DNA of 64,000 nucleotides from Promethearchaeota archaeon (GTDB taxonomy: Archaea; Asgardarchaeota; Lokiarchaeia; Sigyniarchaeales; SOKP01). The stretch covers positions 80,922 through 144,921 of the forward strand of contig JAGXNO010000003.1 of assembly GCA_019894975.1 (NCBI GenBank). The letters are read 5' to 3'. Position numbers and translations under genes: made by a program. The notes under the pieces are model-generated. The model had not been told where the DNA came from. It did no database searches and saw only the letters and a list, made by a program, of their open reading frames with translations. Shown piece by piece: positions 1-64,000 of this stretch; the first letter of the stretch is position 1, and the number at the start of each line of letters is the position of its first letter.

Positions 1-1127
1 AACCCAATGTCTAAAGCTTTTCCTAATTCTTTAACACCCTTAGATGGAACAAGCGGTGATGCTAACACTACAAGGTTTGCTCTAAAATCTTTGAATTCCC
101 CCGTTTTAAGATCTTCATATCTTAAAATTAAATCATTAGTTTCAAGATCTTCTTCAATTGTACTTATCTTAGACTGAAAGTATTTTACCCCATATTCTTC
201 TTGGGCTCTTTGAATAAATTCATAAAAGTTTTTACCGTAAGCTCGTATATCGTGCCGAAATACATAACAATCTGAATTATCTGAATGTTCTTGAGTGATA
301 ATTGCTTGTTTTGCTGTATAAGTGCAACAAACGCTTGAACAAAAAGGTACATTTTCATGAAGATCTCGAGAACCCGCACACTGGACAAAAGCAATTACTT
401 CAGGTTCCTTACCATCACTTAATCGCTTTACATGACCCTCAAATGGTCCAGATGCACATAAAATCCTTTCATATTCAAGTGCACTTACAACATTCTCGAA
501 TCGATACCCCCATCTAGAGGATAACTCTTCAGCAGGCATTTCATATCCCGTTGCGACTACTACAGCACCAATATTAATTTCAAATTCTTCAGGTTTCTGT
601 TCAAAGTCTATTGCATCCGCAGTACAAACTTTTTTGCATACTTGACAGACTCCCTTCTTTAAATATAGACACATCTCTGAATCAATTAAGTAGATAGGAG
701 GTACTGCTTGAGGAAAAGGAATATACACTGATTTTATTTTCCCAATATTCATTTCAAAAGGATTTGGAGCTAAAATTTTTGGACATTTATTTGCACAATC
801 CCCACATCCCTTACATTTAGTTTCATCAACATATCGAGGTTTTTTCAAAATTTTTGCTGTAAAATCCCCTGGCTGGCCTTCAAGTTGAAGAACTTCATGA
901 TAAGTCATCAATTCAACATTAGGATTGCGAAAGACTTCAACCATTTTGGGAGCAAGGATACATAGTGAACAGTCCAAAGTAGGGAAAGTCTTATCTAATT
1001 GAGCCATCCTTCCTCCAATCGAAGGAGATTTTTCCACTAAATAGACTTTAAATCCTAGTTCTGTAAGATCAAGAGATATCTGAATTCCAGCTATTCCTCC
1101 TCCAATTACCAAAACTGAACCTTCCAT
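1..1127 (-). CDS. hdrA: HdrA-family FAD/Fe-S flavoprotein, 5' part (runs off the window edge)
   Basis: Manual translation from ATG 1127 gives MEGSVLVIGGGIAGIQISLDL..GGRMAQLDKTFPTLDCSLCILAPK..CKGCGDCANKCP. Close paralog of 4186..7266. The start overlaps the upstream stop (TAATG). Absent from the ORF track because it has no stop in the window. Confidence 0.93.
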   Translation of the reverse strand, partial: MEGSVLVIGGGIAGIQISLDLTELGFKVYLVEKSPSIGGRMAQLDKTFPTLDCSLCILAPKMVEVFRNPNVELMTYHEVLQLEGQPGDFTAKILKKPRYVDETKCKGCGDCANKCPKILAPNPFEMNIGKIKSVYIPFPQAVPPIYLIDSEMCLYLKKGVCQVCKKVCTADAIDFEQKPEEFEINIGAVVVATGYEMPAEELSSRWGYRFENVVSALEYERILCASGPFEGHVKRLSDGKEPEVIAFVQCAGSRDLHENVPFCSSVCCTYTAKQAIITQEHSDNSDCYVFRHDIRAYGKNFYEFIQRAQEEYGVKYFQSKISTIEEDLETNDLILRYEDLKTGEFKDFRANLVVLASPLVPSKGVKELGKALDIG

Positions 1128-2407
1128 TATTTTTCTACCTCCACCTTTTCCTTAGAATCCACAATACTTATTAGGTCTACTAAAAATTCCGAAAAATCAA
1201 CTATTTCTATTGAAGAGATATCTTCATAGTCATTTTGTAAACAAGATAAATGAATTTTACATTTTGGGCATGATGTGACCATTATATCTCCTGCATCTTT
1301 TGCTTCTAAGAGTCGCTTATATCGTAATGCTTTTGAGCGATCATTACAGTTCATCCAAGAGCTCACACCACAGCATAGTGCTTCAGTCTTATTATGTGCC
1401 ATTTCATTGAATTTATACCCCAGTTCTTTTAAATGTGAAAATATTTCACGTACATTATCTATAATATTACTCTCCTTAGGTAGAAACCTACTTAATCTGC
1501 ATGGATCATGATAAGTGAATGGAATTGCTTGTTCTTGCTCTTTTGGATTCTTAAATTCAATTTTGTTATCTTTCCATTTCTCATAAACATATTCGATTAA
1601 ATGTTTCACCACAAATTTTTCATTGAAATCTTCAAATATATCTTGATAGTCTACTTTAAATGTTCGATAACATTCAGCACAAGCAGTGACGATTGTTTTA
1701 GCTCCAGTTTGTTCTAATCTATGGATGTTTTTCTTTGCTAAATCAATGAAGGCATTAAGTTTTCCTTGTCCCCAATATAAATCATGCCCACAGCAAATTT
1801 CATCTTGAAGAACTGCAATTGGTTCATTTTCAATTTGACAAAGTATTTTTAACGTACTTTCTGCTATTGAGTCTGAGTTTTCGAACTCAAAATTAAAATA
1901 TGGTAAACACCCAACATAATATAAGATATTACCTTGATCTGAAATTTTGCATTCCTTTGGAACCCATTCAAGAGATCTCTCTGGTTTAATATGTGGTTCA
2001 CTCATGATTTCTGAAATAGTTGTATATACTCCTTTATGGGCTATATACTCATCAGGATTTTGTCCTTTAGAAGTTCTCATTTTATACTTTGCCATCCTTA
2101 CAATATCAGCAAAATTTATTCCTTCAGGACAGTTCTGGAGACATGCATTACATGTAAGACAATCCCATAAAATACCACTATCAATAATTTTTTCTTCAAA
2201 TCCTTCCAAGATCATTTGAATTATTCTACTTGGTTCAAAACTTTGAACTCGACTTAGTTGACATACACCACTACAACGAACACATTGGTAACATCTATAT
2301 AATAATTTTTTTATATCAGGTTCATAAATTTTTTCAAGATAATGTTTATTATTATCGCTAGATTTTTTTGAGTCGTCTACTTTCTTAATCTCAGTAATTA
2401 CATTCAC
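1127..2407 (-). CDS. HdrD/GlpC-like Fe-S oxidoreductase (two ferredoxin motifs plus two CCG domains)
   Basis: CYQCVRCSGVC and CLTCNACLQNCP. CCG domains YYVGC..EICCG..TACAEC and YHDPC..LCCG..TSCPKC. Confidence 0.9.
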   Translation of the reverse strand: MNVITEIKKVDDSKKSSDNNKHYLEKIYEPDIKKLLYRCYQCVRCSGVCQLSRVQSFEPSRIIQMILEGFEEKIIDSGILWDCLTCNACLQNCPEGINFADIVRMAKYKMRTSKGQNPDEYIAHKGVYTTISEIMSEPHIKPERSLEWVPKECKISDQGNILYYVGCLPYFNFEFENSDSIAESTLKILCQIENEPIAVLQDEICCGHDLYWGQGKLNAFIDLAKKNIHRLEQTGAKTIVTACAECYRTFKVDYQDIFEDFNEKFVVKHLIEYVYEKWKDNKIEFKNPKEQEQAIPFTYHDPCRLSRFLPKESNIIDNVREIFSHLKELGYKFNEMAHNKTEALCCGVSSWMNCNDRSKALRYKRLLEAKDAGDIMVTSCPKCKIHLSCLQNDYEDISSIEIVDFSEFLVDLISIVDSKEKVEVEK

Positions 2408-2645
2408 TTTTTTTAATTAATTTAGAACTTAATAATATGTAACTATAATGATTAGGGAAAAAAGGGAAACAATTTATTTTTTCTGATTAGTTTTCATAAT
2501 TCCACTAAGTCTTAATTGAAAAGGAAATAAAAAATGAAAATACCATGTTCTTTTCTATTTCTATATTAGAGTAATTATGGATTTTCTTCAATTTTATTAA
2601 AAATTCAATAATATCTAATAAAAGAATATTTTGGTTGAATATTAT

Positions 2646-4151
2646 ATGAAAACAACAGAAATAATTGAAACTTCGGTTGGGAACATTAAAGGATATGAAG
2701 ATGGGGTTCTTAAGGTTTTTAAGGGGATTCCCTATGCAGAACGGCCTATTGGAGAATTGAGATTTAAGCCGCCCGTTCCACGAAAAAAATGGTTTGGTGT
2801 TTTTGATGCTTTGGATTACAGCCCTATTTGTGTTCAAACATCGGACTTTCCGGGATTAATTTTACCACCTATACCACAAAGTGAAGCAGATTCTTTAACT
2901 CTGAATATCTGGACCCATGGTACTGACAATAAAAAAAGGCCCGTAATGGTAAGAATTCATGGGGGTGGTTTGACAACAGGAAGTGGGAGATTGCCTAATG
3001 GATTTAAATTAGCTCGGAGAGGAGAAGTCGTAGTAGTTACAATCAATTATCGTTTAGGTGCTTTAGGATTTAGTGAAATGCAAGGCATTGAAAGTAATAT
3101 TGGTATACTTGATCAGATAGAAGCCTTGAAATGGATTCAAAAGAATATTGAACTTTTTGGGGGTGATCCAAACTGTGTTACGATATTTGGTATCAGTGCG
3201 GGAGGTTGGTCTGTTTCAACATTGATGGCAATACCCGAAGCAAAAGGGCTTTTTAATCGAGTGATTGCGCAAAGCGGAGCAGTGCATCCTTTAAGTTTTC
3301 AAACCGAAAAAGGTGTGGATAGAACTAATAGGATACTAAAAACTCTTAAAATTAAGAAGGGAGATATCAAATCCTTACAAAGAATTACAGCATATGAGTT
3401 AGCAAAAACCTATACAAGTATTGCAAATGAGGATGGGTTAGCTCAAATTCCTTGGGTTCTAAATACGCCCCCCTATATAGATGGAAAATCTATTCCTGAG
3501 CATCCACTCAGGATGATAAAAAAGGGAGTTGCGTCCGATATTGATCTAATGGTAGGAAGCACATTAAATGAGTCTGTTTTATGGCGAATTCTAATAGGAG
3601 CATCTGAAAAACTGGATATAGATAAAGTAAAAAATAGAATTGTACAAGCAACAAAATATTTAGGTCTTGATGAAAAAAAAGGTTTGGAACTATTTGAAGT
3701 GTATAAAGGCAAGGGAGATCCTGAAGCAGTATTGAATGCTTTTTTTACTGATCTTGAATTTAGGATCTCTGCAATAAGATTAGCGGAAGAACAATCAGTA
3801 CATAACCAAAATACATACATGTATCTCTTCACTTACCTCCTTAAATTTCAAGGAAAAGAAGTTGGAGCTGTTCATGGTGGAGATGCAGGATTTATGTATG
3901 GAACCCTCGATTATCCAAATATCCTTGGTCAGATTGAAAATTCTGAAGAAGCTCAACTTTTAAGCGAAAAAATGATGGACAGCTGGATTGCTTTTGCAAA
4001 AACCGGAAATCCTAACCACGATGGAATTGAAGAATGGCAAAAATACGAAAAAAACAATAGAAAAACAATGATGTTAGGAATAGAAACAACTTCTGTCGAT
4101 GACCCATTGGCAAAACAACGTGTAGCCTGGTCCGACATCATGAAAATATAG
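2646..4151 (+). CDS. Type-B carboxylesterase (PnbA/cholinesterase-like alpha/beta hydrolase)
   Basis: FKGIPYA..LRF, IHGGG, NYRLG, nucleophile motif GISAG, His motif GAVHG. ATG 2646 preferred over TTG 2631. Confidence 0.92.
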   Translation: MKTTEIIETSVGNIKGYEDGVLKVFKGIPYAERPIGELRFKPPVPRKKWFGVFDALDYSPICVQTSDFPGLILPPIPQSEADSLTLNIWTHGTDNKKRPVMVRIHGGGLTTGSGRLPNGFKLARRGEVVVVTINYRLGALGFSEMQGIESNIGILDQIEALKWIQKNIELFGGDPNCVTIFGISAGGWSVSTLMAIPEAKGLFNRVIAQSGAVHPLSFQTEKGVDRTNRILKTLKIKKGDIKSLQRITAYELAKTYTSIANEDGLAQIPWVLNTPPYIDGKSIPEHPLRMIKKGVASDIDLMVGSTLNESVLWRILIGASEKLDIDKVKNRIVQATKYLGLDEKKGLELFEVYKGKGDPEAVLNAFFTDLEFRISAIRLAEEQSVHNQNTYMYLFTYLLKFQGKEVGAVHGGDAGFMYGTLDYPNILGQIENSEEAQLLSEKMMDSWIAFAKTGNPNHDGIEEWQKYEKNNRKTMMLGIETTSVDDPLAKQRVAWSDIMKI

Positions 4152-4185
4152 AATCTTAGAAATTTTCGAAACATCTTTTTTTTAT

Positions 4186-7100
4186 TTATATTATAAGTGC
4201 CTTTATAGAAGCCTCAATTTGCTCAAAATCGTAATGCTTAATTGAGATTGCCCCCACAGGACAGCTTACCGCGCAAGTTCCACATCCTTTACAGAGACTT
4301 GAATTGACAGAAGACTTTTTTATAGGAAGACTTACCTCTTCAAATTCTTTAAGGCTATCTATTATTTCTATTGCATTGTAAGCACATGTCTCCTCGCAAG
4401 TCCCACACCCAATACACATATCTTGATTTACTTCAGCAATTAATCCTGACGATGTAATCTCTCCCGCACTTAAAAATCTACTTGCTCTTCCCGCAGCACC
4501 ATTTGCTTGCGATATTGAATCCTGTATATTTTTTGGCCACTGAGCACATCCACATAAGAATATTCCCTCAGTAGCAAAATCTAATGGTCTTAATTTTACA
4601 TGTGCTTCTAGAAAAAAACCATTTTTATCTAAAGGAACCTTGAGCATTTTTGCTAACCCATCTAAATTGTCAGCGGGAACCATAGGAGTCGATAGAACTA
4701 ATAAATCTGTGTTAAATTTGATATCATCTTGTAAATTAGTATCAAAAACTTTAATTTCAAACTTACTTGTTCCTTCATCTATCTCTTTAATCACCGGTGG
4801 ACTCTCTAAATCATATCTCAAAAAAATAGCATCTTTTCTTCGCTCACGGTAATATCTTTCAAATTCTTTTTTTGCCATTTGAAGATCTCGATAGAGAACG
4901 ATTAATTTGAGGTCCTGCTTTAGCTCTTTTAGGATGTTAATATTTTTTATAGCACTTTCGCAACAAATATTTGAGCAATATGTTATTCCGCTCTCCTGCC
5001 TAGCATTAACGCATAATAACGTTGTAATATGATTCAGATTATCAAGCCATGAATTATCCTCATCTTTAAATTTCTGTTCGAGTTGCAGTTGTGTAATTAC
5101 ATTATGGTTCGTATACTTATAGTCAAAAAATTCATTAGGTGTTAATTCTTGGCCGCCAGTAGCAACAATAATAGTACCAATTTTTAATTCATGAACATTT
5201 TTATCTGAATCGAGCAATGCAACATCATAATTACCAATATATCCCGTAATATCTTTAAATTCAGAATTTAAAAAGATTTGAATGTTTTTATTATTCTTAA
5301 CTTTTTCTATGGTTTCGTTTAATAAGATTGAAGCATCTTCTTGAGTGGGAAATAACATATTTAGGTGCCTTAGATTTCCACCTAGGTTTTTCTCCTTTTC
5401 TATAAGATAAGTATTAAATCCTTGATTAGCAATGTTCAAAGCAGCCGTCATTCCAGATATCCCTCCACCAATTACCATTGTAGTTTGAGTGATTTTCAAT
5501 TTCTTTTCTTCTTGTGGTCTTAACAACCTTGATTTAGCAATACCCATTCTTATTAAATCAATTGCCTTTTCAGTAGCAAGCTCTTTTTCTGTCATATGTA
5601 CCCATGAACATTGATCACGGATATTTACCATATCAAATAAGTATTTATTTAATCCCGCTTCTTGACAGGTTTCTTGGAATAATGACTCGTGTGTTCTTGG
5701 TGTACATGATGCTACAATAAATCTATTTAAATCAAATTCACTTATTACTTCCTTTATTCGCTCTTGAGAATCTGAGCTACAAGAATATAGATTGTCTTCA
5801 CAGAAGGCTACATTAGGTAACGTTTTTATTTGTTCAATAACTTGAGGGATATCAACATATTTCCCTATATTAATTCCACAATGACAGATTAATACTCCAA
5901 TTCTTGGATCATCAGTATCTTTTACTATTTTTTCGGGTATTCCAATAATTTTCTCTTTTGTTTCAGTAAATTTAAAGGAATTAAGCAATGTAGCTATTTG
6001 TGAGGCAACTCCACTGGCATCAGCAACAGTTTCTGGTATATCCATTGGACCTTGACAAAAACCAGCCAAAAAAATTCCTTCTTTGGAAGACAGTGATTTA
6101 TTGAAGTATGATCTTTCCTTAAAGAAATTATAATCATCTAATTCGATATCTAAAACTTTAGAAAATTCTTTGGTCCCAGCCGAAGGAACTAGAGGTGAAG
6201 CTAGTACGACAAGATTTGCCTTAAAATCTTTAAATTCACCTGTTTTTAGATCCTCATAGTGAATGATTAAATCATTAGATTCTGGATCTTCTATTATTCT
6301 ACTAACCTTTGTCTGGAAATATTTTATACCATATTCTTCTTGAGCTCTCTGAGTAAACTCATAAAAATTTTTTCCATAAGCTCTAATATCATGTCTAAAT
6401 ACAAAACATTTTGAGTTTTCAGAGTGTTCTCGTGTTATAATCGCTTCTTTTGCAGTATACATGCAACATACACTGGAACAATAGGGGATTCCCTCACGTA
6501 AGTCTCTAGATCCCGCACATTGAATAAATGCGATTATTTCTGGTTCTTCCTCATCGCTAGGTCGTAAAATATGACCTCCAAATGGCCCAGAGGCAGACAG
6601 CATTCGTTCGTATTCCAAGGCATTTACCACATTTTTATACTTATAACCCCATCGTGAGCTTAATTCTTCCCCAAGTACATCATATCCCGTAGCAACAACA
6701 ATAGCTCCAACGTTTAATTTGATTTCTTGAGGTTTTTGTTCATAATCTATTGCTTCTACTTTACAAACCTTTTCACAAACTCCGCATACTCCCTTAGTTA
6801 GTTTTAAACATAGCTCAGAGTCAATTAAGTACACAGGAGGTACTGCTTGAGGAAATGGAATGTACACAGATTTTCTTTTACCAAGATTCATATCAAAGAT
6901 ATTAGGTGATTCAATCTTTGGACATTTGGTAGCACAATCACCACACCCTTTACATTTAGTCTCGTCAATATAACGAGGTTTCTTAAGGACTGTAACCACA
7001 AAATTCCCAGGCTTACCAGATACTTTTTGAACTTCATGATAGGTCATTAATTCAATATTAGGATTTCTAAATACCTCTACCATTTTAGGAGCTAAAATAC

Positions 7101-7266
7101 ATAGACTGCAATCATTTGTAGGAAAGGTTTTATCAAGTTGAGCCATCCTTCCTCCGATTGAAGGTGTTTTTTCTACTAAATAAACGTTAAATCCTAATTC
7201 AGATAAATCTAAAGATGTTTGTATCCCTGCAATCCCACCACCAATAACTAACACTGATCCTTCCAT
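4186..7266 (-). CDS. hdrA: Large (~1000 aa) HdrA-family protein with duplicated FAD-domain architecture
   Basis: Two GGGxxG FAD motifs, TFPTNDCSLC, YCSSVCC, internal GVLICHCGINI/VASCTPRTHE/IRDQCSW domain, C-terminal 2x[4Fe-4S]. Confidence 0.92.
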   Translation of the reverse strand: MEGSVLVIGGGIAGIQTSLDLSELGFNVYLVEKTPSIGGRMAQLDKTFPTNDCSLCILAPKMVEVFRNPNIELMTYHEVQKVSGKPGNFVVTVLKKPRYIDETKCKGCGDCATKCPKIESPNIFDMNLGKRKSVYIPFPQAVPPVYLIDSELCLKLTKGVCGVCEKVCKVEAIDYEQKPQEIKLNVGAIVVATGYDVLGEELSSRWGYKYKNVVNALEYERMLSASGPFGGHILRPSDEEEPEIIAFIQCAGSRDLREGIPYCSSVCCMYTAKEAIITREHSENSKCFVFRHDIRAYGKNFYEFTQRAQEEYGIKYFQTKVSRIIEDPESNDLIIHYEDLKTGEFKDFKANLVVLASPLVPSAGTKEFSKVLDIELDDYNFFKERSYFNKSLSSKEGIFLAGFCQGPMDIPETVADASGVASQIATLLNSFKFTETKEKIIGIPEKIVKDTDDPRIGVLICHCGINIGKYVDIPQVIEQIKTLPNVAFCEDNLYSCSSDSQERIKEVISEFDLNRFIVASCTPRTHESLFQETCQEAGLNKYLFDMVNIRDQCSWVHMTEKELATEKAIDLIRMGIAKSRLLRPQEEKKLKITQTTMVIGGGISGMTAALNIANQGFNTYLIEKEKNLGGNLRHLNMLFPTQEDASILLNETIEKVKNNKNIQIFLNSEFKDITGYIGNYDVALLDSDKNVHELKIGTIIVATGGQELTPNEFFDYKYTNHNVITQLQLEQKFKDEDNSWLDNLNHITTLLCVNARQESGITYCSNICCESAIKNINILKELKQDLKLIVLYRDLQMAKKEFERYYRERRKDAIFLRYDLESPPVIKEIDEGTSKFEIKVFDTNLQDDIKFNTDLLVLSTPMVPADNLDGLAKMLKVPLDKNGFFLEAHVKLRPLDFATEGIFLCGCAQWPKNIQDSISQANGAAGRASRFLSAGEITSSGLIAEVNQDMCIGCGTCEETCAYNAIEIIDSLKEFEEVSLPIKKSSVNSSLCKGCGTCAVSCPVGAISIKHYDFEQIEASIKALII

Positions 7267-7368
7267 TATTTAGCACTTCTAATTTTTTTTAATAAGGTTT
7301 AGTTTACAGAATCTTTTTTCCCGTTGAATAAAAAATAAGGATATGAAATTATATAAACATTTTTATAA

Positions 7369-7478
7369 TGAATGATCAGAATCTAACATTTTTTGCTTTG
7401 TGAATGATCAGTCCCAAATATTTGTCACTTTTATATTTTCGTAATCAACCATTCCGTTACTTTTGTATTTTCGTAATC
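7369..7478. repeat. Two pairs of short direct repeats upstream of hdrA
   Basis: TGAATGATCAG at 7369 and 7401; ACTTTT(A/G)TATTTTCGTAATC at 7427 and 7459. Each pair is 32 bp apart. Confidence 0.6.
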
Positions 7479-7782
7479 GTTTATTTTGTTTGTTAATGTT
7501 ATATTATTAGGAAGAATAGATCCAGATTGATAACTTATTTTGGGTTTTAAGATGGATTCAAGCATGATCACAATTCTTTCTTACCTATTATCTGCATTAT
7601 GTTTATTGGTGATAATAAAAAATGGATTAATGATCCATATCTCTCACACAAATCCAAATACTTATTAAGATTGATCAAAGATCAAAGATATAATAGAGAA
7701 AATACTATTCTTTGAAAAAAAATGATTTTAGAATAAAAATTTTTTTTGGAACTATTAATAAAAATTGAGATAAATTCTTTAT

Positions 7783-8214
7783 TTATTTTAGTTTTAAAGG
7801 TCCTTGTTCTTTTATTTGATTTGTAAATTCTGTAATTACCTCTGAAAATCTCTTCCCTTCAGAGGCACTAACCCATTCAAGTCTAAACCTTTTTTTAAGA
7901 TTAAATATTTTTAAAACATCCTGAAAACGTTCAAATCTATCTCGTGCAAACTCGTTACCTTTTAAGTAGTGACAATCTCCAATATGACACCCAGTTACAA
8001 TAACTCCATCAATGCCATCTTTAAATGCTTCTAAAATGAAGGCAGGATCTACTCTCCCAGAGCACATTACCCGTACTATCCTAATTGTAGCAGGGTATTG
8101 AAATCGTGAGACTCCCGCCAAATCTGCTCCCGCATAACTGCACCAATTGCAACAAAAACATAAAATTTTTGGGTGAAATTCCTTTTGACTTACTTTTTTT
8201 TTTGACTTAGACAT
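7783..8214 (-). CDS. mvhD: MvhD/FlpD [2Fe-2S] subunit, all-cysteine form
   Basis: CFCCNWCSYAGADLAG, RVMCSGRVD, GCHIGDCHY, WVSASEG. Confidence 0.95.
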   Translation of the reverse strand: MSKSKKKVSQKEFHPKILCFCCNWCSYAGADLAGVSRFQYPATIRIVRVMCSGRVDPAFILEAFKDGIDGVIVTGCHIGDCHYLKGNEFARDRFERFQDVLKIFNLKKRFRLEWVSASEGKRFSEVITEFTNQIKEQGPLKLK

Positions 8215-8238
8215 AAGTTACTACCTTAGAATTTAACT

Positions 8239-11200
8239 TTAGGTTAATAGTGCTGAAATCATTGCATTAATTTGCTCAAAACCAAAATGTTTGATTACTA
8301 TTGTGGAATTAGGACATTGAGCCCCACAAGTACCACAACCTTTACAGAGTGCAGGATTAATATGAGATTTCTTTGTAGCCATTGTAAAATCTTCAAACAC
8401 TCGTTCTTTCTCTATTAGTTCAATCGCGTTGAATTGGCAGACATCTTGACAATTTCCACAACCAATACAATTTTCTTCTATTACAGTCGCTACAAGCCCT
8501 GATGTTACAATTTTTTCAGCACTTAATATTTTTACTGCTTGAGCAGCAGCTCCATTGGATTGTGCTATTGACTCTCGAAGATCTTTAGGTGAATGAGCAC
8601 ATCCACATAGGTATATTCCATCGGTTGCGAAATCTATTGGTCTCAACTTAACGTGAGCTTCTAAAAAGAATTTATCCTCGTTTAACGGAACTTTTAACAT
8701 TTTCGCTAATTCTTCGTTTTCTTTGATTGGTGCTTCTAATCCTGTACTTAAAACGATTAGATCTGGATTTATTATAAGTTCTCCTAAATCAGGATTATTT
8801 ACTCTTAAATTTAATTGTTTGTTTTTTAAATTTAATTCTGGGGGATTGGTTTTATCAAATCTGATAAAAATAATGTTATTATCTCGCGCTTGGTTATAAT
8901 ATTTTTCTTTAAAGCCATAGGTTCTAATATCGCGATATAAGACCACTATTTCTATATTAGGATTAATTTCTTTTGCTTTTAACGCATTTTTTATGGCTTC
9001 TGAACAACAGATTCTACTACAATATGAGTGTTCTTCATTTCTGGACCCAACACATTGAATCATAACTATAGATTTTAATCCTTTTATCTTATCTGTAGTA
9101 AAAAGATCTTTTTCAAAGTTAGTTTGAGTTATAATTCTTTTATCTTGCCCAAATTTATATTCTTTTGGTTGATATTCTTTTGCTCCAGTAGCTACAATAA
9201 TTATGCCATGATCAAGATCAATGCTTTTCTTAATACTCCCATGGCTAATGTTTGTGGAAAAATTTCCAATATATCCTGAGATTGAATTAATTCTGGCTTC
9301 TTTAAATACATGGATAAGTTGATTACTTTCTACATTTTTAATCAAATTCCTAAGATAATCTTGAATATCATCATTTTCAAGTGTTTTATAAAGATTATTT
9401 GCAATCCCCCCTAAAGAATCTTCTTTTTCAATTAAAAATATCTCAAAACCTTGAGAGGCAAGGTTTAATGCTGCAGTGATTCCAGATACACCCCCACCTA
9501 TAATTAATCCCTTATCTATCACAGCTATTTCTTGTTCTTGTAATGGTATTAATTGACTAGCCTTTGCTACTGACATCCTTAGTAAGTCTTTCGATTTTGC
9601 TGTTGCTTTTTCTGGTTCATGCATATGAACCCATGAGCATTGATCACGGATATTAACCATTTCAAAAAGATATTTATTCAAACCAACCTCTCTTATAGTT
9701 GCTTGAAATAAAGATTCATGAGTTCTTGGGGTACATGAGGCAACTATTACTCTATTAAGTTGGTTCTTTTCTATTTTTTCTTTAATATTAGTTTGAGTAT
9801 CTGCTGAACATGTATACAAATTATGCTCTGCATAAACGACATCGGGCAGTGTCTTAACATATTCTACAACACTAGGAACATCAACTACACCCCCGATGTT
9901 TATCCCACAGTGACATATAAATACACCTATTCGGGGTGGAAGACTACTTACGTCTAATTCATTGGGAAGTTCTTTCTTTGAGATTAATTTATTTCTTGCT
10001 TCTGATAATAGAACATTGACACGTCCTGCAGCAGCACTAGCTTCAATAACAGTTTCTGGAATATCTTTAGGTGCTGCAAATGCACCACATACATAAATTC
10101 CCGGTTTAGAGGTCTCTACGGGAGAAAAAGTTTCAGTTTTACAAAATCCATAATCATTTAATTCAAAATTTAATACTTGTGCTAATTCTTTTGCTTTTTG
10201 ATTTGGTTGCATTCCAACAGAAAGAACAACTAAGTTAAAAATTTCTTCCACAATTTTTCCATTTTCATTTTCATAATAGACTCTTAAATCTTTAGAGTTA
10301 GGGTTTTCTTTTATGTAAGAAATTCTACGTCTGATGTATCTTACTCCATATTCATCTCTCGCTCTCTCAATATACTTATCAAAGTCTTTACCGTACGCTC
10401 TGATATCCATCGTAAAAATGGTTGGTTTTATAATTTCCATATGTTCTTTCGCGATTACAGCTTCTTTTGTAGTGTACATACAGCATACTGAAGAACAGTA
10501 TTCAATACCTTTACTTCTATCCCTTGAACCAATACAATGTAAAAATGCTATTTTTTTAGGAATAGTTCCGTCAGAAGGTCGAATTATTAAACCGGAATGC
10601 GGTCCACTTGCACTAAGAATACGTTCAAATTCAATACTGGTAATCACATTAAGATATTTACCATAACCATATTGTGTCAGAGGAGTGGGATCATATTCAT
10701 CAAATCCAGTTGCTACTACTACAGCACCCACATTAAGAGATATCTCTTTATCTTGAATTTCATAGTCTATAGCTTTTGCTTTACATATCCCTTTGCACAT
10801 TCCACAGCCAATGCATTTTTCTTTATTTATTGAAAACACTAATGGAACCGCCTGTGGAAATTTTACAGATATTGCAGCTTTATTAGAAAGCTTTTCATTA
10901 AAAAAATCAATAGCTTCAATAGGGCATTCCTGAGCGCATAAACCACATCCAGTACATTTGCTTTGATCCAAACGAAGCGTCCCTTGAGTTAATTCAACAT
11001 TAAAATTACCAGGTTCACCATCAATTTTTTCGATTGAAGTGTTAATTAAAATATCGATATTTTCATGTCGACCAGTTTCTACTAATTTCGGGGCCAGAAT
11101 ACATATTGCACAGTCATTAGTTGGAAATGTTTTATCCAATTGAGACATAACCCCCCCAATACTGGTAGTGGATTCTGCGAGGTAAACTTTATATCCAGAA

Positions 11201-11274
11201 TCTGCTAGATCTATAGAGGTTTGAATACCTGCAATTCCACCACCAATAACTAAAACAGCTCCAACTTTTTCCAT
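8239..11274 (-). CDS. hdrA: Large (~1000 aa) HdrA-family protein
   Basis: Same architecture as 4186..7266: TFPTNDCAIC, YCSSVCC, GVFICHCGINI, VASCTPRTHE, YCSRICC, C-terminal ferredoxin. Confidence 0.92.
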   Translation of the reverse strand: MEKVGAVLVIGGGIAGIQTSIDLADSGYKVYLAESTTSIGGVMSQLDKTFPTNDCAICILAPKLVETGRHENIDILINTSIEKIDGEPGNFNVELTQGTLRLDQSKCTGCGLCAQECPIEAIDFFNEKLSNKAAISVKFPQAVPLVFSINKEKCIGCGMCKGICKAKAIDYEIQDKEISLNVGAVVVATGFDEYDPTPLTQYGYGKYLNVITSIEFERILSASGPHSGLIIRPSDGTIPKKIAFLHCIGSRDRSKGIEYCSSVCCMYTTKEAVIAKEHMEIIKPTIFTMDIRAYGKDFDKYIERARDEYGVRYIRRRISYIKENPNSKDLRVYYENENGKIVEEIFNLVVLSVGMQPNQKAKELAQVLNFELNDYGFCKTETFSPVETSKPGIYVCGAFAAPKDIPETVIEASAAAGRVNVLLSEARNKLISKKELPNELDVSSLPPRIGVFICHCGINIGGVVDVPSVVEYVKTLPDVVYAEHNLYTCSADTQTNIKEKIEKNQLNRVIVASCTPRTHESLFQATIREVGLNKYLFEMVNIRDQCSWVHMHEPEKATAKSKDLLRMSVAKASQLIPLQEQEIAVIDKGLIIGGGVSGITAALNLASQGFEIFLIEKEDSLGGIANNLYKTLENDDIQDYLRNLIKNVESNQLIHVFKEARINSISGYIGNFSTNISHGSIKKSIDLDHGIIIVATGAKEYQPKEYKFGQDKRIITQTNFEKDLFTTDKIKGLKSIVMIQCVGSRNEEHSYCSRICCSEAIKNALKAKEINPNIEIVVLYRDIRTYGFKEKYYNQARDNNIIFIRFDKTNPPELNLKNKQLNLRVNNPDLGELIINPDLIVLSTGLEAPIKENEELAKMLKVPLNEDKFFLEAHVKLRPIDFATDGIYLCGCAHSPKDLRESIAQSNGAAAQAVKILSAEKIVTSGLVATVIEENCIGCGNCQDVCQFNAIELIEKERVFEDFTMATKKSHINPALCKGCGTCGAQCPNSTIVIKHFGFEQINAMISALLT

Positions 11275-12551
11275 TATTTTTCTCCTTTAGGTTCATTTGA
11301 GTTTACTACTTCTATCATGTCTACTAAAAACTCAGAAAAATCTATAATATCAATTGAAGAAAAATCTTCATAATCTTTTTTTAGACATCTTAAATGCATT
11401 CGGCATTTTGGACAGGAAGTAATCATTTTTGTTCCTACTGCTTTAGCTTCCAAAAGACGCTTATATCGTAGAGCTTTAGATTTTTCATTACAATTCATCC
11501 AGGAATTCACCCCACAACAATAAGAATTTTCTTTATTATGTTCCATTTCTTTGAAATCATATCCAATGGTTTTCAAATGCTTAAAAATTTCTCGGACATT
11601 CTCAATTACCTTATTCTCCTTTGGTAAAAACCGACTTAATCTACAAGGATCGTGATAAGTGAAAGGAATAACATCATTAGATTCATTAGGATTTTTAAAT
11701 TGAACTTCTCCCTGCTTCCACTTATCAAAAATATATTCAATTATATGTTTAACTTCAAATTTATTATTAAATTCTTCAAAAATATTTGGGTAATCAATTT
11801 TAAAGGTTCTATAACATTCAGCACATGCGGTTATAATTGTTTTGATACCTGCGTCTTCAAAATTACTCAAATTTTTTTTTCCTAATTCGATAAATGCTTC
11901 GAACTTTGCCTGGCCCCAATATAGATCATGACCACAACATGTTTCATTTTTAAGAACGACTACGGGATCTCTTTCTAATTGACAAATAATCTTTAAAGTG
12001 CTTTCCGCTATAGAAGTTGAACCTTCAAATTCATAATTAAATAAAGGTAAACATCCCACATAATATAAAATTTCTCCTTTATTTGAAACGTTACAACCTT
12101 TTGGAATCCAATCTAAAGGTCTTTCAATATTAATATTATCTTGAACCATTAGTTCTGACATTAGAGGATAAATACCTTTGTGAGCAATTGAACGATCAGG
12201 ATTCTGAATATCATTTAATCGCATTTTATACCTGGCAATTCTAACAATATCAGCAAAATTAATGTCTTTAGGACAATGTTGTAGGCAACTATTACACATT
12301 AAACAATCCCATAATACCTGGCTATTAATTATCTCATCTTCAAAGCCTTCTAATATCATCTGAATAATTCTACTTGGCGTAAATTTTTGAACTTTACTAA
12401 TTTGACATACACCTGAGCAACGAGCGCATTGGTAACACTTTTTTAGTAAATTAACTAAATCAGGTTCATAAATTTTTCCTATATATAAATTAGAATCAGT
12501 TTTTCCTATTTTTTCTTTTTTTAATTTTTCCAATTCTGTTATACGATTCAC
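11274..12551 (-). CDS. HdrD/GlpC-like Fe-S oxidoreductase, paralog of 1127..2407
   Basis: CYQCARCSGVC, CLMCNSCLQHCP, two complete CCG domains. TAATG overlap with the downstream hdrA. Confidence 0.9.
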   Translation of the reverse strand: MNRITELEKLKKEKIGKTDSNLYIGKIYEPDLVNLLKKCYQCARCSGVCQISKVQKFTPSRIIQMILEGFEDEIINSQVLWDCLMCNSCLQHCPKDINFADIVRIARYKMRLNDIQNPDRSIAHKGIYPLMSELMVQDNINIERPLDWIPKGCNVSNKGEILYYVGCLPLFNYEFEGSTSIAESTLKIICQLERDPVVVLKNETCCGHDLYWGQAKFEAFIELGKKNLSNFEDAGIKTIITACAECYRTFKIDYPNIFEEFNNKFEVKHIIEYIFDKWKQGEVQFKNPNESNDVIPFTYHDPCRLSRFLPKENKVIENVREIFKHLKTIGYDFKEMEHNKENSYCCGVNSWMNCNEKSKALRYKRLLEAKAVGTKMITSCPKCRMHLRCLKKDYEDFSSIDIIDFSEFLVDMIEVVNSNEPKGEK

Positions 12552-12555
12552 TACC

Positions 12556-13668
12556 TTATTTTAGGTTTTTCATAAATTCATGTTTTCTTTCCATTTTTGA
12601 TTCAGAAAACTTTACGATTAGATTTTTTATACTTCTTCTTTTACTTTCGTCGAGTTTTAAACTTTTTATAATGTTTTTTTCCAACACCTTATTAAATATC
12701 TGTTTTCCTTTTTCAGTACGGGGCAATACAGTAGTAAATTTATCTGGGGAACCAAGTCCACCAAACGAAATATCTGAATAAACATTAGTAAAATCAGTGC
12801 AGGAATGACAAGCAGGACGAATATAATTAACTAGTTTATTAAAAGGAATATGGATTATTTTTTCTTTTTCTTTTTCATCCTTTAGTTTTAGAATTAAATC
12901 TTCCTTAATATTTATCTTGATTATATCTTCGAATTTTATCTTAAATTCTTCTTCAAATTTCCCAATTTGAGATTTTTCAAATAAAAAATTATGATAACAG
13001 AATAAGCCAAAAGTAATCTCAACATGTTCTGAAGGGGTAACCCCAAGATTTTGCATACATCTAATCGTGTAGATTTGACATGGTGTTCCCACAATTGCTA
13101 GTTTTTTAAATTTATAATGATTCAGTTGAGGAATTGATTGTGTATAAGTATTAAACCTTTGAATTTCATCTAAATGAGGTGATATATTCAAATTTGTACC
13201 TGAAGCTTTGATTAAGTCGTCTTTAGTCTCTGCAAACATAGCTTCTCGGGAAAAAGGACCCTCAGCTTTAGAGACTATTGCCCCATCAATAATTTTATTT
13301 TCCAATAAAAAATTTAAAAGTGTATTAACCACGCCCCCATCTGTACCATATTTTAGAAATTCTTCATCTGTGGTTTGACATGAATAGATTTCTTCAGCAA
13401 ATCCATAAGGCATTGAAGTGAAATCAGTGAATTGATAAGTTTTATTCAGATCATCATCTAAAATATGTGTTTGAGGGCATAATATATAACATATACCACA
13501 ATCGAGACATGCCTCCTTATTTATATATTCAGGGGGAGAATTAGGTTTTTTAAAGCCAATAACTTTTTCAAAAGCCGCTGAGCAGAATGATGTACATCCT
13601 CCACATTCTTGGCAGATCCCTTTTTCATGAACTTCCTTAATTAAATCTTGGAATGTTTTTACAGGCAT
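12556..13668 (-). CDS. FrhB/FdhB-family F420-binding beta subunit
   Basis: N-terminal 2x[4Fe-4S], GTDGGVV, IVGTPCQ, GLFC, CHSCTDF..SDISFGGLGSP. Start moved to ATG 13668 (MPVK) to avoid overlap with the upstream gene. Confidence 0.88.
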   Translation of the reverse strand: MPVKTFQDLIKEVHEKGICQECGGCTSFCSAAFEKVIGFKKPNSPPEYINKEACLDCGICYILCPQTHILDDDLNKTYQFTDFTSMPYGFAEEIYSCQTTDEEFLKYGTDGGVVNTLLNFLLENKIIDGAIVSKAEGPFSREAMFAETKDDLIKASGTNLNISPHLDEIQRFNTYTQSIPQLNHYKFKKLAIVGTPCQIYTIRCMQNLGVTPSEHVEITFGLFCYHNFLFEKSQIGKFEEEFKIKFEDIIKINIKEDLILKLKDEKEKEKIIHIPFNKLVNYIRPACHSCTDFTNVYSDISFGGLGSPDKFTTVLPRTEKGKQIFNKVLEKNIIKSLKLDESKRRSIKNLIVKFSESKMERKHEFMKNLK

Positions 13669-13684
13669 ATTTTTAATATTTACA

Positions 13685-15193
13685 TTACTCTTTCTGTAAA
13701 ATAATTGGTTTACAATTTTTTCTCTTAATACCAGCAATCCTTTCGAGTAAGGGTTGTCCTGGTTTGACATCTTTCAAACTTTTTGATTCAATTAATCCTG
13801 CTTTAACTGCTTCTTTATAGATTTTTTCACCTTTTTTATTTCTTGTAATGACTGAAGACCACCCGCTGGGAGATCCAATTGATCCAACAGAAATATCAGC
13901 ATAATCAGCAGTTAGGTCTTCACAATAATGACAATTGTGACGAGCGTAGGATTTAACATCGTTCAAGGGAACGTTTAGATCTTCACCTGAATCTAGATAA
14001 ATAATGAATTTACCCCCACTTATGTCCATTTTTGTTACTTTTTGAAAATCTGTTTCAAATTGTTCTTTAATTAAGCTTAGGACGCCTTCATAAGGAAATG
14101 ATTCCATACAAAAGAGCCCTATTCTATATTTTATATTTTTGAAAAAAGGTAACCCGCTTGGAAATAAGCTACCCTTTTCCAAGGCGTTCATCATACAAGG
14201 AACACCTACAACTGCGATGTTATCAAACTTTTTTGTACCATCTATAATACTTAAAGTTGAGGCATTAGCGTATTTAGTACCACTTGTTTTATATAAATCC
14301 TTGACATCTTCTATTATTACTGGTTCTGGCTTCCATAGTTCTTCTGAATGTTTTACTGCTACAATTGCATCAACTAATTTATTCTCGAGTAAATACTCAA
14401 GTAGAGATGTAACGATACCCCCATCTTGTCGTACTTTTTTAATATCATCCTTGGTGGTGCTGGCTGAATATGCGTTAACATAGCCATTAATATTTTCTGA
14501 AAACTTCAAGGATTTCTCAATTTTGCTTATACTTTTACCCGCTTGCTCAATTGAAAATGATCTTGGGCAAACAGAATAACATAAGCCACATTTCATGCAT
14601 GTCGCATCGTCGATCTCCAAAGTGTCTGCTGTCACTGTAATGGCATTTACTGGACAAATTGATGAGCACCAACCACATTGACAACATACTTCAGAATCAA
14701 ACACAATGGAAACAGGTTCAAAAAACCGTTCGATAAAACCATCAGGTAGATCTTTAACCTGGTATCGGTAGAAATATTCTTTTTCTTCGACTTCTTTTTC
14801 TTCTCCCTTTATTTTCTTAATAACAGTTTTAGTTTTTATTTCAATATGTTCTTCTATATATCCTTGTTCTTTCAGATAAATTACATCGCGAATTACATTT
14901 TCAGGAGGAAAATCTTTTATAATTTTAGCAATTTCTTCTAAAAATAACGGTTCTTTACCTTTTAAAGATTCTAAAACTAACTTACGCTCTGTTTCAGCAT
15001 CGATCATAGCATCTAGGAATTCATAAAATTCTTCTTCAGAATATTTACCAGTTTCTAAAATTTCACCTTTAGCTTCGAAAAAAGCCCTAATCTGAAAATT
15101 CTCGACTGCTTTATAGGTGGCATCCATTAAATTTCTTGGAGAGATTCCATTGAAATTTAGATTTTTTGAGATTTGAACCATATTTCCAACCAT
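13685..15193 (-). CDS. FrhB-family F420-binding subunit with an N-terminal helical/winged-helix-like extension
   Basis: CCQCGWCSSIC, CMKCGLCYSVCP, QDGGIVT, VGVPC, GLFCME, CHYCED..ADISVGSIGSP. About 160 aa of extra N-terminus. Confidence 0.88.
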   Translation of the reverse strand: MVGNMVQISKNLNFNGISPRNLMDATYKAVENFQIRAFFEAKGEILETGKYSEEEFYEFLDAMIDAETERKLVLESLKGKEPLFLEEIAKIIKDFPPENVIRDVIYLKEQGYIEEHIEIKTKTVIKKIKGEEKEVEEKEYFYRYQVKDLPDGFIERFFEPVSIVFDSEVCCQCGWCSSICPVNAITVTADTLEIDDATCMKCGLCYSVCPRSFSIEQAGKSISKIEKSLKFSENINGYVNAYSASTTKDDIKKVRQDGGIVTSLLEYLLENKLVDAIVAVKHSEELWKPEPVIIEDVKDLYKTSGTKYANASTLSIIDGTKKFDNIAVVGVPCMMNALEKGSLFPSGLPFFKNIKYRIGLFCMESFPYEGVLSLIKEQFETDFQKVTKMDISGGKFIIYLDSGEDLNVPLNDVKSYARHNCHYCEDLTADYADISVGSIGSPSGWSSVITRNKKGEKIYKEAVKAGLIESKSLKDVKPGQPLLERIAGIKRKNCKPIILQKE

Positions 15194-15252
15194 TTGGATT
15201 AAAATTTATTAAAAAACTTATACTTAAATTGAATACTATTTTAAAACCCCTT

Positions 15253-15312
15253 CCCTCGCAAGGTAAGTCATCTTATAACTAACATTTTTTTATAAGATTC
15301 ATTCTGCAGGGG
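15253..15312 (-). promoter_or_regulatory. Eukaryote-type SECIS element
   Basis: Minus strand reads CCCCUGCAGA-AUGA-AUCUUAUAA-AAAAAUGUUAG-UUAUAAGAU-GA-CUUACCUUGCGAGGG. It has an AUGA/GA core, a perfect 9-bp upper helix, an A-rich apical loop and an imperfect lower helix, and lies directly at the end of two UGA-containing genes. Confidence 0.85.
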
Positions 15313-15772
15313 TAATTATAACTTGTTTTGTTTCTTCAGTTTCCACTTCTGAATCATGATCTATTAAATTAAGCGGACTTGGTCCGAAGGTTTTTACCTT
15401 TTCTATAGTATCTTCCACACTTTTTACAAATTTTTCTGCTTCTGCTCCACTTAACCAATACATATTAACCCTTTGATTACCGAAACCCCGAGATTCTAAA
15501 ATCCTGTTTGCTAATTCAACATGTCTTTGAGCCGTGAAATTGCCGTTCTTAAACTGGCATTCATTAGGGCGTCAACCTACAATCATGACACCATCCGCTC
15601 CAGATTTCATACTGTAAAGTATGTGTTTCAAATCTACTCTCCCTGTACAACGCACTTTAATAATTTTTATAGATGAAGAATATTTCAGTCGAGAAACTCC
15701 TGCTAGATCAGCAGCACTGTAACCTCATTTTAAACATGCAAATGCAACAATCTTATAATTATAATTATTCAT
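15299..15772 (-). CDS. vhuD: Selenoprotein VhuD/MvhD [2Fe-2S] subunit, 157 aa, Sec16 and Sec67
   Basis: Manual translation MNNYNYKIVAFACLK-U-GYSAADLAG..VRCTGRVD..GADGVMIVG-U-RPNEC..WLSGAEA. In-frame TGA at 15725-15727 and 15572-15574 align to Cys in the paralog at 7783..8214. Missed by the ORF track. Confidence 0.92.
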
Positions 15773-15775
15773 TGT

Positions 15776-17722
15776 TTAATCCCCTCCTAACAGTCCATCA
15801 ATCTCAGCAAATAATTGATGATCTCGATAATATCTTATATCAATGGCCTGAGTAGGACAGCAAGTTGCACAAATACCGCATCCATCACAATTTATCTCAT
15901 CAATATATGCTCCAATTTCTTCATCAATCTTAATAGCGTTTTTAGGGCATTCCTTTTCACATCGTCTGCAGGAAATGCAAAATTCGCTATCAACTTCAGC
16001 AGTAATTAATTCAATATCAATTTCTCCTGGAGATGTTAGTTCAGCAACTTTACTAGCAGCAGCTCTAGATTGTGAAACGGAATAAGCAATATTTTTTGGC
16101 CCTTGAGCAAATCCAGCTATAAAAATGCCTTTTGACTTAGTCTCTTGCGGCATTAATCCGAAATGTGATTCTGTAAGAAAGCCGTATTTGTTAGTATCAA
16201 GCTTTAAAACGTCTACGATTTGTTGAGTGCCTTTTGAAGGAAGTGCTGCCGTGGATAAGACAACTAAATCAGCATCAATTTTGACAATCTTATCAGTTAA
16301 TGATGAATATAATCGAACTTTCACGTTTTTAGTTTCAGGATCTTCTGAGATTTCACCAACTTTTCCCCGAATCATCCTAATACCTTTATCTTTCGCACGT
16401 TCATAATACTCCTCAAAACCTTTTTCTGGAGTCCTTATATCGATATAACAAATTGTAATCCTCGCATCAGGAAATTCTTCTAGAAGCAATCTCCCATTCT
16501 TTAGAGCAAGCATACAACAGACACCACTACAATAGGTTCTTTCTGTTTCTCTACTGCCCACACATTGAATGAACACAATTTCCTTAGGTTCCTTATTATC
16601 TGAAATTCGATGCACATGACCTTCAAGTGGTCCATTTGGAGCTAACATCCGTTCTAATTGAACCTGGGTTATCACATTTTCAATCTCTCCATAACCATAT
16701 TCACCAAAAGGTTCATGTATATCCCAACCAGTTGCAATTATGACTGTACCCACTTCAACATTAACTTCCACTGGCTCCTGACTAAAATCAATTGCATCCA
16801 ATTCGCACGCATCAACGCATGAAAAGCATTCTACACAAGCTTCTCTATCAATATCATATAAAAATGGGACTGCTTGACCGAATGGAATGTCTATTGCTCT
16901 TCGTGCTCCCAGATTTTCATCAAAATAATTTTGCGTGTAAACAGGACAAACTTCAGCACAGGCCCCACACCCATTACATTCATCTGTCGTATATCGTGGT
17001 TTCTTTACAATTGTTGCGATATAATTACCAACATATCCTTCGATCTTTTTTACTTCACAATAGCTCATTAATTCGATGTTTTCGTTTCTATTAACTTCTA
17101 ACATTTTAGGCCCGCAAATTCATATTGCACAGTCATCTGTAGGAAAAGTTCTATCCAATTGAGCCATCCTTCCTCCTATTGTAGTCTTTTGTTCTACAAG
17201 ATAAACTTTGATACCTTGATTGGCGAGATCTAAAGCCGCATTCATACCACCAATCCCTCCTCCAACTACTAAAGTAGCTTTAGTAACAGGGACTGTTTTA
17301 ATAGGGACGGGCTCTAATCGTTTAACTCGTTCAACACCGCCTTTTACCAATTGTTTAGCTTTTTGTGTAGCTTCTTCTTTGCTATCTGTACACCAAGAAC
17401 AATGTTCTCGAACGTTTACCATTTGAAAATAATAAGGGTTTAAATCTGTTTTAGCAATTGTACCCCTATAAATTACTTCGTGCGTTCGGGGAGTTCAAGC
17501 TGATGCTACGATTCTGTTTAGATTTTTTTCTTTGATATCTTCAATTATTTCATTTTGGGCATTGTCGGTTCAAAGAAATGCATTCTTTTTTGATATTATA
17601 ATTTCTTCAGGAAATTCGTTTTTAACATACTCTACTAGCTCATCACAATTAACTTTACTTTTTATATTTATACCTCACTGACATGCATAGTATCCAATCC
17701 GATGATTTGTATTTTTATTCAT
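15776..17722 (-). CDS. hdrA: Selenoprotein HdrA, 648 aa, four Sec (U16, U51, U76, U201)
   Basis: A single frame from ATG 17722 joins ORFs 17120..17422 and 15776..17104. In-frame TGA at 17675-77 (ACQ-U-GINI), 17570-72 (FL-U-TD), 17495-97 (ASA-U-TPRTHE) and 17120-22 (DDCAI-U-ICGPK); each is Cys in the HdrA paralogs in this window. Canonical HdrA length. Confidence 0.92.
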
Positions 17723-18177
17723 TTCTTTTTACACATCCACCTCGTGTTATTTATACAAGATTGTATAATAGAATATAATTTTCTGAATTTACTAATTCTT
17801 TTCTTAGGTTTTATTCTTTTTTAAACTTTTTTAATCTTTCTGTTTATCGATATAAACAGTTTTTAGATTTTGAATAATTGTAATATTTCATTTCAAATCA
17901 ATCTGATACTTTTTGAAAGTTTTATGATGGAGAATAAAAAGAGATTAGGGTTTCATGATCGTTTTCATACATTTTTATTCAGATTAGTAATTTTAATTCA
18001 TTCTAATATTCTGATTCTTACTATTCAGCTGTCAAAATTGTTATTCATAATAAAAGATTAGAGAGAAATTAGTTTTAAGCAAATTCTTTTTAGGAAAAGA
18101 GAAATCAATAGCGATGTTTATATTCTATGCGAAATAATTGCATTTAAGTAATTAGAGATTTAGAATATAGTGAAAAC

Positions 18178-19512
18178 ATGACAAAGATCCATACTAAGAT
18201 AAATCTCATTGTTTTAATAGGGATTGCTTTTTTTATTACTTTTGGTTTAAATGCTTTGAAATCCACGCCCACATCTCCGAATTCTACTGCTATAGGTTCA
18301 AACATGAGAATTGCGGCAGCGCAAGTTAATTATACATCGGATTTCATAAACACTTGGGGTGGTATTGATAGTGATACCGGATGGGATATTGCGTTAGATG
18401 ACTCCGGAAATATCTACATCTCGGGATCTACTGAAAGCTTTGGTGCGGGTAAGGATGATGCTTTTATAGCTAAATTTGACAGTTCAGGAAATTCTATTTT
18501 GAACATTACATGGGGCGGTAGTGGTATTGATGCTGGTACAGGTATAGTGTTAGATGACTCCGGAAATATCTATATTACGGGAGCTACAAATAGCTCTGGC
18601 ACGGGTAACTTCGATGCTTTCATTGCTAAATTTAACAGCACAGGACATTCCTTATTGAATATTACATGGGGTGGCAACGATGCTGATGGGGGATATGATA
18701 TTTTACTGGATGATTCCGGAAACATCTTCATAACTGGTTATACTGAAAGCTTTGGTGCAGGTGATAATGACGCTTTTATTGCTAAATTTAACAGTACAGG
18801 ACATTCCTTACTGAATGTTACCTGGGGTGGCAGTGATAGTGATGATGGATATAGTATTGCATTAGATGCCTTAGGAAATATTTATATTGCAGGTAGCACC
18901 TGGAGTTTCGGAATAGATGCTTTTATTGCAAAATTTAACAGTTCAGGGCATTCCTTGCTGAACATCACTTGGAGTGGCGGTGATGCTCAATTTGGATGGG
19001 ATATGGCGTTAGATGGGTCCGGTAATATCTATATTACAGGATATGTTTATGGATTTGGGAATTTGGCTCAAGCTTTCATTGTTAAATTTAATAATACAGG
19101 GCATTTAAAAATGGAAATCATTTGGGGTGGCAATAATTATGATGTAGGATTTGGTATTGCATTAGATGGGTCCGGAAATATCTACATAACCGGAACAACT
19201 GATAGTTTTGGCGCAGGTGGCTATGATCTTTTCATTGCCAAATTTAACAGTACGGGGCATTCTTTACTGAATACTACCTTGGGTGGTATTGATGATGATT
19301 GGGGAAAAGGTATTGCATTAGATAATTATGGTAATATTTTCATCACAGGATATACTGAAAGCTTTGGTGCAGGATCTCATGATACAATAATTGCAAAATA
19401 TAGGCAGATTAGTGATAATGATTCAGGATCCATCCCAGGATATGATTTACTTTTTCTCATTGGATTCTTAGGGTTATCCTTAGTACTCCTTACCAAAAAA
19501 TATATCAAATAA
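18178..19512 (+). CDS. Secreted 7-repeat beta-propeller (SBBP-like) protein with IPGY-TM-basic C-terminal sorting signal
   Basis: N-terminal signal, seven ~52-aa repeats (TWGG..D.G.GIALD.SGNIYITG.T.SFGAG..DAFIAKF), C-terminal SIPGYDLLFLIG..KKYIK. Confidence 0.88.
   Translation: MTKIHTKINLIVLIGIAFFITFGLNALKSTPTSPNSTAIGSNMRIAAAQVNYTSDFINTWGGIDSDTGWDIALDDSGNIYISGSTESFGAGKDDAFIAKFDSSGNSILNITWGGSGIDAGTGIVLDDSGNIYITGATNSSGTGNFDAFIAKFNSTGHSLLNITWGGNDADGGYDILLDDSGNIFITGYTESFGAGDNDAFIAKFNSTGHSLLNVTWGGSDSDDGYSIALDALGNIYIAGSTWSFGIDAFIAKFNSSGHSLLNITWSGGDAQFGWDMALDGSGNIYITGYVYGFGNLAQAFIVKFNNTGHLKMEIIWGGNNYDVGFGIALDGSGNIYITGTTDSFGAGGYDLFIAKFNSTGHSLLNTTLGGIDDDWGKGIALDNYGNIFITGYTESFGAGSHDTIIAKYRQISDNDSGSIPGYDLLFLIGFLGLSLVLLTKKYIK
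18350..19400 (+). repeat. Intragenic tandem repeat, ~156-bp unit, about 7 copies
   Basis: GATGA(C/T)TCCGGAAA recurs at 18397, 18553 and 18709 (period 156). Boundaries approximate. Confidence 0.8.
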
Positions 19513-19714
19513 TATTTTTTTCTTTTCATTTTTTTCAAATTATTTTAGCATTTAGATACTAAAAGACAGGTAGAAATAGGATTAAAGTCTGAGTATTCTA
19601 AGAAGAAATTAAAAAAATACCTATATTGATAATATTAAATTTTTAAATAGGAATCCGACAATACTCTTATATAAGAAATATTTACTGAATAATATAGTTT
19701 AAAGATGTGAGAAT

Positions 19715-20524
19715 ATGACAGATGGAATCTTTATAATACGAGGTGGTTTTTTTGGGTGGGAATTTACAATTAAACTCCTTTATGTTATATTAGGACTTAT
19801 CCTTTGCATTTATGACTGGAAGAAGAATAAAAGAAAAGATTATTTCTGGGTGTTACTATTTGGTACATTTTTGTACCTTGGATCTGAAATAATGCTCTTT
19901 TCTTTTGGAGGTCGAGTTATGCAGGAACAGCTTTTATTTGGTATGGATATCAGTTCCATACCCGGGTTATGGATTCCCCTACTAGCTGTGGGAGATGTTG
20001 TAGTGCTAGCAGTGATCGCTTTGTTTTTCGCAGATAGAATAAGAGTCTCTGAAACACGAAAAAAGTGGGGAATTGTTTTCATAGTATGGGTATTTTTTAG
20101 AGATGTATTACCCTATTTAATCCTTTTTGGATTGGGAGACAATTTTGACACTGTTTCTGTGGGAGACCCTCTTATTTATTCTAGAAGAAATATGATAGAA
20201 ATAGGTACTCTAATAGCTTTATCAACTATGATCGCTATTGGTATAATCTGGCTCGTTAAAACAGATAAGAAATCAAGAAAGCGAGGATTATATATGATTG
20301 GTATAATGCTTATTCTGATGATAGTATGGAGTCTCGGAGAATGGTTCTCTGGTCAAAGATGGATCGAAATTGGGCCGGAGGAAGGTCCTTGGACTCTTGC
20401 GCCCCCTCTTCTAGGGTTTATGATGTTCCTGTATGATATTATCATCGAAATGGGACTTTTTACGGTGTGTTTTCTAGCATTTCCCTATTTATTAAAATTG
20501 ATAAAATCCGATAACCAAGATTAA
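19715..20524 (+). CDS. Multi-pass membrane protein of unknown function
   Basis: 269-aa ORF with about 7 hydrophobic segments. Confidence 0.75.
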   Translation: MTDGIFIIRGGFFGWEFTIKLLYVILGLILCIYDWKKNKRKDYFWVLLFGTFLYLGSEIMLFSFGGRVMQEQLLFGMDISSIPGLWIPLLAVGDVVVLAVIALFFADRIRVSETRKKWGIVFIVWVFFRDVLPYLILFGLGDNFDTVSVGDPLIYSRRNMIEIGTLIALSTMIAIGIIWLVKTDKKSRKRGLYMIGIMLILMIVWSLGEWFSGQRWIEIGPEEGPWTLAPPLLGFMMFLYDIIIEMGLFTVCFLAFPYLLKLIKSDNQD

Positions 20525-20555
20525 TTCTCTTTTTTTTTAATTTTAGAATTAGCCT

Positions 20556-21536
20556 TTAACTGTGAGAATTTAGGGTACTACGATATTCTTTATAATAAAG
20601 TGATTTGTATAAAAGAAATTTCCTCACAATTGGTCTAAACATTGCTGTAAATAAATGTGAAAATGCGACTTTTTTTCGTACTTCATTAAAATAATCATCA
20701 AGCGTATGTCTTTGGTACTGTAATAGAGCTTGACTTTTATCTGTAGTCAAGTATCCACAGTGAAATCCCTTTGTGCTGAATGCTTCTGGAGGTAAAGGGC
20801 TCCTTCCTATCCCGAAAATATCAAACATCTCATTAAGATAATCTTTATAAGAAATACGACATCTTTCGCCACCAGCGATATGTAATGTCTCACCCCATAT
20901 ATCCCTATTTTCTACAGCATTTGCAAGAGCTAGACCAACATCTTTTGTATCACAAATTTCAATGCAAGTGTTTAACGGCATTTCAAACATAAGTGGATCT
21001 AATTGAAGTTTATTGATAGATACAATATAAGTCAAACGGCAAATTACCCATTTTAATCCTGAATTCCTAACAAGTTCTTCACATTTTACCTTTTGTTTGG
21101 CATATTCATCATCGTCATTTGGATTAAGTGGGTCAATAGGTCGAATTAAAGGATTTTCAGTTCTATCACCATAAATAGCTACCGATGAGGTGAATATGAG
21201 CTTTGGTTTTTGTGGTTGTTTTTCCATTGCTTCAATAACATTCAAGGTTCCTCCAACGTTAACTGCTTCAGCAAATTTAGGTTTTCTATCAGCAAGAGGA
21301 GGAATTATCGCAGCTACATGAATTATGACGTCGCAACCAGTAACGGCTAATTCTACATCTTTTGGATTTCTCAAATCTCCCCAGAATATTTCTGCCTGAT
21401 TCTTAAATTTGCGTGCTAGATGACGATTTCTTTTATTCTTTATCTCAAAAATCCTTACGTCATAATTTCTTCTTAGCAATTCTTTCAATGTGCTTAGGCC
21501 TACATTGCCAAATGCTCCCGTTAATAATATTCTCAT
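20556..21536 (-). CDS. NAD-dependent epimerase/dehydratase (extended SDR)
   Basis: TGAFGNVG, HVAA, FTSS, YAKQK. Confidence 0.9.
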   Translation of the reverse strand: MRILLTGAFGNVGLSTLKELLRRNYDVRIFEIKNKRNRHLARKFKNQAEIFWGDLRNPKDVELAVTGCDVIIHVAAIIPPLADRKPKFAEAVNVGGTLNVIEAMEKQPQKPKLIFTSSVAIYGDRTENPLIRPIDPLNPNDDDEYAKQKVKCEELVRNSGLKWVICRLTYIVSINKLQLDPLMFEMPLNTCIEICDTKDVGLALANAVENRDIWGETLHIAGGERCRISYKDYLNEMFDIFGIGRSPLPPEAFSTKGFHCGYLTTDKSQALLQYQRHTLDDYFNEVRKKVAFSHLFTAMFRPIVRKFLLYKSLYYKEYRSTLNSHS

Positions 21537-21550
21537 AATATTCTCACTTT

Positions 21551-21574
21551 TGATATATCACTTCTGGATATATC
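21551..21574. promoter_or_regulatory. Tandem GATATATC palindromes, candidate PadR operator
   Basis: TGATATATCA at 21551-21560 and GATATATC at 21567-21574, just upstream of the SDR start. The same octamer occurs upstream of padR. Confidence 0.4.
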
Positions 21575-21805
21575 ATTCTTAAATATATAAAGAAAAATCA
21601 TATATATAAATCTTGGGGAAAACATAATACTATGATTAAAAATTGCATCTATTGGAATATATATAAATATATATGCAAAAATGATTTATAGAAATAAGAT
21701 TAATTAGAATAAAATTAAGGGAGTATAATCATAACTTTTAAATATATAGTTTTATATTCTAGTGATAGAAAGTTAAAAAAATAACAAGGGTGAAAAAGCA
21801 AAAAA

Positions 21806-21910
21806 ATGACTACTAAAGGGATTTACGAGGTTGTATTAGGCATCATTGGAATGTCTGGTTTGGCTGCCCTATGTGTCGTTATGTTGTTGTTGCTTGGTCT
21901 TGTAGCTTAG
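21806..21910 (+). CDS. Putative 34-aa single-pass membrane microprotein
   Basis: MTTKGIYEVVLGIIGMSGLAALCVVMLLLLGLVA. More GC-rich than its flanks, upstream GGGTGA, fills the gap convergent with padR. Confidence 0.5.
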   Translation: MTTKGIYEVVLGIIGMSGLAALCVVMLLLLGLVA

Positions 21911-21933
21911 CAATAACTTAAACTTTATTCTTT

Positions 21934-22512
21934 TCAATCAGCTTTTAAACTTTCAATTCTTTGGTTAATTTCATTTACAACATTTTGTAATTTACTGACA
22001 ATTTTCGAAATAACTATTTTTCTTTTAGAGAGAATCTCAAGTTTTTCATTGACATCTTTACCAACTAAACTCGTATCCTCAATTAATTCAGGGCCAAACA
22101 AGCTTTCAAAATCATCTGGTATATTGGAATCAGTAATCCCGATTGTTGACATTATCATGGAAAGAAGTGATTTGCGCATATTTTGTTGCCGTTCGATAAG
22201 CTTTTTCAGAGTTTTTTTGCCTTTTTGCGTGATTTCATAAACTTTCCGTTCTCTTTTTCCCTCCATTTCAGAAGTAAACTCAATTAAACCTTTTTTTGTT
22301 AGAGATGATAAATGTGGATATAAAGATGATGCAGTCGGATTCCAAACTCCATAAGTGTCATCCTTTATTATTTGCATTAAACTATACCCATGAGAAGGCC
22401 CTTTTTCCAAAGTTAATAGTATTAAAGTGCTAATATGGCCTTTTTTCATTGAGTTTTCAATTGCATCAGCAATTGCGTCGATTTTTTCTATTTCTTCTTG
22501 TTTTCCACTCAT
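21934..22512 (-). CDS. PadR-family transcriptional regulator
   Basis: ILLTLEKGPSHGYSL..SLYPHLSSLTKKGLI..RKVYEITQKG. Start placed at ATG 22512 (MSGK). Confidence 0.9.
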   Translation of the reverse strand: MSGKQEEIEKIDAIADAIENSMKKGHISTLILLTLEKGPSHGYSLMQIIKDDTYGVWNPTASSLYPHLSSLTKKGLIEFTSEMEGKRERKVYEITQKGKKTLKKLIERQQNMRKSLLSMIMSTIGITDSNIPDDFESLFGPELIEDTSLVGKDVNEKLEILSKRKIVISKIVSKLQNVVNEINQRIESLKAD

Positions 22513-22556
22513 ATCAATGCAACTATGCAAATTAAAGAGACAAAATGTCAAATATA

Positions 22557-22564
22557 GATATATC
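22557..22564. promoter_or_regulatory. GATATATC palindrome upstream of padR, candidate autoregulatory site
   Basis: Same octamer as at 21552 and 21567, about 45 bp upstream of the padR ATG. Confidence 0.35.
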
Positions 22565-22646
22565 AAAATATGTAATATATATTAAAAATATGTGTTTTCA
22601 TAAAAACAAGAGAAAAAAGAGATTTTAGAGTGTGTGCTAGCTTTTT

Positions 22647-23141
22647 TTATACTTCTGATAATTGTCCTTTGCTCCTATTTCTACGAACAATAAACAATAG
22701 AGCAATTATTGAAATTCCCAGAATCAATAATAATCCAGAATACCCCGGAATTCCTGAACCATTGGAAGATCCACAGGTACCTCCACCCACTACAATACAC
22801 TCTGTTACAGTACCTCCTTGATTGCATGTAGCACTAGCTTGAATTCTAGCGCCATTATTGGCAGTTACATTATATTGATAGGTAAATAAAATTGAACTTG
22901 GCTGACTTGTGTACGTCTCACTTACAGTTGTAGTTCCATTAACTTCAATCACTACGGATAATACAAAATGATTACTTGGATTAGATACAGAATGAGAAAT
23001 TGTAGCATTTAGCTTATTAGTGTTTGAATTATAGAATAAAACAATCCCACTTGGGGGATGAGCTTTTACACTGTCAATTCTGGAAGTTGCACTCACAATA
23101 AAGAGGAGTATCAGGATATAGTAAAATTTTCGTTTAGACAT
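22647..23141 (-). CDS. Secreted small beta-sandwich protein with IPGY-TM-basic sorting signal
   Basis: Signal peptide ending VKA|HPP, His residues and CNQGG, C-terminal GIPGYSGLLLILG..RRNRSK. Confidence 0.75.
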   Translation of the reverse strand: MSKRKFYYILILLFIVSATSRIDSVKAHPPSGIVLFYNSNTNKLNATISHSVSNPSNHFVLSVVIEVNGTTTVSETYTSQPSSILFTYQYNVTANNGARIQASATCNQGGTVTECIVVGGGTCGSSNGSGIPGYSGLLLILGISIIALLFIVRRNRSKGQLSEV

Positions 23142-23293
23142 TTTCTTAACACTTTGTAATTATATCCGTATTGGGATTAAATTCAGTATCCCCATATTTA
23201 ATACTTTACCTTAAAAAAAAAGGAAAATGAATTCCAAGAATAGTATGTGTACCTTAAGTTATCATTTTTGATATTATATCTATTATTTAAGAT

Positions 23294-24031
23294 TTATCGA
23301 GGGATTAATTCTTGGTTGTTAAGTACGATAAGTGAAAGGGGGATTACCCAAATTAAAATTGAGAAGAGTAACAACCATTCCAATAAAGGAGTGCTTTCTA
23401 TTAAATTCAGTACAGCCGTAGTTAATGGGCCAAAGATTCCATAGATTCCTAGTAATTTGGGGATCTTAGTATTATATAAAACAATTAACCACCCCATAAA
23501 AAATGCACCAAATGTAAAACCACCAAATGCTAAATAAGACATAATACCGTGTGGTCCTTCTCCTAAAATCGATAAAAAATCGTAATCTCTATCAGCAGAG
23601 AAAATTCCAACACCAATATATCCAAGATTGCCCATAATACTAAATAAGAAAGCGAAACTGCTCAATCGAAAACGTAATCTTGAATAATGTTGACTATTAT
23701 CTGTGGTTCGTTTAGGTAAAGGGGCAAGTAAATTCTCCATATAGAACGTAAGTGGTATAGTCATAGTTCCTGCTATTATGCACGCAATATCATATAAGAA
23801 TGGAGCCGGAGTATGGTCGGAAGAACCTAGATCAGAAATCCAGTTGTCCCAAATAGTATAACTGTCAGGATCAAGAGAATATGCAACGATAACGCCAATT
23901 ATCAGTAAAATTATATATCCGATCATTACACAAAACGCAGAGATTTTTACTATCTTAAAATCTGTTACAAAACTGTAAAATCTGGCTCGAATTTGATTTA
24001 TTGATCTCCGAATTGACATAGATGATTTCAT
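23294..24031 (-). CDS. DUF998-like membrane protein
   Basis: YTIWDNWISDLGS motif, GVGIFS, about 6 TM segments. Confidence 0.7.
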   Translation of the reverse strand: MKSSMSIRRSINQIRARFYSFVTDFKIVKISAFCVMIGYIILLIIGVIVAYSLDPDSYTIWDNWISDLGSSDHTPAPFLYDIACIIAGTMTIPLTFYMENLLAPLPKRTTDNSQHYSRLRFRLSSFAFLFSIMGNLGYIGVGIFSADRDYDFLSILGEGPHGIMSYLAFGGFTFGAFFMGWLIVLYNTKIPKLLGIYGIFGPLTTAVLNLIESTPLLEWLLLFSILIWVIPLSLIVLNNQELIPR

Positions 24032-24209
24032 AATTCATTTATTTTAAAGATAATGGTATTCGATAAGGTTTCTTATTAATTTTTTCCTTTTTATCAAGAA
24101 TATAATCCGTTTATGTCGTATTTAGGAAATCTTTTTATAGAGATGTGATCTATTTTGATAATAATCACAGAAAAAATATCTGATTCTTAAAGTATTAAAG
24201 GCTTGTCAG

Positions 24210-25805
24210 ATGCAAAAAACGAAGATAAATCCAAAAGAGATTTTTGAAAGAAATAAAGAATTTGGAGCAAAAAATTCAGCAAGCATGTTAACAGAAATAA
24301 TAGAATCAGATACGGATACGAATAAAAGAAAAGAAGCTATTAAATACTTAGCACTAATCAGCAATAATTTTATGGATATAAGAGAAGAGTGTTATGAAAT
24401 CTTTGAGAATTTATTAATATCTGATGACATTGTCGGTATTAAATGTGAAGCAGCTAAAGCTTTAGGTAGAATTAAGCATGAAAAAGGTTTAAAGCCTCTA
24501 AAATGGGTGTTAGAACAGAAAAAAGTTGATAATCAAATAAAACTGTCGGCTTTGAAGGCATTAAGTAAAATTAGATTTCAGGAACCAGAAATTCAGCTTT
24601 TTATTAATGAGTTAGAAAATAATTCTAATGCAATAAAAGACTTTGTAACAATCCAATTGCTTAGCTTAAATCCTGAAGAACTCATTGGTTTGTTAATAAA
24701 TTCATTAGAAGTTAAACCCTTTTCAAATGAACATAAGGCAGAAATAATAAAATTAATTGGGTATGAAGTATCAAGTATTAATGTTTCTTATGAAGATTTA
24801 AGCTACATCGAAGTAAAATATCCAGAATTAAAAACTAATTTAATTGAAAAAAAAGGTCTTTTACTTGAAGTTATTACCTTAGTTTTGAAGGAAGAAGATG
24901 TGGATCTTCTGAACTCTGTTATAACAATCCTAAACTTAATTAAAGAAGATATTGAAAATGATTTAATTCGGTTGTTATTATTAGATGATTTCATAGTAAA
25001 AAAGAACGCCATTATCTTATGTGGGAAATTAAAACTTAAGAAATCTGTTGATTTACTCATAATAAATTTAGATAACATGTATAATGAAGTTAGTATTGCA
25101 TCCATTGAAGCTTTGGGTGAGATTGGAGATATTTCCGCGGTACCTGAACTCTTAGATATATTGGATATCGAAGATATCAGTTTTGAATATACAGATTTAG
25201 ATATGAAGCTATATATTTTGGATGCTATAAAAAAGATTTATTCAAGTAATCAAAATGCGTCATATGAATATTTATATGCCAGCCTAAAAAAAGATAACAA
25301 TACAATACAAGAAAGCGTGGCTTTCATATTAGGGGAAATTGGTAAAAATGAATTTGTAAAACCTTTAGTTGAATTATTAGATATTAGAAATTTAGACATT
25401 AGAAAGAATACTATAATTGCATTAGGTAAAGTAGGAGATGTAGGTTCTATCAACAATTTAACCACCATCTTGGAGGATGATAGTTCTTATTGGCTCATAA
25501 AGAAGGTGGCTGTTGATGCAATTTTTAATATAATACAAACCAATTGGTACAAAGTAAAAGATGGTGAAAATGAAGTAAAAAGGCTATTAAGTAAGGAGAT
25601 AGCAAGACTAATCGATCATTTAGGAAATAAACCTGAGGAAAACTTCAAGGTAAAAATAAGTCTAATAAAGTTATTAGAAACTTACGGCGATAAACATGCT
25701 TTAAGCGCATTACTCAATAGAGTTAATGATTTTCATAGAGTTGTCAGAATTCGAGTTTCTAATGCCATAAAGAAAATAGAGGAAAGACTTGAATTAGAGA
25801 ATTAA
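24210..25805 (+). CDS. HEAT-repeat (PBS lyase-like) alpha-solenoid protein
   Basis: Repeated AAKALGRI / SIEALGEIG / VAFILGEIG / TIIALGKVG units. Confidence 0.85.
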   Translation: MQKTKINPKEIFERNKEFGAKNSASMLTEIIESDTDTNKRKEAIKYLALISNNFMDIREECYEIFENLLISDDIVGIKCEAAKALGRIKHEKGLKPLKWVLEQKKVDNQIKLSALKALSKIRFQEPEIQLFINELENNSNAIKDFVTIQLLSLNPEELIGLLINSLEVKPFSNEHKAEIIKLIGYEVSSINVSYEDLSYIEVKYPELKTNLIEKKGLLLEVITLVLKEEDVDLLNSVITILNLIKEDIENDLIRLLLLDDFIVKKNAIILCGKLKLKKSVDLLIINLDNMYNEVSIASIEALGEIGDISAVPELLDILDIEDISFEYTDLDMKLYILDAIKKIYSSNQNASYEYLYASLKKDNNTIQESVAFILGEIGKNEFVKPLVELLDIRNLDIRKNTIIALGKVGDVGSINNLTTILEDDSSYWLIKKVAVDAIFNIIQTNWYKVKDGENEVKRLLSKEIARLIDHLGNKPEENFKVKISLIKLLETYGDKHALSALLNRVNDFHRVVRIRVSNAIKKIEERLELEN

Positions 25806-25956
25806 CACTAATTTTACTAACTAAAAGTAAATTAAAATTTATAATCCTTCGAAAAGGTACAATGTTTAAATAGGATTATTGACACAATCATTTAATTTCT
25901 GTAAGAAATTACAATGAAATTCAAATGTTGAAATGTAATCTAAAGGTGATATTGCA

Positions 25957-26586
25957 ATAAAAATATTTAGCAAAAAAATACCGATTTTTGCAATCTTTCT
26001 GCTCTGCATAATAACATTCCTATCCAGTTTTCCATTAAATGTAGCAGGTGCTTATTTAGTGAATGTAGGTGACGAATGGACATATATGACAAAACGGCAA
26101 GGTATTTCTCAAGGCACCGAGGGGATAAATGTAACTCACGTACCCAGTCCTCCAGAACTTGTCCGTGGAGATATTTATGTAAACGGTACAGCGACATTTT
26201 TCAATCAAACGTTAGATAATGAATTCTTATTTAATGAGACCATGATAACCGCGTTGATGGTCAATTACTCTACAAAAACTAGAAGTTATGCGGGGGTACC
26301 ATGTGAATGTGTTTATATTCCCACAGAAAGGGGAGGATATTGGATGATCGACACTACAACGGGTATAGTAGTTGAGATTTATAGCGTTAACCTTCTTTTT
26401 TTCATTGAGGAATTTATTAAAGTTCATACGTGGGTTATCTCTTGGTCAGTTACAGACATTCCAGAAGATCCAAGAGAACCTTCAGTTGGTGGTACTGAAG
26501 CTGTTCCCGGTTATGATATTTTATTCACTATCGGAATAATTGCGGTTATATCAACTCTAATAACAATAAGACTTAAAAAAAAATAA
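25957..26586 (+). CDS. Secreted protein with VPGY-TM-basic sorting signal, probable ATA start
   Basis: The frame is open upstream of GTG 26059 and encodes a signal peptide (IKIFSKKIPIFAIFLLCIITFLSSFPLNVAGA). In-frame TAA at 25936; AGGTGA at 25944-49. C-terminal AVPGYDILF..RLKKK. Confidence 0.75.
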   Translation: MKIFSKKIPIFAIFLLCIITFLSSFPLNVAGAYLVNVGDEWTYMTKRQGISQGTEGINVTHVPSPPELVRGDIYVNGTATFFNQTLDNEFLFNETMITALMVNYSTKTRSYAGVPCECVYIPTERGGYWMIDTTTGIVVEIYSVNLLFFIEEFIKVHTWVISWSVTDIPEDPREPSVGGTEAVPGYDILFTIGIIAVISTLITIRLKKK

Positions 26587-26750
26587 CATAAGATCTTATT
26601 TCATTTTATTTTAATTTAATTTTTGACTTAAATTTCAAAAAATAGATACCTCTATCTATTAATTAATAATCTTTTTTTACAAAAATCCATTCAATTTAAT
26701 TAATTATCATCAATAAATGAAACATATTATAGAGATTACTGGAAATTAAC

Positions 26751-28253
26751 ATGACAGAGAATAATACAGAAAAAATCGAAACTCAATATGATTATTCCTT
26801 TGAGTATATTCAGAAGAAGCTTGAAGGCAAGAAAGATAGCTTCGGAATGCTCATGAAAGAGATCGTTCGCACAGGAGTCTGCACCGAATGTGGAACTTGT
26901 GCGGCTGTTTGCCCTGTTTTAGAATGGGATCATGTTACAGCACAACCAAAATTAACGGGTAAATGCACTGGCTGTGGTATTTGCTATAATCAATGTCCTC
27001 GAACTATCACCGACCCTTATGTCTTGATGGGGCAATTCGGTACAGGTTATGTTGCAAACACTAATATTCCAGAAGTTATCGGAGGTCAGGATGGAGGAAC
27101 TGTAACAAGTATCCTTTGTTATTTATTTGATGAACATTTAATTGATGCGGCGATAGTAACAATGAAGGATCCCAGTAAACCATGGCATCCCGTTGCACAA
27201 ATTATTACAAGTAAGGATGATGCAATTAAATCTTCAGGATCTATTTATAGTCATTCCCAAACAGTGGAAGCGTTGATGGATGCTATTAGACAGGATTTCA
27301 GATCAATAGCATTCGTAGGTACCCCTTGTAATATAGATGCTGTGAAAAAGATGTTTGATAGTCCAACAGGAATGTTAAAATATTTCATGCGTGCTCACGT
27401 GCTCTCTATAGGATTATTCTGCATGGATTCATTTGCTCCTGAAGCTATTTATCCATTTTTCGAAAAAGATGGTATAGACTTATCAAAAGTGCAGAAAATG
27501 GATATTAATAAAGGTAAATTTCACGTATACTATGATCCAGAGGCAGAACCTATAAAGTCCTACACTATCAAACAATTAGACAAATTCAAATCTTCAAGTT
27601 GTAATTTTTGTACAGATCTGACTGCTGAAAACGCGGACATATCAGTTGGTTCGGTAGGAAGCGGTGCTAAGAGGAATACAGTCTTTGCGAGAAGCGGTCT
27701 TGGACGAGAAATTATGGAAGATGCTGCTGAGAAAGGATACTTGACAATAGAACCATTTAATGCGATTAACTTGAATGCTGTTTTATTCTTAGCTAAGCTT
27801 AAAAAGGTTGCGCAGTATAACATTCAAAAAAGAAAAGTCTTTATAGTGAGAGATACCGTTGAGGAAGAGGAGCCTAGAATTGAAACAAAACCAGAGATTC
27901 AACAAGATTCTGTTAAATCACCTCTGGGTACAAGGAAATTTATTAGTGCTTCACAAACTTTAAAAGAAAGAGAAAAGGTAGTAACACTCTCCTTAACGAA
28001 TACAATAGGTTATGTGCTAGAAGATCTTAAAATAAGAATTGTTACTGTCGAAGAGCTTTTTGAAAAAAGACCCTGGATTACAACCATCAAGGAGTTATTC
28101 CCATTTGAAACAATTGAAATAGGATACCCTCTTGATGTCCCCGAAGGACAACCAATTGCCGCAAATATCTTAGTAGAAGCATCAACGGAATCTTTTGGAA
28201 AACTTTTTTCAAGAACATTTAAAGTTGCACCAACGGAAGAAAAAACTAAATAA
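26751..28253 (+). CDS. FrhB-family F420-binding subunit with an extra C-terminal beta-sandwich-like domain
   Basis: CTECGTCAAVC, CTGCGICYNQCP, QDGGTVT, VGTPC, GLFCMD, CNFCTD..ADISVGSVGS. About 130 aa C-terminal extension. Confidence 0.88.
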   Translation: MTENNTEKIETQYDYSFEYIQKKLEGKKDSFGMLMKEIVRTGVCTECGTCAAVCPVLEWDHVTAQPKLTGKCTGCGICYNQCPRTITDPYVLMGQFGTGYVANTNIPEVIGGQDGGTVTSILCYLFDEHLIDAAIVTMKDPSKPWHPVAQIITSKDDAIKSSGSIYSHSQTVEALMDAIRQDFRSIAFVGTPCNIDAVKKMFDSPTGMLKYFMRAHVLSIGLFCMDSFAPEAIYPFFEKDGIDLSKVQKMDINKGKFHVYYDPEAEPIKSYTIKQLDKFKSSSCNFCTDLTAENADISVGSVGSGAKRNTVFARSGLGREIMEDAAEKGYLTIEPFNAINLNAVLFLAKLKKVAQYNIQKRKVFIVRDTVEEEEPRIETKPEIQQDSVKSPLGTRKFISASQTLKEREKVVTLSLTNTIGYVLEDLKIRIVTVEELFEKRPWITTIKELFPFETIEIGYPLDVPEGQPIAANILVEASTESFGKLFSRTFKVAPTEEKTK

Positions 28254-28327
28254 ATTTTATTAGAAAAGTATAATGAATATAATTATAGGAAAAAAATAAA
28301 AACAGAAAACTAAAAAGGTGAAAAATA

Positions 28328-29236
28328 ATTAAAATAGCTCTTATTGGACTTTCTGGATGTGGAAAAACAAGTGTATATTCTGTAGCGTTTGCTGCTAAAA
28401 GTCCTGAAGATACCAAAGGTTTAGCACCAACAATATTATATGAAACAAGAAGACATCCTTTTTTAGGTTTGCAAGTTGGAATCTTTGACTTCGGTGGACA
28501 AGATCAGTTTAGAAGCGAGTATTTAGCTAAACCTGAGATTTTCAGAGGTACCGATATCCTTATTCCTATCGTAGATTTACATGAACCAAAGACCTTTGAG
28601 GATGCCAAACAATATTTTATAGATTTATTGGATCTCTATCGCAAAAATAATGAGAAACCTAAGATTTTCTTATTTCTCCATAAGTACGATGTAGAAAATT
28701 ACCAGAAAGAACTTCTCGATACTAATGTAAAAAATGCGAAGGAAATCTTTTTGGATTTGTTTAAGGACTATGATTTCGATTTTATGCTCACAAGTATCTA
28801 TGAACAAGATAAATTGGCTAAAGTATTTAGAGATATCTTAATCTCACAATATTCTGAATTAAAATCTCATGTAGAAAAAGCAGAAAAGCAATTAGATGAC
28901 ATTAAAGCAAAAGTTATTATTGCTGATATTTCTGGTAATGTAATTGTTCATAATGTTCAAGGTGTAAGTAGTGGACTGACATTAAGGGGAGATTTAAGAG
29001 ATTTTATTAATGCTTGTAATACGGTGAGAGAGAATATATTTATGTCAGATTCTGCAAAATTCAGTGGACGTAATGATGACGGGAAAGATATAGAGCTTCA
29101 TATCTTTAAGTATATCATATCTGTGCTTGTTATGAAAAGTAGCGATTTAGACAGAGATTCTCAAGATAAATTGAATATGTTATTGAATGATATGAAATTA
29201 TTTGCGGATCTGATTATTTCAGCTCATTCAGATTAA
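28328..29236 (+). CDS. Rag/Gtr-like small GTPase with C-terminal roadblock/longin-like domain, ATT or ATA start
   Basis: The P-loop GLSGCGKTS is in frame upstream of the listed TTG 28469. Also APT (G2), FDFGGQ (G3), LHKYD (Rag-type G4). An in-frame TGA at 28319 bounds the frame. Confidence 0.82.
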   Translation: MKIALIGLSGCGKTSVYSVAFAAKSPEDTKGLAPTILYETRRHPFLGLQVGIFDFGGQDQFRSEYLAKPEIFRGTDILIPIVDLHEPKTFEDAKQYFIDLLDLYRKNNEKPKIFLFLHKYDVENYQKELLDTNVKNAKEIFLDLFKDYDFDFMLTSIYEQDKLAKVFRDILISQYSELKSHVEKAEKQLDDIKAKVIIADISGNVIVHNVQGVSSGLTLRGDLRDFINACNTVRENIFMSDSAKFSGRNDDGKDIELHIFKYIISVLVMKSSDLDRDSQDKLNMLLNDMKLFADLIISAHSD

Positions 29237-29322
29237 TTAAATTGAACAAAAATATTTTTTACTCTTTTCTATTTTTTTAGTTTTTGATAAGATATAACAT
29301 ATTACTGTAGGTTGAGATTAGT

Positions 29323-29916
29323 TTGGTGAAAAGGTGTAATTGGGGTAATTATAACGATCAAATGAAAGAGTATCATGATACTGAATGGGGTGTTCCTGTG
29401 CATGATGACCGTCTTCTTTTTGAATTTCTGACATTAGAAGGAGCTCAAGCAGGTCTAAGTTGGAATACGATATTGCAAAAGCGTGAGAACTTTAGAGAAG
29501 CTTTTGATAATTTTGATTATAATAAAATAGCTGCATACGGTGAAAAAAAAGTAGAAGAATTGCTTAATAATGCGGGGATTATAAGGAATAGACTAAAAAT
29601 TGAATCCACAATCGTAAATGCTAAGGTTTTATTAAAAGTACTAGAAGAGTTTGGTTCTTTCGATAATTACATATGGGAATTCATAGATAACAATCCCATT
29701 ATAAATAAATTTAAGACATTAGAAGAATTACCCCCAAAAACGGAGCAATCAGAGCGAATTAGCAAAGCTCTAAAGAAGCGTGGATTCAAATTTGTTGGAC
29801 CAACGATAATTTATAGTTTCATGCAAGCTGTAGGAATGATAAATGATCACACAATTGATTGCTTTAGATACGAAGAAATAAATCAAATTATAAGAAAAAG
29901 TGTCTATATTAAGTAG
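29323..29916 (+). CDS. tag: DNA-3-methyladenine glycosylase I
   Basis: RCNW, YHDTEWGVP, LEGAQAGLSW, GIIRNRLKI, FKFVGPT, NDH..C. Confidence 0.95.
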   Translation: MVKRCNWGNYNDQMKEYHDTEWGVPVHDDRLLFEFLTLEGAQAGLSWNTILQKRENFREAFDNFDYNKIAAYGEKKVEELLNNAGIIRNRLKIESTIVNAKVLLKVLEEFGSFDNYIWEFIDNNPIINKFKTLEELPPKTEQSERISKALKKRGFKFVGPTIIYSFMQAVGMINDHTIDCFRYEEINQIIRKSVYIK

Positions 29917-30295
29917 CTTCATTTTCAATAACTGAATATTTCTCAACCATTGTAATCAATGTATTTAAGTCAATGGGTTTCTCTAAAAAATCAATAGCAC
30001 CTATTTCTAAAGCCTTTTTTTTTATTGTGTAATCAGCACTTACGAAAATGATTTTAATATCAGGACTGATACTAAGAATTTCCTCTGTTGTCTCTAATCC
30101 ATTTTTTACAGGCATTCGATGGTCCATTAGAATAAGATTGGGTTTATTTGCAATCTCTTTAAAGATATTGATTGCTTCCTCTCCATTATATGCTTTTGCA
30201 ACAACTTCATGTCCTTCTATAACTAAAAATTGCTCGAATAGCAAAACCACATCTGTATCATCATCGATTATAAAGATCTTAGTTATTTTGAACAC
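29909..30295 (-). CDS. Stand-alone response regulator receiver (CheY-like)
   Basis: IIDDD, LMDHRMP, VSA, LEKP. Confidence 0.92.
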   Translation of the reverse strand: MFKITKIFIIDDDTDVVLLFEQFLVIEGHEVVAKAYNGEEAINIFKEIANKPNLILMDHRMPVKNGLETTEEILSISPDIKIIFVSADYTIKKKALEIGAIDFLEKPIDLNTLITMVEKYSVIENEAT

Positions 30296-30304
30296 ATCAC
30301 CTGT

Positions 30305-31153
30305 TTAAAGCTCTCTTATCTCCTTTATAAGTTTAGCCGATTCCTTACATTTTTGATTAATTAACTCTAAGTTAGATTTCTCTTGACTAGTCAAATTTGC
30401 ACTTAAATTGATTAGTTCTGAAGAGCTCTTAATAACCTGCATAATATTTCCCAAATTATGAGAATACTTATCTTTCAAAACATACTTCTCTCTAGAAGAA
30501 ATAGTGTATTCAAGATGAACGAGTAAAATTATGAGAATAACTGAAGAACTAATAGACGGAACATAATAAAGCACTATAAGTAATGTATCTTCAGCATTGT
30601 ACAACCCATAATTATAGCCCGATAAAAAACTTATAGCTGAAATGGGAAAATAACTAATAAATAGAAATACAATTGCATAATACCATCTTATACTTTTTCC
30701 CATATATTTGACAAATTCTTTCCTTTTTATTGGAGGTACAATATAACCGATTAATAGTAAAATATAAACAAGGAACACCGAAAATAGCATTGTAAGTGTA
30801 AAACCAATTATAATATATAGTAAAAGGGGTAACGAGAATGATAATATCACTAAAAATGTAAATAGTCTAAGAGGTACAATCATATAATAAGTAAAAAAAC
30901 CCCAAGTATAAAAACCAAAACCACCGAGAGCAAATGTTACATTTAAGACAAGATAAAATTCCTTTAAACCATTTACTTCGGTCATATCTGCAAGGATAGG
31001 AAAAATGTTTGCTACTATCCAAAATAACCAACTGAATATAAATAGTAAAAATTTACTATCCCTTGAATCGTGAAAAAATTCAATTGAAACTGCTAATCCT
31101 ATTACTCTTATAAAAATAAACATAACCAAACATAATAATACAAGATCATTCAT
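30305..31153 (-). CDS. Multi-TM sensor-like protein ending in a HisKA-like helix, no ATPase domain
   Basis: About 7 TM helices, then DKYSHNLGNIMQVI (H-box-like), ending about 50 aa later. Directly upstream of the receiver gene on the same strand. Confidence 0.7.
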   Translation of the reverse strand: MNDLVLLCLVMFIFIRVIGLAVSIEFFHDSRDSKFLLFIFSWLFWIVANIFPILADMTEVNGLKEFYLVLNVTFALGGFGFYTWGFFTYYMIVPLRLFTFLVILSFSLPLLLYIIIGFTLTMLFSVFLVYILLLIGYIVPPIKRKEFVKYMGKSIRWYYAIVFLFISYFPISAISFLSGYNYGLYNAEDTLLIVLYYVPSISSSVILIILLVHLEYTISSREKYVLKDKYSHNLGNIMQVIKSSSELINLSANLTSQEKSNLELINQKCKESAKLIKEIREL

Positions 31154-31358
31154 TTCTTCTAACCTTAAAAGATAATAGCTGATATCGATGGAAGCTTTAG
31201 GGAACAAATTCTTCTGTTTCTAATGTAAAATATAATAGAATTTGTATTTAATTATTCTCAGTTCAATTACTAATTTGTAAAAATGTATATAGTTGAAGTT
31301 TATTGAGAATTTAATAAGTAGATTTTTATTTATGTTAGATAGAATGTAAAGTGATTAT

Positions 31359-31544
31359 ATGAGATGTGAGGGTTGTTTAAAGCAAGAAAATTTATATATG
31401 TGCTTTTTTACAGACAAAACAAAAGAAATCTATTACTGTGCTAAATGTTTAGGTAAGTTGTTAATAGAAGATCCGTATCCAATTTATAATATGAGCAAAC
31501 TTCAATTCACTTGGAAAAAAACGGAAGTTGCTAAAAATGAATAG
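31359..31544 (+). CDS. Small putative zinc-finger protein
   Basis: CEGC and CAKC pairs in a 61-aa ORF. Confidence 0.55.
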   Translation: MRCEGCLKQENLYMCFFTDKTKEIYYCAKCLGKLLIEDPYPIYNMSKLQFTWKKTEVAKNE

Positions 31545-31579
31545 AGCTAATTTCTGTTTCTATTTTAGACAATTTGAGA

Positions 31580-32308
31580 TTAATCACTATTTAAAATCAA
31601 ACTATGTAAATCATCGAGAGTTCCTTTGTAAGTAGGCTCTGGAATATTAATATCCACCTTAGTATAGGGGCTATTAATCAAGAAAGTGTGAATCCCTAAG
31701 CGTGCTGAAATAAGATCCCTAGCTTCATCACCCACCATAAGACAGGCTTCTGGGGGATGGTTTATACGATCGAGAATTTGTTCATAATAAAGTAAATTTG
31801 ATACTGATTTGGTGGCATAACTGTTTTCCAAGGTGGTGATCAAAAGGTAAGGAAAGTCTGCCACCCCTGCCCATTCTAGGCGTTGTTTAATGGCAATTGC
31901 GGGGAGAAGAGGAGTGGTTGCAATGACAACATCATAACCCTTATTAAAGGCAGTTTGAACAACTCTGCGTGCATCTGGTTTTCTTTGAGCATGTTGGCGT
32001 AATAGGGAAAAACCATCTTCATAAAATTTAGTAATTAACGGTTGAAGTTCTTCTTGAGAATGACCCTCTAAAGGGAAAAAGACACTTTCATATAATTCCT
32101 CATTTGATTTTTGTCCATTATTCTTTTCTACTACCTTTAAAGCTTTCAATATTTTAGATATAAACTTTTTTGGAGGTACAAGGTGAGCAACTCGCTGAGC
32201 TAAAAGATTTAAGTATTGAAATATAAATTTATCTAACTTAATTTCAAGGAGAGTGCCATCTAAATCAAAAAGTATAGCTTTGATATTCTTGTGAAGAGAA
32301 TCCTTCAT
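31580..32308 (-). CDS. HAD-superfamily hydrolase
   Basis: FDLDGTL, IAT, MVGD. Confidence 0.9.
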   Translation of the reverse strand: MKDSLHKNIKAILFDLDGTLLEIKLDKFIFQYLNLLAQRVAHLVPPKKFISKILKALKVVEKNNGQKSNEELYESVFFPLEGHSQEELQPLITKFYEDGFSLLRQHAQRKPDARRVVQTAFNKGYDVVIATTPLLPAIAIKQRLEWAGVADFPYLLITTLENSYATKSVSNLLYYEQILDRINHPPEACLMVGDEARDLISARLGIHTFLINSPYTKVDINIPEPTYKGTLDDLHSLILNSD

Positions 32309-32575
32309 TCTATCATTGCACAGGTTATTTTTTTTCTATAATAATTATTGATAGGAATTTCACCTATTTACTTTTTCGCAATTCATAGGATTCAATTCAT
32401 AGAAATATGCAATGAACGAAAGGAAAAAAAAATGTTAACAAATATGATAAAAAATCTTAAATAAAAAAAGGACTTTCCTATATCGTCAAACCTTAACAAA
32501 TGAAATAAAAAGTTTTTATTTTTATCTATCTTTTAATACAATTAATATAAAAAATTACAATTATTCTGTTTAGAC

Positions 32576-33790
32576 TTGGTAATTTTACAGTTAACTGATT
32601 TAAATAAAGGTTCTGTGTTCATTGGAGACAAATTAAATATCAAAACTCAATTCGAATTTGAAGAAGATACTGATATTTTATGGAGTGGTATTAGATTAAT
32701 AACTAATCCACCATGTCTTAAAGAAGTACAAGTCTCAAAAGAAGAAGTTTTCTCAAAAGGACATTTTGAAGCGGGGAAATATGTAAGAGAAAAGTCTATT
32801 CTTATAAATACTAACGTTGTGCCCACAATTAAAAATAGAGACTTTGAATATCACCTCAAATTAATCTTAAGACAGCCTAATCCTCTTAATCCAGAAGATG
32901 ATCTAGTTATTAACAAAGCTCATGATATTGAAATAAAAGCTAAAGATTCTGGATTCCAAGCAAAAGTTCCAAAACCAATTTCATTTTCATTATCAGGATT
33001 AAATATTATGTTAAGTAAGGATGTATACAAACCAGGGGAAACAATTAAAATTAACTTTTCCTCAGAAGAGCTCAAAGAACTCGAAGTAAGGTTATTACAA
33101 GATGCTAATGTTGTATGTCATTGTGAAGCTTATGGCCAGACATGTAGCAAAGTTGATCAGTTACCACCTGCAATTGCAGGAGATGTTCGAACTACGAATT
33201 TAGAAAAGGAATTTCTATTATTAAAGGTTCCTGAAATTGCCGAACCTTCTTATAATTTTATCTATTCTCCATCTGAAAAAGAACAGTTTGGTTTTAGATA
33301 TGGAGCATACACACAATGGAGTCTGTTATTTATAGGTAAGAGAAAACCTGAGTTTGGTACAGAAACCATAAAATTTGGTGTTCCTATATCGATTGCATCC
33401 TCGCCATTAGTAATTGAAAAAGTTGCAGTAGATTTATTTACGGGGGGAACTTCTGGAGCATCAAGCTTATTTGATGGGGTTTCATCTAAGTTCCAAAAAA
33501 CCTATAAAGTGATTTCAATTGATTCTGATATTGATAAATATAGAATAAAGATTAAAAATATATCAAAAGAGGATCTGAAAGGAGTTACAATTAAGGTTTT
33601 AGGATTACAAGAAGGTTTATTTGAAACCTCACCAAATTTGACTGGTTTTAATGTTTGGAAACAGGGGGAGGAAAAGGAAATTATTTATGAAATTAAACAG
33701 GATATATCAGCACTTATTTCTATTTTAGAAGATAATAATCAACAGAATATAAGGATCCAATCACCTGTTTCAACCACGAGCTTTTTCTAA
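32576..33790 (+). CDS. Putative arrestin/Vps26-fold protein with an extra C-terminal domain
   Basis: Arrestin-like patterns FEAGKY..VVPT..FEYHLKLILRQP (N-domain) and LSKDVYKPGETIKINF..LKVP..PS..VPISI (C-domain). Recognised by eye only. Confidence 0.55.
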   Translation: MVILQLTDLNKGSVFIGDKLNIKTQFEFEEDTDILWSGIRLITNPPCLKEVQVSKEEVFSKGHFEAGKYVREKSILINTNVVPTIKNRDFEYHLKLILRQPNPLNPEDDLVINKAHDIEIKAKDSGFQAKVPKPISFSLSGLNIMLSKDVYKPGETIKINFSSEELKELEVRLLQDANVVCHCEAYGQTCSKVDQLPPAIAGDVRTTNLEKEFLLLKVPEIAEPSYNFIYSPSEKEQFGFRYGAYTQWSLLFIGKRKPEFGTETIKFGVPISIASSPLVIEKVAVDLFTGGTSGASSLFDGVSSKFQKTYKVISIDSDIDKYRIKIKNISKEDLKGVTIKVLGLQEGLFETSPNLTGFNVWKQGEEKEIIYEIKQDISALISILEDNNQQNIRIQSPVSTTSFF

Positions 33791-33808
33791 TAGCATTCCT
33801 AAAGTAGA

Positions 33809-34402
33809 TTAATTGATCGCTGATATCAATTTATGATCATAATATTTGTTCAAAACTAATCGTATAATGTCTTCAAAACATTCTAAAACACCTTCTCCAC
33901 TTACAGCGATAGTGTATCTTGAGTCTATGTTTTGATATTGGTGAAAATCAATCTGTTTTAAGAATTTTGTGGATGGGAATTTATTTGGTAAATCTTGTTT
34001 GTTGAAAGCAACTAAAATTGGAAGATCTTTTAAAGCGTCCCCAAAGTAAGATACTAACTCCCTCCATGAGATCATATCTCGTTCATAAACATCTTCCTGT
34101 GAGTCAAGAACAAAAATAATACCATCCACAGCTTTTAATGTGATAGGTCTTGTTATTAGATAGAAATTTTGCCCTGTGGTGGTATAGAGACTAATTTTAA
34201 GAATCCAATCTTGATTTTGAAAAGACATTGTCCCATAATCGAAGAATAGAGTCCGATTAACTGTACTTTCAATGCTAAGAATTTTATCTTCTTTCCCAAA
34301 ATGAGCAAATAATGTTTTAATTGAAGTAGTCTTCCCGGATAATGCGGGTCCAAAATACACTATTTTAATGCTTATCGTCTTCTCAACAGGATCAATAATC
34401 AA
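33809..34402 (-). CDS. MglA-like small GTPase
   Basis: KIVYFGPALSGKTT, RTLFFDY, LYTTTGQ, DGIIFVLDS, NKQDL. Confidence 0.88.
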   Translation of the reverse strand: MIIDPVEKTISIKIVYFGPALSGKTTSIKTLFAHFGKEDKILSIESTVNRTLFFDYGTMSFQNQDWILKISLYTTTGQNFYLITRPITLKAVDGIIFVLDSQEDVYERDMISWRELVSYFGDALKDLPILVAFNKQDLPNKFPSTKFLKQIDFHQYQNIDSRYTIAVSGEGVLECFEDIIRLVLNKYYDHKLISAIN

Positions 34403-34514
34403 ATTTAGTTCAACTTAAAACAAGTTTAATTTCAAGTTGAACTATAACCTTTTAAAAACCGAGGTTTTTTTATTTAAATTTAAATAAAGAAATGGTAGTC
34501 CTACATCTTTCTGG

Positions 34515-34907
34515 CTAAAGAGTAGAAAAAATAAGCAAGTTTCCTTTTAACTCACATTTCAATAGATCTCTTAATATTAAAAGTTCAATGTCTCTTCTTA
34601 AAATTGCTTCACTTATGTTTAATTTATTATTTTCTTTTAACTCTTGGTTAAGATCTTTGAATGAAATTGAATTTTTTTTACTAGGCATTTTATTTAGATG
34701 TGTAAGAATTACTTGCTGTTGATATGCTGACTTACAATTGGAATCAAGTTGGTAAAGTTGATGCGTTAAATTATAATCAAGGCTATCTTCATTTGTTCTT
34801 TCAGCATTTTTCAGAAAATCTAAGACTTGTAATGCTTCTGGGTAATTTTCTTCAACCATTAAATTCCTTACTTGATTTAATTTTTCAATAAATTCTTTGG
34901 CATTCAT
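34515..34907 (-). CDS. Hypothetical helical protein with possible C-terminal winged helix
   Basis: About 130-aa ORF in tandem with its neighbours. Confidence 0.6.
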   Translation of the reverse strand: MNAKEFIEKLNQVRNLMVEENYPEALQVLDFLKNAERTNEDSLDYNLTHQLYQLDSNCKSAYQQQVILTHLNKMPSKKNSISFKDLNQELKENNKLNISEAILRRDIELLILRDLLKCELKGNLLIFSTL

Positions 34908-35006
34908 GATAAGTATTGGAAAACTCCTCACTTAATGAATTTTAGATTAATTATGTTTTAAAATTAAAAAAGGGAAAAATAAAAGAGAAAATAACTTAAA
35001 GGTTCG

Positions 35007-35237
35007 TTAGAAGGGAACACTTATAACTTCTTTAACTTCGGGAATATGAGTTTTTAAGGCTCGTTCAATCCCGAATTTTACTGTTTGTTGGCTCATTGGA
35101 CATCCAGCACAATGACCCATTAAGCGAACTTTAACCGTTCCATCTTCCTCGACTGAGACTAGCTCAACATCGCCACCATCCATTTGGAGCTGGGGTCGAA
35201 TCTTTTCAATGATTACCTTGACTTTTTCTTCATCCAT
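35007..35237 (-). CDS. NifU/Nfu-domain Fe-S carrier protein
   Basis: IRPQLQMDGGDVELV..LMGHCAGCPMS..GIE. Confidence 0.93.
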   Translation of the reverse strand: MDEEKVKVIIEKIRPQLQMDGGDVELVSVEEDGTVKVRLMGHCAGCPMSQQTVKFGIERALKTHIPEVKEVISVPF

Positions 35238-35489
35238 TATATCTTCACTCGTTTAAATTATATTATATTCTTTAATTAAATAAAGACGAATTATCTTTTA
35301 AAGGGTTGTTTTTATAAATTATTAAATTTTTACGAATATCTCCTAAGTAGATATCAATTAAAATCAAAAATAGTTATGTATCTATTAATTAAGGAAATTT
35401 TCGAGATAATTCTTAGAATTCTTAGAAAAGTTAATTATCTGTCATTAATTATTTAGATTATATTTAACAATTGAAGTTTTGTAAAAATT

Positions 35490-36737
35490 ATGAGTGATAC
35501 AGAAATCGAAGAAAGTAATAAACAAGAAGATTTGAAAAAGAGACAACCAAGAAGGAAACAAGTTAAAAAAACCCAAGGTCAAATGATTCAAGAGTCTTTG
35601 GGATTAAATCCTGTTGATATACAGGAGATTGAAAAAAAGCTTTTTATCGTTCGTTTTCTTGATTTCTTTTCTGAAGATACGTTAGAATTTATATTCAAGG
35701 AACGGATTATGGGACAAAATATTGAACGTTTAACAACATATCTGAGCGCTCTGCAGGTTGAAAGAGAAGAAGAAAAATTATTAAAACAATCTTTTGATTC
35801 AAAAAATATAATTGGTATAATAGAAACCGTAAAAAATAAAGCAGAAACCTTTTCCGTTGATAAAGGAATCAAAAATAACGTAAACAAGCGGTTAAGGAAA
35901 TTAACGTTATACATTACCATACCAATATTTGTATTACTAACAGTATTTACGATATTCCCATTTTTCTCCAGTCTTTATTTTGTCTTTTTTCCGATCTTAT
36001 GTGTTGTGTGTTTATTACCTCAATTAATAAGAGGAAAGGTTGTAAAAAAATGGTTTCAATTCAAGGAACAAAATAAGAATGAGATCTACACAGAGAATAG
36101 AAATGATATTATGGTTCTAAAGAGCTTTGCAGGAGAATTATTAAACAATATAAGGTCTCGACTTTTAGAATTAGAGGTTCCTCTTCAATTAATCAAATTT
36201 ACACTCTTTAGTAGGGATTATGAAAATTTGAAATTAGAAAGCCAGAAAAGCATACGAGGATTTATGCAGTATTTTTTTACCTTTGAATATCCTCCCGGAA
36301 TGGATCCTACTCCCATACCTGAGAAACTACAGCAATATCACCAACCAATTGCTACGACGAGAAAAGGTGAAAAACCTGAAAAAAATTTCATAATACTATC
36401 AGAAATGAGAGGGAGTAATGGTATTATAGACCATTTCGTTCCAACTTTAAAAGATGCTCAAGCAGAAAAAATAAATGAGTTTTTAAATGAATGTGAGTTT
36501 GTAAAAGCTCCAAATGATTTTAAAACGATTATCCCCAATTATGGAGACTCACTCGCAATATATTGTGTTTGTGGTGAAATTGCTGAAATTGATAATGTTC
36601 AGATTTGTAATTGGAAAAATCAGTTTAAATTTTATCTGTTTGAAACAAAAGAATGTAAATGCGAAGAATCTGTTTATGCGCTTTCTTTAATGGATGATTC
36701 TATAGACGTTCCTGAACAATTTAAAGATATTTTTTAA
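35490..36737 (+). CDS. Hypothetical membrane protein with C-terminal Cys pairs
   Basis: 415 aa, two TM helices, CVCG and CKCE. Confidence 0.7.
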   Translation: MSDTEIEESNKQEDLKKRQPRRKQVKKTQGQMIQESLGLNPVDIQEIEKKLFIVRFLDFFSEDTLEFIFKERIMGQNIERLTTYLSALQVEREEEKLLKQSFDSKNIIGIIETVKNKAETFSVDKGIKNNVNKRLRKLTLYITIPIFVLLTVFTIFPFFSSLYFVFFPILCVVCLLPQLIRGKVVKKWFQFKEQNKNEIYTENRNDIMVLKSFAGELLNNIRSRLLELEVPLQLIKFTLFSRDYENLKLESQKSIRGFMQYFFTFEYPPGMDPTPIPEKLQQYHQPIATTRKGEKPEKNFIILSEMRGSNGIIDHFVPTLKDAQAEKINEFLNECEFVKAPNDFKTIIPNYGDSLAIYCVCGEIAEIDNVQICNWKNQFKFYLFETKECKCEESVYALSLMDDSIDVPEQFKDIF

Positions 36738-36746
36738 GATTTATTT

Positions 36747-38096
36747 TTATTTTCTCTTTCTTTTTGAATGCCAGTCATAAAGGAGTCTAAATCCTCTAAC
36801 CGCCCGTTCAACTTCATTTTCAAATACAGGAATTCTTAATTCAGAGGCAGTTTTTACTACTCTTTTTGCACCTTCATGTTCAGCTTGGATTAATATGGTA
36901 ATTATTGGTTTTTCGGGATTTGATTTTTTTATATTACTAAAAATATTGAAATCAAATTCAATTTCGGTGAAAAACTCTAAAGCTAAAATTAAACCACCTA
37001 CAGCATCATCATTTAATAAAGTTTTAGAAGAAGTGTTATAAATTTCGCAAATCTTTGTACCAACAAATCTATCAGGGGGCCAATAATCGACAGGATTCCC
37101 TAAATCACAAGTAGAACCACCTACCTTCTCGAGTATTATATTTTTGTGATCGTTAGTTAATACCGCTAAAGATAGTTCCTGCTTCCGCATTTCTTTTATA
37201 ATAAGATATATTGCTCCTGAGCTTGGACCTATAATCCCTAAATCTGGATTTTTAGGTTCTGGACACCACAGAAAAATCTTGGCAAACTCAAATAATTCAA
37301 TATAGTTAACCACTGCAATACCCCCTGCCTTTATTAATTCTTCTTCCTTTTCATCTTCTTTTCCAACGTAGAAAAATAACACGGGTTTAATCGGGGATAA
37401 ATTTTGTACAGATTTAACTATTCTCTCTGTAATTTCTCTAAGAAAAAGTAAGATAACTCTGGTGGTCTTATCTTCTTTGAAGTAATTTAAGACATCTGCA
37501 TCATCAACATCAAATCCATACCCCAAATGAATGACTTTAGAAATAGGTAAATCTTGAGGAGGATTCCACCACCCCATTGCCCCTGCTAACCCTCCAGATT
37601 GCGCTATGAAACTGATACCTTCTTTTACCTTCCTATGTTTCTGCATAAGATACTGCCTTACAGGGATTATTGATGTTGTAAAGTTATTTATAAAATTAAT
37701 GATTCCAAGCATAGAAGGACCCATGTATGAAACATCATACTTCCTGCTAATTCTTGTTAAGTTTTCTATTAGTTCTGGATCACTTGTGTCTATTCTTAAT
37801 TCAGATTCAATCGCAATATTTTTAATACCAATCTTTGCTAACTTCTCAAATATATGGGATATATCTTTACCTAATACAATAACCGCTAACTCTGGGATCT
37901 CCGGTAATTCTTCTAATGAATGATAAGATTTCACACCTAAAATTTCATCTGCATTTGGGTTTAAGATGAATACTTTTCCTCGATAAACTATCTCTAAAAG
38001 ATTTTTTAGAATAGTATAACTGAAAGTATAGGCCTTTCTTGAAGCACCAACAATTAGAATGCTTTTAGGATTAAAAAAAGGTTCAAGATTTTTCAA
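36747..38096 (-). CDS. CoA-binding acyl-CoA synthetase (ADP-forming) alpha-like protein, apparently lacking the phospho-His loop
   Basis: FFNPKSILIVGAS, GPSMLG, FIAQSGG, NPVD. No SHTG segment after KPV. Confidence 0.8.
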   Translation of the reverse strand: MKNLEPFFNPKSILIVGASRKAYTFSYTILKNLLEIVYRGKVFILNPNADEILGVKSYHSLEELPEIPELAVIVLGKDISHIFEKLAKIGIKNIAIESELRIDTSDPELIENLTRISRKYDVSYMGPSMLGIINFINNFTTSIIPVRQYLMQKHRKVKEGISFIAQSGGLAGAMGWWNPPQDLPISKVIHLGYGFDVDDADVLNYFKEDKTTRVILLFLREITERIVKSVQNLSPIKPVLFFYVGKEDEKEEELIKAGGIAVVNYIELFEFAKIFLWCPEPKNPDLGIIGPSSGAIYLIIKEMRKQELSLAVLTNDHKNIILEKVGGSTCDLGNPVDYWPPDRFVGTKICEIYNTSSKTLLNDDAVGGLILALEFFTEIEFDFNIFSNIKKSNPEKPIITILIQAEHEGAKRVVKTASELRIPVFENEVERAVRGFRLLYDWHSKRKRK

Positions 38097-38263
38097 GGTT
38101 CAACAATTAAATGGTTTTAAAATCAATTAATTTAAAGAATATACACGAACTATTATATTTTACAATTTAACCAGCCTTTCAAAATAATAAATTTGCTTAA
38201 ACAATCAGAAAATTCGAATAAAAAAGAGTAGAATCTATTAACTTAATTTTATAGCTAATTCTA

Positions 38264-38896
38264 TTAGACTTTAGCAAATTCTATTTCATAAAGAGGTATT
38301 TCTCTTCGATTCTTAGCATCGTAAAGAGGTAATCCTGATCGTTTCAAAAGTTCTGGTGTTTTATATCTAAGGATAACAATCTGACAGGGACTTGACACCT
38401 TCATAGAAGCAATCCGAAGACGATCTCTTACGACTGCAAGGTTTCTTAGATGAGTTCCTACATCAACAATTATCTGTCCAGCTCTAACTCGCGCGGCTAC
38501 CCCCATTGATCGTCCAAATGAATTTCTCATTCCTGACTGAACTCTGTCTGCTCCTGCAAAGGCTAACATCCGGTTTTCTCGAATTTTCTGAAAAGGTTTT
38601 GGTCGAATTCTCAAACGGAAGTTTTGTCTTCCTAATTTACGTTGAAGAACCCCATTGATGGTAATTCTAATTGCTTCCAGTGAATTAGAAGATATTTGAA
38701 TCTGTCTGTTAACTTTAAGACCTACTACAAGTTCCCAATCTTTCCAATCCTGCTCCTTATTCCCCCCCCAAAAGCGAACAATCTTAGATTGGGAACCTCC
38801 ACGAGCATATTCACGCCGATGATTTGCTGATCTTTTATGTTGGTACGGTCTCCTCGTCCATTTACTATAACAGTGCCATGGTCTTTTATTTGCCAC
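38264..38896 (-). CDS. rpl10e: 50S ribosomal protein uL16 (L10e)
   Basis: SLEAIRI, IRENRMLAFAGADRVQSGMRNSFG, AARVRAGQ. AGGTGA upstream of the GTG start. Confidence 0.95.
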   Translation of the reverse strand: MANKRPWHCYSKWTRRPYQHKRSANHRREYARGGSQSKIVRFWGGNKEQDWKDWELVVGLKVNRQIQISSNSLEAIRITINGVLQRKLGRQNFRLRIRPKPFQKIRENRMLAFAGADRVQSGMRNSFGRSMGVAARVRAGQIIVDVGTHLRNLAVVRDRLRIASMKVSSPCQIVILRYKTPELLKRSGLPLYDAKNRREIPLYEIEFAKV

Positions 38897-39170
38897 CTAA
38901 TCACCTATCTGGTTAATTCTCTTTAAGTTTAATAGAAAATAATTAGCTTAGTTAAATTAAGTATTTATCGTTATTTATCAAAAATAATTTAATTCTAATA
39001 AGTTTTTTGAATCTTACAGATGTTTAAAGAAGCATTATGCTTTTTAACAATAATTGGATTGAAATTTGAACTTATATAAGATTAACATATTATATAAAAA
39101 TCTTGTAGGATACTAGGTTTTTGTAAGTCTAGATTTGGATTTAATCTATCATTTTATTTATATTATAATT

Positions 39171-40310
39171 ATGATTAGTATTGACACCGCTTTCAAACAA
39201 AAAACAAAATTACTATGCAGTGGGCTATATCTGAATGAGACCTTAATCGATCATTGTAAAACTCAAGGAATTCAGATTGATTATGGTAGGAAAGGAGGAG
39301 CAGGTCCTTCTGGAGGAAGATATTTCCTATTAGAAGATGGACTTACATTAGTAAACGTTGCACTCTGGAATAATCCGAACACCACTGATTTGTTTTTAAA
39401 AGAAAACAGGAATGGATATTTCGAAGTTTATAATGAGGGGAGTAATCAGTTATTTGGGAAACTAAAGCTTATCCAAAATCCTCTTTTTTATAATCCAAAA
39501 TATCTTACGTCCGATGGAATTCCAATGAAAAAAATTGCTTTAGTACATGGAGTTGATTGCCTTTCTAGTACAATTTATCAAAAATGTGTCTACTGGGCGT
39601 GTGGAGAAGCGTGTTCCTTCTGCGGAATTGAAGTAAGCTTACAAAATGATGCAACACTCGAAGAAAAAAATGCTAAGCAGATGTCAGAAGTTATCACTGC
39701 AGCTAAAAAAGAGGGACGATGCAATCACATGACTTTAACAAGTGGTACAGATGAATCTAAAGATAAGGGGGCAAAAAGATATATTGAAATATTACAAGGA
39801 ATAAAGAAGAACTATAATGATCTCCCATTACATGTTCAGATTGAAGCTTTAGAAGATTTAGAATATATTAACAAATTAAAAGAAGCAGGAGCAGATACTA
39901 TTGGAATTCACATTGAAGTTCTTAATGAGCAATTGAGAAGAGACATTACACCGGGAAAATTTCATCTTTCTTATCAACTTTTTGAAGAAAATTGGAAACA
40001 TGCTATTGAAGTGTTTGGTCAAAATCAAGTGAGTAGCTATGTTTTGACTGGATTAGGGGAAAAAAAAGCTGATTTTCTTAAAGATGTAGAAAAACTTGTT
40101 TCAGTGGGAGTCATTCCATATATAACACCAGTTAGATCTATCCCCGGAAAACATAATTTACCTTTAACGGATTATAATGTATTGTTGGAGGTATATCAAA
40201 GAACTGGTGAATTGATGAAGGAGTATGGGCTTAATCCATTAAAAAACAAAGCAGGATGTGTTCGTTGTGGGGGTTGCTCAGCTATCAAAGAAGCATATAG
40301 AGTAGCTTAA
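39171..40310 (+). CDS. Radical SAM protein, MSMEG_0568-like
   Basis: RKGGAGPSGG, KIALVHG, CVYW..ACSFCGI, C-terminal KAGCVRCGGCS. Confidence 0.8.
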   Translation: MISIDTAFKQKTKLLCSGLYLNETLIDHCKTQGIQIDYGRKGGAGPSGGRYFLLEDGLTLVNVALWNNPNTTDLFLKENRNGYFEVYNEGSNQLFGKLKLIQNPLFYNPKYLTSDGIPMKKIALVHGVDCLSSTIYQKCVYWACGEACSFCGIEVSLQNDATLEEKNAKQMSEVITAAKKEGRCNHMTLTSGTDESKDKGAKRYIEILQGIKKNYNDLPLHVQIEALEDLEYINKLKEAGADTIGIHIEVLNEQLRRDITPGKFHLSYQLFEENWKHAIEVFGQNQVSSYVLTGLGEKKADFLKDVEKLVSVGVIPYITPVRSIPGKHNLPLTDYNVLLEVYQRTGELMKEYGLNPLKNKAGCVRCGGCSAIKEAYRVA

Positions 40311-40558
40311 ATTTTAAAGAGGCTATGAAAATAATACCTTTTACTAGCTTTTGTAAATTATTTTCACTTATTTATTTATGAATTTTATAAATTATGTAAT
40401 TTACAATTGGATGATTATTAATTTAAACCATTCAATGATTAAGAATATACCTAATGAAGATTTTAATCCCCAATAACAATAAATTTAAATATTTTTTATA
40501 ATCTATTTTCAAATATATTGAAATAAGTAATATATACTACAACGGTTTGTGAGTTTAA

Positions 40559-41491
40559 ATGATAGAATTGATGTTTAAAATTGGATCCCCATTAGTTTTA
40601 TTGATACTTCTTATAATTATTCTAATTAGCGGAAGGTCAAATAGAAGAGCAGAACAAGAATTCATGTCTAGTGATGATTTTATAAAAGATTGGCTAAAAG
40701 ATCACGGGCAAGCTCGTAAGGTGGAAGAACAATTAGCTAAAATGAAGAAGGATCCCGCAGGTCGAGTATATATGCCATTAACTTATAAAGGTGCAAAAAT
40801 CTTTATAAAATGGGGTTTAAGCCCCAATAAAGTATCTATTATGAATTTGTTATTTTCATTCTTGATATTTTATGGTGTGGTATTAGTGGGCCAAGGACAT
40901 ACGCTAGACATTCTTACTCAACAACCAATCTATGGATTCTGGCTTGTTCCTCTTGCCTTATTAGTTTTATTTACGGGATTGATCGATGGAATTGATGGTG
41001 CTATAGCAAGATTACTAGATACAAAGTCTAAAAGTGGAGCGTGGTTCGATAATATAATAGATAGAGTTAGTGATACATTAATGTTGGTATGTTTAATTCC
41101 AACTAACCTTTCAATCTTATCTGGCAGTGGGTACGATTTCAAATGGGTGATTTGGACGAACATATTTATAATCTTCCTCTATGAATATATGAGAGCTAGA
41201 CATGAGGGTTTAGGTTTACATGAAACCAAGCCATTTGTTGGGGAAAGAGTAACAAGAATATCAATAATCTGTACATTTTTTGCAATTTATGGGGTTTCAA
41301 GCCTTGCAGTACTCATTACAAATTTAATTAATCCCGATACCGCGTCAATCTGGGAATCTTCCCATACAGGAATAACTACATGGTGTATGTTCATTTTTCA
41401 AATCACTTTGTTACTTATTATGCTATATTCCGTAATAGGATTTGGAAAATATATCTGGAAAAACCTAAAAAAAATGGATAACGAAAACTAG
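40559..41491 (+). CDS. CDP-alcohol phosphatidyltransferase
   Basis: Signature DGIDGAIAR..SKSGAWFDNIIDR; SPN motif. Confidence 0.9.
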   Translation: MIELMFKIGSPLVLLILLIIILISGRSNRRAEQEFMSSDDFIKDWLKDHGQARKVEEQLAKMKKDPAGRVYMPLTYKGAKIFIKWGLSPNKVSIMNLLFSFLIFYGVVLVGQGHTLDILTQQPIYGFWLVPLALLVLFTGLIDGIDGAIARLLDTKSKSGAWFDNIIDRVSDTLMLVCLIPTNLSILSGSGYDFKWVIWTNIFIIFLYEYMRARHEGLGLHETKPFVGERVTRISIICTFFAIYGVSSLAVLITNLINPDTASIWESSHTGITTWCMFIFQITLLLIMLYSVIGFGKYIWKNLKKMDNEN

Positions 41492-41507
41492 ATATGAGAT
41501 ATAAATA

Positions 41508-42860
41508 ATGAAATTATCAAAACTTCTATTATATGGATCTATATGTGTAGTATTTTTTGTTCTCTTACACATGTATCTCCCACCAATTTTTTCATCAGGT
41601 GTGAAAAGAGCTATTGATCGATTTATTCTTGATCCCTTAACTAATTGGTTATTTGTATTTCCCCTATTCGGCTTAATAATGTTACTAGGATTTGTAATTT
41701 ATTATATGATTCATTTCTTAGCATCTTTTGGGAGAGGATATAAAGTTAAGAACGAATATAACGCGAAGGTTAGTATATTAATCGCATCTAAAAATGAAAA
41801 GATACTATTGGAAAGAACATTAAATTCTATCCTTAAATCAACTTATCCAAAGGAGAATATCCAGATAATCATAATAACAAGCGGATCAACAGATGATACA
41901 ACAGAATTTTCAAAAAACTTTGCTAAAGAAAATAATATGATAGATATCGAGGTTTTATCGGAAAATCTTCCTAAAATGGGAAAGCCTCCAGCCTTAAATT
42001 ATGGATTAAAATATGTAAAAAATGATATCGTTGTACTCTATGATTCTGGATGCATTTTAGAGCCAAAAGCTCTTAGTAATTTGATAGCACCATTTCAAGA
42101 TGACAAGATTAAGGCAGTCATTGGACCCGTTTTGGTAGAAAATTGGAAGATAAACAAATTAACTCGAGGGATTTATCTTGATTACGCTATGATTTCTGGT
42201 GGAGGTATCTCATTCGAGATTAAAAATCGGTTAGGATCGTCTGCTTATGCATTTGGGAGAAATTTTGCAGTAACTACTAAGCAACTTCTAAAATATGGAG
42301 GTTTTAATGAAGATTCAATGACAGAGGATCTTTATCTTTCGGTATTACTAAATTTAGATGGGATTAACATATTTTTTTCACCAAAAGCAAGAGTTTTTGA
42401 ATATGTGCCCACTAAATGGAAAATATTAGTAAAGCAACGTACGCGATGGCTTGCAGGATATGTTTTTGATATGCCACAATTAATGTCTATGAAAGGCGAA
42501 GAAAAAAGCGGAAAATCAATTATTATCTCAAGAAATATGACAATGATGCTTATTGGAAATTTAGATACGTGGATCCCTATTGTAATAGGATTTGCAATAT
42601 TACAATTTCTAACTGGAGAGTGGTATTTATTAACTTGGACCCTCTCCTGTTTAATCTTTCAATTTGGGTTCTTATTTAATGCTGTGCGTAAATATGGTGA
42701 TGGTCATTATAGTATTTTGTTCTTTTTTCTCGTTAGCGCATTTATCCATCTTTATATGTTTTTACGACAGTTCCGACTTCCAAAGGAGATCAGTTGGGAA
42801 AAAACTCCCATGATTTTAGAAAAACAAGAAGATGAAATTAAAGCTCTATCAGGTAAATAA
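41508..42860 (+). CDS. Membrane GT2 glycosyltransferase (cellulose-synthase-like)
   Basis: GKPPALN, TED, QRTRW (QxxRW), TM helices at both ends. Confidence 0.88.
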   Translation: MKLSKLLLYGSICVVFFVLLHMYLPPIFSSGVKRAIDRFILDPLTNWLFVFPLFGLIMLLGFVIYYMIHFLASFGRGYKVKNEYNAKVSILIASKNEKILLERTLNSILKSTYPKENIQIIIITSGSTDDTTEFSKNFAKENNMIDIEVLSENLPKMGKPPALNYGLKYVKNDIVVLYDSGCILEPKALSNLIAPFQDDKIKAVIGPVLVENWKINKLTRGIYLDYAMISGGGISFEIKNRLGSSAYAFGRNFAVTTKQLLKYGGFNEDSMTEDLYLSVLLNLDGINIFFSPKARVFEYVPTKWKILVKQRTRWLAGYVFDMPQLMSMKGEEKSGKSIIISRNMTMMLIGNLDTWIPIVIGFAILQFLTGEWYLLTWTLSCLIFQFGFLFNAVRKYGDGHYSILFFFLVSAFIHLYMFLRQFRLPKEISWEKTPMILEKQEDEIKALSGK

Positions 42861-42915
42861 TCTTTTTATTTTTTTATTGTTTTATTATTTCTAAAAATAA
42901 TCTTTATTTGTTAAA

Positions 42916-44214
42916 ATGTTAAAGTTGAAAGATCACCTACCCGACGAGCTAAGAACAAAATATTTTGATTTTGAATCTCGTGACTACTCTGATGATAAAT
43001 TTTGTAACGATTTGTTGGATCAATTAAAATTATCTTATAAAAATTGTAATTATTTTAAGGAAAAGCTCTGTAAGAAATTCGAGTTTGCTATTCCTGATGA
43101 GTTAACCGTTGAAGATTTAGATAAAATCCCATTTATTCCAACAGAAGCTTATAAAAAATCAGCAAACAGAACTCTTCTGTTACTGAAAGTTCCCCTTGAT
43201 GATATCACGCTTTTTTCTTGTTCATCTTCTACTACTGGAGATCCTTCGATTGTACCTCGGTCATTGGAAGATTTTGATCAAATACAATATAATTCAATTA
43301 AAGTCTTCACAGAATTTTTTGATTGGAAGGATCTAAAAGTAGGCTCGAAGAGATGCTTAGTGTTCAACTTTGCTCCAGATCGCTTTTTCATGTCATTAAT
43401 GGCTAAACGGACTTTAAAAGAATTTGAATACGTTGACAAAACTCGTTATTTTACAGCATGCATGAACAAACCCTGGGAATATTATGGACATGAAGAATAT
43501 ATGGTAAAATTTAAACTTTTAAAAACAATTTGGGCAATAATTTCAACGTTTTCAGTAAGAGGAGGTTTTATTTTAGACGTTAGTAAAATGTTAAAGATGG
43601 TGAGCAAAATTTTAAAGAAAGGGTCTTGGAAAGACACAGAGGTGAGTAGAATTATATTTGGTGGAAGTCCTCTTTTAATGAATAATATGTTTGAGAAACG
43701 GTTGCTAAAAGAAAATGAATTCTTTGATCTTGATGGAAAATCTTTTGTTGGCTGTGGTGGTGGAGGATGGGATGGTATTAAAGGTGAAGCGAAGATGGAT
43801 CGAGTGAATAAAGTTAAATTTATTGAAAATTATGAAAAAGTCTTTAATATTAAACCAAAAAATATCTCCGATATTTATGCATTCACCGAAGGACCAACTC
43901 TTTTTGGAGGACATTGGTCTGAGAAATATCAAGATTTTTTACTACACTGTCCTGATACTTCTCGAATAATTGTAAGGGATCTTGAAAATTTAGAAGCTGT
44001 TAATAATGGAGAAGAAGGACTATTAGAAGTTCTTACACCTTATGGGGTTAATGGTACAATTAATCAAGCGGTTTTAGTTGATGATATTGTAGACTTAATC
44101 TCACAAACGAAGTGTCCAGAGTGTGGTTATGAAGGAGCTACCTTTCGGATAATAGGGAGACTAAAAAATGCTCAAGGAAAAAGCTGTTCTTCTTTGATTG
44201 ATTGGATCTATTAA
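42916..44214 (+). CDS. LuxE-like acyl-protein synthetase
   Basis: IPFIP, SSSTTGDPS, GGGGWDG, YAFTE, GLLEVLTPY, C-terminal GR..GKSCS. Confidence 0.75.
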   Translation: MLKLKDHLPDELRTKYFDFESRDYSDDKFCNDLLDQLKLSYKNCNYFKEKLCKKFEFAIPDELTVEDLDKIPFIPTEAYKKSANRTLLLLKVPLDDITLFSCSSSTTGDPSIVPRSLEDFDQIQYNSIKVFTEFFDWKDLKVGSKRCLVFNFAPDRFFMSLMAKRTLKEFEYVDKTRYFTACMNKPWEYYGHEEYMVKFKLLKTIWAIISTFSVRGGFILDVSKMLKMVSKILKKGSWKDTEVSRIIFGGSPLLMNNMFEKRLLKENEFFDLDGKSFVGCGGGGWDGIKGEAKMDRVNKVKFIENYEKVFNIKPKNISDIYAFTEGPTLFGGHWSEKYQDFLLHCPDTSRIIVRDLENLEAVNNGEEGLLEVLTPYGVNGTINQAVLVDDIVDLISQTKCPECGYEGATFRIIGRLKNAQGKSCSSLIDWIY

Positions 44215-44282
44215 TCCTACTAGGATTTATGACACTCTTTTTACTTATAATTACTTTAGTTAAAAAAATAAAAAATAAAAAA

Positions 44283-45689
44283 TTATTCATCTACAAGTCC
44301 ATATTTTGAAAGTCCTTTTCTCATATCAGCTTGAAAAGCCCCAGGAGTCCCTTCTATGAACGCGTTAGTTATATCTTGATTCTCAACAATAGTTGAAGCT
44401 CTTTTATTTGCTTTCTCTTCGGCAAGTGATGAAATTGCCATTCTTGCCATCTGTTGAAACTGAGGGGGTGATAACTCAATAAGAGCTTCAAAAATTTCCT
44501 TTGTCTCGCTATCCCAATCTAGCCCGGATTTTTTAAGTTCCTTTGGTTTAGCTGATTCGAGCCCAAATTCACGACTGGTCACAATATCATCCATATACTC
44601 TTTTAATGATACCACATATCTTTGAGATTCTTCACTGTTTAGCTTTACTGCTTTTTTTGCCCATTCTTCACAATAATTACATTCATTACACATTGCTAAG
44701 CAGTTTTGCTTCTTAAAAAAGTCTATGAACCCATCCAATTTGGTGTTGTCAATTATTAGTTTAGATTTTGATTCTTCACCAATTGTTTCAGTTAATTTCA
44801 CATTGGGGTCTTTTTGTTCTAAACCCCCAAAAGACATTGAGAATCCTTGAATTATATCTATAAGATTTCCATCGTACTTTCGCGAAGAGAAAGCTTTTAC
44901 AGATCTAGCAATCCATTGGGTTGACATACGGCGACCAGCTATTTTAAAATTATCTATTCCAATCGCTTCATAATGAGACAAATCTTCAGGTCGAACCCAT
45001 CTTGCTTTGATAACTTCAGTAGGATCAGAGAATTTGATAATACTACAGTTTAAGATGCACGTATCAATATAGTTACGCTCAAATTGTTGATGTGTTTGTG
45101 AAGCGTGTCCTAAGGTATTATAATGATATTGTCTAAAGGGACATTGATATAAACACCCATCAGTTAAAAGTACAATAATCTTACACTTCACAGCTTTTTT
45201 TATTTGTTCCAATGTCTTAAAATCACGATTTATCATCACTCCAAGAGTAATTTCATCTGCTCCTAGGTTTTCATAAAACATAGCTCGATTAACACTATTC
45301 ACGTGAGCAATTGTAGAGACACGTATTTTTAGTTTTGGAAATTGTTCTTTAATGAGTTGTATTAAAAATGGAATCGATACTGTCACGCTATCGGCTCCGA
45401 TATCACTAATCCATTGTAGATATTTAAGTAATTCTTTATGATAATGTGGATCATATTCCATATTATTCATACATGGTGCATTAAGGAGATAAGAAAATTC
45501 CATATCTTTATCATGAACTTTCCTTATATAATCCGCGATATCTTCTTCGGATATTTGCTGCAATAAAAAAGACGGACGACCCCCTCCTACAATTGTGTGA
45601 TCTGAAACACCATATACCCCAGATACAGGATACTGAGCCAACTCATCAATTAGTGTTAAATCCCAATTTGTAGCAACATGAAGTTTTAT
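44283..45689 (-). CDS. U32-family Fe-S protein (putative O2-independent hydroxylase) with C-terminal shared helical domain, probable ATA start
   Basis: IKLHVATNWD N-terminus in frame upstream of TTG 45641; GGGR, YLLNAPC, CLYQCPF, WVRPED, FKIAGR. AGGTGA-gatag-ATA with an in-frame TAG just before. Confidence 0.82.
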   Translation of the reverse strand: MKLHVATNWDLTLIDELAQYPVSGVYGVSDHTIVGGGRPSFLLQQISEEDIADYIRKVHDKDMEFSYLLNAPCMNNMEYDPHYHKELLKYLQWISDIGADSVTVSIPFLIQLIKEQFPKLKIRVSTIAHVNSVNRAMFYENLGADEITLGVMINRDFKTLEQIKKAVKCKIIVLLTDGCLYQCPFRQYHYNTLGHASQTHQQFERNYIDTCILNCSIIKFSDPTEVIKARWVRPEDLSHYEAIGIDNFKIAGRRMSTQWIARSVKAFSSRKYDGNLIDIIQGFSMSFGGLEQKDPNVKLTETIGEESKSKLIIDNTKLDGFIDFFKKQNCLAMCNECNYCEEWAKKAVKLNSEESQRYVVSLKEYMDDIVTSREFGLESAKPKELKKSGLDWDSETKEIFEALIELSPPQFQQMARMAISSLAEEKANKRASTIVENQDITNAFIEGTPGAFQADMRKGLSKYGLVDE

Positions 45690-45706
45690 CTATCTCACCT
45701 TGTTTT

Positions 45707-46096
45707 TTATTTTTGGATAGCTTTTTCATGAGCTTTGGCATTAAGTGGCAATAATGGCGCACATGCCATAAGCTTAGTAGGATCACCATCAACATCATAT
45801 GTTCCAGCCATTGTTGCTTCAATAGGATTTGTTTCTCCCGAATTTACCTTTTTAATAACTTCGAAATTCGTTTTATGAATAACTTTTGGCACATCAGGTC
45901 CACTATATTCGCCCATTCCCCAACTCATTTTATTTTCTTCGATCGATTGCCAATAGTCCATCTCTGGACGATCTTTAATTTTATATTGAAAAACTAACGG
46001 TGCGATGGGTTTCAATAGAACTGCTAAATCGGGCAATTCGTTATAGGCTTTCATGAAGCTATCAAGATATGCTTCCCATTCTTCCTTTGTATCCAT
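45707..46096 (-). CDS. SCP2 sterol/lipid-carrier domain protein
   Basis: SGETNPIEATMAGTYDVDGDPTKLM matches the SCP2 C-terminal pattern. ATG 46096 has an upstream GAGGT. Confidence 0.75.
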   Translation of the reverse strand: MDTKEEWEAYLDSFMKAYNELPDLAVLLKPIAPLVFQYKIKDRPEMDYWQSIEENKMSWGMGEYSGPDVPKVIHKTNFEVIKKVNSGETNPIEATMAGTYDVDGDPTKLMACAPLLPLNAKAHEKAIQK

Positions 46097-46157
46097 TTTA
46101 TCTTTTACCTCCTTTTTTTGGTTTATTATTTTTTTGATTTTATCTATTAGAAAAAAA

Positions 46158-47330
46158 TTATTTTGAAAATTCAAGTCCTGCTTTGGCACCCATCAATAAG
46201 AAATCTACCATAGTCCCATTATAATCATTTTCGATCTTATAATAAAGACTATCTGGTGTGAAAGTTACTCCATAAATAAACTTATGAACATCACTTTGGA
46301 AGGGAGATTCCTTAGTAAATTTTTGTATTAATGGATGTAGATGCACTGGAACTTCTTTACCATTATGGCATGTCATACCAAAACACAATCGTTCGATTTT
46401 TTCAGAATCCCAACTAAAGCTATAATTAAGGTGTACAGCATTACAACAATATTTCAATATTTCTTCTGATGGAACTTTGAAACCTAAATCTTCTATAAGC
46501 CTTTTACACTTATCAACACTTGTTTTAGAGGGATCCTTTAACATAAAATAGATATTCGTCGTGTTATGTGAGAAATCAAAAGCAAACAGCGCTAGTGTAG
46601 TCAATCCATGCTTTTTGAAATAATTCTCATACTTTTTAATACTTTCTGGTGCAAAATTCATAGAAAAAAGTGGATCAATTGAACCTGGTATTATAAAAGG
46701 CCATATCTTTGAGAATCCTTTTCTTGCATCTATATCTACACCATAACCCATAATATCAAATGTATCCAATGCTTCTACGATCATTTTATGAATTGGATGA
46801 CCATTTTTTTCAATCAATCCTTCCATGACAGCTATTGTATATGGATCAGGATTATGAGGGATCATCATTTCTACATATCTTACAGATACATCTCTTTTTT
46901 CGACCGGTTTTGTGGTGGTTCTAATTGATAAAGATGATCCTAAATAGAACTTTTTATAAGCATTTAGTCCTTTCCAAATAGCTTCTTCATTAAAATTCAC
47001 TTCGGTAAGTTTGCAGAGAGTATGGATATCATTAACCATCTGATGCAGATCATTTGTGAGCTTAAAATCAGAATTCACTTTTGGCAAATATAAATCTACA
47101 TTAACCCCAAGTGCTTTCAAATCTTCAATCATTGTTGGTTGAAAAGCTGGTGGTGTAACTTCAAATAAAGCAACAACTAGATCCATTTCAGTTATGCTTT
47201 TTCCATTTCGTTCTATACATTTTTTTTCTGATGATTCAAGAAGCATCGGTTTTATAACAGGTCTTACCATTTCCGGAATTCTTAGAACCATATCTTCGTA
47301 GAGTTTTTTAATTATTGGTTGCCATTCCAT
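46158..47330 (-). CDS. ABBA-type soluble aromatic prenyltransferase (CloQ/NphB-like) with N-terminal shared helical domain
   Basis: DPYTIAV..HP, YGVD..GFSKIW, GL..FDFSHNTTNIYF, WDSEKIERLCF, YYKIENDY follow the CloQ/NphB barrel pattern. Confidence 0.8.
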   Translation of the reverse strand: MEWQPIIKKLYEDMVLRIPEMVRPVIKPMLLESSEKKCIERNGKSITEMDLVVALFEVTPPAFQPTMIEDLKALGVNVDLYLPKVNSDFKLTNDLHQMVNDIHTLCKLTEVNFNEEAIWKGLNAYKKFYLGSSLSIRTTTKPVEKRDVSVRYVEMMIPHNPDPYTIAVMEGLIEKNGHPIHKMIVEALDTFDIMGYGVDIDARKGFSKIWPFIIPGSIDPLFSMNFAPESIKKYENYFKKHGLTTLALFAFDFSHNTTNIYFMLKDPSKTSVDKCKRLIEDLGFKVPSEEILKYCCNAVHLNYSFSWDSEKIERLCFGMTCHNGKEVPVHLHPLIQKFTKESPFQSDVHKFIYGVTFTPDSLYYKIENDYNGTMVDFLLMGAKAGLEFSK

Positions 47331-47384
47331 TATCTAATTAACCTCTTTATTTAATTTTGGATTTTTTCTTTCTTATATATCATT

Positions 47385-48800
47385 CTAACTTTGATATTTG
47401 GCGAATTGAATCTGGCTCAATTCTGCAAATCCTTCTGGATTATTGAACCCAAGACCGGGTACCATCCACCTTGGGTTTCCTTCACCATATTCTCTTACAA
47501 CTTGGAATAAGTCTATTTCTTTAATTTTCGGGGAGACATAAAATTTAGGTCTCAATAAATTATCTCCTTTTTGGATTACCCCATCTTGTTCGGCAATGAG
47601 TTGAAGAGGAGTATGAGGATATATTCTCATCCCTACAAAGATAATTACATCTCCATCTCCTTGCCACAAATTTCCTTTAAAACTCTCAATAGATTCTAAT
47701 CTGTCAAAAGATGCTCGAACTGTTTTAAGAGTTTCCCCTGGGCCTCCAACAATAATATGAATTAATTGTTCAATTTCTAAATCAGCACATCTTCTAGATG
47801 TGAGGAGTGCTTCATCAGGGGTCCTACTTTTATTCATATTTTTTAACATTTCTTCTGATAATGATTCAATACCAGTGGCAAAGTGTACTGCACCACTTTC
47901 TTTCATTAATGGTAATAAATCAAGAAATTTCATACTTGGAACATAGTTTGCTCCCCACTTAACATTAAGTTTATGATCGATGATCTCTTGGCAAGTTTCT
48001 TTTACGTGATCATAATCTAGATTAAAAATACTATCAACAATAAAGACATTTTTAATCCCATAATTATTAACTATTAAATCCAACTCATCCGCTATGTTTT
48101 CTGGAGAGCGATATCTGACATTAGAGCCTTCTATATATCTATAGCTACAATAAATACAATTCATTGGGCATCCACGTTTAGTTTGAATATTTCCCCATAC
48201 AGGACCTGAACTATTCAAAGGATCTATAAGATATAGATCATTATCCATCAATTCCCTTATTGGTATAGGTAGATCATCGAGATTTTCAACACGCCATGGC
48301 GGTTTTTGATGATAATCCCCATTACTATCCAAATAGCAAACACCTTTACTAACTGTTCTGGGGTCTTCATTATTTTTAATCTTCTTTAGTATTTCAGCGA
48401 ACACATATTCTCCATCACCAACGACACCCAACCTATGGTTCAAATCCTTTAAGATTTCTTCCGAGAAAATAGAAAATCCAGCACCACCTAGAACTATTGG
48501 AATTTGTGGTTCTGCAATTTCTTTAACAAAATTAATAATGTTTCTGACGGGTAGGTAAAAAAATAAATTCCCAGGATAGGTTGTTGAGTCTACATTACGA
48601 ATTGAAATTCCGATAATATGAGGATTGAAATCATTAATAGCTTTCGAAACTTCTTTCTTGTAATCATTGCTAAGAGTTAAATCAATAAACTTAACTTCAT
48701 GACCTATGTGAAGAAGGTGAGCTGCTAGATATGCTTCACCTATTGGAGGCACCATTACATGTACTATCTCTCTACTACCAGAAAAAATCAATACGCGCAT
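47385..48800 (-). CDS. Cobalamin-binding radical SAM enzyme (putative methyltransferase)
   Basis: PPIG..LAA, GISIRNVD, LGGAGFS, GDGE, QTKRGCPMNCIYC, GPGET. Confidence 0.88.
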   Translation of the reverse strand: MRVLIFSGSREIVHVMVPPIGEAYLAAHLLHIGHEVKFIDLTLSNDYKKEVSKAINDFNPHIIGISIRNVDSTTYPGNLFFYLPVRNIINFVKEIAEPQIPIVLGGAGFSIFSEEILKDLNHRLGVVGDGEYVFAEILKKIKNNEDPRTVSKGVCYLDSNGDYHQKPPWRVENLDDLPIPIRELMDNDLYLIDPLNSSGPVWGNIQTKRGCPMNCIYCSYRYIEGSNVRYRSPENIADELDLIVNNYGIKNVFIVDSIFNLDYDHVKETCQEIIDHKLNVKWGANYVPSMKFLDLLPLMKESGAVHFATGIESLSEEMLKNMNKSRTPDEALLTSRRCADLEIEQLIHIIVGGPGETLKTVRASFDRLESIESFKGNLWQGDGDVIIFVGMRIYPHTPLQLIAEQDGVIQKGDNLLRPKFYVSPKIKEIDLFQVVREYGEGNPRWMVPGLGFNNPEGFAELSQIQFAKYQS

Positions 48801-48815
48801 ATTCTCACTCTTACC

Positions 48816-50225
48816 TTACTCAATTAATTCAATTTTTTCTTTTTCAGTTTGTTCTATTTCATGTTCATGATCATTTTCATGCCAACAAAATGGAAATGAC
48901 CCAAAGAAGTCACCTGTAATATATTCAGCAGTTACTCGACATCCCCCACCACAATACTTTAGATGATGGCAAGATGCACATTTTCCAGTTATCTTTTTTC
49001 TATCACGAATGTCTTTATAGATCTGGGAGTTTAAGACATCTTCAAATTTGACTTTTAAAGCATTACCAAGGGTTAAAGTTGTAGGATATCCTGCAGGGTA
49101 TATTGTACCGTCTATACCAACACCCATCATCGTTCTGCAAGCTAAACATCCTACACCCCATTCAATTGCTGCCATTTCCTTATCGTTTTTTGGTTGTTCC
49201 ATGAAGGGAACCATATCATAAATTTCATAAGCAGGTAGTGTACCAGCTTTACCTTGTTTTATAGTCTCAATTGCGTGTTTGTATTTAAAATCATACATCT
49301 TTTTATATTCATCTGTGTTGAGCCCAATTTCACCCCAAAATTCTGCAGCTCGATTTTGTTTAACAACGCATCTAAAATATGGTTGGGAACCCCATTTTTC
49401 GGATAAAGTTTTAAGCTCTTCTAACTCGTTTACATTATGTTTCATTATCGTAATAGACGAGCATACAAAAATTCCATATTTTAAACACAAATCTATAGCT
49501 TTTTTTGCATAATCTAAGGAATTGGGAAATCCACGAATTTCATCATTCTTCTTGGGATCAGCACTATCAAAACTTACAAATATGTGGCTGATATTGTTTT
49601 CCTTGCACATTTTCGCGAATTCTTCGTTAAAGCTAACACCATTAGTAATTAAAGAATGAATGTAGTCATTTTCTTTGCAAAATTTCATAATCTCGCCGAT
49701 ATCTTTACGAAGAGTAGGTTCACCACCGAACCATACGAAACAAGCGTGCCTACCTTGATTTCGCAGTCCCGTCTCAACATTTTCGATTATCTGACACCAT
49801 TGTTCAGTCGATAATTCTGGTCGTGGTATTTGATCATCCGCAGCACAGTGAAGGCATTTTTGGTTACATTTATCGGTAACATACATAGCGAAATGAATGT
49901 TTCCTGGATGAAATCCTCTTTCAATTTTCTCCCATTCAACTTTGAGTCTATCTTTAATTTCTTTAAGCTCTATGTAACGTTCAACATCAATATCTAATGA
50001 TTTTAAATCTTCAACCATAATAGGCTTAAAAGCTTCAGGGATTATGTCAAATATCCCCATGATCACGTCCGCGTCTTTAATATAAGCTCCATTTCGATCT
50101 AGACATCGTTCTTCTGCGGCTTTTACGATCAATGGTTCAACTGAAGGACGAAAACCTTGAGGCATTTGTTCTACGATTCTGCTAAATAATTCTTCTGTTT
50201 CTTTTTCCCATTCCATAAAATTCAT
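48816..50225 (-). CDS. Radical SAM/SPASM enzyme with N-terminal shared helical domain
   Basis: CNQKCLHC, GGEP, CLAC..GTIYPA, KCASCHHLKYCGGGCR..C. Confidence 0.88.
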   Translation of the reverse strand: MNFMEWEKETEELFSRIVEQMPQGFRPSVEPLIVKAAEERCLDRNGAYIKDADVIMGIFDIIPEAFKPIMVEDLKSLDIDVERYIELKEIKDRLKVEWEKIERGFHPGNIHFAMYVTDKCNQKCLHCAADDQIPRPELSTEQWCQIIENVETGLRNQGRHACFVWFGGEPTLRKDIGEIMKFCKENDYIHSLITNGVSFNEEFAKMCKENNISHIFVSFDSADPKKNDEIRGFPNSLDYAKKAIDLCLKYGIFVCSSITIMKHNVNELEELKTLSEKWGSQPYFRCVVKQNRAAEFWGEIGLNTDEYKKMYDFKYKHAIETIKQGKAGTLPAYEIYDMVPFMEQPKNDKEMAAIEWGVGCLACRTMMGVGIDGTIYPAGYPTTLTLGNALKVKFEDVLNSQIYKDIRDRKKITGKCASCHHLKYCGGGCRVTAEYITGDFFGSFPFCWHENDHEHEIEQTEKEKIELIE

Positions 50226-59954: not shown

Positions 59955-61106
59955 TCATATAAATTTTTCAACATTTATACCAAATCGTACGGCTGTTGCA
60001 TTTGTAATCTCAGTAATATATTTAAGTTCTTGTGTGGAAAAATCTGGAGTATAATAAGTAGGTTTATGTAAGTGATTAATATAATAATCCTTCACTTTGA
60101 TAAAATTCTCTGAGGGTAAATCTGTGTGCTTCAATATGAGATCAATAACTTTAGCGGGATTTTCACATAATTCATCATAATTCACAATTAGAGTTGCTTT
60201 TTTGAGTTCCTTATTTTTTTCAAGTTGGGTGGCTATGAAATCATAAATAGAAGCCCAGTAATATGCCCACCCTTTTACATAAGATTTTTTCTTGCTCCAC
60301 AATTTACGAATTTTATAAATCATTTCTGGGTTATTTACATTTATACATATACGTTGATGACCAAATTCTTGGTGCCCCAAAATTTTCAACCAGTCTTGGA
60401 AAATAGAAATATATTTTTCCATCTTCATGAAAAGCTTTGTTTGTTTAATTAAAGATGCAATTTGATCTACTGGATTGCGAATAATTAACAAAAATTTAAC
60501 AGAGGGAAAAATACCTTGTAAATATTCCATTCTCGTGATATTATAGTTGTTTTTTGCTAAATACTGAGGTCGTCCTTGAGCAATTAAGAGCTTTTTGATA
60601 TGATTTGAATAATATCTTTCAAATTTGGGTTTTACTACATTTCTATTGATAATATGTGAAAAATTATCAGTACGGGTGTGCTTAAAATATTTTTTCCAAA
60701 AAATTTCTTCCACTGCTTCTGGGCTATCACTCGTAATCATTATACCATCCTTATGAATCCTTTCAACAGGTTTAGAATAAACCTTAAGCTTAAGGGAAAT
60801 TTGATTTAACCAATAAGGAAAAAAGGGTATAAGAAGATTCTTATATTGATGTGTTGCTAAATTTGGGTGCTTACTCAACATCTCTAGCATTATTGTTGTT
60901 CCTGAACGAGCTAATCCCGTAATGTAGATAGGTTTATTTATTTTTACTTTACGAATTTTATTACGTAAGATAAAAGTCTCAAATCTTTCATGAAGAAAAG
61001 TAATGGGTGTACACAATTGAAAAAATTTGGTTATAAAATATCCCATATATCCAGATATTGGTAAATGAAAAGATTGATCTTTCGGTTTATGTCTAAGGCT
61101 TAACAT
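59955..61106 (-). CDS. PAPS-dependent sulfotransferase
   Basis: PIYITGLARSGTT (5'-PSB loop), KN, IIRNP..S (3'-PB), YDELCENP. Confidence 0.88.
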   Translation of the reverse strand: MLSLRHKPKDQSFHLPISGYMGYFITKFFQLCTPITFLHERFETFILRNKIRKVKINKPIYITGLARSGTTIMLEMLSKHPNLATHQYKNLLIPFFPYWLNQISLKLKVYSKPVERIHKDGIMITSDSPEAVEEIFWKKYFKHTRTDNFSHIINRNVVKPKFERYYSNHIKKLLIAQGRPQYLAKNNYNITRMEYLQGIFPSVKFLLIIRNPVDQIASLIKQTKLFMKMEKYISIFQDWLKILGHQEFGHQRICINVNNPEMIYKIRKLWSKKKSYVKGWAYYWASIYDFIATQLEKNKELKKATLIVNYDELCENPAKVIDLILKHTDLPSENFIKVKDYYINHLHKPTYYTPDFSTQELKYITEITNATAVRFGINVEKFI

Positions 61107-61173
61107 TACTTTAGTCTGAAGTTTTGAATTATCTTATAGAAAGGGTTGGAATTAGAGTTTAAAATTTGGATTT

Positions 61174-62634
61174 TCAATTAAATTTTATGGTAGTCGATAT
61201 TATATCTGTTTCATTTTTCATTCTCCTAATACTTCTAAAAAATCTTAGAAGATCCGTAATAGCTTGAATATTTTTTGTATTTAAAAACAAATTTATTCCC
61301 TTTTTCCTAAATAATCTCATAAAAGTATCTTTCCACCCCCTCTTAAAATACCCATAATAATATGCCTTAGACAAAAGTTCTTCCAATCTTTGCTTGGAGA
61401 GATTATTTAATCGATTAACTGCCGTAGTAAAATTGTATTTACTCCAATTATGAGATAAAGGATAACCTTTTTCAATTAAAGTATCCCTGAACTTCGTGCC
61501 TGGTAGAGGAGTCATTATGGAATATAACGGAAAGTCGATTCCCAACTTTTTTACTACTTTTATCATTAAGTCAGTATCTTCCTCTCTCTCATTAAGATTT
61601 GAGCCTACCAGCATACTACCAATTATTACTATATCATTATCATGCAGAATTTTAATTGCATCAAAAATATCTCTTAATTGTATTCTTTTTTGAATACTAT
61701 TTAAAGATTTTTGATTAAACGATTCTATACCAAGGAAAAAACACCAAAATCCTGCCTTAGACATTTTTTTAATTATATTTGGATTCTTTTTTATAACATC
61801 AATACGACTTTGACATGTTAAATCCACTTTTATCCCTTCTTTGATAATCAAATCACAAATTTTCTCTACTCTCTTAATATCTGACGTAAAATTATCATCC
61901 ACAATCATTACGTTCATATGGTTTTTTCCATTTGTAATAATCTTCAACTCTTGTATAACACGTTCAGGACTTCTTGTTCTATAGGTTCCCCGATAAAAGA
62001 GATGGATATTACAGAAAGTGCAGTCAAATGGACAACCCCTTGATGTTTCAATCGCATCTATGGGCATTTGAAAGATTTGGAAATAAGATTTATTATGTCT
62101 TAATTTTCTTGCTGGAAAGGGCAGTTCATCTAAGTTTTTGATTAATGGACGATCTGGATTGTTTATAATACTCCCATTGTTTTTAAATGATATTCCTTTT
62201 ATCTCTTCTAAGTTTTTATTTTCTATTAATTCCCGAAATGTGATTTCCCCTTCTCCTCGAACAACAACGTCTACAAATGGATATTTAATAACCTCAGTAG
62301 GAATAAAATTAGGATGCCAACCTCCCAATACAATTGAATATCCATGTTTTTTTGACTCTTTTGCTATTTCCAAGGCAAAATTAACTCCTGTTGTAAAGCA
62401 ACATGATATACCAACGATATCGGGTTTAAATTCATTAATTTCCTCCATTATTTCCTTAAGGTTTAAATTCCTTACTTTACCGTTGATTATCTTCACTTCA
62501 ACGAAATCTAAGATACTAGCTGCAAGATATTCTAATCCTAAAGCCGGGATTGTAAATTTATCTGTAATACTTTTAATAATATAATTAGGATTTACTAGCA
62601 CTACTCTTTGGATGTCTTTATCAAATAATTTCAT
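61174..62634 (-). CDS. Cobalamin-binding radical SAM enzyme
   Basis: PALGLEYLA, LGGWHP, RGEGE, ETSRGCPFDCTFC, DDNF, GIES, TPLPGT. Confidence 0.9.
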   Translation of the reverse strand: MKLFDKDIQRVVLVNPNYIIKSITDKFTIPALGLEYLAASILDFVEVKIINGKVRNLNLKEIMEEINEFKPDIVGISCCFTTGVNFALEIAKESKKHGYSIVLGGWHPNFIPTEVIKYPFVDVVVRGEGEITFRELIENKNLEEIKGISFKNNGSIINNPDRPLIKNLDELPFPARKLRHNKSYFQIFQMPIDAIETSRGCPFDCTFCNIHLFYRGTYRTRSPERVIQELKIITNGKNHMNVMIVDDNFTSDIKRVEKICDLIIKEGIKVDLTCQSRIDVIKKNPNIIKKMSKAGFWCFFLGIESFNQKSLNSIQKRIQLRDIFDAIKILHDNDIVIIGSMLVGSNLNEREEDTDLMIKVVKKLGIDFPLYSIMTPLPGTKFRDTLIEKGYPLSHNWSKYNFTTAVNRLNNLSKQRLEELLSKAYYYGYFKRGWKDTFMRLFRKKGINLFLNTKNIQAITDLLRFFRSIRRMKNETDIISTTIKFN

Positions 62635-62792
62635 TTATAGCTCATTTCTATTACAGTGTGTATTACTCAAAATACTTTAAAAGTTAATTTTGTTTTTAAG
62701 ATTTATTTAATTTAAATAAGTAATTTAAAATTAAATTGATGATGTTTTAATTCAAACTACCATTACAATTAATTCAAATTTAAAGTGATTTT

Positions 62793-64000
62793 TTGAAAGT
62801 ATCCTTAATTTTTCCAAAACCCCCAGAAAAAGGAATTTTTTGCGGTACTGTTAAGGAAGCAGAAAAATACGTAAAAGAAAAGATAGATTTCTATGGGTTT
62901 CCTCCTTTGGGTATCCTATCCCTCGCTACTTATCTAAGCGAAAATAATTTTGATGTATCTATTTATGATCAATTTGCTCGAGGAGCATCGATTGATGATA
63001 CTTTAAAGTGGATAAAACGAGAAGATCCTGATATTTTAGGTTTTTCAACAATAACCACATCAGGAACAGGAATTACCTCAGCCGAAATTTCTAAACGATT
63101 TAAGGAAGAAATAAACCCTAATGTGAAAATCTTATTTGGGAATTATCACGCAACTTTCAACGATACTAGAATATTAAATAAATACCCATATATTGATGCT
63201 TGCATAAGAGGAGAGGGGGAAAAAACTCTTTTAGAAATTGCTGAAAAATCTGAAAAAGGTCATGGTTTTGAGGATATAAAAGGTGTAACATATCGGGATA
63301 ATGGTAGAATTATCAGAAATGCAGATAGACCCCTCATAGAAAATATAGATACACTTCCTTTTCCAAATAGGAAATTGTTAGGAAATGTAGAATATAAAAG
63401 TGAGGTAGAAGGTCTTGATATCTCTTTAGGTAACTTTACAACAGCTGCTTCTTCTAGAGGGTGTGCATTTCAATGTACATTTTGCTCAAGTGCTAAGTTC
63501 TGGGCCAAATGGCGTCCAAGATCTCCGGAAAACATAGTCGAAGAACTTTCTCTTCTTGATAATCAAGGATATCAAAATTTGTATTGGGTTGATGATAATT
63601 TTACAATCAGCAAAAAAAGATTATTAAAATTATCATATTTAATCAGAAAAGAAAAGATAGATATGAATTGGATGGCAGAAGGTAGGGTGACTATGAGCTC
63701 AAGAGAACTATTAACTGCAATGAAGCATATGGGCTGTAAAATCATAAGCTATGGTGTTGAAAGCGGCTCACAAAGAGTTTTAAATTGGTACAATAAGAAA
63801 ATTACATTAGATCAAGTTCATGATGCAATAAAGAATTCGAAAAAAGTTGGGATCGATATTATCTTAGCTAATTTTATACTAGGAGCACCAATAGAAACTC
63901 GTGAAGAAATAATCGACACATTCAATTTAGCACTTAAGTTGGATATTGATTTTCCACAATTTCATATTCTAGGTATAATTCCTGGGAATTGGATTGGGGA
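62793..64000 (+). CDS. Cobalamin-binding radical SAM enzyme, partial (runs off the window)
   Basis: Manual translation from TTG 62793: MKVSLIFP..PPLGILSLA..GNYHAT..RGEGE..SRGCAFQCTFC..DDNF..GVES. Confidence 0.88.
   Translation, partial: MKVSLIFPKPPEKGIFCGTVKEAEKYVKEKIDFYGFPPLGILSLATYLSENNFDVSIYDQFARGASIDDTLKWIKREDPDILGFSTITTSGTGITSAEISKRFKEEINPNVKILFGNYHATFNDTRILNKYPYIDACIRGEGEKTLLEIAEKSEKGHGFEDIKGVTYRDNGRIIRNADRPLIENIDTLPFPNRKLLGNVEYKSEVEGLDISLGNFTTAASSRGCAFQCTFCSSAKFWAKWRPRSPENIVEELSLLDNQGYQNLYWVDDNFTISKKRLLKLSYLIRKEKIDMNWMAEGRVTMSSRELLTAMKHMGCKIISYGVESGSQRVLNWYNKKITLDQVHDAIKNSKKVGIDIILANFILGAPIETREEIIDTFNLALKLDIDFPQFHILGIIPGNWIG

What the first reader, a model, noticed from the sequence alone, without database searches (positions are those of the whole stretch)
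15253..15312. A single eukaryote-like SECIS that contains the vhuD stop codon and may serve six UGAs in two cistrons
Seen: an AUGA..GA core, 9-bp helix AUCUUAUAA/UUAUAAGAU and A-rich loop. The UGA of the AUGA core (15299-15301) is in frame as the vhuD terminator, with a backup UAA three codons later. hdrA and vhuD are only 3 nt apart, so hdrA has no 3' UTR of its own. Inference: one SECIS recodes four UGAs in hdrA (up to ~2.4 kb away, across a stop and restart) and two in vhuD, while its own core UGA acts as a stop. A terminating ribosome would also unfold the element, which could provide feedback.
Basis: partly seen in the sequence, partly recalled or inferred. Interest (0 to 1): 0.85.

Follow-up and report, generated by a model that had tools for sequence, protein, structure and literature searches.

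The report
Shared Lokiarchaeal SECIS containing vhuD stop
This is a genuine eukaryote-like selenocysteine insertion hairpin at the end of an hdrA-vhuD gene pair in a Lokiarchaeon (Promethearchaeota) genome; it is the only such signal for six selenocysteine codons and holds the vhuD stop codon, but this arrangement was already published in 2016.

Summary
On the minus strand, AUGA (15302-15299), a perfect 9-bp helix, an 11-nt loop AAAAAUGUUAG and GA match the published "lokiSECIS" consensus in every feature. The full element is slightly larger than reported (15313-15246). It adds a 6-bp lower helix whose 5' strand is the last vhuD codons, and a small 3' side hairpin.

All six in-frame UGAs (4 in hdrA, 2 in vhuD) align to Cys in paralogues. 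The genome carries tRNA-Sec, SepSecS, EFsec and Sec-containing selD.

In 40 orthologous loci from related MAGs:
- There is exactly one SECIS, always after vhuD.
- hdrA never ends in UGA.
- The helices covary.
- An unbiased structure scan of the whole operon finds nothing else.
- The vhuD stop is the core UGA in 25 of 41 loci; in all other resolved loci it lies 4-19 nt upstream.

The "backup UAA" is part of the stem. It is equally common where it cannot act as a backup.

The shared SECIS, six UGAs over about 2 kb and stop-in-AUGA are all described by Mariotti et al. 2016 (PMC4989117) and Huang et al. 2024 (PMC11227280). The feedback idea is untested. This scan had already noted the same stretch in an overlapping window of this genome.

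Verdict: real, well supported, not new.

The parts
15776..17722 (-). hdrA, 648 aa, with four in-frame UGA (Sec) codons: 16 (17677-17675), 51 (17572-17570), 76 (17497-17495) and 201 (17122-17120). Stop is UAA at 15778-15776.
   Evidence: ORF under TGA=U. Pfam finds FAD/Pyr_redox and 4Fe-4S domains. All four UGAs align to Cys in paralogues of the same genome. They are Sec or Cys in 40 orthologues.
15783..15787 (-). GGAGG Shine-Dalgarno-like motif inside the last hdrA codons, 10 nt before the vhuD AUG. It suggests coupled translation.
   Evidence: Read from the sequence. Its function is inferred.
15299..15772 (-). vhuD/mvhD, 157 aa, with Sec codons 16 (15727-15725) and 67 (15574-15572). It terminates at UGA 15301-15299.
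   Evidence: Pfam FlpD PF02662, E = 2e-44. Both UGAs align to Cys in 9 paralogues and are UGA in all 40 orthologues.
15246..15313 (-). Complete lokiSECIS: three helices around an AUGA/GA core.
   Evidence: Model R1 hit at 15231-15326, 112 bits; the window's own sequence was in the model. Covariation on alignments A1 and A2. It is the only conserved structure in the operon alignment, z = -8.
15308..15313 (-). Helix I, 5' strand ACCCCU. It lies in the last vhuD codons (..T P A E).
   Evidence: Pairs with 15251-15246. Compensatory changes (ACUCCU/AGGAGU, ACACCU/AGGUGU) occur in orthologues. In the model-fitted set, 6/6 pairs show double changes.
15299..15302 (-). SECIS core AUGA. Its UGA is the vhuD stop codon.
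   Evidence: Invariant in 29/29 aligned orthologues. It is the in-frame stop in 25/41 loci.
15290..15298 (-). Helix II, 5' strand AUCUUAUAA. It contains the in-frame UAA at 15292-15290.
   Evidence: 9/9 pairs here. In A1, 6 of 9 pairs show compensatory changes and 97.7% of cells are paired.
15279..15289 (-). Apical loop of 11 nt, AAAAAUGUUAG. It has the A-run at the start and AG at the end.
   Evidence: Matches the published consensus (PMC4989117). The G at the last loop position is invariant in A1.
15270..15278 (-). Helix II, 3' strand UUAUAAGAU.
15268..15269 (-). 3' core GA, followed by an invariant C (GAC).
   Evidence: One search lists A59 and C60 as invariant. One orthologue has AA instead of GA.
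15253..15263 (-). Helix III: a small 3' side hairpin CCUU-GCG-AGGG between the core GA and helix I.
   Evidence: 91% of cells are paired in A1. It is present with different sequences (CCCG/CGGG, CCUA/UAGG, AUGG/CCAU, AGGA/UCCU) in the other lokiSECIS of this genome.
15246..15251 (-). Helix I, 3' strand AGGGGU, followed by a conserved U-run.

Best explanation
The element at 15313-15246 (minus strand) is a type-I Asgard 'lokiSECIS'. It consists of a kink-turn-like AUGA/GA core at the base of a 9-bp helix, capped by an 11-nt A-rich loop. A lower helix and a small side hairpin close the structure.

It sits at the 3' end of an hdrA-vhuD bicistron and is the only Sec insertion signal for the unit. 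Acting at a distance through the archaeal/eukaryal-type EFsec machinery, it lets ribosomes read four UGAs in hdrA (1.8-2.4 kb upstream) and two in vhuD (0.27-0.43 kb upstream) as selenocysteine.

The seventh in-frame UGA is the core UGA itself. A ribosome with that codon in its A site has already unwound helix I and covers helix II, so the SECIS cannot exist at that moment. That UGA therefore terminates vhuD.

What is shown: anatomy, conservation, covariation, uniqueness of the element, the Cys/Sec alignments, and presence of the Sec machinery.
What is inferred: Sec insertion itself, co-transcription, and termination at the core UGA.
For: 1. Every published lokiSECIS feature is present: AUGA, 9-bp stem, 11-nt loop, AAAAA start, AG end, GA after the stem, and position at the CDS end.
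2. Covariation: on the MAFFT alignment of 29 orthologues, 9 of 19 pairs show double changes and 92% of cells are paired, against 42-61% when partners are slid. On the model-fitted set of 43 matches (40 orthologues plus 3 weak hits), 17 of 19 pairs show double changes.
3. Uniqueness: R1 with filters off finds one hit in the 64-kb window, and the next best is 15.4 bits. The same model recovers all six other SECIS of this genome at 26-52 bits. It finds exactly one element in each of 40 orthologous loci, always after vhuD. Sliding RNAalifold over the operon in 37 loci shows only the SECIS (z about -8); all other windows are weaker than z = -2, and none away from the SECIS is weaker than -1.
4. All six UGAs align to Cys in paralogues. 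Sec is conserved at hdrA codons 16, 76 and 201 and at vhuD codons 16 and 67 in all orthologues that cover them.
5. hdrA ends in UAA or UAG in 41/41 loci and never in UGA. This is expected if a UGA there would be recoded.
6. The stem codons after the core UGA evolve as RNA. The first stem base varies A/U/C/G together with its 3' partner (pair 35-64), not as a conserved peptide.
7. The genome has tRNA-Sec, SepSecS, EFsec and two Sec-containing selD genes.
8. Contigs from metatranscriptome runs of two studies bridge the hdrA-vhuD junction: X17 15311-15819, X19 15640-15865, X20 15655-15880. This is weak, because contigs do not prove a single transcript.
9. In Methanococcus, a 3'-UTR SECIS works over 520-679 nt and can directly abut the CDS (PMC9622424).
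Against: - There is no experimental evidence for Sec insertion, for a bicistronic mRNA, or for the VhuD C-terminus in any Lokiarchaeon.
- Single-sequence folding energy is not better than shuffles (z = -0.94).
- Rfam's eukaryotic and bacterial SECIS models give no hit at E <= 10.
- A distance of 2.4 kb, across a stop and a restart, has no experimentally validated precedent.
- In a system with coupled transcription and translation, the first ribosomes reach hdrA codon 16 before the SECIS is transcribed. That timing problem is unsolved.
- The SECIS is melted by every ribosome that finishes vhuD.
Confidence: 0.85

Rival explanations
1. hdrA uses its own, different recoding signal, and the element after vhuD serves vhuD only. 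Candidates would be a bacterial-type hairpin just after each UGA, a 5'-leader element, or a Methanococcus-type SECIS.
For: The distance (1.8-2.4 kb) and the intervening stop and restart are unprecedented. A solo Sec-hdrA elsewhere on the same contig has its own SECIS 12 nt after its stop, so hdrA can own one.
Against: No second lokiSECIS appears in the window or in any of 40 orthologous loci. No conserved structure of any kind appears in hdrA or its 200-nt leader. The gap between the genes is 3 nt. All three Sec-hdrA + Sec-vhuD pairs of this genome have one element, after vhuD.
Confidence: 0.07
2. The core UGA is itself read as Sec some or most of the time. VhuD would then end ..TPAEUIL at the UAA three codons on, and the UAA would be the true stop.
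For: An in-frame UAA lies at +9 in 22 of 25 loci that stop at the core UGA, and at +12 in two more.
Against: The same UAA sits at the stem top in 10 of 12 loci where vhuD has already stopped 4-19 nt upstream, so it is a stem feature. One locus would need 22 extra codons. The 'codons' covary with the 3' stem strand rather than conserving a peptide. Decoding that UGA requires the element to be unfolded. The published view is that there is a minimum UGA-SECIS distance (PMC4989117).
Confidence: 0.05
3. The hairpin is primarily a transcription terminator or mRNA-stability hairpin at the operon end, and its SECIS-like motifs are incidental.
For: Helix I is followed by a conserved run of U, GGGGUUUU(U). 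Archaeal termination uses oligo-U. The next gene starts 53 nt downstream.
Against: The unpaired positions (AUGA, GA, the AAAAA..AG loop) are the most conserved. Stem and loop lengths are fixed at 9 and 11. The element occurs only behind ORFs with in-frame UGA in this genome. A terminator role could coexist with the SECIS role.
Confidence: 0.03

Closest known systems
lokiSECIS shared by HdrA-VhuD tandem pairs in Lokiarchaeum GC14_75 and related metagenome contigs (Mariotti et al. 2016, PMC4989117)
   Same: The core, the 9-bp stem, and the 11-nt loop with AAAAA start and AG end are the same. So are the single element after vhuD, up to four Sec in HdrA plus two in VhuD (six UGAs over about 2 kb), the very short intergenic gap, and HdrA never ending in UGA.
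   Different: This is another genome (a 3.9-Mb Promethearchaeota MAG). Here I also document the lower helix inside the CDS, a covarying 3' side hairpin, and how often the stop sits in the core across 41 loci. I could not check whether the paper's figures or supplements already show the side hairpin.
VhuU.1 lokiSECIS whose AUGA doubles as the stop codon (Mariotti et al. 2016); Huang et al. 2024 (PMC11227280) state that Lokiarchaeial UGA stops often overlap the AUGA motif
   Same: The gene's stop codon is the UGA of the SECIS core.
   Different: Here the gene is vhuD and the 3' core is GA rather than AA. The overlap is conserved through one orthologue clade (25/41) but replaced by an upstream UAA, UAG or UGA in others.
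Eukaryotic SECIS (Rfam SECIS_1) and multi-UGA SelenoP mRNAs
   Same: [quoted passage not shown]
   Different: The upper helix is only 9 bp. There is no Rfam hit. SBP2 has not been found in Lokiarchaeota (PMC4989117). The element overlaps the CDS and the stop codon, it serves two cistrons, and it has an extra 3' side hairpin.
Methanococcales/Methanopyrus VhuD SECIS (Mariotti et al. 2016, Fig. 4B text)
   Same: The element lies after vhuD, has AUGA on the 5' side and GAC/AAC on the 3' side, and has an extra short stem. hdrA-vhuD synteny is also shared.
   Different: Those elements keep the euryarchaeal GAA_A bulge architecture, and hdrA there has one Sec.

Membership tests
lokiSECIS (Asgard eukaryote-like SECIS, type I) | AUGA immediately 5' of the main stem | tested here: met
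   AUGA at 15302-15299. Invariant in 29 orthologues.
lokiSECIS (Asgard eukaryote-like SECIS, type I) | 9-bp main stem and 11-nt apical loop | tested here: met
   9/9 Watson-Crick pairs and an 11-nt loop. The lengths are kept in the resolved orthologues, apart from two with a 12-nt loop (L032, L067), and in 5 paralogous elements.
lokiSECIS (Asgard eukaryote-like SECIS, type I) | Apical loop begins with A's (AAAAA) and ends with G, usually preceded by A | tested here: met
   The loop is AAAAAUGUUAG. The last loop G is invariant in A1.
lokiSECIS (Asgard eukaryote-like SECIS, type I) | GA (or AA) immediately 3' of the stem | tested here: met
   GA at 15269-15268.
lokiSECIS (Asgard eukaryote-like SECIS, type I) | Located at or just after the 3' end of a gene with in-frame UGA aligned to Cys in homologues | tested here: met
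   The element overlaps the vhuD end. All six UGAs align to Cys.
lokiSECIS (Asgard eukaryote-like SECIS, type I) | Structure supported by compensatory changes | tested here: met
   Shuffled and slid controls score far lower.
lokiSECIS (Asgard eukaryote-like SECIS, type I) | Host encodes the Sec machinery (tRNA-Sec, SepSecS, EFsec, SelD) | tested here: met
   PSTK was not searched.
lokiSECIS (Asgard eukaryote-like SECIS, type I) | Directs Sec insertion at upstream UGA | not testable with these tools
   This needs selenium labelling, a reporter or proteomics. It has not been shown experimentally for any lokiSECIS in the papers read.
Eukaryotic SECIS (Rfam SECIS_1) | Match to the curated covariance model | tested here: not met
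   No SECIS family hit at E <= 10 over 10000-22000. Published tools also fail on Loki elements.
Eukaryotic SECIS (Rfam SECIS_1) | AUGA..GA non-Watson-Crick quartet with apical unpaired A's | tested here: met
   The motifs are present by sequence. The kink-turn geometry itself is not testable here.
Euryarchaeal (Methanococcus-type) SECIS | GAA_A bulge between a lower stem and a short G+C-rich upper stem | tested here: not met
   Reading the element shows an AUGA/GA core and an A+U-rich 9-bp stem with no GAA_A bulge. No other conserved hairpin exists in the operon.
HdrA / VhuD (MvhD) selenoproteins | Family domains, with Sec at conserved Cys positions including the canonical HdrA site near residue 200 | tested here: met
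   Pfam hits. U201 and U16/51/76 in HdrA, and U16/67 in VhuD, align to Cys.

The most novel reading that the evidence does not exclude
Placing the vhuD stop inside the SECIS core may be a functional device rather than mere compaction. Every ribosome that completes vhuD must melt helix I and the kink-turn core. The rate of vhuD termination would then transiently switch off Sec decoding for ribosomes still upstream in hdrA and vhuD. This could tune HdrA:VhuD output or couple it to selenium supply. The covarying 3' side hairpin (helix III), found in the other lokiSECIS of this genome and not mentioned in the text of the two papers I read, could help rapid refolding or serve as the protein-binding platform in a lineage without SBP2.
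Probability: 0.1. Interest if true: 0.6.

Novelty: already known. Interest (0 to 1): 0.28.

Why it matters
The arrangement itself is remarkable. One 3' RNA element appears to recode six UGAs over 2.4 kb and across two cistrons, in the archaeal lineage closest to eukaryotes. This bears on how the eukaryotic SECIS arose. It has been in the literature since 2016, however.

What this window adds is modest: an independent, clean confirmation in another genome and in 40 related genomes. The specific additions are:
- Exactly one element per locus.
- hdrA never ends in UGA (41/41).
- The vhuD stop is the core UGA in 25/41 loci.
- The "backup UAA" is a stem feature.
- A better-defined three-helix anatomy.

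These could guide reporter constructs, since no lokiSECIS has yet been tested experimentally in the papers I read.

Tried and rejected
- Rfam scan at E <= 10 over 10000-22000: only chance hits (snoRNA, miRNA and similar) and no SECIS family.
- Single-sequence folding: not distinguishable from shuffles, so stability was dropped as evidence.
- A loose hairpin pattern (loop 9-14 nt, <= 1 mismatch) gave 267 genome hits against 228 in a simulated genome. It was useless and was replaced by the strict pattern.
- First version of the stop-finding script crashed on a locus cut by a contig end.
- For L062 and L063 the script ran through the stop, so their stop position is unresolved.
- RNA runs all held only small shares of the stretch and are stored as contigs. 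Lack of cover over 17782-18200, and over most of the SECIS itself, says nothing.
- No run gives transcript ends or strand.
- The supplement of PMC4989117 is not held, so the published VhuD stop-codon table and SECIS drawings could not be compared.
- Lenient Pfam scans of the two small Sec ORFs found nothing usable.
- No explicit pattern search for Methanococcus-type SECIS was run. Its permissive definition would give chance hits in A+T-rich DNA, so the conservation scan was used instead.

Full report
**What is there**

The genes lie on the minus strand. Under TGA=U, hdrA runs 17722-15776 (648 aa, four in-frame UGAs). vhuD/mvhD runs from 15772 (157 aa to the first terminal UGA, two internal UGAs). 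Pfam confirms both: FAD/Rossmann plus 4Fe-4S domains for HdrA, and FlpD PF02662 at E = 2e-44 for VhuD.

hdrA ends in UAA at 15778-15776. Three bases follow, then the vhuD AUG. A GGAGG motif sits in the last hdrA codons.

Downstream the RNA reads as follows:
- AUGA at 15302-15299
- AUCUUAUAA
- AAAAAUGUUAG
- UUAUAAGAU
- GA at 15269-15268

The core UGA is in the vhuD frame as codon 158, and UAA lies three codons later.

**Is it more than chance?**

Thermodynamic stability alone is not: z = -0.94 against shuffles. The motif is.

A strict pattern (AUGA, 9 bp, an 11-nt loop starting AAA and ending G, then GA or AA) finds four perfect and three one-mismatch copies in the 3.9-Mb genome. Five simulated genomes gave no perfect copy and 0-2 one-mismatch copies each. 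A seventh real element, with a 1-nt bulge, follows the C103 vhuD.

Six of the strict-pattern copies carry the AAAAA..AG loop. They sit at the 3' end of an ORF with in-frame UGA, or, for C74, downstream of an hdrA fragment. The remaining one-mismatch copy, on C131, was not followed up.

The genome has tRNA-Sec, SepSecS, EFsec and two selD genes that each carry one UGA.

**Are the UGAs Sec codons?**

tblastn of the two proteins against the whole genome shows many Cys paralogues. At HdrA positions 16, 51, 76 and 201, and VhuD positions 16 and 67, the paralogues carry Cys or, in three other loci, UGA again.

In 40 orthologous loci from other genomes of the same family (titles name Promethearchaeota/Promethearchaeia MAGs):
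- HdrA 16, 76 and 201 and VhuD 16 and 67 are UGA wherever they are covered.
- HdrA 51 is UGA in 22 loci and Cys in 16.

**Full anatomy and covariation**

Aligning the vhuD 3' ends of 29 orthologues (A1) shows a larger element than reported:
- Helix I: ACCCCU at 15313-15308, within the last vhuD codons, pairs with AGGGGU at 15251-15246.
- The AUGA/GA core.
- The 9-bp helix II.
- A small 3' side hairpin (helix III): CCUU 15263-15260 with AGGG 15256-15253.

Covariation on A1:
- 92% of cells are paired, against 42-61% when partners are slid.
- 9 of 19 pairs show changes on both sides.
- In helix II, 6 of 9 pairs are compensatory and 97.7% of cells are paired.

On the wider, model-fitted set of 43 matches (40 orthologues plus 3 weak hits), 17 of 19 pairs show double changes. 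That alignment leans toward the structure.

The same three-helix layout, with quite different helix I and III sequences, appears in the other lokiSECIS of this genome. The exception is the C87 element, where helix I was not aligned. Plain MFE folding predicts it in four of them without any model.

**Is it the only SECIS for the pair?**

Three independent checks say yes.
1. The strict pattern finds no other copy in the window.
2. Covariance model R1, run with filters off over all 64 kb, gives one hit (15231-15326, 112 bits; the window's own sequence was in the model). The next hit is 15.4 bits. As a sensitivity control, R1 detects all six other SECIS of the genome, none of them in the model, at 26-52 bits. 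In 40 orthologous loci that each cover hdrA, vhuD and flanks, it finds exactly one element, always after vhuD (44.9 bits or more). Nothing else scores better than E = 0.29.
3. A sliding RNAalifold scan (70-nt windows) was run over a MAFFT alignment of 37 loci, from 200 nt upstream of hdrA to 130 nt past vhuD. Only the SECIS stands out (z = -7.5 to -8.1). Every window away from the SECIS is weaker than z = -1.

The second criterion, non-conservation, is clearly not met either.

On the third criterion, separate transcription, the only data are weak. Metatranscriptome contigs of two studies bridge the junction: X17 15311-15819, X19 15640-15865, X20 15655-15880. Contigs cannot prove one transcript.

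**The stop codon in the core**

Across 41 loci the vhuD stop is placed as follows:

| Stop position | Loci |
|---|---|
| The core UGA itself | 25 |
| UGA 4 nt upstream of the core UGA | 4 |
| UAG 5 nt upstream | 4 |
| UAA 7-19 nt upstream | 6 |
| Unresolved | 2 |

The overlap is thus typical of one clade but dispensable. In every resolved case the CDS runs into helix I, so any ribosome finishing vhuD melts the element.

hdrA ends in UAA (34 loci) or UAG (7 loci) and never in UGA. This is what one expects if a UGA at that distance would be recoded.

The UAA three codons after the core UGA is the top of the 5' stem strand. It occurs in 22/25 loci with the stop in the core and in 10/12 loci where the gene has already stopped. 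It therefore shows no sign of selection as a backup. The first stem base after the UGA varies A/U/C/G together with its pairing partner. That stretch evolves as RNA, not as a peptide.

**Mechanism**

The best-supported reading is a distal, 3'-located, EFsec-dependent SECIS that serves all upstream UGAs of a coupled bicistron. Its own UGA terminates translation, because the element cannot be folded while that codon is in the A site.

- Established: in Methanococcus, a 3'-UTR SECIS works at 520-679 nt and can abut the CDS (PMC9622424).
- Inferred: action over 2.4 kb and across a stop and restart.
- Unsolved: how the first ribosomes cope before the SECIS is transcribed.

**Comparison with the literature**

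Mariotti et al. 2016 (PMC4989117) describe the following:
- the 9-bp/11-nt lokiSECIS with AUGA, AAAAA, terminal AG and GA;
- HdrA-VhuD pairs that share a single element after VhuD;
- up to four Sec in HdrA and six UGAs over about 2 kb;
- HdrA never ending in UGA;
- a minimal-distance argument for terminal UGAs;
- a gene (VhuU.1) whose AUGA is its stop codon.

Huang et al. 2024 (PMC11227280) extend this to 227 Asgard genomes. They state that Lokiarchaeial UGA stops often overlap the AUGA motif.

The finding is therefore real but already known. An earlier follow-up in this scan on the hdrA gene of the same stretch reached the same conclusion.

Possibly new details are helix III, the clade-wise statistics on stop placement, and a solo Sec-hdrA with its own SECIS. 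I could not check the papers' figures or supplements.

Noticed in passing
G000:C109:34070-36137 (+), about 45 kb before the window start; locus L003:2056-4138: A solo Sec-hdrA (678 aa, UGA at the positions equivalent to 16 and 201) ends in UAA. It has its own lokiSECIS (AA-type 3' core) 12 nt later, with no vhuD after it. Mariotti et al. report that HdrA always comes in tandem with VhuD. A near-identical SECIS lies on the 1-kb contig C74.
   Followed up: partly
window 15253-15263 (-); also L002-L005, L036 and L001: A small hairpin (helix III) lies between the 3' core GA and the lower helix. It is present in all seven lokiSECIS of this genome with different sequences, which is strong covariation across gene families. 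It is not mentioned in the text of the two papers read.
   Followed up: partly
G000:C87, locus L001:263-745 (-), SECIS at L001:252-218: A 161-aa ORF with two adjacent in-frame UGAs (..HADUUADIM..) is followed 8 nt later by a lokiSECIS (R1 26 bits). It has no Pfam family (best E = 0.2). It is a candidate Sec-Sec selenoprotein of unknown family.
   Followed up: partly
G000:C98, locus L002:4137-4454 (+), SECIS at L002:4431-4465: A 105-aa ORF (TTG start, hydrophobic N-terminus, a run of Asp, one UGA in CDIFUKR) has a 3' end that overlaps a strong lokiSECIS (R1 52 bits). It has no Pfam family.
   Followed up: partly
G000:C44:64016-71569: A Sec machinery cluster: SepSecS (64016-65314), tRNA-Sec (65491-65583) and EFsec (70454-71569) lie within 8 kb.
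   Followed up: partly
G000:C108:10686-12773 (loci L119, L120): Two tandem selD genes, each with one in-frame UGA. Their SECIS (type II in the literature) was not examined.
   Followed up: no
loci L038, L039, L043, L057, L058, L069: Some HdrA orthologues carry a further in-frame UGA at query positions 97, 103, 299 or 615. Position 51 toggles between Sec (22 loci) and Cys (16 loci).
   Followed up: no
window 15193-15246 (-): The SECIS is followed by a conserved GGGGUUUU(U)AAAUAG block, 53 nt before the start of an FrhB-like gene (15193-13685). The U-run could be a terminator and the TTTAAATA-like stretch a TATA box for the next gene. It is unclear whether the Sec unit is read through into the frhB genes.
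   Followed up: no
window 1-17722 and contig C109 generally: The contig has an unusually dense set of hdrA and mvhD paralogues, including rearranged HdrA forms with the N-terminal Fe-S domain placed internally. All of these are Cys versions, next to the Sec pair.
   Followed up: no

What the first reader, a model, noticed from the sequence alone, without database searches (positions are those of the whole stretch)
15776..17722. Hidden HdrA with four selenocysteines
Seen: four in-frame TGAs in an otherwise intact 648-codon frame, with no TAA, TAG or frameshift. Each lands on a Cys of the paralogs in this window: CQU vs CHC, FLU vs LYTC, ASAU vs VASC, CAIU vs CAIC. Established: Methanococcales HdrA has one Sec in the TFPTDDCxxU motif, and Lokiarchaeota decode Sec (Mariotti et al. 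2016). Inference: U16, U51 and U76 replace the Cys ligands of the N-terminal [4Fe-4S] cluster, giving a cluster that is largely selenolate-ligated. This would be unusual and could retune electron bifurcation. Automated pipelines would call this gene fragments.
Basis: partly seen in the sequence, partly recalled or inferred. Interest (0 to 1): 0.85.

Follow-up and report, generated by a model that had tools for sequence, protein, structure and literature searches.

The report
Known four-selenocysteine HdrA of Lokiarchaeota
This is a real, intact gene for the redox enzyme subunit HdrA in a Loki-type Asgard archaeon, whose four internal UGA "stops" almost certainly encode selenocysteine, but HdrA genes with up to four selenocysteines were already described for Lokiarchaeota in 2016.

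Summary
Window 15776-17722 (minus strand) is one 648-codon HdrA frame broken only by four TGAs, at codons 16, 51, 76 and 201, each on an invariant Cys column. They are almost certainly selenocysteine.

- **Machinery:** the genome has tRNA-Sec, SepSecS, SelB, two Sec-containing SelD and a PSTK-like gene.
- **Conservation:** in 88 distinct relatives from Promethearchaeota (Lokiarchaeota) MAGs these sites carry only TGA, TGT or TGC. 54 sequences have all four TGAs.
- **Translation:** segments 17-647 are under purifying selection (pN/pS 0.10-0.26); the 14 codons before the first TGA are less clear (0.63).
- **Stop codon:** hdrA never ends in TGA.
- **SECIS:** hdrA lies 3 nt upstream of a two-Sec vhuD. 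One textbook lokiSECIS overlaps the vhuD stop, and 8 of its 9 stem pairs covary.

What the 2016 paper does not contain is the structural reading. By later Hdr structures, the Sec sites surround the mobile N-terminal "shuttle" [4Fe-4S] cluster HA3 and the DCxxC pair. At least three of the four HA3 ligands would then be selenolates. This is inference, not shown.

The same scan had already flagged sister cassettes elsewhere in this genome.

The parts
15776..17722 (-). hdrA coding sequence, 648 codons plus TAA stop (15776-15778). It has an N-terminal MvhD-like Fe-S domain, a FAD/thioredoxin-reductase domain, and inserted and C-terminal ferredoxin domains.
   Evidence: Translation. NCBIfam HdrA2 758 bits and HdrA 601 bits, both below the equivalog cut-offs. 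PDB 9sfi_A HdrA E=8e-196 over residues 7-646. All Fe-S Cys columns are conserved.
17675..17677 (-). UGA codon 16 (context ACQ-U-G), Sec candidate in the N-terminal Fe-S domain.
   Evidence: TGA in 99 and TGT/TGC in 4 of the related loci. It is Sec in all four Sec-HdrA paralogs of this genome.
17570..17572 (-). UGA codon 51 (context FL-U-T), Sec candidate in the N-terminal Fe-S domain.
   Evidence: TGA 70, TGT/TGC 33. It switches between Sec and Cys at least 6 times within the ortholog clade.
17495..17497 (-). UGA codon 76 (context ASA-U-TPRTHE), Sec candidate in the N-terminal Fe-S domain.
   Evidence: TGA 94, TGT/TGC 10.
17120..17122 (-). UGA codon 201 (context TFPTDDCAI-U), the canonical HdrA Sec position. 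It equals Sec197 of M. maripaludis HdrA.
   Evidence: It aligns to X197 of PDB 9sfi_A. It is TGA in 110 of 110 related loci.
15299..15772 (-). vhuD/mvhD (FlpD family) coding sequence, starting 3 nt after the hdrA stop. Sec candidates lie at codon 16 (15725-15727) and codon 67 (15572-15574). The probable stop is the UGA at 15299-15301, with a back-up TAA at 15290-15292.
   Evidence: Translation. Pfam FlpD 150.8 bits. U16 in 78/78 and U67 in 77/78 distinct orthologs, with Cys13/42/72 invariant.
15268..15302 (-). lokiSECIS: AUGA, 9-bp stem (AUCUUAUAA / UUAUAAGAU), 11-nt apical loop AAAAAUGUUAG, then GA. The UGA of the AUGA core is vhuD codon 158.
   Evidence: Sequence. The MFE fold contains the helix. 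In 72 orthologous elements 95.1% of cells are paired, 8 of 9 pairs show compensatory changes, and 0/500 shuffles reach this. The covariance model gives a single strong hit in the window, plus independent hits behind two other Sec-hdrA paralogs.
11274..15193 (-). Downstream co-oriented genes, given as context: FrhB-like with ferredoxin domain (13685-15193), FrhB-like (12556-13770), and an HdrD-like protein with ferredoxin and 2x CCG domains (11274-12551).
   Evidence: Pfam.

Best explanation
This is the hdrA gene of an hdrA-vhuD selenoprotein cassette of a Lokiarchaeon (Promethearchaeota). The four internal UGAs of hdrA and the two of vhuD are decoded as selenocysteine. Decoding uses the archaeal/eukaryote-type Sec machinery of this genome and a single eukaryote-like SECIS (lokiSECIS). 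That SECIS overlaps the end of vhuD, 0.27 to 2.4 kb downstream of the recoded codons, presumably on one bicistronic mRNA.

The product is a full-length HdrA-type flavin/Fe-S subunit of an electron-bifurcating complex. Its likely partners are the VhuD, FrhB-like and HdrD-like proteins encoded downstream.

The following is inferred from methanogen Hdr structures. Sec51, Sec76 and either Sec16 or Cys14, together with Sec201 from the partner protomer, ligate the mobile N-terminal 'shuttle' cluster HA3, which takes the low-potential electron from FAD. The DCxxU pair and VhuD Sec16 lie on the [2Fe-2S]-to-FAD path.

Shown: gene integrity, conservation of UGA/Cys alternation, the machinery, and the SECIS with covariation. 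Inferred: actual Sec insertion, the bicistronic mRNA, cluster ligation and any redox tuning.
For: (1) One intact 648-codon frame with 4 TGAs.
(2) Sec machinery in the same genome: tRNA-Sec 62.6 bits, above cut-off, and called SeC(tca) by ARAGORN. SepSecS 482 bits. SelB 248 bits. Two SelD, each with one in-frame TGA. PSTK-like 125 bits.
(3) Among 88 distinct related HdrA from Promethearchaeota MAGs, the patterns at sites 16/51/76/201 are UUUU 54, UCUU 23, UCCU 7, CUUU 2, CCCU 1 and CUCU 1. The only codons seen are TGA, TGT and TGC. 16 other genomes of the same genus have a 4- or 5-TGA ortholog at 87-91% identity.
(4) pN/pS against 53 four-Sec orthologs is 0.26, 0.10, 0.13 and 0.13 for segments 17-50, 52-75, 77-200 and 202-647. 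The parts between the TGAs are therefore translated.
(5) The hdrA stop is TAA (73) or TAG (16) and never TGA, as Mariotti et al. noted.
(6) The SECIS has the published geometry, with 8 of 9 stem pairs covarying, and it is the only strong hit in the cassette.
(7) TGA is an ordinary stop for other genes in the window.
(8) Literature: Mariotti 2016 describes exactly this arrangement, and Huang 2024 extends it to 227 Asgard genomes.
(9) Structural mapping: U201 equals Sec197. Cys197 is a ligand of the partner's N-terminal cluster. HA3 is the shuttle cluster, and the Cys pair plus MvhD Cys16 are conserved extra cysteines.
Against: There is no protein-level or transcript-level evidence.

The first 14 codons show weaker constraint (pN/pS 0.63), as expected for an N-terminus but not decisive.

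The SECIS hairpin alone is not thermodynamically exceptional (z = -1.22). Its support comes from covariation.

Rfam has no matching family.

NCBIfam HdrA models score below their equivalog cut-offs (758 vs 1100). Lokiarchaeota are not known methanogens, so the physiological substrate is unknown.

Which N-terminal cysteines ligate HA3 could not be read from coordinates. Recent cryo-EM papers place Cys/Sec197 in a Cys-Sec pair binding an unknown ligand rather than on the cluster.
Confidence: 0.92

Rival explanations
1. The Sec residues are not Fe-S ligands but free, redox-active selenols, for example selenenylsulfide relays. This was the original 2016 reading ('multiple catalytic Cys residues'). 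For Sec197 it is also the 2026 cryo-EM reading. On this view the gene is still a four-Sec selenoprotein, but the 'selenolate-ligated cluster' idea is wrong or holds for fewer positions.
For: Mariotti 2016 stated that the Sec sites are not among the cluster-coordinating Cys (written before any structure). PMC13518236 sees a Cys-Sec197 feature between A3 and FAD and proposes a selenylsulfide relay. PMC13580544 calls Cys202/Cys205 and MvhD Cys16 'additional' conserved cysteines binding an unknown ligand. VhuD U16 aligns by motif with that MvhD Cys16 (my reading, not tested by alignment).
Against: The N-terminal domain binds a [4Fe-4S] cluster yet has only four invariant Cys/Sec (14, 16, 51, 76). 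Position 108 varies among the paralogs and is Asp in M. maripaludis. At least two Sec must therefore be ligands if the cluster is present. Chadwick 2022 states that Cys197 ligates that cluster in the crystal structure.
Confidence: 0.25
2. Decoding is only partial or conditional. Some UGAs, especially the three N-terminal ones that lie more than 2 kb from the SECIS, often terminate translation or are read as Cys. The cell would then make a mixture of products, or rely on Cys-only HdrA paralogs when selenium is scarce.
For: The genome keeps four Cys-only full-length HdrA paralogs and less Sec-rich ones. Position 51 flips between Sec and Cys repeatedly in evolution, so the two residues are functionally interchangeable there. 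Serial UGA decoding by one distant SECIS is expected to be inefficient (general knowledge).
Against: Strong purifying selection acts on segments 17-200. The four-TGA state is retained in 54 distinct sequences. A gene that mostly terminated at codon 16 would not be maintained this way.
Confidence: 0.15
3. It is a pseudogene, a sequencing or assembly error, or the product of genome-wide reassignment of TGA to another amino acid.
For: Table-11 gene callers see only fragments.
Against: The same TGAs occur in dozens of independent assemblies. TAA and TAG are never seen at these sites. pN/pS is well below 1. TGA is used as a normal stop by other genes in the window and never occurs internally in them. 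A dedicated tRNA-Sec and SECIS are present.
Confidence: 0.01

Closest known systems
Multi-Sec HdrA of Lokiarchaeota (HdrA.1-4 of Mariotti et al. 2016, Mol Biol Evol 33:2441, PMC4989117; extended to Asgard archaea by Huang et al. 2024, ISME J, PMC11227280)
   Same: Up to four Sec per HdrA, always including the canonical DCxxU site, and every Sec on a conserved Cys column. hdrA lies immediately upstream of a two-Sec vhuD. A single lokiSECIS (AUGA, 9-bp stem, 11-nt A-rich loop, GA) lies only downstream of vhuD. The hdrA stop is never UGA. All of these were re-found here.
   Different: Nothing essential differs. This is another genome of the same lineage. Two points go beyond what I could read in those papers. 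First, some orthologs carry a fifth Sec, at column 302 or 615 inside ferredoxin CxxCxxCxxxC motifs. Second, the Sec sites map onto the HA3 cluster, which was unknown in 2016.
Sec-containing HdrA of Methanococcales (for example M. maripaludis HdrA, PDB 9sfi; PMC13518236)
   Same: Same domain architecture, E=8e-196 over the full length. Sec lies at the same DDCxxU position (Sec197 = U201 here), and the partner is a two-Sec VhuD.
   Different: The methanogen protein has one Sec, with Cys at the three N-terminal positions. Methanococcales use the classical archaeal SECIS. There the enzyme reduces CoM-S-S-CoB, whereas the substrate in Lokiarchaeota is unknown.
Eukaryotic SECIS / multi-Sec selenoprotein P
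   Same: An AUGA...GA kink-turn core with an A-rich apical loop in the 3' region, and one element serving several UGAs.
   Different: Here one element serves six UGAs in two cistrons. The eukaryotic Rfam SECIS model gives no hit at an E-value of 10 or below in the cassette.

Membership tests
HdrA (heterodisulfide reductase subunit A type flavo-Fe-S protein) | Full-length similarity to structurally characterised HdrA | tested here: met
   PDB 9sfi_A E=8e-196 (query 7-646). 5odc_A 1.6e-189, 8rvu_a 2.4e-184 and 7bkb_A 1.3e-159.
HdrA (heterodisulfide reductase subunit A type flavo-Fe-S protein) | Score above the curated equivalog cut-off of NCBIfam HdrA/HdrA2 models, i.e. the same function as methanogen HdrA | tested here: not met
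   HdrA2 758 bits vs cut-off 1100. HdrA 601 vs 1400. It is a family member, but CoB-CoM heterodisulfide reductase function is not established.
HdrA (heterodisulfide reductase subunit A type flavo-Fe-S protein) | [quoted passage not shown] | tested here: met
   All of these columns are Cys or Sec in all 8 full-length paralogs. Pfam finds Fer4 and Pyr_redox_2/FAD domains.
Selenoprotein (UGA decoded as Sec) | Sec machinery in the same genome: tRNA-Sec, PSTK, SepSecS, SelB/EFSec, SelD | tested here: met
   PSTK is matched only below its cut-off (125 vs 290 bits), over the full model length.
Selenoprotein (UGA decoded as Sec) | UGA aligns with Cys in homologs, and the UGA/Cys alternation is conserved | tested here: met
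   Only TGA, TGT or TGC occur at the four sites in about 100 loci.
Selenoprotein (UGA decoded as Sec) | Coding constraint on both sides of each UGA | tested here: met
   pN/pS 0.10-0.26 for segments 17-647, and 0.63 for the 14 codons before the first UGA.
Selenoprotein (UGA decoded as Sec) | Selenium actually incorporated in the protein | not testable with these tools
   This needs mass spectrometry or 75Se labelling.
lokiSECIS (Mariotti 2016) | AUGA 5' core, 9-bp stem, 11-nt apical loop beginning with a run of A, and a GA 3' core | tested here: met
   Window 15302-15268 (minus strand): AUGA / AUCUUAUAA / AAAAAUGUUAG / UUAUAAGAU / GA.
lokiSECIS (Mariotti 2016) | Located only downstream of vhuD and shared by the hdrA-vhuD pair | tested here: met
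   There is one pattern match and one strong model hit in the cassette. The element lies at the same place, about 450-480 nt after the hdrA stop, in the 71 orthologous loci aligned with this one.
lokiSECIS (Mariotti 2016) | Helix supported by compensatory changes | tested here: met
   95.1% paired, 8 of 9 pairs with changes on both sides, 0/500 shuffles, and slid controls at 41-58%.

The most novel reading that the evidence does not exclude
In this HdrA clade the mobile N-terminal 'shuttle' [4Fe-4S] cluster HA3, the acceptor of the low-potential bifurcated electron, is ligated by three or four selenolates: Sec51, Sec76, Sec201' and possibly Sec16. That would be a natural, almost fully Se-ligated iron-sulfur cluster. 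The two positions that are Sec in every Sec-HdrA of this genome are 16 and 201. One speculative reading is that they are the exchangeable fourth ligands as the arm swings between its two states. The six Sec of the HdrA-VhuD pair would then all sit on the gated electron path that recent cryo-EM work leaves unexplained. I found no paper making this link. The 2016 paper said the sites were not cluster ligands.
Probability: 0.4. Interest if true: 0.6.

Novelty: already known. Interest (0 to 1): 0.3.

Why it matters
As a genomic feature it matters mostly for annotation. Standard pipelines split this gene, its vhuD neighbour and their many orthologs into fragments, which hides a major redox enzyme of Asgard archaea.

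Biologically, six UGAs in two cistrons served by one eukaryote-like SECIS is a remarkable recoding system, but it was published in 2016 and 2024.

The remaining open point is chemical. If the Sec residues ligate the HA3 shuttle cluster, this enzyme would be a natural test case for how selenolate ligation tunes a low-potential Fe-S centre in flavin-based electron bifurcation. The natural Sec51/Cys51 variants would offer ready-made comparisons.

Tried and rejected
- **Rfam.** The gathering search on the whole window gave 0 hits. The permissive search on the cassette gave only chance-level matches and no SECIS family. Rfam has no usable lokiSECIS model.
- **Folding energy.** For the SECIS alone it is not significant (z = -1.22), so I used covariation instead.
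- **Reads and expression.** Raw-read verification and expression were therefore not done, and read laying was not used.
- **Ligand identity.** Literature searches for the individual N-terminal ligands of HA3 gave the general statement (N-domain Cys plus Cys197') but not residue numbers. The tools give no coordinates, so I did not spend structure-prediction jobs on it.
- **Other pattern matches.** Two further matches to the loose SECIS pattern, at 17924 and 53922 on the plus strand, have no complementary stem and were dismissed.
- **Weak model hit.** The weak R1 hit at 37517-37563 (16 bits) was not pursued.
- **Rejected readings.** Pseudogene, assembly error and TGA reassignment were considered and rejected.
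- **First tree script.** It failed on an over-strict gap filter and was repeated.

Full report
**Observation**

The stated interval holds, on the minus strand, one uninterrupted 648-codon frame from ATG (17722) to TAA (15776-15778). It has exactly four in-frame TGAs, at codons 16, 51, 76 and 201. The plus strand is full of stops. Under table 11 the gene appears as fragments of 442 and 100 aa, among others.

The protein is a full-length HdrA. NCBIfam HdrA2 scores 758 bits and HdrA 601 bits, both below the equivalog cut-offs. The best solved relative is M. maripaludis HdrA, PDB 9sfi_A, at E=8e-196 over residues 7-646. Pfam finds the FAD and ferredoxin domains.

**Are the TGAs selenocysteine?**

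*Machinery.* The window is contig C109 of a 3.9-Mb, 175-contig genome. That genome encodes:
- a tRNA-Sec (62.6 bits against a 47-bit cut-off; ARAGORN calls it tRNA-SeC, anticodon tca);
- SepSecS next to it (482 bits);
- SelB on the same contig;
- two SelD genes, each with one in-frame TGA;
- a PSTK-like gene, full length but below its cut-off.

*Paralogs.* The genome has eight full-length HdrA copies, four with TGAs (4, 3, 2 and 2) and four without. In their alignment every TGA lies on a column that is otherwise invariant Cys, and the pattern is nested. Positions 16 and 201 are Sec in all four Sec paralogs, position 51 in two, and position 76 only here.

*Orthologs.* A scan of one genome per species returned 80 loci, mostly titled Promethearchaeota (= Lokiarchaeota) MAGs, at 75-91% identity over residues 1-647. 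A whole-genome search of 40 relatives found a 4- or 5-TGA ortholog at 87-91% identity in 16 other genomes of the same genus.
- At the four sites the only codons seen are TGA, TGT and TGC. Position 201 is TGA in 110 of 110 loci.
- Among distinct sequences the patterns are UUUU 54, UCUU 23, UCCU 7, CUUU 2, CCCU 1 and CUCU 1.
- pN/pS against 53 four-Sec orthologs is 0.26, 0.10, 0.13 and 0.13 for the segments between and after the TGAs. It is 0.63 for the 14 codons before the first TGA.
- The hdrA stop is TAA (73) or TAG (16), never TGA.

*TGA elsewhere.* Other genes in the window use TGA as an ordinary stop, and no other long frame has an internal TGA.

Pseudogene, assembly error and code reassignment are therefore excluded as far as sequence can exclude them.

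**The recoding signal**

hdrA is followed after 3 nt by a FlpD-family gene, vhuD/mvhD (Pfam 150.8 bits). It has TGAs at codons 16 and 67. These are conserved in 78/78 and 77/78 distinct orthologs, beside invariant Cys13, Cys42 and Cys72.

At 15302-15268 the RNA reads AUGA, AUCUUAUAA, AAAAAUGUUAG, UUAUAAGAU, GA. This is exactly the lokiSECIS geometry: AUGA core, 9-bp stem, 11-nt A-rich loop, GA. The UGA of the core is vhuD codon 158, so it most likely also serves as the vhuD stop, with a back-up TAA two codons later.

The hairpin is too short and AU-rich to stand out energetically (z = -1.22). In an ungapped alignment of 72 orthologous elements, however, the helix is 95.1% paired. Eight of nine pairs show compensatory changes, and no shuffle of 500 reaches this. 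Slid controls give 41-58% pairing.

A covariance model built from that alignment finds one strong hit in the window. It also finds independent hits behind two other Sec-hdrA paralogs of this genome that were not in the model (50 and 43 bits). There is no second element in or beside hdrA. One SECIS thus apparently serves six UGAs lying 0.27-2.4 kb upstream in two cistrons.

**What is already known**

Mariotti et al. 2016 (PMC4989117) describe all of this:
- 'up to four Sec sites';
- HdrA and VhuD always in tandem;
- HdrA always ending in UAA or UAG;
- a SECIS core that can double as a stop codon.

Huang et al. 2024 (PMC11227280) catalogue 1439 Asgard selenoproteins, with HdrA in 58% of Sec-using genomes and hdrA-frhD sharing one SECIS. 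Earlier follow-ups of this scan on sister cassettes in this genome reached the same verdict.

**The structural inference**

In 2016 no HdrA structure existed, and the authors wrote that the Sec sites are not cluster ligands. Later work changes that.
- Chadwick et al. 2022, summarising the Wagner 2017 crystal structure, state that the N-terminal [4Fe-4S] cluster is bound by Cys of the N-terminal domain plus Cys197 of the partner HdrA.
- U201 here aligns with residue 197, which is Sec in the M. maripaludis structure.
- The N-terminal domain has only four invariant Cys/Sec: 14, 16, 51 and 76. Position 108 varies among the paralogs and is Asp in M. maripaludis.

If three of those four are ligands, at least two of Sec16, Sec51 and Sec76 ligate the cluster. 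Together with Sec201', the cluster would have at least three selenolate ligands.

[quoted passage not shown] They treat the DCxxC pair and MvhD Cys16 as conserved extra cysteines of unknown role on the [2Fe-2S]-to-FAD path. One paper proposes a Cys-Sec197 selenylsulfide relay.

By motif, VhuD Sec16 here looks equivalent to that MvhD Cys16, and HdrA Sec16 to the same position in the homologous N-terminal domain. This is my inference and was not tested. It suggests that Sec16 may be the non-ligand, or a ligand that exchanges with Sec201' as the arm moves. I could not check coordinates, so this stays a hypothesis. The rival reading, that the Sec are free redox-active selenols, keeps substantial weight.

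**Evolution and context**

A maximum-likelihood tree was built with the four sites masked (88 distinct sequences; quick search; SH-aLRT support only). It shows a supported clade of 77 orthologs (99) holding only four-Sec (54) and three-Sec (23, Cys at 51) forms. The basal branches are three-Sec, and position 51 changes state at least six times. Sec and Cys are evidently interchangeable there.

A few orthologs have a fifth Sec inside a classical ferredoxin motif, at column 302 (three loci) or column 615 (two loci). Column 615 matches the C-terminal site described in 2016. I could not tell whether column 302 is among the published five.

Downstream on the same strand lie two FrhB-like genes, an HdrD-like Fer4+CCG gene, a 1011-aa fused HdrA, a Cys-type MvhD and a 1026-aa fused HdrA. 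This points to a large Hdr-type electron-bifurcating module whose substrates are unknown in these non-methanogens.

**Verdict**

The kind is already published, so novelty is 'already known' and interest is low to moderate. The residual value is the post-2017 structural reading of where the selenium sits, which is inferred, testable, and apparently not yet in the literature I could search.

Noticed in passing
L044, L076, L092 (HdrA alignment column 302); L052 and L127 (column 615): Some orthologs of this HdrA carry a fifth in-frame TGA. It replaces a Cys inside a classical CxxCxxCxxxC ferredoxin motif: CVECFS-U-VDAC in the inserted ferredoxin domain, or CDG-U-GIC in the C-terminal one. The 2016 paper speaks of 'up to four' Sec. 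Column 615 matches its C-terminal site, while column 302 may be an additional position.
   Followed up: partly
window 15299-15301 (minus strand): The UGA inside the AUGA core of the SECIS is in frame as vhuD codon 158, in 55 of 78 distinct orthologs. It is probably the vhuD stop, too close to the SECIS to be recoded, with a TAA two codons later.
   Followed up: partly
window 8239-11274 and 4186-7266 (minus strand): These are two fused double-HdrA proteins of about 1010-1030 aa. The first half has the DCxxC pair but no N-terminal Fe-S domain. The second half has the N-terminal-type domain (CHCG, LYTC, ASC) but lacks the pair. This is the complementarity that Chadwick et al. 2022 interpret as a built-in heterodimer. 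Both are all-Cys.
   Followed up: no
G000:C108:10686-12773 (L006, L007): Two adjacent selD (selenophosphate synthetase) genes, each with one in-frame TGA. This is consistent with the duplicated Sec-SelD reported for Loki/Thorarchaeia.
   Followed up: no
L026 (G000:C103:8931-10865 and downstream): The three-TGA HdrA paralog of this genome gave no hit to the SECIS model R1 at an E-value of 1 or below, unlike the two-TGA paralogs. Its SECIS may be of a different form.
   Followed up: no
window 15253-15263 (minus strand), columns 54-64 of alignment A1: A small conserved hairpin (CCUU-GCR-AGGG type) lies directly 3' of the SECIS. It is 84% paired, with 13 compensatory cells at one pair, but its support is much weaker than for the SECIS stem. 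It may be part of a lower stem or a terminator-like element.
   Followed up: partly
window 7783-8214 (minus strand): A second MvhD/FlpD gene (175 bits) with Cys instead of Sec lies between the two fused HdrA genes.
   Followed up: no
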